From NCBI GenBank assembly GCA_002256025.1, contig NKIB01008387.1:62001-107898 (forward strand): a stretch of 45,898 bases of DNA. The letters are read 5' to 3'. The position numbers were made by a program, and so were the translations under genes. The notes under the pieces are model-generated. The model saw only the letters and a program-made list of their open reading frames with translations. It searched no databases and was not told the DNA's origin. The DNA comes from Asterionella formosa (Eukaryota). Below are positions 1 to 45,898 of this stretch, piece by piece. The first letter of the stretch is position 1, and the number at the start of each line of letters is the position of its first letter.

Positions 1-2
1 AC

Positions 3-1769
3 GATGAGGGATTGGATTTCTTTGCTGACCCCTTACGATTAGAGGGTACATCGAGAAACATGGGAGCTACCATTCTCTTTAACCTGGGACGTGTGAATCA
101 TCTCCAGGCCAAGTATGACAAGTCTTTGATCCTTTACCGCAAATCACTTAACGCCTTGAAGGAATGGCACCCGTGCGATTCCCAAACTGCCCTTCCTGTG
201 CTTTTTTCGATTGCACAGATTCAGTATCTTCACAATGAGCATGTTGAGGCTATCATGACATATGATGTGGCACACAATTTCGCTGATGAGTTGTTCGGTG
301 CTGATTCTCTCGAAGTTGCTGCTTGTCTCAACTGCCTTGGCGTGGTCAACTACGTTATGCCACATGGTGACTCGGAAAAGGCTCTTGAGTACCTCCGAAT
401 GTCTCTCAAGCTACGCCGTCAAGTCCTCGGAGCGAACCATGTTGATGTTGGTACCACTTGGAACAACATCGGTCGAGTTCACTTTCAACGGGGTTGCTAC
501 GGGGAGGCTATGGAAGCATACAAAGAGGCCCTTCAAATCCGTCGTTCCGTCTTGGGCTCAAATGTGGACGTTGCTGCAACTGTTTTTAATATGGGTCAGG
601 CGCACCATCAACTTATGGAACCTCTCGATGCTATGATTATGTACAAAGAATTTCTCTCGCTTGCCAAATGTCAGTTTGGAGAATTCCATCGTGACATTGC
701 AATTTGCATGACATGTATTGGGCAAATCTACCATGAAGAGAAACAGTTTGAAGATGCCATGGGTGCATTTCGGAAAGCCCTTCATGTCGGTCGGATTGCT
801 CTCGGTCCTCTTCATCCCGAAATCGCCATAACATTGAACAAGGTTGGAAATCTTCATTACGAAATGGGCGATCTCGACTCTGCTCTCCAAGTCTATCAGC
901 AAGGACTTACGGTTGAAAGAGCAGTCCTAGAAGATGGTAATCCCAATGTTATCATGACATTGACGAACATTGCCGAAATTCACAAGCAACGCTCTGATTT
1001 CAAAAATGCTTTGAGTTTTTACAACGAAGTTTTGTCCTTGCAAAAGAAATTTTCGAAAAATAATCGTCAGGAGATTGCTAATACGTTGAGCCGCGTTGGC
1101 TTTGTCCATCATCAACTAGGTGACTACGATCAAGCTTTGGAGTTCAACCAAGAGGCTCTCCGCATTCGTCGCGAACTGCATGGTGACGTTGACGACGATG
1201 TCGCAGTCACATTGACACACATTGCTCTAGTTTTGCTCAAAATGAATATGCACGATATTGCACTGGATGTCCTCACGGAGTCTTATCGTATTCGAAAAGA
1301 ATTGCAAAATAATGACACAAGCGACATTGCTTTTACCCTGTACAACATCGCCATGATTTACCACCACCGTGGCAGTCACGAAGAAGCGCTTGTCTTTTAC
1401 CGCGAGACTGCGCGTGTGGAAGCGACTGCCCTTGGATGTGCCCATCGTGATCTTGGGATTACATATTATAACATTGGGCAGATACACTACCAACGTGGTG
1501 AGATGGATCTTGCGTTGGCTTCATTCCACAAGGCCCTTTCCATTGAACGAGAATGTCTTGGTGATGACCATCCAACTTGTGCACGTACTTTGAATGAGAT
1601 TGGGAACATTGAGCTTCAGATGGGGAATGTCAAGGAACTCATGTCTTGCTTTACTGAAGCATTGCGTATTTACCGTAAATCGGGCTTGGATGACAACAAC
1701 CTAGTCATATATGGTTGTAATCTTTTCCGGTTTGAGGTAGTCCATCCCAATGCTGCTTCCATGGCATAA
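3..1769 (+). CDS. TPR-repeat protein (kinesin light chain/nephrocystin-3-like 42-aa TPRs), 5' end outside window
   Basis: Frame is open from the window edge (GAT GAG GGA TTG...; the ORF-track start at 12 is a TTG). About 12 tandem TPRs, e.g. VGTTWNNIGRVHFQRGCYGEAMEAYKEALQIRRSVLG and IAITLNKVGNLHYEMGDLDSALQVYQQGL. Stop TAA at 1767-1769. Confidence 0.9.
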   Translation, partial: DEGLDFFADPLRLEGTSRNMGATILFNLGRVNHLQAKYDKSLILYRKSLNALKEWHPCDSQTALPVLFSIAQIQYLHNEHVEAIMTYDVAHNFADELFGADSLEVAACLNCLGVVNYVMPHGDSEKALEYLRMSLKLRRQVLGANHVDVGTTWNNIGRVHFQRGCYGEAMEAYKEALQIRRSVLGSNVDVAATVFNMGQAHHQLMEPLDAMIMYKEFLSLAKCQFGEFHRDIAICMTCIGQIYHEEKQFEDAMGAFRKALHVGRIALGPLHPEIAITLNKVGNLHYEMGDLDSALQVYQQGLTVERAVLEDGNPNVIMTLTNIAEIHKQRSDFKNALSFYNEVLSLQKKFSKNNRQEIANTLSRVGFVHHQLGDYDQALEFNQEALRIRRELHGDVDDDVAVTLTHIALVLLKMNMHDIALDVLTESYRIRKELQNNDTSDIAFTLYNIAMIYHHRGSHEEALVFYRETARVEATALGCAHRDLGITYYNIGQIHYQRGEMDLALASFHKALSIERECLGDDHPTCARTLNEIGNIELQMGNVKELMSCFTEALRIYRKSGLDDNNLVIYGCNLFRFEVVHPNAASMA

Positions 1770-1888
1770 GCCGAGCAATTCGAGCAAACAAGCTAAATTA
1801 TAGTTTGTTGTGCTCTGATAATAAAATTTTTTTATATCATGTGTGTATTATAGCACAAATTATTTTGGTGATTTGATACATAATACTG

Positions 1889-3050
1889 TCATTGAGTTTC
1901 TTTAAATTCTCTTTCCATAGCAAGTCTTGCATATCTGCTCTCATTCCCACTAAGTAATTTCCTTGCTACCATTTCATTTAGCATCATTTCAACAGTATCC
2001 ACTTGCTGTGTTGAAACAGTATCATGTAGGTCACTTGGTAAGATCAATACAGTATTGAATTGATCAACCATTTCCTTGAACATTGTTCAACAAAGGACCA
2101 ATAGTTATGTAGAGAAAATCTGGTATGTTTACAATTTCTGGTTCAGAAATCGAAACCAGGACAAGGCAAGCAATCGGGCCACAATTATGCCCATCTTTTT
2201 GATACACAATGATTGACTTTGAAATAATCCAGCTATCCTCATCTGAAACCAGTTCAAATTCTGTTTTACCATTGGAATGGAAAGTTGGCAAAGAGTTCCT
2301 TCAAATTAGTTTTGTTCATTTCAGCATATTGGTAATAAGGTGGTTGTTAAGAGCTAGATTGAGGCCATCATAAATTGTTATGACATTGGAGTCAAGGTTG
2401 CTCTCCATCACTGCAAAGTGATCATTGCCATGAAAAACACTTACAACCCTTTTTACATTGAAATTCAATTTCTTGCATATTTGTGATTCTACTTTGGCCA
2501 TTGGTAACAGACAACGAACAAGCTGAATGGAACCAACATGGTTCTTGTGAGCAATCAGTGCTGCAAAACTTGATTTAAAATCAGTTTCATACCAGGCATT
2601 GGTATGCATTCTCACATTAAGAGTAGTATGCTTCATTGCAAACTGTGATTAAATGGTATCCTGAAAAGCAACATTAATTGCAATTGAGTGCTGGATATAA
2701 CCTTTTGAATTTTCGTCCTCCCCAAGCGTGAATTGACCCTTCACCTGATTCCTATGCTTCTTTAACTGATAAGGCATTTCTTCTTGTTGTTGTCATTTTC
2801 CTTTTTCTTGTTTGTGGAGGAATTGCAAGAATGTTTTCACAACTTATACCATCCCTGTCTAGCCCTTCTTCTGTCTTGCAATTGACAAAAGATTGCAGCA
2901 TGTTGTCTGTGCCTATCACTGAGTTGCCTGTGGAAGAAGACAGCAGCAACCCGTCTGTTGCACAAATTAGCTGTAGCTGTTGCAACAAGTAGAGAATCAA
3001 ACAAATTTTCGTTCCACCTTCAGAGTACTGTAGTGTAGCGTGTTTCATAC
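1889..3050 (-). pseudogene. Fragmented Ulp1/SENP-like (C48) cysteine protease, probably transposon-borne
   Basis: Consecutive broken ORFs carry the C48 catalytic motifs in the expected order: His (GNDHFAVM, ~2410-2430), Asp (ITIYDGL, ~2360-2380) and Gln/Cys (QKDGHNCGPIAC, ~2165-2200). Frameshifts and stops lie between them; the sequence is AT-rich and CpG-poor. Confidence 0.75.
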
Positions 3051-3492
3051 TACTGTGAAAGTGTCAAATCTGTTCGTAACTTTGTTGCTTTGAATTGTGC
3101 ATCATCTAAACTACGTGAAGCAATGCGCCTTCGGCGACTTCAATTTTCGTTGTCAATATTAGTGTTCTTACAATTATTTTCTTACGATTGTATTATCTAT
3201 GTTGTGTTAGATATATTTACCAGATACCATGCATAGCGTCGTTTTCATTTTCCATGGAGAAATTTGTTATTTTTGACATGGTCAAGGCAGAGACAGCATG
3301 ATGCAGGATGCCAGCTGCACACAAGAACTACACTGTAGCGTTTAATATACAGAAAGAAATAGCAACATCTACGCTTAACAATTATACACTAGCGTCTATA
3401 AGGGCTAGCTCTGTTACCAGGTACCCTGAATGTAGCAATGGTATATATGTGATAAGTGATATGTATGATATGGCAAATACGGTAGTATACCG

Positions 3493-3781
3493 GTAAGCAA
3501 ATTATAAACAAGCACTGAACATATCACGACGAAAGCATGATGTGCCGCCGGACACAGAGAAATACAGTAACCAATTGTTTATTTCTACTAATGTGTGCTC
3601 TATAAATTTTTTTGCATTCCTTGTTGGGTCAGCATACTGCAGGTAGCAGTATGTCCTAAGTCCATATATTGAAGTACTGGCACATACATACATATTGGAC
3701 ATATGTATCTTCCAACATACTACTATTGATGTTCACCATTAAATTACTTTATCAGAGGTATGCTGCAAACTTCCTCTGCTA
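3493..3781. repeat. Dispersed repeat, contiguous copy (segments A 3493-3588 + B 3589-3781)
   Basis: Segment A recurs at 4690-4782 and segment B at 6755-6953, both at high identity on visual alignment. Confidence 0.9.
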
Positions 3782-4394
3782 CTCCCCTTCATTCAATTCT
3801 TTGCCCACAATTATGGTCAACAGGTGATTATTCCCATGTGTCTCAAATTAGCACAGATCTGCTGCTGCAATAATTTTTATCATTAAAAATCTCCAGCCAA
3901 CTCTAATAAATTGCTCATCAATTCATGTTACAGAGTAGAGTGTGCATGGTTCCCATTTCCATCCAATGGCTTGTTCATCTGGCATTTGGCATTGATATGG
4001 CACTGTCTGGGGTTAAACACTTTGTGATTGGGTTGCCATCTTAAGAATCATACTAGGGCAGCCTTTTCCATCTTAGGCTTTGAAATATCTGTTGTGTTTC
4101 TGTGGTGCATTATCTCTCCCCTGTCTGCTGTGGTTCTACAGTCATAGGTCAAATCTCCCCTATCTGCTGTCTTTCCACTCAGTTGTGCTAGTGTGATGAA
4201 GAAAGACAGGAGTGTTCAATATCCCCCCGCTTCTCCCAAGAGGGAAGGTGAGCGCTGAGCCGACAAGGCAAGCAGAGTCCTTGGCTGTTGGGAGATGAAG
4301 TAAAGAAGGAACAATGAAGTAAGGAAGGAAGAAAAACCCTTGTTAGGCTCTTGTGGGCGTTGTGAGCGTCTTTTTATACTCAGTACAGAGTAGA

Positions 4395-4418
4395 ATGGGA
4401 TGGGATGGGATGGGATGG
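4395..4418. repeat. (GGGAT)n pentanucleotide microsatellite
   Basis: atgggatgggatgggatgggatgg seen directly. Confidence 0.9.
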
Positions 4419-4782
4419 GGGGCACAACCAATTAGAGCATGTATCCAATGGAAGTGGGTAGTGAGGCCTTGCAACTGTGATGACAAGTGGCGGTGTGCAA
4501 CAACGCTGGAGCGACACTTTGGGCAGCGAAGGTCCGCCGGAAAATGCCTTCAACAACAAACTTATGGCGCGCAATGTTTCAACGCGTTGACTATTTGTAT
4601 GCAGCAGCACTTGCTTCTGTAGGACGACGAAGCCCTTTGCAGAAGTATGATGGGTCCAAGGCAAAGGAGCGGTAAGGTCTGATAACCTAGTAAGCAAAAT
4701 ATAAACAAGCGCTGAACATATCACGACGAAAGCATATGCCGCCGGACACAGAGAAATACAGTTACCAATTGTTTATTTCTAC

Positions 4783-5195
4783 CAGGAGGCATCAGGATGG
4801 TGTGTAAATTTTCGGTGCTTGTGGACTGATCTATAGTGCTGTAGAAACAAAAAATTCCCTAACAATCTTTCTCCACCAATTTAAGACCGATTTCTATTGA
4901 GCATAGTATTCGATGTACACGAGATCATTGCCGTCATTTCGAATATCGATATGCTCAGAATGAACATATATTGATCAAATTAGTCATCAGGATGGTGTAT
5001 AAATTTTCGGTGCTTGCTGTTAACTGATTCATGACCAGTGTTGTAACAACACAAATTTCCGAACCAATTCTCCACCAATTTAAGGCCGATTTCTATCCAG
5101 CATAGTATTCGATCTACACGAGATCAATGCCATAATTTCGAATGTTGATATGCTCATAACGAACATATTTTGATCAAAGGAGGCATCAGGATGCA
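4783..5195. repeat. Tandem repeat, ~195-bp unit x2 plus the start of a third
   Basis: Units beginning catcaggatggtgt(g/a)taaattttcggtgcttg at ~4790 and ~4985, then aggaggcatcaggatg again at ~5178. Confidence 0.9.
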
Positions 5196-5596
5196 ATTGT
5201 GGCACTTCTCTTTTTGATTTACTACCATAGGATGTGTTAGTATGACGTGATGATAGTTAGTACATTAGCAGGGATGCACCAAAACTCAAAGCTATTATTC
5301 TCTACCGAATTGCATTCAGCTACTAAATTGCTAATGATTTGTTGTACATGAGGTCATTTTCTATATTTCGTGTTTCGATGTGGTTAGAACGGAGTTGTAT
5401 TGGTCAAATCAGACATAAGCAAATATTTTTGGAGTGTATTAACTGGTGATATGCAGAAAAAGTGCGAAATATTGTGAAAAATACATGGTATGGAGTGGTT
5501 GAATTCAATGAAGTTGATAGTCCTCATCTCCTTGGCCCTTGCCTTTATGACCAAATTGTTATTGCTACAGTAATCAATATAGATTTAATCTAGCCG

Positions 5597-6232
5597 ATCG
5601 GAAAAGGAGAAGGCCATTGCGGCACACCTCAATTTGGACTCACCATGGCGACATACAATGAAGGTTAAAATATGCAACAGCTGTTTCTTAACGAATTAAC
5701 GAATTCAATTGTTGTCAGCCACTCATCCTTTGCTTCTTTTCCTATATTGTATTTGCTAGAGTTATCGCTGTACACTATTTGTAGCTGCTCCGAAACGGAG
5801 AAGGCCATTGCGGCACATCTCAACTTTGACTCACTACGGCGACATGCAAGGTTAAAATATGTAACAGCTGTTCCTTAACATAACTATTTACGAATTCAAT
5901 TGTTGACAGCTACTCATCCTTTGCTTATTTTTCTATATTGTACTTTCTAGACTTATTGCTGTAGATTTTTTGTAGCTTCTCCGAAACGGAGAAGGCCATT
6001 GCGGCACATATCAATTTCGACTCACTATTGCGACATGCATTGAATGTTCAAACATGCAACAGCTGTTTCTAAACAAATTTACGAATTCAATCGTTGACAG
6101 CTACTCATCCTTTGCTTCTTTTTCTATATTGTACTTGCTAGAGTTATCGCTGTAGACTATTTGTAGCTGCTCCGAAGAGGAGAAGACCATTGTGGCACAT
6201 CTCAATTTTGACTCATTACGGTGACATGCAAT
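5597..6232. repeat. Tandem repeat, ~190-bp unit x3.3
   Basis: ggagaag(g/a)ccattg(c/t)ggcaca recurs at ~5606, ~5798, ~5987 and ~6179 with conserved intervening sequence. Confidence 0.9.
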
Positions 6233-6645
6233 GCTCAATGATGCTCAACGAGGACCAACGGTGCTTTATTTCTAATCTGGCAGGGTATTGTAGACTCTAC
6301 AATCATCAATGACTAAACAATGTGTCTACAACATCAACTACTACTACGTGTGCTGAATTCTACTGTGTGAATCTTCCTCTTGCATGTTTTGTTATTTGCC
6401 AGTTGAGATCAAAGAAACATGTCGGAGCAGAAAAAATAATAAGTGAATCGGAATTGGCGACTCTTTCGTTCATTATATGGTGAAAGTAGCATAATATTGC
6501 AGCGGAGCAGCTCAATTTCGCTTTTATACTGTCGCAATGGCTAATTGGTCAACATATATTGTCACGAACACACATAATTATTGGTGTGATCACATAATTA
6601 TCCGAGAAGTGAAATAAATTTTTGTTTAACCGGAATAAATGAGGG

Positions 6646-6700
6646 AAAAAGTAACGTAATATTTTAGAAAAGTAACATAATATTTTAGAAAAGTAGCATA
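6646..6700. repeat. 21-bp minisatellite (aaaagtaacrtaatattttag) x2.6
   Basis: Direct inspection. Confidence 0.85.
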
Positions 6701-7468
6701 AATACGTCCTTTAGACATTAATTCGAAAAAGTGCCGTAAACGGCGTCTTAGATGTAATGTGTGCTCTATAAATTTATTGCATTCCTTGTTGGGTCAGCAT
6801 ACTGCAGCTAGCAGTATGTCGTAAATCCATATATTGAAGTACTGGCACATACATACGTATTGGACATATGTATCTTCCAACATACTACTAACTACTATTG
6901 ATGTTCACCATTGAATGACTTTATCAGAGGTATGCTGCAATATTCCTCTGCTAGAACTAATGAAATTTACTTAGGTCCAGTATTAAGGAAATCTCTTCAT
7001 TGTCCTGGACCCCTCTTAAGTAAAATCAGTCAAATTCAGTCACGGCAGTGTACATTGGGGGGTCCAGGACAATGAAGTATATGGGTAATCCATTTGCTCA
7101 AGGTTCCTGCAATTGAACCCCTAGTTCGAGGTAGGGTTAAAAACATAATATTAAGTCAAAGTAGTCAAACATACACTTCATACGAGGAAAACGTAAGTTT
7201 ATATCGCTAAACGGAGCTTTCACCAATATACACCCTTTCCATATGCTTAGAAACAGTCATTGATCAAAGTAGGGGTATAGGTCAATGCTATATATCGTCA
7301 GGATATAGGATCTGGCAAGGAAGTGCAGAAAGGGATTTCTGTTTTTTAACTATTCTAAAAATAGTTGATTTTACCGGGCCAACTCGTTTATTTGGTCTAG
7401 TAAAAAACCGAAGTTCCTTTCTGCACTTTCTCGCCGAAACTTAACTTCTGGGGCTATAAAAAGATTAC

Positions 7469-10050
7469 CTATGTACTTAACTCTCCTTCAAACCCTGCCA
7501 ATGTTGAGCTATCGTCGTCCAAAAATTCTGCAAAATCGGCCTTTTCAACCGTCTCCAGAATGTCGGAATCAGAATAAATAATCGCCAATATGTCATCATC
7601 GGAATAAGAATCTTGTAATTCAATTTTTCGTCCTACAATCTCTTGTACTAAAAAATCCATTGTAAGTACTAACCGCTTCGCAATACATATTTTGATTGGT
7701 AAACTTTAATTACTTACCAACATTTGATTGGCCCGGTTTGCGCGGCCTTGCAAAGCCAATCTGGCCACACTGGATGCACATGTAACATTTTCTTGGGTGT
7801 TGGCCGGTACAATATCCACAGAAGGTAGCTGATCATCAGGCATCGTATGCATTCCAAAACTAGCAGTAGAATGCACTTTGCTTGCATTGAATGGACAGAG
7901 GTTGCTGCTTTTCCTTTGATGATCATTGCGGCCACAATGATTGCAGACATTTGTTCCTTTCCTTGTTGTTTCCTGTTGTTCCCTTCTTAACACAACACCA
8001 GAACTGTAAGCCTTACCTGATTTGTTGTCTTGCCTTTCTTGTTTGACTGTTCCAAATTGTGCTGCATGTATTTTTTCGTTTCGTTTCGTTTCCTCTGTCA
8101 TTTGAATTGCGCTTTTTAGACTCCATCATCACTTTGGCACTTTTCCTTTGGTCTCCAGAAGTATTGCTTCTTGCAGTGTTGATATCTGCATTCCACATTG
8201 CTTGTATACATCCCTTGTGTATTGTGTTGCTCCTTGTGTGTGTTGCCCCGCAACTGAAGCCACTAGATATATTTAAGGCCTCTGGATCCTACAAGCACCT
8301 TGTTTTCCAGACATCGTCGCAACACTGCATTGTTCATTGCCTCATTAATCTGTGTGTCAAAGGGATGATGCAATGATAGCAGCTTTTCGCCTTCGACTTT
8401 CGTTGAAACATGGAACATCAACCATTCGTAGAATTCTTTTTCCTTTTCCTTGTCATGATATTCCCCGATTTTAACCATTTTTCCTGCTTTTACAGGGCAC
8501 CATGTTTCAGAGCAGTAATCATGGCAGCCAAATAAATGGTTGATTGATGCCGTGGAGGAACTACTAAATTCAGTCAGAGAGAAGTTCCGTTATTTTTTAA
8601 ATCCAAGCGCGGTAGTAAACTTTCAACCGGAGACAATCAGATTTCGAAGGATGCTCAAGGGAGACCAGGCCATTAGATTTCAGAAAAGCAGGACGGAGGA
8701 GGACCCGTATTCTGTGTGATGGGTCAGAAAGAAATGTAGGTTTGGGCACAGTAAGTGGAAGGCATCCTTTATCCGATTTTCTTCATCCTTTCAATGTTCT
8801 TGGCCATTGGAAGGATGACTGCTGTAATTTCAATAACTCCTTAGGGGACTATTCAGAAACAGCTCTAAGAGTAGAATCATCATCACAGATGATTGCAGAG
8901 TAGATAACATTCTTTTTCATACATTTCCACACTAGCATCTGGTTCCATTGCCTTCGAACTACCAGTTACATGATTCTTGGGACAATCATGTTCCTTGGTT
9001 AGTTTCTTGTACCGTATAGACCTGTCGCATACATTCCGCCAATACAAAAAGCATGTCCACTTACTGAGTTATACTTATTCCCTCTGGACCACTGCTGCCA
9101 ACCCATATCGTAAATAACTGTTAGTTGCGGCATATTGAGTGCAGACAAGCGGTCCATAGCAGTAAGACTGTTCCACCACTGAAAATCATGTCCTTTGTCA
9201 GCCCAGTCTCCTTGTTCATGTATCTGATATATGGTTGCAGCAACTTCAGCCTTTCCGACCAGTTCCTCTATAATACCGAAGTTACCAACTTGTGTAGACC
9301 AAAATCCAAAGGTAGCTAAGTGTTAAGTCGCTCCATTGCGGAGCAGATGATATCTGCATCAGCCAGTCCCATTCCGGCTTCGTGACAACCCAAGAAAAAC
9401 TGTTTGTTGATAGAAAAGTCTTTTGCTTTTATTGAATTATTTCTTATCTCATATTTCTGTCTTCATCGCTGTTGCTTCTTGCAGATTCAATTTTAGAAAT
9501 CAGTTTCTGACAGGTCAAGCAGGAGAATTGGAATTGGCTTGCCAAGCCGAAAGTTTCAGTAGAGAAAAAAATCAACGGTTGGTTTATTTTTGAAATTGGA
9601 AAGTCGAACACATCCTGGTCTAGAAATGCTTCACATTGCTGTTCGATGGACAGCTTTTGTTTTCTATTTGATTTAAAGTAAGTTAGTACAAAGTCACGAA
9701 GTGATCATTTGCAATATTCTTTTACAAAATTATTAACACAACTTTTGCGATACATTATCTTTCTGCAGCAATTTCGACAATGAATTAAATTTGTTTATAT
9801 GATTGCTGTTCAGTTGAGAGTATCTTTTAATTGGTGATGTGATTGGCATAAGTCATTTTAGAGTTAACCAATTCTGATTTTCATCGGCGACTATATTTCG
9901 TCCTCCTTTAAAACCAACTCCAATTTCGGAAATGAGATGGCCACCACTGGAACGTGGTATGATTTCTCTGTAGTTGTTGGTGTTGCTTTCGTGGTTGATT
10001 TGTTAGAACGTTTAAAAATAAAATTCTATTTGTCATTTCATGCCACCTCA
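7469..10050 (-). mobile_element. Degenerate Mutator-like (MULE) DDE transposase
   Basis: Minus-strand translation across frameshifts gives the ordered motifs TFGLASQFQFSCLTC (~9510-9556), FSINKQFFLGCHEAGMG, TVIYDMGWQQWSRGNKYNSVSGHAFCIGG (first Asp, ~9035-9122), HDCPKNHVTGSSKAMEP, IICDDDSTLRAV (second Asp, ~8875-8890), FLSDPSHRIRV, NHLFGCHDYCSETWCP, LHHPFDTQINEAMNN (Glu, ~8340) and a C-terminal knuckle CNHCGRNDHQRKSSNLCP. A possible 70-nt intron (7648-7717, GTAAGT...TTTTTAG) precedes an acidic tail. Element ends were not found. Confidence 0.85.
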
Positions 10051-10774
10051 CTACAAGAAGCTACAGCCTTGTTAATGTTAGTTTGACTATGTAGTTGTCT
10101 GATCAATTCTGTTAACCATAGTATAGACAAGTCTGCATTTTGTTTTCGTCTTCAATTCTGCCAAATTCGAGTTCAATTAATTGCCAGCAATCATCGTTTT
10201 ATTACCCTGTCCTCCTTGCTTGCTATAACTTTCCTTCGAAAGTATTCGTCTAATAATAATCAATATCAATGTTTGTTTCTCCAGAAAATTCTTGATTGTT
10301 GCATGGAAAGGACTGAGCCTCGCTCTGTCTTCATGATTTATATTTGTCAGCGGGATTCCACCATTTTTTGCAAGCTGATAAATCAAGTCGGTTAGATAGA
10401 CATGCATACAAAAGAACAAAGAACATGATTGTTTGAATTATTTAAGTGATGATTGAACTCCATGAGGTTGTTCTTAATTAACTTCTTAACAAAGGGCTTC
10501 ATGATGCATGTGCATATAGCTAAGCTCTCATTGTACAAGATTAATCATATCAGCTGTACATAAGAATTTAATACTATGATCGAAGTTCTAATTTTTTGAA
10601 CCTTCGATTCCAATGAATTGCTAGTTCTTGAAATGAATGAGGGAATTTGTTTCAAGTAGCCACCAGAAGAAGTAATAATGATGCCATTATTGAATGTGTT
10701 GAGCAATTGTTGACAGAACTAGTAGCACTGAGACTACTAGTAGCAAGCTATTAAATATTCATGAATCGTTTCAT

Positions 10775-10820
10775 CTATATTCTATCATTTGGTTGAGCTA
10801 TATTCTATCATTTGGTTGAG
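10775..10820. repeat. Perfect 23-bp tandem duplication
   Basis: ctatattctatcatttggttgag x2. Confidence 0.9.
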
Positions 10821-11249
10821 GTTGAAATGAATTTCAGCATTAGGTACAGATGGGTGTGGTTCACCCAAGGAAGAAGTCATTGTATGTACATTTATTGTGC
10901 TGACCATTTTTTAGGTGTCGGTTTAACCTAAAATTCAGGGTGTGAATAAGAACAAGTTTCATACTTAGATGTCTTAACGGCTGCCGTCGGGAAATATTTG
11001 TCGGTTGTTTTGGGAATGAGTGGTACACGAATAAGCAAAATTACCGCAACTTGGCTGCTGGAATATTTAATAATTGAAGTAAAACTCTTCATCGTATACC
11101 GAAGTAGGAGTACATCGTACTGTATGTGGCTATACTTAAAAATATCCAAAGTAATGATGTGTTAGACCTGAATCAACACAGAATCACAACAAGTTCAACA
11201 CTTGGACCATCGTACATAAATTCACTGCTCGCTGAATTGCCTGAATGCA

Positions 11250-12559
11250 ATGCCCCTCTCCCACACCATATCAGCTCTTCCTCTAAGGCCTTCATCGTTG
11301 CTGCGTCTGGAGCAGAGAGGATTCGTTACGACTGCTGAGATTGATTCATCAAAAGAAAATGGCGGCATTGCCAACCTCGCATCTGAACTAAGTGTCTCAC
11401 TTGTTGAGGCTGCCTCTATCGTACGAGAAGTAGAGAGCGCCATCAAGTCTGTCACTGGTAGCGAGGCGCATCCATTTCGAAAAACAACAACGGCCTTATC
11501 GATTTTGAAACGAACCAAGACGACTGAGCGGACCGTTGTGACTTTTTCGAAGGCCTTGGACGGACTACTTGGTGGTGGATTTTCCAAGTCAGAAGTGACA
11601 GAGGTCGTTGGACTTCCTGGCGCAGGGAAGACGCAGTTAGCCATGCAGCTGTGTGTAGATGCAAGACTTCCTACAAGCTTCGGAGGAGTAGCCGGCGAGT
11701 CGGTGTACATAGATACCGAAGGAAGTTTCAGTCCCGAGCGTTGCTATACGATGGCGAAGGTACGAACTCACCTGAGTTACCTTTTATCAAGGCGCTTTCA
11801 TTCCTCTACTGACACACCATGCCCTTGAATTTCAGGCTTTGGTTGAGCATGTACAAAGATCATCCCAGAATCGTCGAGCGAAGTCTCCACAAATATCCAT
11901 CCCTGACCTTCCAAGTTGGTTTCAAGCGGAAAACATTTTAGACGGCATTCACGTCTATCGCGTCCACGATGAAGCCGCCCAAGCAGCCACAATCTATTCT
12001 TTACCGAAATTTCTAAAGCAGAGAACTGAAAAGGGGACTCCCGTCCGTCTCGTGATTGTTGATTCCATTGCTTTTCACTATCGGGTACGTCCCCTCATTT
12101 GCAAGGCGACTGTCGCGGGAAATATTCGTACTTTTCTCACATAGCTGCCTTGTCGAAACTCTCAAGTGCGCTCCTCCAGGATATGATTACATGGCAAGGA
12201 CACGATCACTGACAAATATTGCTGCGTTCCTCTCTGACCTTGCTGCGACTTTTGACCTGGCAGTTGTTGTCATCAATCAAATGACGACCAAGGTAGGCGA
12301 GCACGAGGCTCGATTGGTACCAGCCTTGGGAGAATCATGGGCTCACGCAACGACAACTCGCATTTTACTGTCCCGCACAGATCATCCTACTATACGAAAG
12401 TGCACATTGGTCAAATCTCCACACAAAGCTTCTGGAATGGCAATGTACGACGTTCGCGAGGCAGGGATCCGAGACGTTCTAGTAGCAGGCAAAGAGAACA
12501 AGGTCAATGATAGAATAAGTGTAGAGAAGGGCACCTTCAAGCGGAAACGTCAGTTCTGA
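11250..12559 (+). CDS. RAD51C: RAD51 paralog C; exons 11250-11759, 11836-12084, 12167-12559 (~383 aa)
   Basis: Walker A GLPGAGKT followed by QLAMQLCVDARLPTSFGGVAGESVYIDTEGSF; Walker B VRLVIVDSIAFHYR; VVVINQMTTK; LVPALGESWAHA; LVKSP; GIRD. Both GT-AG introns (76 and 82 nt) are phase 0 and join three ORF-track pieces into one frame. Confidence 0.9.
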
Positions 12560-12671
12560 AGGAATAGTGCGAAAACAATGGCTTCGCGAGGGATCTAAAA
12601 ACGATGTAGATCGCAGGGAAATAGTAACTAGATCTTTATGTATTCATTTCAGGTAATCCCATCGATTGGGA

Positions 12672-15600
12672 CTACTTCTTCTGTTTGCGAGTCCAAGCCA
12701 TTGCACCAACCAAACCGGCGCCAATGACAGCAACTGCAGCAAGCCCAATCCCTGATGTACGGTGGAACGACAGCCCAGAAAGGAAACGAGAAAGCATGGG
12801 TGCATCAGCCGATTTTGATGAGTTACCATAAGCTTGGAGCCTCTTCCGAAATTTGAGGATATCTTTCGTGTTGTCCACAACAGTATCGCTGATTGAAGTT
12901 CGGACTTCCGATTTATTTAAACTGGATTGCAGAGGAAACTTCTTTCCATACACGCAAGACACAATTCTCGACGGCTTACCCAAGACTACTCTATCCCAAG
13001 TCTCGATAAGTTCTCCACGCTCGAGTCTTTTGATTGTCGAAGCAAGAGAAATGGAGCTATTCCACGGAATATCAGAAACGACGCGCCCACCTTGTAAGAT
13101 CTCTGGACAGTTCCGAAGAATTTTCCCGAAGTGAATAGACGCCTCAGTCCCTAACTTCTGAATTGGTGCCAGAATCTTTGCGCTCAACGCGTCGGCATGA
13201 TCTCGTATTTCCGATTCCGGGATCGTCTCCAACCTTAAGCGAAAGCCTGTCATGAACTCGTCGATCCTTTTGACTATCTCAGGTGGGGAGACTTTATGAG
13301 AAAGTACGTTCACAGCAATGTAATCTATCGGTGTTGTCGTAGTTCCATCGAGAAATTCTTGGTCAGGCGTGCTAGCATGTCCCAAGTCATAATAAGAGCT
13401 GACAACATATCCTAGCTGTTGTTTTGTGCGAAGATTGTTGAACAAAGGTTCTCTGAGCAAATGGCAAAGCAAACGAAGAGAGGCAGAACTCTTCAGACTC
13501 TGGGGTGTGGAAAGTACTTCTCCTCTCCACGCTGGAATCTGTGATTGATAAGTCATAAATACAGCTCCGTTTTCGTCTTCAGGGTTTTGACTTGCGAAGT
13601 GAAGCTGAATTTGCTGTGCCGGTTCCAAACGTCTTTCGTCGGGGCCTTATGAGTGTGGTGAGGGAAGAAGGTGTACAAGATTTACGTGTTGCCAGCATCC
13701 TACTCAGCGTACCTGGTACCCACAGACGTCCGCGACGCTGGGATGTTCTCTCCTCTCCATTCTTAGCCGCGATAACAATTTTCGATGCTTTCTTGAAAAA
13801 AGTTGTTGCTTCAACACTTGACACGTTCCCAGTGCACAAACACTCAATCGTATTTTCTGTGTGTTCAAGAATCGCTGTATGATGAGCTTGAAGTGATCTT
13901 AGTGAGGCCGCTTTCGCAGCTGAGAGGCTATCATCAATAGCAGACGTGCTATTGGACATCAGAAGATCTCGATAGTACATAGCATGACTGTCAGCTCGCC
14001 GAGACTGAAAATACGTGCTGAGACTTCGGACAAAATTGTCTTTCGTTGAGTTGAAATAGAAATCCCGGAAAAATGAAAGGCTGTCATCACCTTGTTTAAA
14101 GAAATCTGTCAGCAATTTTAATGCCAAGTCCAGCAGTCGATCTGAGTATCCACTACAGCTGATAGTTACTCCCGAAGTCGAGGTCGATAGAGACCAGTTG
14201 AGACCGGCCAAGTGTGCGTCGTACGTCTCCTGAGCCATCGCCTGCGAGAACATACTAGAAAGCATTGTCGATTGAATGTTTTTGGTTGTGTCGAAAGTCC
14301 AGACTCCATCAACATTAGAATGAGAAACTGCTGCATTTCTGAGCAAAAGAGTAAGCGAAGCCTTTGGCAGGGCATATCGATCATCAAGCCTGTGCCATAA
14401 CCGCCCGACAATAGGGTCAACTATGAGGAGCTGTGGAGGCTCTATGTCTTTTTCTATTCGTGGGCCTGCTTTCGCTGCGTCAGGAAGTTCTGGGCAGAGC
14501 TCCAGTGACCTTGGAATGTATCGATTTGGTTTTGGAAGGTGTAACGCATCTGCATGAGGTGTATCAACATTTTCCCACTTTAGCACTGTCTTTGCTTCGA
14601 TCGGGACAAGGTAATAGTCAATTCCGTACCATTTCTCTTGTTGTTTCCCAAATCCTTGATCTGCTGGAATTTCTACTGACGCTTCCATTTGATCCCATGC
14701 CGATTGACTGCATCTCTCAACAATACAATTTTGAGGTTTCAAGCGAGCAGCAAAGTCTACCAGTGCGTCGATAGGACAGCTCTCAGGAATTTCGTTTAGC
14801 ATAGACCCGGCGCTTCGGCAAGACTCAGTGCCGAAGCGAACTATAGCCTGCGCCAAACTAGGAGCCAAATCGTACGCCTCCCCTGGCGATGTTTGATCAA
14901 ACTGTGTCTTCGATAAAACTACCTGTTCACCCCAGATGCGTTGCAGATCATCCCTTGTTGTTGACTCGCTCTTGGCGTTGATAGCTGCCGTTAAGATAAG
15001 TTGACAATGCGCCAACAGCACCGACACTACTTCTTCCCAACAATCCTCGCCATGTTCAGTTAGTCCAACTGAAAGCTGAAAAAGGGTTTGATCAGGTCCA
15101 TAAATCCTACTCCCGGCCGATAAAGACCTGATTAATCCTGTGCTTTGAAGCGTAGCAAATGAAGATCCCGGACCTTCGTGGCCCAGGAGGTGGCTAAGAA
15201 TACGCTCAGGGCTCTGATCTACACATTTTTGGGTAGAAGGCAATGGGAAGTTCAACGCAAGCTTTCGCATAGACCTAAGAGGCTTCATCGTTAGAAGCAC
15301 TGGCCATCTACCCGACTGAAATTTAGGATTGAAAGCGGGATTATAATCGGGAATAGGCAATCCAAAAGCATAATTCGGCATGTCTACGGCAGCATCAATG
15401 ATCAAACGCTCAATCTCTGTAGGTACTCTTGGGCGCTCATGAGCCCGAATGGCACCATATCTTGGGACAATCCAGTCTTGCAATATATCCAGAGACTGCG
15501 GCCCAACCACGACAATAGTCATATTTTCAGGACAATAGTGATGACGATGAAATGCAAGTAGTGCGTCTCGAACCCATTCTCTGTTATCGCTTTCCTCCGC

Positions 15601-16158
15601 GGCTGGCAGAGTAATAGAGTTTCCTGTAGTGAACTTGCTGTAGTAATGTTCAGGATCAGCCAAAGCTTTCAAGATCTGAAGCTGACGGCGAGAGTCGTCA
15701 GTTAGATTCTTGGAGTTTTCAGAATTCACTGCATTGACTTCACGTGAAGTTCCACTGGAAGTGAACAGAGGGGCGACAAAGAAGTTTGAAAATATATCGA
15801 TTGCGTGTTCAGCATGCTCAGCCAAGACATCAAATTTGTACGTAGTCAAATGCAAGGAGGTGGACGCGTTGGATCTGCCTCCGTGCGAGGCTAAATAACT
15901 CTTATACTCATTCTCCCCAGGGTATCGCTCACTTCCAAGAAAGCACATGTGTTCGCAGAAATGAGCAAGGCCGCTCAGACTTCGAGGATCAGCAGCTGCT
16001 CCAGCATGAATTGCAGTTGCCATGGCAGTTTTCTTGCTCTCTTTGTCATGAACAGCCATGCAGGTCACTCCGTTTGCCAAGCGAAAAGGGCGATATTCTC
16101 GCCAGTCAGCTTTTCCTTTGCGTACTTCAGGTAGTAATACAACTCCATCGTTGTCCAT
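12672..16158 (-). CDS. M16A insulinase/insulin-degrading enzyme-like zinc metalloprotease; exons 16158-13713 and 13645-12672 (~1139 aa)
   Basis: GLAHFCEHMCFLGSERYPGENEY (inverted HxxEH), SNAST, REVNAVNSE, LSHLLGHEGPGS, FNNLRTKQQLGYVV. A 67-nt phase-1 intron (13712-13646, GTACGC...ATAAG) restores the frame as ...WVPGPDERRLEPAQQ. Confidence 0.92.
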
Positions 16159-16889
16159 TATCAGTTCCTGGGATTTCTATACCGAAGGTAGTCAATCTGG
16201 ATAAATATTGGAATCGCTGAGGGACCCCGACGACCTATTGCATAGAAGCACCACACGACACAGTTAGGAGCTGAACATGCAGTGGGCGAGTGTCATCAAG
16301 CCAACTGATTTCCGTCTGGCAAAAAAATATTTGTTGTTTATATGAAGGCTATTATGGAAGATATGCAACATACATACCGGTAGGGTTTAAGGGTTGATCA
16401 AAAAGAGGGGGACGAAATATCGAAATAAGGGGGACGAAATATTTTTTCTCCTATTTTTATTATAAAATAAATTTTTGTACTCATAACCCCAAAATTTGTG
16501 TTTGTGTGGTTGACCAAATTTTTTTACAGTCAGAGATAACAGTGCATTATATAAAATTATGTATATTCATGTATGACTACATATAATTTGCCGGATATTT
16601 CAAGACTTTTTTAATTGGCCGCCTCCTCTCAGCAAAAAAGGTATGCATAATTGCAATACAGTACATATAAATAATTTTTTAGTCTTTTCCCCATCTACTA
16701 CTGGTCCTGAGCACTCCACTAATGTTTCCCTGGTTGTTTTCCGGAGTCGTAATAAACATAGACACCATCCAAAAGAACTGCAACCATCTGCAGTCAGTGA
16801 CCTGTCTGTGGCTATTTGTTTTCTTAATCCCAGTTTCAAATGCCTAATCAGTCTTTCTGTTCCTACAGGTCCAAAAGGTATTTTAAATC

Positions 16890-17465
16890 AAAGGAATACC
16901 TTCATCCTTCTTTTGTTAAATCGTCCACTTTAAGGCATGACAAAATGATTATACAACTGCTGGCTGGACAAACAACTGCACCTCCTGTCCGATTGAACTT
17001 TGATTTGATTGTACCAGCTACAGGAGTGGAAGTGATTGTAATGGGTTGGGGACTTACAGATGGAAACAACCAGCAGTCACAGAGCAGTCGACTGCCCCAG
17101 GTTTCGGTATAAGTCATTTCGAATGAAGCTTGTTCGAATTCAAAAAGGTTGACTCTTTCTTCTTGACTCATACCAAGGCCAAATATATAGCGATATGGCA
17201 TGCGCCACTGGTGTCCAGGTTTCAATAGAAGTCATTTCGAATCATGCTTGTTCGAATTCAAAATGGTTCACTGTTTCCTCTTGACTTGTAACAAGGCCAA
17301 ATGCATAGCGATATGGTATGCACCACCACCGGTCAAGGTAAAGAAAGCTGCCAAGGCGACTCTGGTGGGCCGCTGATTATTTCCGGACATGACTTTTCAA
17401 GCGATATTCTGTGGGCATGGTGATCTGGGGCTATGGATGTGCTATACCCGGATTCCCAGGAGTAT
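16890..17465 (+). pseudogene. Trypsin-family (S1) serine protease fragment with stops, frameshifts and an internal 118-bp duplication
   Basis: HPSF...HDKMIIQL (Asp region), VIVMGWGLT, V*VISNEAC, KESCQGDSGGPLI (GDSGGP at 17355-17372), WGYGCAIPGFPGV. The N-terminal AAHC His motif was not seen. ~17097-17214 is duplicated at ~17215-17332. Confidence 0.88.
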
Positions 17466-19234
17466 CATTTGCAGCGTACCAAACAAGAACCCTCATTCCT
17501 ATTTCGATTGCAACGAGTTGGGAAACAGCCAAAATGATACTGTTTCTGAATTTCAATGAGAAATAAACTAAATACATGAAGACAATAAATTATGCCTATG
17601 ACTAGCTCATGCACTTTTGGGGACTCGGATACAGCTGTTTTGTTATGAGAACTTTCTCATTGCACAAGGCACAGATTTCTATTTCATTTCATAATCAATC
17701 TGCCAGCGGCACAAGCTGCATTAATATTTGATCCGATTAAAGCCAATATGGTTAGTATTCAATGATGGCGAGATTCTGCAACTCATAATCAATGATTTTA
17801 TTATATTTAAAATGAATGGAGGATGCATTGTTGCTATGAAAATTTAACTGTTAAAAATTATAGTTTTGATAAAATAAATTGGTATTTGGAAGCGCGACCA
17901 GAAACATTAGACAATAGATTTAAATTAAATACTCTGGACGTCTATATGTATGTACATATATACCGGTAACAATATATATCGATGAATAAATAATAATATA
18001 AATTTTTTGCATTGATCACACATCAGGCGGCCACCGAAGGAGAATACCGGTAGTCAGTATAATGGTCATTTTTGTCTCAACTACATGTAGAAGCTACTGA
18101 GAGTAATGCCGGTATATAACCAGGAGTAGCACTATTCTCATATCACTTCTGGCCTGTCAACAGCAGCAATATACTGCCAGAGCAGCACTATACTACCAGG
18201 CACTACGTATTGTAGCCTGGGATATGAGTGACATAGCAATTACGTCGGCACTCCCCAGCACCAAACACGCCAACCTCCGGCAGTTGAAAAGAATAATAAT
18301 CATTATTTCATCAAAACCGCTGAACCTTGTTGAAACGGAAGACCGGCTTGAGCAGCGATGACTACAAAAGCAAGCTCAGGAGTCTAAAGAAGGATAACAT
18401 TCCGTTAATACACCAAAAACGGTTGTCATAAAAACATCCGCTTGCTTTGCTGCTCTGCTGCTGCACTTCTCCTTCATAGTTGACTACTACACATGATATT
18501 GACACAGGTACAAGCTACAGTGACAAATCACATACAGAACACGGTTTTTTGTTTTACTTGGCTGACATCTTGCAATGACAGCCACTGGCGAATACACTGA
18601 ACACGAATAATGACAACGAAAATTGAGTTCGCCAATAGCAACATGAAGTTGTGTTTTCCTTGTGAGGTGAAGAACTCTCTCATTTTTCAGAGGACGGAAA
18701 TAGTTGTCGTATCAATACATATTAGAAAATGCGCTCCATCCTGTAGAATCGATAAAATTTAGGTAGGTCCATTATAAGGGAAATAAATCTCTTCATTTCC
18801 CCCCCCCCCCCAACCAAAAAAAAAAAAATAAAAAAAAAAAAAAAACAATAAACAATAAGGGGGAGGGGGGGGAGAGAAGACAGAAAAAAAAAAAGATATT
18901 GGATTACTTGGTACATACCAGTATTAGTCTAGATGATATACTATTGAATTATGAGCTCATAATGTTTGTTGTATGTATTATGTGCTCCATGTCGAAAATG
19001 TCAGTAAATCTGATACATTATGCATCCGAATTCTTGACAATTTATAAAGCAGCAGTGCAAAATTTGCTTATATTTTTCAATTTTCATTTTAGTAAGCAAA
19101 AAGAGTCATCTAAAATTTAGTTAGGAAAATTTTCTATCATTGATAGAAATTAATATTTATTTGCTACTTATTCAGTCAAAGAAAGTAAACACGAATTCCC
19201 TGAACTAACTCATTTTGCATTTTCGGACACTTTT

Positions 19235-19849
19235 ATGCAAAAAGTGGAGTAGACCTTTTTTCCTCATGAAGCCTGCTGAATATGCAGGTCTCCCACACAC
19301 AGACATTCAACAATGCCACCTCTTCCGCATCCAAGATGTTCAACTTTGGATAGGCAACCACCAGAGTATTCAGCTCCGGCAGTGTCCCCTGGCTGACCTC
19401 TCCCATGCAACTTTCGTCTCTCTCAATTTTAATACCCAAAAGAGTGGGGTTTGTGGCAAAGTTATTGGTCACCAGTGTAGCGGACACCATCACTCCTGCC
19501 CTGTCTGGGCTATCACTGATTCACTGTCTGCCAATATCACTGTCGTGCTCCATGCCTCCGCCGCCCTCATCTGATCATCCTTTGGTTTCTTCCCTCCAAT
19601 GTTAGTGCCTGATCTCTTCGGGCGGGCGGCGCTATGGACTTACTGTGTGCTCACGTCGAAACCGGCTGTATCCGCTTAATCGGCTGCTGGTGCTCCAATG
19701 AAATGCTGCATTACTTACACCTACACCAGGCCCAGCCAGCTACGAAAGACATCGCCTGCCACAGGCTCGCAGGGGTCAAATACACTCTCATTCCTGGCCA
19801 GGACGTACCCAATGCTCTGTTCGACATTCCCAACCCAAGCGCCCCCTAA
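19235..19849 (+). mobile_element. Degenerate tyrosine recombinase (DIRS/Ngaro-type retroelement or Crypton), catalytic domain only
   Basis: FFLMKPAEY (cf. FFLLRPGEY), LFRIQDVQL, ATFVSLNFNTQKSGV, SCPV; then in a shifted frame VSA*SLRAGGAMDLL...IRLIGCWCSNEMLHYLH (cf. SxRSLRAGGA...GRWRSxxMLRY). The GC-rich 19850-20033 may be the element's terminal region. Confidence 0.85.
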
Positions 19850-20177
19850 TGGCGGCCCACCCCTGTTTTTCGCCTATGGCCCACAGGGCGGAAACCTACT
19901 ACTAGTCTACAGACTCTGTGTACAGTGGGTGCAAAGGTGTCGGGAACCCTATACTAGTTGTCTACTTAGACGCCCGCAAAAGAGTTGTGTAGTAAACGGG
20001 AGTCTTTGTAGGCAAATCGGGGGCTACAGAAGCCTGGTACCAGGGTAATGGCTTGCCAGCAGTATCATAGCACCATGCTGGCTGCCGGCAGGAATTCAGT
20101 GATGCTTAGCAGTACCAGCCTGTGTACCAGGTACCTGGTACCTATGATCAGGTGGTTCATTATATACTGCTGCGGCA

Positions 20178-22416
20178 GCAATTCCTGCTCCAGCTATCGT
20201 CTTGCCTTTCGGGTACTTTTTAAGTAATTCTTAGGCTCTAAGTAATTTCTTAAGTAATTTTTATTTAAGGGCAATATGGGGCACATCGAATTTTTCGACA
20301 TAAAAATTGCCGATTTTTAGCATGACAGCTAGAATAACGGTAATATGCATAGGATGGTACAACAAGCATAAAACACACGAGAATGCTTGTAACAACATGC
20401 AACATCAATGAAATTTAACATGATGTTTGGAGCAACCAAAGAATGAAATGCGATGTAATAATTAGCATCAAATGAGAAATAGAAAAAATTGTTTTGGGTT
20501 AGAAATGAACTGAAAAATTGGAGTTTCAATGGAGATGTATGCATTGTGAATCATTTTAGTGCACTTACACTGGCAACATTGACTTTCCATCACCACACGA
20601 AGACCGAAAGAAGAAGAAAAAAAGCTGAACCCAACTTAGACCTGCATAGTTATGTAGCGTAAATGGTCTGGTTGCTGCAACCATGCGCATCGCTGTAGTA
20701 GCCTGACACCATAGCAGTATTTCCGCCACAGTCATTCCTCCGCCCAGCACCAAACAAGCAACTCTGATCATTCCATTCTGAGCAAGCGTGATCGCCATGC
20801 TGCTCCAGCACTATTGACTCTCTCTAGCTGAGTATTTATGTAGCTTGTGATACGAACTCGTAGTAGAAATGTAGCAAAGTGCGTTAGAACAAGAAAGCTT
20901 TGCTTGGCGGCAATATTGACATCATGATAAATGACTATACAAATCAACAAATACGATCAACAACAATACGTTGTCAAAGAGTATTCATTGGGAAAAACAC
21001 TGGTTCTTATATAGATATATACTATCGAAACAAAACGACAGGGTGGAACGACAAACAACGATGGAAGCGATCAAAACAGACCATGGAAGCAATCAAATCG
21101 GAACTTCGACAATTAGTATTTACAATCACATTCAGTGTTTCACTGTTGTACTCACCGATCCGCTCTAACAAGCGTAACACACAGCAGACGATGGGCTCAT
21201 GAGAAATTCGAAAGTTCCTGTTGCAAGCCCGAATTGAGCAACGGCAGGCAGGATAGAGTGAGAATTATAATTGTGAGGACGAAGCGATCAAAATGGACGA
21301 AGCGATCAAAATGGACCATGGAAGCAATCAAATCGGAACTTCGACAATTAGTATCTACGATCACATGCAGTGTTTCACTGTTGTACTCACCGATCCGCTC
21401 TAACAAACATAACACACAGCAGCAGACGATGGGCTCACGAGAAAGTCGAAAGTTCCTGTTGCAAGCCCGAATTGAGCAACGGCAGGCAGGATAGAGTGAG
21501 AAATATAATTGTGAGGACGAAATCGGGCATACAGTACGTAAAATCAATCAATATGTGAACGATCTAATTTAACATTCTGGTCTCGTAAAAACAATACCGA
21601 GTCTACAGAGGTAATATTATAACGTGTTCAAAGTAAGCGTTAAAGTTTAGGTTAAACCATGAATGGTTGATTTTAGTACCACGTACGTATGTAGACTAGG
21701 TGACTACCGGTTGAGTATCCAGCATCATCAGATGCATGACCGGAGCAAAAACTTGCCACCAACATCAGATGTATCGATATCATCGTTCGTCTGACGAAAT
21801 ATGGACAATGCAACTACATGAATCCCTCGAGAAGACAAGCAATACAACAACCAGCCGCATCCGTTAGACAATGAATCGCTACTGGCATCATCAGTGAACT
21901 GATTTCGCTTCAAACCGGTCATGATGGACGACAATCGGCATGGTGAAAGGTGAATTGCCAGAGTCCACTTTTCAGGAGACGAACAAAAACGAGGTGAATT
22001 CTAGATATAAAATATTTAAGTCTGTAGAGTATATAACATTGTTTCCTTAAGTAGACCCCTTGCCGATTTCGGCAATCCCAGGGCTGGAAAACTGAGGGGC
22101 AATTGCTACAAATTGTAATGCCAAAATGCGAAGATAGGAAATATAAAAAATATATTTTAATGATGGGCAATATCGGACCCATTGCAAATTTCGATGTGAA
22201 GATAGGAAATCAACGAAATATATCTTAAATGATGGGATATAGTAAGCTAAAATTGACATTTACACTCGATGAGTGGGCAGTAGGTAAGCGAATGGCGTGA
22301 CGATAGCTAGTTTGTGAATTGTTGAAGGCAATACCCTTCTCGGTGGCTACATGCCTTCTTGTACACATGTGTACTCGCAGGCATGAGACCACCTCGGGCA
22401 TGTATTGCCTTCAGCA
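20178..22416 (+). mobile_element. Non-autonomous non-coding repeat element, copy 1 (with internal ~235-bp tandem duplication)
   Basis: Colinear with 22676-24648 and with the reverse complement of 26681-27963. Starts gcaattcctgctccagctatc and ends gtattgccttcagca. ~21065-21290 is repeated at ~21300-21520. No recognisable ORF. Orientation is arbitrary. Confidence 0.85.
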
Positions 22417-22675
22417 ATATGCTGCCAGCGGAAATTTAGCGATGCTACTAGACTGTGTAACAGGTTATATACTGGTAGCTATGACATCACAATGCTGCTG
22501 GCGGCAGTATAGCGGTATTGGAAGATCTATGGAACCAGGCATGATGTACATTCATACCCAGCCTACTGCCAGTACCTCTGGTCTTGCTCCTGGTATTTCT
22601 CTACCTTTTCCATAGGAGGCTATAGATTCACTATTCAGTCTATGGTGGTGCTAGAGCTTTAATAGTTGCTTCTGA

Positions 22676-24648
22676 CAATTCCCGCTCCAGCTATCATCTT
22701 GCCATTCGGGTACTTCTAAATAATTCTTAGGCTCTAAGTAATTTTTTAAGTAATTTTTATTTAGGGGCAATATGGGGCACATCGAATTTTCGGCATTAAA
22801 ATTGCCGATTTTAGCATGACAGCCAGAATAACGGTAATATGCATGGAGATGGTACAACAACAAGCATTAAAGACATGAGAATGATTGTAACAACATGCAA
22901 CATCAATGAAAATTTAACATAATGTTTGGAGCAACCAAAGTATGAAATGCGATGTAATAATAAGCATCAAATGAGAAATAGAAAAAATTGTTTTGGGTTA
23001 GAAATGAAGCAAAAAATAGCTAGGAGTTTCAATGGAGACGTATGCATTGTGAATCATTGTAGTACTTACACAGGCAACATTAACTTTCCATTATCACACA
23101 ATCGAAGACCGAAAGAAGAAGAAAAAAGCTGAACCCAATATAGACCTGCATCTTTATCTAGCGTAAATGGTCTGGTTGCTGCAACCATGCACATCGCTTT
23201 TTCCGCCACAGTCATTCCTTTGCCCACCATACAAGCAACCCTGATCATTCCATTCTGAGAAAGCGTGATCTCCACGCTGCTCCAGCACTATTGACTCTTC
23301 TAGCTGAGTATTTATTTAGCTTGTAATACGAACTCATCGTAGAAATGTAGCAAAGCGCGTTAGTATAAGAAAAGCATTGCTTGGCGACAATATTGACATC
23401 ATTATGGTAAACAACTATACAAATGAACAAATACGATCAACAACAATACATCGTCAAAGAGTAGTCATCGGTAAATACATTGGTTCTTATGTAGATAGAT
23501 ACAATCGAAACAAAATGACAGTGTGGAACGACAAACAATGATGAAAGCTATCAAAACAGACCATGGAAGCAATCAAATCGGAAAGTCGATAAATAGGATC
23601 TACAATCCACATTCAGTGTTTCACTGTTGTACTCACTGATCCGCTTCAACTAGAATAACAAGCAGCAGACGATGGGATCAAAGAAAGACGATTATTGCCT
23701 GTTGCAAGCCCGAATAGAGCAACGGCAGACAGGATAGAGTGAGAATTATATTTTTGAGGACGAAATCGGGCAGACGGTATGTAAAATCAATGAATATGTG
23801 AACGCTATAATTCAACATTTCAGGTCTACTGAGTCTACAGAGATAAAATTATAATGTGTTCAAAGTAAGCGTTAAAGTTTAGCTTAAACTATGCATGGTT
23901 GTATTCAGTACCACGTACGTATGTAGGCTAGACGACTACCGGTAGAATATCCGTTAAGCATCATCACATGCATGACTGTAGCAAAAACTTGCCACCAACC
24001 AACATCAGATGGATCGATATCATCGTTCGTCGGGACGATGCGACTACTTGAATCTCTCGAGAAGACTAGCAATCCAATAACTAACCGCATCCATTAGACA
24101 ATGAATCGCTACTGGCATCATCGCTGAACTGATTTCGCTTCAAACCGGTCATGATTGATGACGATCGGCATGGTGAAAGGTGAATTGCTGGAGTCCACTT
24201 TTCAGGAGACAAACAAAAACGAGTTGAATTCTAGATATAAATTATTAAATATGAAGAGCATATAAAATGGTTTCCTTGAGTAGACCCCTTGCCGATTTCG
24301 GCAATCCCAGGGCTGGAAAACTGAGGGGCAATTGGCATAATTTGTAAAAGCCAAAATGCGAACATAGGAAATATAAAAAATATATTTTAATGATGGGCAA
24401 TATCGGACCTATTGCGAATTTGGATGTGAAGATAGGAAATATTCGATCTAAATTTTTTATATGATGGGCTATAGCAAGATTTTGAGATTTACACTCGATG
24501 AGTGGGCAGTAGGTAAGCGAATGGCGTGACGATAGTAGCTAGTTTGTGAATTGTTGAAGGCAATACCCTTCTCGGTGGCTACATGCCTTCTCGTACACAT
24601 GTTTACTCGCAGGCATGAGACCACCTCGGGCGTGTATTGCCTTCAGCA
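22676..24648 (+). mobile_element. Same non-autonomous element, copy 2
   Basis: Starts caattcccgctccagctatc and ends gtattgccttcagca; colinear with copy 1 but lacks the internal duplication; flanks differ from copy 1. Confidence 0.85.
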
Positions 24649-24831
24649 TTTTCTCACCTTCCTTATTTTGCCAACCAGAATTAAGCTCATAGCTATAATT
24701 GAAAACAATTAATTTTGTCACCCAAACAATCTACATTCATTCTCTTCCTTTCCTTTAACTTCACTCACTACATTCAATACTGCTTGCCACTTGATTCCTA
24801 CAATCTACTAGCTTGCTACCAATCTACCAGT

Positions 24832-24893
24832 TTGGATCCCTATACAAACCACCTTGGATCCCTATGTGATCTAGTACCACCTTGGATCCCTAT
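24832..24893. repeat. Three short direct repeats (accacc)ttggatccctat
   Basis: Copies at 24832-24843, 24848-24865 and 24876-24893. Confidence 0.8.
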
Positions 24894-25707
24894 AAGTTGC
24901 ACCTTTCTTGGCCCTCCTACACAAATTGCTAGTTGAGTTCTACATACCTTTCATGAGGATTAACCCAATTATCTTGCCAATGTTGGTACCAGGTACTCAA
25001 AGTGAGAAACAGGAGGAAATATCGCAACGATGCATAATTCTAGTTAAGAATTAGAACAAAGGAAGCAGATCAACAAAAACAAGCAGTTTGGAGTTAAGTA
25101 TAATAAGATTAGAAATATTAAAGGTTCTACACTCCAGAAATATCATAAGTACTGTTGGTATAAAAACCTGTGTCAGAATTATGAGGCACCTGCTTTCTAC
25201 TACTATAAATGATGGCACTGCCACTGCTGGTGACTGCTTTTGTCAGAGTACAATGACTCACTGTTCACCTAGGGGACATTTATTATTGTATTACTATAGC
25301 CATGCACAGTCATTTGCTATACTGGAAGCATAGTGTGTGGTTTGTTGGTGAAAGGAGTAAATTGTAATTTCTAGATACCTACTCCATACCCTCTTTCGCA
25401 GTTGCATTTGCCTGATACAAACTGCGAATTTCCGACTTGTAGCAAAGGTTCTTGTGGAAACCAAAACTGTCATTTCCAAATCAAAGCACATCCATTTTTG
25501 CCAGACAAACCAATCTTAAACTCTGATACATTATGGAATAAGTGCAATAAAAATTTCATAAATAGGGCCAATTTCAGTGTCTGAATATACATGGATGGCA
25601 GGCATTGAGTCAATTTGTCACCAAAGTGATGTGCATAGACCAATTGACACGGAGACCTTCCAATGTAGAAGGAAATTTTGTATATTAATGGAAAGGTGTG
25701 CTTAGAT

Positions 25708-26448
25708 TTAACAACTCGACTCATAAGAAGCCCTGGTGTTGATGCACGCTAGCAAATCGCCCATGATGGGTCCGACTCCAGTAATCTTCTGCAGATCATT
25801 GTCACTCTCTGGTACTATTCCACCAAAGTGAGATTGAATTTCTTGTGCTGCCTTGACTATTTGTTTTGCTTTCATGTTGTAAAATTGCAGGGAACTCAAT
25901 ACACTTGATAACACTTCCGGGTCTGCTTGGGATAGCCTTGCAGCAGTTAGTTGTCCCCCAAATGCCTCTCGAAGGGCTTGCATACATCGTCGAACTACAG
26001 CTTCTTGGCATCGAGCATGCAACCGAGAAGCCACCAAGACCTGAAACCGACGATCCTCCAACGCCGCCGTCGGATCGGCCAAACTATGCCATTTTCGCCG
26101 AACGATTTCTTGCTCGGTCGGTGAGAGTCCTTTCATTTGAACCCAATCCTTCTTACGCGCTGAGTTGGACTTCTTCGGGGCATGCCGCGGATTTCGTTCC
26201 TTCTCTGTGTCTAGCTTTCTCTTGGGAGCGACCCATTTTTGGGAATTAAGAGTTGTCTCGGCGACTTGTTGAAAGGCGAACTTGGTAAACGGATTGATGG
26301 ACTGAATGGTGCTCGCCTTCCCGTCTTTGTCGCTTTTGAGGTTGCTCCTGTCGTTGATAGGAGAAGCGCAAAGGTCTATTATCTCTTGATCCGGTGCTTC
26401 CGCGACGTCTTCTTCATGGGTTGAATACTTCGAATGAATTCCGTCCAT
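25708..26448 (-). CDS. Endonuclease III (NTH1)-like HhH protein, short and apparently non-catalytic (246 aa)
   Basis: RRFQVLVASRLHARCQE, LQFYNMKAKQIVKAAQEIQSHFGGIVPESDNDLQKITGVGP. Uninterrupted ORF with gene-like GC content. Confidence 0.8.
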   Translation of the reverse strand: MDGIHSKYSTHEEDVAEAPDQEIIDLCASPINDRSNLKSDKDGKASTIQSINPFTKFAFQQVAETTLNSQKWVAPKRKLDTEKERNPRHAPKKSNSARKKDWVQMKGLSPTEQEIVRRKWHSLADPTAALEDRRFQVLVASRLHARCQEAVVRRCMQALREAFGGQLTAARLSQADPEVLSSVLSSLQFYNMKAKQIVKAAQEIQSHFGGIVPESDNDLQKITGVGPIMGDLLACINTRASYESSC

Positions 26449-26680
26449 TGCAAGTGTTATCTGCGTTTACTTCTCCATCGTTCCTTGTTAATGTATTATA
26501 GCCGCAATAAACTAGCTATCCCAACCCTACCGGTATTAGCTAATATAGTCTTGCTTTGCGATGACAACTGTGCATGTCTAAGTAATTTTTGGTATCTTTA
26601 AGTAAATGTTGTGGGGCAATGAAGCAGGCATAGTGGATTTTTCGGGATTCCAATCTTTAGATGTGAGCACGGACCATAGA

Positions 26681-27963
26681 GCAATTCCTGCTGAAGGCAA
26701 TACACGCCCGAGTTGGTCTCATGTCTGCGAGTACACATGTGTTCACGGCTGGGTGGCACGAGTAGGTTGACCGTATGAGTGGCGCCTCAAGAAGGTCACC
26801 CTGCCAGTGCCATCCCAGCCGAGTACACCTGTGTACGAGAAGGAATGTAGCCACCGAGAAGGGTATTGTTGAGGCAATTCACAAACTAGATATCGTCGCG
26901 TCATTCGCTTACCTACTGCCCAAAAATAAAGCATACGGGTAAATGTCAATTCTAGCTTACTATTGCCCATCATATAAAGTATATTTTGTTTATTTGTATT
27001 TATCGGGCCGACTTTCCCATTTGATTGCTTCCATGGTTTGTTTTGATCGCTTCTGTCGTTGTTTGTCATTCCACACTGTCGTTTTTTGTTTCGATTGTAT
27101 ATATCTACATAAGAACCAATGCATTTATCAATGACTACTCATTGAAGATGTGGTATTGTGCCGTTGTTGATCATATTTGTTGATTTGTATAGTTGTTGAC
27201 AATGCTGTCAATATTGCTGCCAAGCAATGCTTTTCTTGTACTAACACGCTTTGCTACATTTCTACTACGAGTTCGTATCAGAAGCTACGTACTACATTCA
27301 GCTAGAGGGAGTCGATAGTGCTGGAGCAGCATGGCGATCACGCTTGCTCAGAATGGAATGATCAGGGTTGCCTGTTAAGTGGGCGGAGAGGAATGACTGT
27401 GGCGGAAATACTGCTACTGGTGTCAGGCTACTACAGCGATGCACATGGTTGTAGCAACCAGACCATTGACGCTAAATAACGATGCAGGTCTACATTGGGT
27501 TGAGCTTTCTTCTTCTTTCGGTCTTCGATTGTATGGAGATGGAAAGTCAATGTTGCCTGTGTAAGCAAGTACTACAATGATTCACAATGCATATGTCTCC
27601 ATTGGATCTCTTGCTTTTTATTTCATTTCTAACCAAAAATATTTTTTCTATTTCTCATTTGATGCTACTTATTACATCGCGTTTCATACTTTGGTTGCTC
27701 CAAACATCATGTTAAATTTTCATTGATGTTGTTGCATGTTACAATCATTCTTGTGTGTTTTACACTTGTTGTACCATCTCTATGCATATTACCAGGTACC
27801 GATATTCTGGCTGGTTGTCATGCTAAAATCGGCAATTTTATTGCCGAAAAATTCGATGTCCCCCATATTGCCCTTAAATAAAAATTACTTAAGAAATTAC
27901 TTAGAGCCTAAAAATTACTTAGAAGTACCCGAATGGCAAGACGATAGCTTGAGCGGGAATTGC
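26681..27963 (-). mobile_element. Same non-autonomous element, copy 3 (inverted, centrally deleted, with 12-bp imperfect terminal inverted repeats)
   Basis: Ends gcaattcctgct (26681-26692) and agcgggaattgc (27952-27963), 11/12 complementary. Reverse-complement colinear with copies 1 and 2 but missing their central part. No clear target-site duplication. Confidence 0.85.
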
Positions 27964-28085
27964 CAGTGCATATTTTTTGAGTCATCATTGTTCTTTGCCC
28001 ATTGTACCAGGTACCGCTATAGTTGCATATAGTGGTTGACAACCATATTACTGCACAGAAATTAAGATTCGAAATCGTGGTCACC

Positions 28086-29816
28086 ATGTTGGACCTGCTT
28101 CCTGAAGATTTGGGTCGTCAAGTGTCCCTCTTCTTGGTTGCCCCTGATGTTCTAAATCTGCTAAGCACGCATCCAGAATTGAACAAGCTGGGACTGTCCG
28201 AACATTTCTGGCGAGAATTGTTCGCACGTGACGCAGAAATCGAAAATCTCGCGATTGCGCAGCAAAAAGCATCACTGCATGATCAGGTGGAAAGCAACAA
28301 TGATGAAACAGCAGAAGCAGCGGCAGCAAAACGCTCATTTTTGATACATTCACATGCTTACTGTCTTTCTTCAGTTCGTTGGCGTCCTCTTCGTACTGGC
28401 TCGCAAACTCCGTCGCCAAGGGAAGGCCATTTGATGTGTGTTTTCGGACCTCCGTCAAGGCGCAAGGTTGTTGTAACTGGCGGATTTTGTGACGACGAAC
28501 GGATCCATGTTTTGGATATGAATGCATCTGACAAAACGAACCGTCGTTGGTGTCCCCTTAGACCTGGAGGCGAGCAACCCAGCTTTGTCTATGGTGCAAC
28601 TATTACAGCTATCGACGAGGGCAGGGCTGTTCGATTTGGAGGGTTTCAAGCTGGAGGTTACTTGCACGAAACAAACGATGTCGCTTTGCTCACCTTGAAA
28701 CTGGATGAACAGGGTCATGTATCAATCGTAACATGGGAGACAGTTATCCCCTCTGGAAGACTGCCATCAGGGAGAGCCTATCATTCCGCAACTTTGATTT
28801 TAAATCGATTTATTGTCGTTATCGGGGGGATGAGTTCCCGAGGTTCATTGCTAGATGAAGCCATTTTGGACTGCGAAACATGGACATGGATTGAAAATTC
28901 CGTTTCGTTTTCGGCAGAGCACCGACCTAGTGGCCGCCACGGACATTCTGTTCTCGCTGATCCCGTCCGTAACCGATTGGTCTTATTTGGTGGTGCAAGC
29001 GGATCGGATCTCCTTCGATCTGGAGTGGACAACACCGAAATATGGGAACTGAGAATGAGTAGCAATTGGAAAGGAGAATTTTTAAGTTCTTTCCCCTGGA
29101 AGTGGAGGCTTGTGCATCACGATCAGAGTGACGAAGTCGAGGATCCAAGAACCAGTGATGTATCAACACATGAAATGAACCGTATACTGGAAATCTCCGA
29201 TACCGAAGCCCTTTGTTTGGGTCGATGTCACGTAGGTGTACGAATATCAAGAGATACAGCCCTACTTGCTTTTGGATCTGGGAAGCCAACTACGAATGGT
29301 TTGCTGGCCTATGATTTGGGCACTGATTTGTTCATACGTCCTGACGTTAAGGGACCGTTGCCAATTGGTAGATTTACCGCTGCTGCTACTGTGATTGATA
29401 ACAATGGTTGGGTCATTTTCCATGGTGGTTACTCAACGCAGCGTGGAGGCACTCTAGGTGATACAGTTGTTCTTGACTTGGCTCCTTCCATGAACCGATC
29501 TTTCACTGCCCTTCATACAGCAGAAGAGGGAGATATTGGAATCACATCACATCCTCCGGCTAGCATGCGAGCAGTTGTGCCACAGAACAACTATAGCATG
29601 GGTGTAACGATTAACCAAATTTTGCAAGTCCCCCGGGGAGAACACCCGGCATGGGTAGCTTCCGAATTGACAGAGCTATTAAACAATGGCGGCCGAATCG
29701 GTGATAGAGCGGCATTGATTCTTTCAACAATGGCAAACAGAGCGGCAGCGTTTGGAAATGATCTCGATACTGCTAATGAATCAGACCTGGAGGTGGATGA
29801 TATGTCGATCAATTGA
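28086..29816 (+). CDS. F-box and Kelch-repeat protein (~576 aa)
   Basis: First ATG at 28086 opens an F-box-like segment, MLDLLPEDLGRQVSLFLVAPDVLNL...SEHFWRELF. Kelch blades follow: PSPREGH...VVVTGG, PSGRAYHSA...VVIGG, PSGRHGHS...LVLFGG, PIGRFTAA...IFHGG. Confidence 0.88.
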   Translation: MLDLLPEDLGRQVSLFLVAPDVLNLLSTHPELNKLGLSEHFWRELFARDAEIENLAIAQQKASLHDQVESNNDETAEAAAAKRSFLIHSHAYCLSSVRWRPLRTGSQTPSPREGHLMCVFGPPSRRKVVVTGGFCDDERIHVLDMNASDKTNRRWCPLRPGGEQPSFVYGATITAIDEGRAVRFGGFQAGGYLHETNDVALLTLKLDEQGHVSIVTWETVIPSGRLPSGRAYHSATLILNRFIVVIGGMSSRGSLLDEAILDCETWTWIENSVSFSAEHRPSGRHGHSVLADPVRNRLVLFGGASGSDLLRSGVDNTEIWELRMSSNWKGEFLSSFPWKWRLVHHDQSDEVEDPRTSDVSTHEMNRILEISDTEALCLGRCHVGVRISRDTALLAFGSGKPTTNGLLAYDLGTDLFIRPDVKGPLPIGRFTAAATVIDNNGWVIFHGGYSTQRGGTLGDTVVLDLAPSMNRSFTALHTAEEGDIGITSHPPASMRAVVPQNNYSMGVTINQILQVPRGEHPAWVASELTELLNNGGRIGDRAALILSTMANRAAAFGNDLDTANESDLEVDDMSIN

Positions 29817-30166
29817 ATCTCAGTTGCTACTTCAGAGCTCGGCCATCATGGCTCTGAGTGCGACAATGCTAGATTGGTAACTTTTGTCCGTTATGTATGT
29901 AGATGAAACCCACCCATAGTCTACTTACTAAGAGTATCATTAACTGCTCATTTATATACTCCGGCTGCTTTTATTGTCGCATATCAATATCGTCTTAACA
30001 AAACCCACAAGTTCTTCGCATTCGGATTGCAACGCAGGAACCAGAGGTGCAATTTAGATAAGAACCGTGATGTGAATTGAGCATTGAACAAACTAGTAAT
30101 TGCATCATGTAAACTTTTGGCAAACGGCTCGACTATTTATGATAGATCCAGTTGCTTGTGGAGTAA

Positions 30167-33100
30167 TTAGCTTTTCGGGTTAACGTACGTGCCCGGTGCG
30201 GCGGCCGCAGCATTATTTGACCTCGTATCGCTGTATTCTCTCAAAAAGAAACGGCGGCTCTTCAAATCCCACGGTCGACGTTTTGGCGGATCGCTGCCGC
30301 TTACAAATCCTACATAATTCAATGTATTAAAGATCCAGATGCTGCCTTCACGGCCACCTGATCCAGTATCGTCCCATACCTTCTGAACAAATGTGCTTTC
30401 TCTACACCATGCCTTGCAGACACATCTCATGCATTTCACATCAGGTGGCTGTTCTGTTGTTGTACCAATGAAACCCAAGGCTACAAACTCTTCGCTTGGG
30501 GGTACCGGCTCCCACGCATAAAAAGGGTTGCTACCATGGGTTAAACTCCATGCCAAACGAAAGCGAGCCGGGAATGGCAAATAGCGTTCCAGCACCAATG
30601 GCAGCCAACTGCTCCCACCCATGAAGCTTCCCGATGTATCTGTCACTTCTAAAGCTAATCGATCTTTCCCGTCGCGGCTTGGATTATCGTATCCTTCTCC
30701 AGCAAAGTGACCGAGGGAGACAGCCGTTTTGTTTCCTCGGAAGGCGCTGCTGGTTACAGCAGGGTCCCATACACTGGCTTTTTGCCGACTCATACTTCCT
30801 TGACTGGTCCAAATCTGAGAGAATTTGGTTAGTTTCTTGACCTTGACTTTTATTGAAGCCAAGACTGCTTCGGGTATCACTATTTGTTGTTTCTCGCGTT
30901 CGTCAGACGGCATTGGAGGCAATGGTAGCATGCCGTTGGTCTGTGCAACACCTTCGTCGCCTTCCCAACCAACTGCACCCTTGAACTCATCAAGATTAAT
31001 AAAGCCATCTTTGTCTTGGTCCACTTCCTTCATGAACCCAAGGAGCAGTGACTGGTCTAGCTTGAGGTCCAGCCACTCAAGACCCTTTCTTAGATCGTCG
31101 TAATCCAATAGACCATCCCTGTTGCGATCAAAAGCAACAAATGCATCCCGAGGATACATTCCACGAGACTTAAGGAGCGCTGTGATTCTTCCTGATGCAA
31201 TTTTGTGTGAAAGAAGGTGATGCTCGTTGTCAGTAATGAAAACCTTTGAAAGCGTGCTTGTTGCAGGATCTTTCTGCTTTCTTCGACGGTTGCTGCGGAC
31301 CTCGACAAAATAGTTGTAGCGATTTTCCGTCGAATTATTTTGAAGGGCTCTCAACAAGAGACTCAATTCACGGGGTTGATAATTGATTGCACTGTCAATG
31401 AAGCGATAGCAGGCATGAGCGGTGGAATCTTGGAAGCTCTGGGCTGGTTCGTATCCGTGCGTAGAATCAAGTAGGGTTCGCTCGGTTCGTAGAGCAACAG
31501 TGGCGTCTTTTCCAGGTACCAACGACATACCGGATCGCTGATGAAGGGCCGCTCGCATGCACTCTGCTTCGAACAAGGATAGGGCCACATAGTACCGGCC
31601 GGCTTGAACTCTATAGTACATACGTTGCGTCAACAAATTCTTTAGCTCATCGAAAGTGACTGTTCTCGCGTTGCCGGTAGGGCCCACCTGCATATTTTCG
31701 AAGAACTTGTCACCTTCCTCACCGTCAACATCTACATCAACAGCTCTTAGAACTTCTTTGATTTCAGTTATTGAAATACCTCCAGATTTATCAGCTGAGC
31801 CAGTAAAAGCCTTCTGAAGATTCTTTTCTTGAGCAGGAGTGAATGGCTTGCTCACAGCAGCCACGTCTCTCAACATGGCTTTGGAGGGAACAAAATCCAT
31901 GGTGACAATCACGTTCTTCAAACGACGCTGGGTTTTGAAACTCCAAGACTTTTCAAAGTAGTTCTGGGACATGTGCATATAGTCCGGAAACTCAAGCGAA
32001 ACAGGTTTCGAGAATGTATAATTCTTCACTGTGAAATCAGATGCTGGATAGAAATGCTTTTCCCACGATTCGATTTTTCCGGTCTGTGTCTCATTGTCTG
32101 AAGCCTGGAACTTGATATTACTTGATTTTTTGGAGACTGATAGCGACGTGATTGACCAGGGAATGGGATTCTCGCCATCTCGAGCATATTTCTTCTTCTT
32201 GGCAGACTCTTTAACAACTTCTTCTTCCTCCTCCTCCTCTTCTTCCTCTGCGGTAAGAAACAGAACAAAGTGAGATGTGCTTATTAATATGACGAAGCAG
32301 TGACCAAAACGTATCGTACCTTCCTCCTCTTCTTCTTCTTCTTCCTGCTCTTGCAAAACTTCCTCTTCAGCAACTTGCTCTTTTTGCAGATCAGCATCTG
32401 TATCTTCCTCGGCGACCTCATCAATGGATGGCGCACCCACTGCTTTCTTCGCGAGCCCTTCAGAAGTGCCGAGTACCATCAAAATCTTGTCGACAACAGC
32501 CTTGTCGTAATCATTTTCAAAAAAATCAATACGCCTCATGACACTGTTTCTGAGCGTTTCGGACAGGGGCACAGGGAGGGGAATGTCGTTTTGAACGACA
32601 TAGTCAAGACGTTCGGTCAGAACATCTAGCGAAGCTTGTAGCTTTGCAATTCCGACCGCCTTTTCTTGGGTGATTGAAGTCCCACCGGTTCCAGCCTGCA
32701 CCACAGACCTGATCTGTGCGAGATCATCAGAGAAGAGTTTTCGGGACCCATCGAAAATTCCATCTAGGTCCGAAGCGATATCACCTGTGCTTGAGGTTAC
32801 CGTGTTCGCTGCAATCGCAGCAAACTCCTTGACTCTACTGGCAAAAGCCAACTGTGTGAGCTCCTTGTAGTTTCGCGTGAGAGTATAATACGCTCTCTTT
32901 CGCGTGACGTTGTCGACGCTCTGTTGACATAGCATTCGGAATTGAACATTTTCCGATTTCATTCCATTCACGGTCAACCACGATGCGACGTTCACAAGCA
33001 GCTGTTTGCCGTGTGAAGCACTTGATACGCCAATAGGAGCTGTTGCAACGAGTGACGACATTGATAGGAGGTCGTTTCCAAAGTGGCCAGAGGCCGGTTG

Positions 33101-36100
33101 CTGAACAACGGCTAACGGATTAAGCATCGGCTTGTTGGACTTCTTTAGCTGATCATCGACCAATCGCAAGACTTCAGGTACGACAAACAGATGAATAGTT
33201 TGACCCTTTCCGATACCCCTCATGCGGAAGGCGCCTTGAGCGTAGTCACGAAAGGTCATGTCTTTTCCCAATGTGAGCACAGCCCTTGCATCAATGCATT
33301 GGTGAATATCCATCCCAGTTGTATGAATTTGATCGTAAAAGGAAAAGCGACGATGAGGGGGGATTCCAGCTTGGTTCAATCTCACAACATTCATCCCGTG
33401 CCTCATGAGGATCATTTTTCTGTCTTTATGATCCAAGAACACAACTCCGTCAAAATCTATGGAAAGGCCGTGTGTGATGAGGTACTTTGCCACCTCATAG
33501 TTGCTTAGACCCGTAACTAGCGCTCCTGAGTCAATCAATACATGGAATGGAGGGTCACTGGTGATGATGTCATCCAGTATCTTCGTTGCAGTCCAATGGG
33601 CAGGTAAAAGCCGGCTGGATACGATTGCCTCAGAGGTCAGGTAGTTGATAATTTGACCATCAACACATTCGTCGTACTGGCATTGACCCAGCTCCTCCGG
33701 GAGCAAATCACTTGGGGTTCCACTGAAACCGACACGTTTGCTAAAAAGCATTTCTCCACCCAAGTCTTGACCAGATGCACTGATTTTCTCGTGATGGTGT
33801 TCCATCGTCAATGGGAAAACAAATTGATCAAGATAGTATTCAATGACATGCGGTAACCTACCGAGAAGCTTGTAGGTAACCCCCATATGGTGTTCATCCC
33901 TAAGATCCAGCAAGTGTAAAGGCCAAATATCATCAGCTCCTCTACCACCTATTCGAGCGACCATTGGGGCACGTAGGAATATATCTGTGTCATCAGCTGA
34001 CCCGTTCGCGCCAGCTGCCGCTTCTCCTTCACGTGGTCCTCGGACTTTACCACCAGCCTCTTCAACCCAAGTCTTATATCGCAGAGCAGATGGACGCTTG
34101 TGGTAGGGACCGTACTCTGAGTCGAGGCGTTCTCGAAGTTCCAACAAGACATTCTCGAAATCTGTGAAACGCATGCCTTCATACCTGTAGGCCATAATTG
34201 TTAGTCCAATAACAACATCTGGGTGTGAAAACTGGCTGGCACGGCTAGGTACATCCTTTCCAACGAATGGAACGGCAGCGAGACGCCGCGTCAAGGAAAT
34301 ATTAGAGTCAGTTTCAAGAGACTGCTTCATGTCTATCTTGGAAAGTAGACCGAATGTAACTCGGTTGATTTTTCCGAGCATGAATGGAAGAAAGTTGTGG
34401 AGAAGGTCGTGACTAAGGTTCAACATTTTCATGTATTCATCATCCAAAGCAACGGAAACGGCAGAAGTGGCGGCTCGGTCCTTGTTCGGTCCATTGATCA
34501 TGTACGACAACAAATGCTTGTCTTCCACTGACGGCAAGCGCTTGTTCCGCAAGTAAAGGAGCTGCCATCGTGCTACGAAGTGTTTGATGTGCTTATGGTA
34601 GTACCCTTTGTTCAACAAGACAAGGTGAGGCGTTTGTTGTAGATATTTCTCGTTCATTCCCTGTTGAATCGCATTTGCAATACCGTCTAGAATAGTGATC
34701 GCTTCACGACTGTCCTTGAAGGCGACTGACATTTTTTTCTCAGTGAAGTAGAATACACAATCGAGTAGATGCCATTGGATCTCCCATCGGAGTCCCATTC
34801 CTAGTCTGGATCTTGAGAAGTCAATTGGGTCTTTCTGACCAATTGGCCAGTTCAGCTCACTTTTCAATGGGTGCAAAATCAAATCGACTTCGTCCAAAAG
34901 CAACACACCACTCCTGAATAACTTCAAGATCTCGGTACAGTAGTAAACATCTTCGGGATCGACTTTCACATCTTGAATGACGCTCTGATCACGGAATCTT
35001 CTTGCAATCGCAGACAACGAGAAAGCTGAAAGGAAGCCACCTCCTTCCCCCTTCGATCTACGCAACCCAGACTTAGATTCTTCGAGATGCCGCATCATTT
35101 CTACAAACTTCAACTGGAATGACTTGATACTAGTTGGAGTTGCGCAGATAACAGCTTTGCTGTCTCTTGCCTTGCATAGCTTCAAATAAAGCTCTCTAGT
35201 GATCGGAGTACCCCTATCGAAGTGAAATGTAAACACAGGTTTTCGCACAACGGCAGCAAATTTTTCGCGCATCACGCCCCTAGAAAAGTCAAGCAAAGCA
35301 TGTGGGACCACCTGAGTTACGAGGTGGTTTCCGTCAGCAAGCATAAGGACAAGTAGAGGAGTCACAACGGTGGTCTTTCCAGCCCCCATGATCATTTGAT
35401 GACACATAGATTTTCCGTTTCGGAGCGAGTTCATGAATTTATCGACCAAAACAACTTGACTCTTGCGAAGCATCAGAGAATAAGTGAATTCAAAGACCAA
35501 GTAACGCGGATCAAACTCGATAAAAGAAGGATTTGCGCTATCCATTTTCATGAAGTATCGTTCACTGGTGATGTCGGACGCAACTTTTGCGGCTTGTAAA
35601 CTGATTTCTTGGCAAACTCTCAATCTCTCTTCTTGTTTTCTCGGACTCTGCACACTTCGAAGTAACAATACCAATTTTGCTAGGCTTGTTAGAGCTCGAT
35701 CGGTTTGCGCGATTCGAATCGATGTGAGCATCGCAACAACAGTCAAACTTGTGACTGTTTTGTACGCTGTGGCCGACATGTACGGATTCAGCGAACGAAT
35801 GTCATGTTCTGCTGTCGTCGACAAGATGGAGGCGACAAGTAATTCAAACCAGGCAGAAGGTTCGCGCTCTGAGCATTGCCCAAGGCGGAACCTCAAGAAG
35901 TTACTTTCACCGTTGTGACCGCCGACACTTGGGGTATCGCTTCGCTCGTCACTCGTTGCAATGGCCAATGCTCGATTCATCAAGTTCCACAAGGACTTCC
36001 GATCAAACTGCATAGCTTGGTTCAGTGCCTGGATCAAAGCATTCAGCTGAGATGTGGCCTTGTTGAAGGCCTGTGGGGAGTCATGTAAACTATTGATTTC

Positions 36101-39100
36101 TGATGGAGAAAATCCAATCAAAGTAGGTGTAGTTTCTGCATTCGTCTTTTCGGCATACTTGAAAACGTCGGTTGTCACACGTTGCATTGTAGCCTGAGAG
36201 CAATGAGTATGTGTTGCTCGCTCGCCGTCTAATTTGAACGGGAGAGCCCCTGAGACGGGCGGAGTTCCCATTTGGTAACGAGAAAGGTTCGCCACATAGG
36301 AGTCTAACTTCATTGGTGCGAGTGGCTTCGACGCAAATGACTGTAGCTGTTTCACCGGGATGTTGACAGAAGCACAATTCTGTATGTCTAGATAAAACTT
36401 CGATTGCGAATAGTCAGAAATTCTTGGTACAACCCAAAGTCGATGTTGAGAATAGGACTCAGGACGGTTTAGGATCATTGTAGACCTTGGGGCGCTTTCC
36501 CTCAACACTGAAGGCAGCTGCAAAAGATTGCGAACACCCTCCTGCTTGAAATAAGCCGCGAGTTGCTCGAGAAGGCGGGTGACTGCGTCCCGACCTTGGA
36601 AGACACCCTTGAGTTTTGCCATACCACTCTCAATTTGAAACTTGGGTATGTTGGGATGGTTTGCCAATGTCGGATTTTCGGCGAGAATACGGAGAACGGA
36701 CATTTCCGCCGAAGTGCATTTGAAGTCCGAAGGGGGAAGCAAACGAAATAACATTCTTCCCCAGTTGTGAGGCCGGTCATTTGGATGCAACTTGAAGGCA
36801 ACTGTGTTGGTCATTAAGTCGTACAGGAGTGGAAATCCATACTTCGATGAAGCCATTTCGATGCCAGAAGAAAGAGCATTGTTAATGTACTCTAAAGCGC
36901 GGAGACCACCATATGCGATTTGATCTTCTTCAGGTCTCGAGTAGGCAGCACCAAAAAGTTTTGAAGAAATCATAGTATTCTTTGGGTTCTCCATAATTGT
37001 CATATCTGGCCCTTGATCAAAATTGTCAAAAGGTGGCATTTGTTCTGTCCCGAGTTTGATGGTTAATGACTTGTCAAGGGGGAGGCTCCTGAGACTTGTC
37101 ACAGCAGTCACATACGCTTTTCGATTTAGCAATGCTAAAGACAGCTTGTCCCTCGCAGTCGGGGCACAGAGCTGAAGAAGAAGTAACTCTTCCTCAGTCG
37201 TCAGCCGACAAGCCGACGAAACGTAAGGATGTTTCTTGCAATAGTCCTCCATTTCCTCTGCGACGCTCCAAGGGCAGCGCATTGCGTCATCTCCGCCAAG
37301 ACCAACAGTAACAACTGAAAGCTTCAACCTACAGGCATGTGCATCTGGATGGTGATCATTCCCCAAGAACTCAAGCTGGTCAAAAATTTGTTTTTCCTCT
37401 GGGCTCAACTCTTCACTGACACAAGATTCAACCATTTTAAAGACGTTCTGGTACGAACCAGTGATAAAGTACATTACCATTAGGTACATCGATGAAGCTA
37501 GAGAGGGTGTGACCAAGAAGGACCGAGAGTTATGAACAGGATACAAGTAGCATCTGACTTCGCCAATATTATCAATCCATTCTTGATTCCTCCTATCAAG
37601 GATCACTTGCACAGACAAGTGAGAGCCATTCATGTGAAGACGGCGAGGCAAGGCACATCCAGGAACCAGGACGAAAAGATCATTCTCGGCATTTTGGAGC
37701 ACTATAAAATGAGAAATTGACCCTAGCAATCTTTCAGCAATTTCTCGTGCCTCTGAAGACGTTGAGATGAAAAGGCCATCGTGATCATTGCTGTAGAGTC
37801 GATACTCGGGCGTGCCTTGAATTGAATCTACATGTTTAGCTTTAAAAGACAGATTGACTCGCGGGAGCTCAATGAAGTCAATAGAGCCAGCAGAATGGGC
37901 CGAAGAAATCCTTGATGTGCTCCAAAACAAAACGTGCGACAGATTGTCGAGTCGCGAAAGAAGCATCCCAATACGCTTCAACAATGACGAAGGTGGAGCA
38001 GAGAGGACATTCAATAGTGTCATGACCGGGCGATTCTGATCAGTATTATCTGCCTCTTGATTGGCATTTAGGCAAGGAATTCGCTGAATGAGGGCTTCAG
38101 CTTGTGAATTGCAGAAGCCGGTGTTGTCGAAATCGTCAGCCTTCGCCATGGATATTCTTAGCCTCGTTGATGGTTTTTCGGTTAATTCGTCGTCAGTATC
38201 GTCCTCCGATTTTGGCGGTGTTTCTTCGTACCCGATAATATTATCGTTTTCACTTTGCCAAAAAGTGTACCTTTCCACCAACGCTGTCGGTAAAAGACCT
38301 GCTAAGAATCTATCAGGTACTAATGTCTGTGTGCCAAGTTCCGCATTAAGGGCCCTTGTTATGATAAGCGAAGCATCAGGATGAAGCGTTGTCATCGGAA
38401 TCCCTGTAGAAAGAGACAAAATGCCTCCAACTCTGTCTGGATAAGGTTCTCCTGTGCCTTCGTGAAGACACAAAGACATGTTAGATGTGTACTCCAGCAC
38501 TCTCAAATGTCTCCTCCCGTATTCCTTTACGTTGTAGATATTGATGACAGGCGGATGCTGCCAGACAACAACTTCTTTCAAAGTATGCGTGTTGACAGTT
38601 TCAGAATTGCGCGGGTTTTCGATCCAACCTGACAGAACTACGAAGGGCTCCACTGATACATCATTCTTCGACATAAACAATTGAACATCTGGCAGAATCA
38701 AAGAGAGTTTTTCTTGAAGGACATCCGCAACCCACTTCTCACCAGCAAGTAGACCATTCGGGAATTTCCTGGTGAAGCTGAGATCCCTAGCTTCTTTAAT
38801 GTCATAATAGTTGCGACTGTCAGGGCCCCACGATTGTACGTCGTAACGACGACCGACAAGTCGCCACCAGTACCTATTGGTGGTATGCATAACTTCTGCA
38901 CATGCAATATCTGGCGAATCCTTCAGGGCAAAGTGACGAGTTGAAGCAAAGTCAGGATCATCCATAATTTGTTGGTTTAGCAAGGTCATCTTGTGATTCT
39001 GAAGAGTGAAGTCACTAAGTTGAAGATTTATTTCGATGCCAACCGCCTTCGTCGTGACATAGAGCATCCAGGCTTCAAAACTCTGACCTGGTTGCGGCAC

Positions 39101-42100
39101 ACGATAACTTCCATCTCGAAGTTGCAGGTCTTCAGTGTCAGGAATGAAACGACCATAACAGGTGGGATGCCCAATACTTTGCCAGTGCCTTTGTTTCAGT
39201 TCGGAATCACCTTTCTCCCGCGCTCCAGTTCCTGTAGCAATTCTCTCGACATCTTCCATAGCTCTATCTCCGTCAACTCTGTTTTCTCGAATAAACCGAA
39301 GAATGTTGTAGCGATGAGTCTGAATAATATCGAAAATTTCAGATTGTGCAATCTGAATAGATGGGGGTGGGTGCGTCGGGTTTGGTGTATCTTGCAGATC
39401 ATCGTATACGTTATTGCTGAAACGATGATTGATGGTCAAATATACTTGTGACGAAAGGATCACAGAAACAGCTCTGTAATCATAATCACCATATGAGTAA
39501 TTCTTGTACAAATACAGAAGATGGGCATGCACACGGCAACAGACGTCAACATCCTTGTTCCTCGTAGGGTCAATCCAATATTCCAGGGTAGGAATGGCCT
39601 GCGAGTTAATCATGTTGCGAATCTTTTTGAGGGCGCTTTCAACCTTTATGTTGTCCATGGACTCCAAACCTCGAGGCCTTGCCCGTCCTGGAATGCATTT
39701 GTTTAATGCGTATTTCATATATCCTTCAATGCGAACAGCCAACCGAATTGTATACAGAATCAATGGACCAGATGATGACACCTTTGTGTACTTCCCAACG
39801 TCCATGTCAAGCGCCCTTTCGAACATTTTGATTACACACGATGTTAAAACTTCAGGAGACTTAGCAATCTCATTGAAGAGAGTGCCATGAGGGGTCGCCA
39901 GAAGAGCCTTCAGCTTCTCTCGATCCACTACTGGAACTTCTGTTATGATGTCGGTGAAATCAGCGGGTCGCCAATTTCCTGGCTCAAACAGGCATGCATC
40001 AACGATCAGCTGCAAAGACTTGGTTTTCAAGCCAGAAAGACGTCCAGGGTCACCATTTGCGAAGAAGTCTAAAATGAGAGGAATTCGTATGTAAGGGACA
40101 GTTAAGAACTGAATGAATCGCTCAGCATCTGACGGTGACATCACGTTTCCAAATGAAGGCAATTCCTCTTTTGTCAAATGAAGGACATCATCCTCGTTTT
40201 CAACCGGAATAGGTTTGGCTCTAATGAATTTGTAACGAAGAAAAGTGTAAGCCACATGATGAATTTGAAATGAAAGAAAGTGACAGCGTTTCTTACCTTG
40301 ATTTTTGGAATTTTTCGCCACAGGAATTGACAACTGTAGTTGGGTCTGCAGACGATAATCGCTGCCGCTCTGTCTTCGATTTTCCGAACAATGACAGGAA
40401 ACCTTGGAAGGCACCAGGACCGGTTTGCACTGCGGCAGATTTGTCCACAAACTCTTGAGGAAAACCCTGGTATGCCATAACACTGTAGATCAGTTCAGGA
40501 TCTTCTTTTTCCTTCCTCTTGACATCCCATCGAAGAATAGCATCGGAAGGGAACCAGACTTGTGGCTTGTTGTCCTTCGGTTCAGCAGCCTGTGACTTGC
40601 CTGACACAGAGTGCTTGAAATGGAAAACGATATCACGGAAGTACTCAAAGTCAGGAAGAACTTCAACAATTGCTCCATTCCTCCCAGAGATCAGGGTAGC
40701 AGCATGATTCGCCCTTGCCTCGTTGGTTGCGGGATACGGCCTAGGCAAGGCCAATTGGATCGCAAGTTGTGTGATCAATTCTACATCACCTGCAGTCGAA
40801 GTGTCGCTTACATCGAAATTGAATATTGTGAGGTTGAATGTACCATCACGTCTCAGAGTTGATCCCCTCAAATAATCAAGACACTGGAAGCGTAGAGAAC
40901 ATATATTTGGGTCGTAAATTGGGAGATTTGAAGCTAGAGACTCGAACGATCCGGCTTCGATACCGAATGGCTGAGTTGGACCCTCGCAAAGACCTGAGTA
41001 ATGCAAAGCAAATGCACTAGGATCATCCACTGCCTTCACGCGGCAAATAGCATCTGCGACACAAGCTGCACAAGCAAAGGCGGTCGACCTAATAGCAATG
41101 AGTCCGCGCGATTGTTGAACACAAATGGTTGCTGCTGAGTAGATACGACAGATACGACGAATAAGAAACAGCAAATTGACTTGTGTTTCTCTTCGCATAT
41201 CGTTCTTCCTCCAGAAACAATATGCAGGGTCTAAATGTGGCATTGGAAGGATATTGGTGAGAGCATATTGTGCAGCTGAAGCAGCAAATGCAGGAGCGTT
41301 CTTGACTAGGCGGCGCTGTTGGAGTAGCAAACTGCAGGCATCTGCAATTCTTTGCAAGGAAGATGTTGCTGTTACGTAATCGGTAGCAATGGGTGGCAAT
41401 GTTTCGTCAGTCAGGACTGCAGGAATCAAGATTGGATCTGGGCGAGGAACTCCCATTAACGCTTTCACGACGTTTTCGTAGTTGTCGCGACGAAGCCTTC
41501 CAAACAAAGGGTGAGCGACTGATCCCGTCTCTGTGCGTAATGATGGGATAGTACCTTTCGAAAACGAGTCATTCATGGCAGTCACCGACAGGCCGTGATT
41601 GTGCTCATCAGTTACCTTTGATGAGGAATATGACAGTTTCTTGAGAAGCTTATCAAGTAAATCCCATGTACTGGATAGTGAAGTACCTAAAGAACCATCG
41701 CCAACTGACAAGGAGTCTATAGTTGACGCGTAGTTTGCAAGATTACGACCAGTCAATTTCAAAATACGACTATCTTCAGGATCCATAGAAGATGGTGGGG
41801 CGTTCTCTATCTCTGCATAGGCCAAGTCAACTGCGGCATTCATCACTAGTAAGGCCGAATACTTTGCCGGGCGAGCTCCTATTGATGGAGTGGTAGTTAA
41901 TACCAAACGAGCAAGAGGATGAAAGGACAAGGCCGAGATTTCGTCTGGAGGTTCCAAAAATTCATGAGGTCCTTGGTCCAAGTTCGACAGCAATGGCTGC
42001 GCATTCAGGGACGGTAGGAGTTTGGTATATAAGAATTCGGCGCTATTTCTCTTTGAGGGGTAAACCTGCATTCTGAAAAGGACAACCCAAAAGGTAGAGT

Positions 42101-43859
42101 CCATAATTCGTAGAGCAGGTATGTTCCAAATTGTCATCGCCATTTGCTTCAACTGACGCCCAGTTTCGGAATCAAAACTCGATGGATGATACTGCAGTCC
42201 ATCTCGTCCTGTGTTGCAGACAGTAAAGGAAAACGTGTTATTCCCACAGTTGCGGAGGATGTAGAGGCAAAGGTGTCCATACTCCGTCCGCTGCCACCCA
42301 CCGGGGACTACCAGCTGCTGATTTGGTTGAAGGTTTTCGATCAGTGACATCAGTACATTCACAAAGTTGAGAAACAACTGGTCTAGCTGTTTTCCGGAAG
42401 TACCAGCCGAATGGGGCAAAATGCCAATCAACTTGATGCATGCTTCACACGCCATGTGATTCGAACGAAGGAATGCCAACGGTGAGCTTCTAGAGGACTG
42501 TTGGCTCTTCCCGAGTCCAAAACGGCCTCGACCTGTTCTCGTTAAGTTGTCACTCTCAGCCACAACATGACAAACGAAACTGAGAGCTTTTGCCAACTGC
42601 TCATACATTCCAGCAATATCTTTCGATTTTTCTTGAGGAACCGGGGAACGACGAATGTAGGTATCCAATCCCATCATTGCCCAGAAGGGCGGCACACGAT
42701 AAATTGGAGAGAAACGTCGATTTGGGAGCTGCCCATCTGTTCCGGCCAAAAAGTCATAGGGGTTGAATGTGCTAGAGGAAGAGTGAATAGTCGAAGGAAT
42801 CCCCAGTCCAGTCTCCACTGCTTCATCATTGGACGAGTCAATGACTACGCCACTGGAACCAATGCCACCCTGAGTAGGCTTGATCGTCGCCTGTTGCCTT
42901 GTAAGTTCCTCCTTTTCCTTCCGCATCTGAGCCTTGATTGCGGCCTGCTCTTGTTCACGGCGCCGTTTGGCTTCAGCTTCGTCCAGTGAAACAGGCTTGG
43001 TAGAATCAGCAGGAACCGCCGACCTGGTGGTCGTAGCAGTAGGCTGTCCCTGAGGAAGAGCCTTGACTGGAGCAGGGATAGGTGACGCCACCCGAGTCTG
43101 GGCGACAGAAGCAGCATTAGCAGGCGACGATTTCTTTTGATTTGAAGCAGTCTTTGATGTAGTAGTTGTGGAGATCCCCAATCGAGCCATTGCAGCTGCA
43201 GTAGAATCTGGGCTTGCAGGAGATGCCGGAGGAGCAGCTCGCTGCTGAAGTACCACAGGAGGCTTTGTCGCGCCTACGGTCGAGGCAGGGGGCATGCCAG
43301 CCATACTCATTTGACCGCCAGAAAGTGGATGCGAGCCAGTAAAAGTTGGAGCAGGAAGTTCTCGGTTCTGAAAAGATGGCATTGCGGGTACTGGAGCCAA
43401 ATCTAGGCCTGCAAAAGGGTCACTCTCTGCAATTCTGAAAGCGGGAGTCGGGACCCCAAATCCAGGCTGAGGTCCGAAGCCGGTTGCAGCTGGCTGCCCA
43501 AAGCCAGCGACTGGTTGTTGCTGCTGATATCCAGATTGAGGGATCAGGGGGTTCGGCGTATACACCTGACGAACTTGTTGCTGTTGCTGGACCGAGGAGG
43601 TGAAGGTAACTTGTTGCATCTTTTGCTGCATACTTTGCTCATTTTGAGGGCTGAATGCAGCTGCAGACTGTTGAGGAGCAGCAGTGACGTAGGCAGGAGG
43701 AAACCACCCTTCTCTTCCACTGTACGATCCCCACCACCAAGCGTTTCCTTCCTGGCCAGCTTTCGCCGTCAAAATGGCACCTTGAGGAAAGGAGATCTGA
43801 GCTTGCCTGACGTCACCAGCAAAGGCGTGCTTCGCAATAAACGAAACTGTAGGAGCCAT
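30167..43859 (-). CDS. Giant multidomain protein (~4514 aa): SH3, Pro/Gln/Ala linker, DUF3638/DUF3645-type SF2 P-loop ATPase, poly-Glu, EF-hands, Vps62/DUF946-like C-terminus; exons 43859-40297, 40220-32320, 32247-30167
   Basis: SH3: FIAKHAFAG...ISFPQGAIL...WWWGSYSGREGWFPPAYV. Intron 40296-40221 (76 nt, GTAAGA...TTAG, phase 2) fuses the 1196-aa and 3438-aa ORFs in frame; a second intron lies at 32319-32248 (72 nt). ATPase motifs QMIMGAGKTT, LLLDEVD, GFSGT, QGAFRMR. DUF3645-like LAAVPFVGKDVPSRASQFSHPDV. EF loops DRNRDGLLDYDD and DQDKDGFINLDE. Vps62-like WEPVPPSEEFVALG...VWDDTGSGG. Confidence 0.88.
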
Positions 43860-44246
43860 GATCCCTTGTAACGGTCCAGGCAAATGTTTCAGTGGAAATG
43901 GTCAGTTTTTCACTTCACAGCGGATCAGCGAAATGGAACCAATCGCGTCCCTCCGCGAGGTACAATGCTAGACCAGGGAGGATTAAGTCTCGAAATCAAA
44001 TGCCAAACTCTTGGTTTCGACACAGATCACTGTTTCGATACCTTCTAAGCTTCCACAATAGTTTGATTGTGAAAATGTGATCACCCTTTAAGACCAATGC
44101 TGGATCGTGATTGAAGGCTCAGATCAGTATGCTAGAAGCATGCATGAATTGCAATTTTGGAACTTGAAATTCACGACAACTTTGGAAGCACTCCCTCGAT
44201 GAATCTTATGGAACAAGCCACACCATCACACGCGTTGTTGCAATGT

Positions 44247-44428
44247 TACCTGGTACCATACCAGGGCGGTAAGAACCATCATTTTAGCGAGACTATAAGG
44301 TACCCTGGTACCGGTACCAGTATTTATGTATTGTACTGCTACCTGGTACCAGGTATCAGGTACTGGTTACCAGGTAGCTGGTGCGAGGGGTAACAGGTAC
44401 CAGGTACCATACCGTGGTACCTGGTACC
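44247..44428. repeat. Degenerate TACCAGG/CCTGGTA heptamer array, mixed orientation
   Basis: e.g. tacctggtaccaggtatcaggtactggttaccaggtag and caggtaccaggtacc. Confidence 0.85.
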
Positions 44429-44754
44429 TCCGACCATAACATTGTACGGGAATGTATGTAAGATACATGACAGATTGCTAATGATTATTTCCATATTCAT
44501 ACACTCGATGTTGTATTCATGCAGTATGATATCGTATTGCTTGCCTTCCACTATGTATACGCAAACCCCCATCAAGGTCCGGTAATCGAGATGTTTAGCT
44601 TTACCTTTTCGAAAGTAGAAGACGTGTTTTACCGGACCTTCCCATAGGAATGGATGTATTCATTTATGTATTCTCCAGCAATTTGGACCGTAACAGCCGA
44701 AGCCGTTGCGGTGGGGACACAACAATTGGTGCGCGCTATTGCATCAGATCATAC

Positions 44755-44849
44755 TACCAGGTACCAGTTACCAGTACACGGACTAATTAACTGAGCGATG
44801 GGATACCAGGTACCAGGTGCCCCCAAGGATCACTACCATGGTACAGGTA
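44755..44849. repeat. Second degenerate TACCAGG cluster
   Basis: taccaggtaccagttaccagta and ataccaggtaccaggtg. Confidence 0.75.
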
Positions 44850-45128
44850 TTAATAAATATACGTGCCGACCTGAATACAAAGTTAGGTACGAGGTGAGCA
44901 ATCCTGCACATCGATACAGATATATATAGAGTTAGGGTTATATCAAATACATCGGAATTCAATAATGAGAGAACCCGACTAACATCCATTCTATACTTTG
45001 ATGACAGTTCAGGAAATGAGTTGTACATAAGGATTAATTTATAAGCTCATATATTCAATAAATACTACTACTTCTAGTTAGATACTTCACTTTGAATTCA
45101 AAAAGAGTCGAATTAGAAGACAACAAAC

Positions 45129-45898
45129 ATGGCAATGTATTCAAGGGTTCCTGTGATTCCTTTGATCAAAGACTACAATGTATTGACCATCAAGACTAAA
45201 ACGTTCAGAGTTGCTTTAACCGGTGGAAGGTTTGAATCGTTTGATCAAGATATGATCGATGGAAGCTCAGTGGAAGCATTGTTAATTGGAGTGAGTCAAT
45301 TTCGTGACATGGCTAACACATGTGACTTTAGCCCTGCAGATACCTTTTCCTACTTTAAAAGGTGTTTGACAGACATTGCCTTATCGGATTGGTTGAATGT
45401 GTAAGTACACCCAGAAGATCAATCTTATGATAGTTTCGAAGAAGCGATGGTTTTATGGTTAGACGATTGTTTACCAAATGAGAGTTTTCAACATCAACGA
45501 CAATGGATGCTACGTTATTTATCTAAAACCTTTTCTATGTTGGTAATGGATTTCGGAGCTCGTATTAAAACTTTTAACAGGCTACTTCAACTAATGCCTC
45601 ATCCAGAAGATCAAGTTGGATTGTCAAAAGAAGATATACGGATTATCATTATCCGTTCTATGCCCGATGAGTGGCAACAAGAGTTTGAATTAAATCATGC
45701 AAAGACTTCAGACCAATCGATTCGCTCGGTTCTCGCTTACTTCGAGAGTCAACAATCGTTTAAGGATCGAAACAAGCATCTTCCCAAGAACAGTTTTCAA
45801 ACAATCACACAGAACCGTCTTCGCATTGCTGAAGGCAATCGTGTGATGCGTCAAGAAAACGAGCGTGTCAGTCGTCAATTCTACAAGGATAATTTTAC
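45129..45898 (+). mobile_element. LTR-retrotransposon (probably Ty3/Gypsy) gag-like ORF with one in-frame stop; runs off the window
   Basis: FSYFKRCLTDIALSDW...*...SFEEAMVLWL...QRQWMLRYLSKTFSMLVMDFGARIKTFNRLLQLMP...LSKEDIRIIIIRSMPDEWQQEF resembles stramenopile gag capsid patterns. Single TAA at 45402-45404, then the same frame stays open to the window end. Confidence 0.7.

Follow-up and report, generated by a model that had tools for sequence, protein, structure and literature searches.

The stretch of DNA analysed here (the window, 45,898 nucleotides of Asterionella formosa contig NKIB01008387.1) carries, at positions 43859-30167 of the reverse strand, a single gene backed by transcripts whose product belongs to the catalogued DUF3638/DUF3645 family, known from protists and giant viruses. 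Judged from its motifs, the protein carries an intact-looking SF2 ATPase, and its head is predicted to adopt a cysteine-protease-like fold. Since a full set of helicase-type motor motifs is combined with a protease-fold head that appears dead, the protein is likely a calcium-tuned machine that grips and remodels other proteins. The more specific reading preferred here, put forward tentatively, is a remodeller that would use ATP in the cytoplasm to act on proteins or protein complexes and would be tied to ubiquitin-like tags. The gene is organised as follows.

43859-30167 (-), whole gene, with a 4,514-aa product once two introns are removed
40297..43859 (-), exon 1, coding from the ATG, with an N-terminus resembling that of ortholog P0007
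40221..40296 (-), intron 1, 76 nt, GT..AG, placed by the RNA-contig joint 40220/40297
32320..40220 (-), exon 2, in the joined reading frame
32248..32319 (-), intron 2, 72 nt, in frame and without stop, within a poly-Glu tract, with GT..CAG ends
30167..32247 (-), exon 3, in the joined reading frame through the stop codon

The three exons join into a frame of 4,514 aa with a single, terminal stop. The junction at 40221-40296, for which RNA had been proposed as the check, is present in contigs of three of the four runs (X1, X5 and X6, from three studies), where intron 1 (boundary letters AAG/GTAAGA...TTAG) is spliced out. This joint fixes 40220/40297 and therefore rules out the other GT-AG pairs considered for intron 1 (26 in-frame candidates). 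Two separately transcribed genes are ruled out by the same joint and by orthologs that align across the junction, such as the transcript ortholog P0007 (aa 3-3805, 66%), whose N-terminus is 54% identical over 63 aa. The gene is transcribed in many lake samples; the number of single RNA contigs covering its whole length is zero. Concerning intron 2, 147 genomic bases correspond to 75 letters in contigs of X4, X5 and X6, and the Ditylum ortholog lacks the residues that this intron would encode. Its excision gives a protein of 4,514 aa, not 4,538, so that the preliminary description of one spliced frame of about 4.5 kaa was right about the single gene but overlooked intron 2.

The motor had been described as holding a full ordered set of SF2 motifs, and each motif was found at the position first given:

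35398-35369 (-), QMIMGAGKTT
35314-35291 (-), QVVPHALL
35143-35123 (-), ATPTSIK
34903-34874 (-), LLLDEVDLIL
33730-33713 (-), GFSGTP
33541-33518 (-), VLIDSGAL
33340-33308 (-), FYDQIHTTGMD
33244-33215 (-), YAQGAFRMRG
34874..35398 (-), SF2 lobe 1 with motifs I, Ia, Ic-like and II (DUF3638), from motifs, Pfam and homolog conservation
33731..34882 (-), 384-aa insert between motifs II and III, including DUF3645 (34291-34199), from motifs and Pfam
33215..33730 (-), motif III and SF2 lobe 2 (motifs IV, V and VI), from motifs and homolog conservation

Motifs I, Ia, II, III, IV, V and VI are ordered and conserved, as in an SF2 ATPase. The set is not due to chance, because the patterns recur in 118, 119, 116, 108, 115 and 112 of 120 homologs. 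The context of motif II is DE[VIC]D in 119 of the 120, not DEAH. The insert of about 385 aa announced between DEVD and GFSGT, with its DUF3645-like motif, was counted at 384 aa; across 115 homologs the minimum spacing is 351 and the median 394.

Both family domains lie above their Pfam cut-offs: DUF3638 (PF12340) with E 3.8e-25 and 89 bits against 31, and, downstream of it, DUF3645 (PF12359) with E 2e-14 and 53.1 bits against 25. DUF6606, which would mark the fungal DUF6606-DUF3638-DUF3645 subfamily, is absent from the protein and from 22 head sequences at E <= 1. The family includes Ditylum brightwellii A0A6V2M4H7 and proteins of Vitrella, Chromera and Klosneuvirinae-type viruses, with the UniRef label 'ubiquitinyl hydrolase 1'. 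These giants share the motif set, a similar size and both DUFs above cut-off, and the viral members also the predicted head fold, whereas the protein described here differs by an N-terminal SH3-like domain, a long Pro-rich linker and a head without Gln and Cys. The Ditylum motor is 73% identical, with EF-hands and 'Vps62' in common; among close orthologs the motor is 73-90% conserved and the architecture is single. The domain combination had been thought undescribed, but it is already in databases (Ditylum P0010 has DUF3638, DUF3645, EF-hands and Vps62), and the gene itself is an ordinary family member. Between head and motor lies a further conserved region:

35513..41723 (-), family-conserved stretch of ~2,040 aa with no named domain and with intron 1 inside, aligned by 50-116 of 120 homologs

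It gave no match of note in Pfam, NCBIfam or PADLOC, and ESM Atlas offered unnamed clusters at 0.88, at lead level only; nothing came close to cut-off in the NCBIfam and PADLOC searches. Among prokaryotic genome contigs there was one locus, a 9,947-bp MAG contig made of one end-to-end open frame, which is likely a eukaryotic contaminant; a pattern search of viral contigs found no locus.

The head, which was overlooked in the first sequence reading, comprises the following features.

41724..42710 (-), head with predicted cysteine-protease fold, AnkH/LegA15-like, His-Asn-Gln-Cys order, aa 384-712
42273..42275 (-), His529, triad His kept (state HN--)
42213..42215 (-), Asn549, triad Asn kept (state HN--)
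41928..41948 (-), site of the lost Gln-x4-Cys motif, aa ~638-644 (state HN--)

By sequence, the head has no relative in the PDB or Pfam and no named relative. Its predicted fold is that of Legionella AnkH (6mca) and LegA15/AnkD (7kj6, 7ew8, 7xql), at 9-12% identity. Those effectors carry ankyrin repeats, whereas here the head is eukaryotic, fused to an SF2 motor and devoid of the nucleophile. No ULP1/XopD-type protease is among the VIA or Foldseek matches listed, an absence that excludes nothing. In the family, the complete order of His, Asn/Asp and Cys is found in 41 of 191 rows (about one fifth of the sampled members), and His, Asn, Gln and Cys are conserved together as a set (41/45). The protein analysed here has no Cys at all between aa 549 and 841; with Gln and the catalytic Cys missing, its head appears to be a pseudo-enzyme. 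The label 'ubiquitinyl hydrolase' thus cannot hold for this head, and the database name 'ubiquitinyl hydrolase 1' is not to be trusted as such for the protein.

The accessory regions are found at both ends of the protein.

43674..43847 (-), SH3-like domain, aa ~5-62, Pfam SH3_2 E 2.9e-4
42750..43673 (-), Pro/Gln/Ala-rich linker, likely disordered by composition, aa ~63-370
31763..31798 (-), degenerate EF-hand-like loop, from sequence only
30974..31150 (-), EF-hand pair, Pfam EF-hand_7 E 4.4e-14
30368..30850 (-), 'Vps62'-labelled tail, Pfam E 1e-4, below cut-off

The SH3 domain that had been proposed scores just below the Pfam cut-off here (20.9 against 21.8 bits); all five close orthologs with an N-terminus match it weakly, three of them above cut-off. 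Only 4-6 of 120 homologs align to the linker. The predicted EF-hands are borne out by a pair that also matches calmodulin (E ~1e-7), in which loop 2 is fully canonical and loop 1 has Asp at position 12; the degenerate loop was recognised by the EF-loop consensus. The tail also falls just short of its cut-off (21.3 against 22.1 bits). In the PDB it matches 6fbm best, a beta-tripod protein (GNIP1Aa; E 0.0032), weakly and over 80 aa with a W-D-D-x-G-x-G pattern. According to PMC7613979, the Pfam 'Vps62 domains' of plant VPS13 are beta-tripods and their name stems from a spurious alignment. The tail is therefore probably a beta-tripod domain which, unlike GNIP1Aa and the 'Vps62 domains' of plant VPS13M, occurs once and at the C-terminus of an ATPase; its 'Vps62' label calls for caution. 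This weakens the proposed Vps62/trafficking link, and no evidence was found for membrane association. The accessory domains of relatives vary widely and are of protein, lipid, redox and Ca2+ type; as far as domain content tells, they suggest that the clients are proteins and not nucleic acids.

The strong form of the first reading, in which a SecA-type translocase of vesicle trafficking drives polypeptides across a membrane by way of a channel, is now improbable. Motif order, DEVD and a similar motif I (QMLMGEGKT in 12 of 118 homologs) are shared with SecA, the strand ahead of GFSGT looks by eye like that ahead of SecA GMTGT, and relatives carry PH, FYVE, SH3 and WW domains. The insert does lie between the same motif pair as in SecA; however, this is not diagnostic, because E. 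coli DinG also has one there (~207 aa; A6 invariant columns D248 and S459). The insert is also more than twice as long as that of SecA (171 aa in P0386, by hand count), motif VI reads Q-G-A-F-R-M-R against Q-L-R-G-R-A-G-R, no SecYEG-like channel partner is known, 'Vps62' is probably a mislabel, and SecA models matched none of 31 proteins in Pfam and none of eight in NCBIfam. Using hhalign with E. coli SecA, E. coli DinG and alignments of 19 SecA and 20 DinG sequences (shallow references, one phylum plus E. coli), the motor gave non-significant values against both SecA (0.4-2.3%) and DinG (0.1-4.9%), whereas SecA against DinG gave 68.7%. The SecA profiles reached 1.7% and 2.3% against 4.9% and 2.3% for DinG, so that a SecA-like motor was not borne out. 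A nucleic-acid translocase of DinG/XPD or ResIII type, which would remodel ribonucleoprotein or chromatin complexes, is somewhat less doubtful but still unlikely. Lobe 1 is slightly closer to DinG (52 columns, 4.9%) than to SecA (30 columns, 1.7%), both non-significant, and motif VI begins with QG as in DinG. Pfam gave ResIII matches in nine and DEAD matches in four of 31 proteins, all below cut-off; ESM Atlas neighbours at 0.77-0.80, at lead level only, were ResIII, DinG-type and pPIWI_RE_Z clusters; PDB sequence searches with the motor gave RecQ5 as best match at E 1.3, E 1.1 in another and no match in one. Every one of these scores is non-significant, and against this translocase also stand DEVD in place of DEAH, a 62-row alignment in which no Fe-S cysteine is conserved from motif Ia to motif II, Helicase_C_2 matching 0/31 proteins, and the type of the accessory domains. 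The proposed preference for polypeptides over nucleic acids is thus favoured by those domains but not by the weak motor signals, which lead to nucleic-acid SF2 families and also weigh against the remodeller preferred here.

A role in conflict or defence, as a dormant sensor-motor-enzyme directed at giant viruses or at bacteria inside the cell, to which the viral and bacterial copies would be counter-measures, has a similarly small chance. Giant viruses of Klosneuvirinae type have DUF3638 proteins that the head matches (seven at E <= 0.001, carrying the names DUF3638 or ubiquitinyl hydrolase 1 or listed as uncharacterised, several paralogs per virus), Legionella effectors are matched too, and the accessory domains vary widely. 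Published work describes a DUF3638 gene as lineage-specific in Aspergillus and highly polymorphic in Plasmodiophora, and the family as expanded in microsporidia. The conserved motor and single architecture of the close orthologs are unlike fast-evolving defence genes, PADLOC gave no match of note, and the transcripts in many lake samples also argue against such a role. It is also improbable that the head is a nucleotide-binding or acyl-transfer module instead of a (pseudo)isopeptidase, with the motor in an unrelated scaffold role: His, Asn, Gln and Cys are conserved as a set, and clan-CE proteases show the same pattern at their oxyanion hole, a Gln five residues ahead of the Cys. In favour of such a module, no protease activity of AnkH was detected in vitro, and LegA15, with its AnkH-like fold, is reported to act as an atypical GTPase, dependent on Cys361 and little affected by H268A (PMC9757750). 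Consequently, fold and triad are no proof of deubiquitinase activity, and both observations also count against the remodeller, as do the lack of a ubiquitin-binding module of its own and a head match that sequence does not detect. RanBP2-type zinc fingers, moreover, can bind RNA as well.

The remodeller reading starts from the spliced gene, the SF2 motif set, the EF-hand pair and the missing Gln and Cys of the head, whose predicted fold is like that of the AnkH/LegA15 domain. The ancestral member would have joined a motor to a His-Asn-Cys isopeptidase that most likely acted on ubiquitin or a ubiquitin-like modifier, and the nucleophile may have been lost several times in the family. In the diatom protein the dead head would still bind a tagged substrate, the putative SH3 and beta-tripod domains may recruit clients, the two SF2 lobes would move or unfold them while the 384-aa insert serves as a clamp, and Ca2+ at the EF-hands could tune the motor cycle.

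On a bolder and rather unlikely view, DUF3638/DUF3645 proteins would form an unrecognised eukaryotic class of polypeptide translocases, built on an SF2 motor and not on an AAA+ ring and carrying their own ubiquitin/Ubl isopeptidase, as a one-chain analogue of p97 plus deubiquitinase. The nucleophile would have been dropped repeatedly to leave tag-reading pseudo-enzymes such as the Ca2+-gated diatom copy, with the head common to giant viruses and Legionella effectors. The family is large (the head alone is matched by 3,107 clusters at 50% identity) and extends over many protist groups and giant viruses; it had been called functionally uncharacterised, and the literature searched indeed held no functional study of it. 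Its anatomy can now be tested: a conserved ATPase, a triad intact in about one fifth of the sampled members but dead here, and a Ca2+ site.

The giant gene (minus strand, 43859-30167) is a real, intact and transcribed member of a family, DUF3638/DUF3645, that is catalogued yet unstudied. It consists of two long minus-strand frames in the window sequence (43901-40293 and 40489-30167), near whose junction only one of 26 in-frame GT-AG joins, 40296-40221, has a consensus donor. The preliminary description had left this junction to an RNA check, and the joint has been found in contigs from three of the four runs compared (X1, X5 and X6; three studies). A second intron (32319-32248) is in frame within a poly-Glu tract. 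Here the X4, X5 and X6 contigs each have 75 letters against 147 in the genome (72 fewer), and the residues coded by this intron are missing from the Ditylum ortholog. The joined frame encodes 4,514 aa, and the transcript-derived ortholog P0007 aligns across intron 1 (aa 3-3805). Because all runs were contigs, none covering the whole gene, we infer a single full-length transcript from overlapping contigs and from orthologs crossing intron 1.

In 13 of the 15 closest homologs (P0001-P0009, P0011-P0014) the match breaks off within the poly-Glu tract (spliced aa 3805-3816), with the proteins themselves ending soon after; P0007, despite its 'complete' ORF, is among them. The intron site 32319-32248 is probably common to these homologs and cuts short the database entries; alternatively, they may represent a shorter isoform that lacks the EF-hands and the tail.

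The neighbouring genes in the window are:
3-1769, plus strand, TPR-repeat protein, open at the window start (Pfam)
11220-12559, plus strand, Rad51-family gene of at least two frames, probably spliced
12672-16176, minus strand, M16 (insulinase-type) peptidase, two overlapping frames that probably form a single spliced gene (Pfam)
25708-26466, minus strand, HhH-GPD base-excision repair protein (Pfam)
28023-29816, plus strand, Kelch-repeat protein (Pfam, Kelch only)
45405-45896, plus strand, open frame running beyond the window end, without Pfam match of note

The Kelch-repeat gene, whose product looks F-box-like by eye at its N-terminus, converges on the giant gene, with 350 bases between stop codons. 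Also by eye, frame 45405-45896 recalls a retrotransposon gag-like protein.

Pfam places DUF3638, DUF3645 and an EF-hand pair of the giant protein above cut-off, and SH3 and Vps62 slightly below. Diatoms come closest among the named relatives, with Ditylum at 73% over the motor and a cluster with Fragilaria crotonensis at 81%. The motor region matches 473 proteins of 1,842-5,863 aa at E <= 1e-10, several bearing the UniRef name 'ubiquitinyl hydrolase 1'; Vitrella, Chromera, Eutreptiella, Prymnesium, Diplonema and Amorphochlora are among the organisms named in the best 120. A contig of an Anaerolineaceae MAG (L005, 1-9947) consists of a single open frame of 3,315 aa that belongs to the family; it is the sole match in the genome_contigs search and likely eukaryotic contamination. 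Literature searches by domain name, accession and concept listed no description of the family; the domain is mentioned within gene lists (PMC6237848, 10.64898/2026.10.14.759018, PMC5423893, PMC12615304), and PMC12615304 states its mechanism as undefined.

Every SF2 motif lies where it had been located before, and the motifs are conserved in 118, 119, 116, 108, 115 and 112 of 120 homologs, which argues for a predicted ATPase that is likely active. A SecA-like translocase or remodeller had been read from the insert between motifs II and III. This insert is present, with 384 aa against 171 aa in a SecA (P0386, counted by hand) and about 207 aa in E. coli DinG, where we take it to be the arch domain; its position, found in DinG too, is thus not SecA-specific. 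The excerpt of PMC6300356 names the arch domain without its position relative to the motifs. Motifs I and II look closer to those of SecA, whereas the start of motif VI looks closer to that of DinG and its arginine spacing is unlike both. Motor profile comparisons with SecA and with DinG are both non-significant. Pfam gives no SecA or Helicase_C_2 family match in 31 proteins; the matches below cut-off among them are ResIII (9) and DEAD (4), and the Atlas neighbours are of ResIII/DinG type (0.77-0.80). The SecA-like domains treated in the parts of 10.1101/2023.11.21.568195, PMC8195603 and PMC3482391 consulted are those of giant bacterial proteins and not of DUF3638/DUF3645 members. That the motor acts on nucleic acid is unlikely, and a SecA-type membrane translocase is improbable.

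Accessory domains were counted by hand over the best 120 motor-region matches, using precomputed annotations, with names verified on 12 proteins, in which the domains lie at either terminus or inside internal loops. EF-hands occur in 63 of the 120 and ubiquitin-type modules in 19 (overlapping: RanBP2/NZF finger 9, MIB_HERC2 7, UBA-type 3, RING 1, AZUL 1), the latter being modules linked to ubiquitin; the others are thioredoxin-type (15), 'Vps62' (13), PH (8), SH3 (4), WW (4) and FYVE (1). The SH3 of the giant protein is weak, yet is found in 5/5 close orthologs having an N-terminus. A coupling to trafficking had been proposed together with a Vps62-like module. The best solved-structure match of the tail is 6fbm (E 0.0032), and PMC7613979 describes 'Vps62 domains' of this sort as beta-tripods, possibly protein-binding, and, citing Zaitseva 2019, traces the name to a spurious alignment. 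The tail is thus probably a beta-tripod, which takes away the chief argument for a role in trafficking.

For the giant gene, the gene itself, the motif set, the EF-hand pair and the nucleophile loss in the head (aa 384-712) are established. This head is predicted to have a protease fold, and a non-protease head is improbable. The ancestor would have been an isopeptidase joined to the motor, the clients would be proteins, and Ca2+ may control the machine. An ATP-driven protein remodeller tied to ubiquitin-like tags is tentatively the favoured reading; a role in defence or conflict has a small chance. Beyond the head lies a second conserved block without family name (window about 41500-40900, spliced aa 780-1000), with near-invariant Cys842, Cys881, Trp883, Gln893, Asp936, Arg940 and Asp945, which might be an additional enzyme or metal site.

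This analysis contributes RNA support for both introns, a count and a tree of triad co-conservation, the correction of 'Vps62' to a probable beta-tripod, and a warning that SecA is not singled out by where the insert lies.
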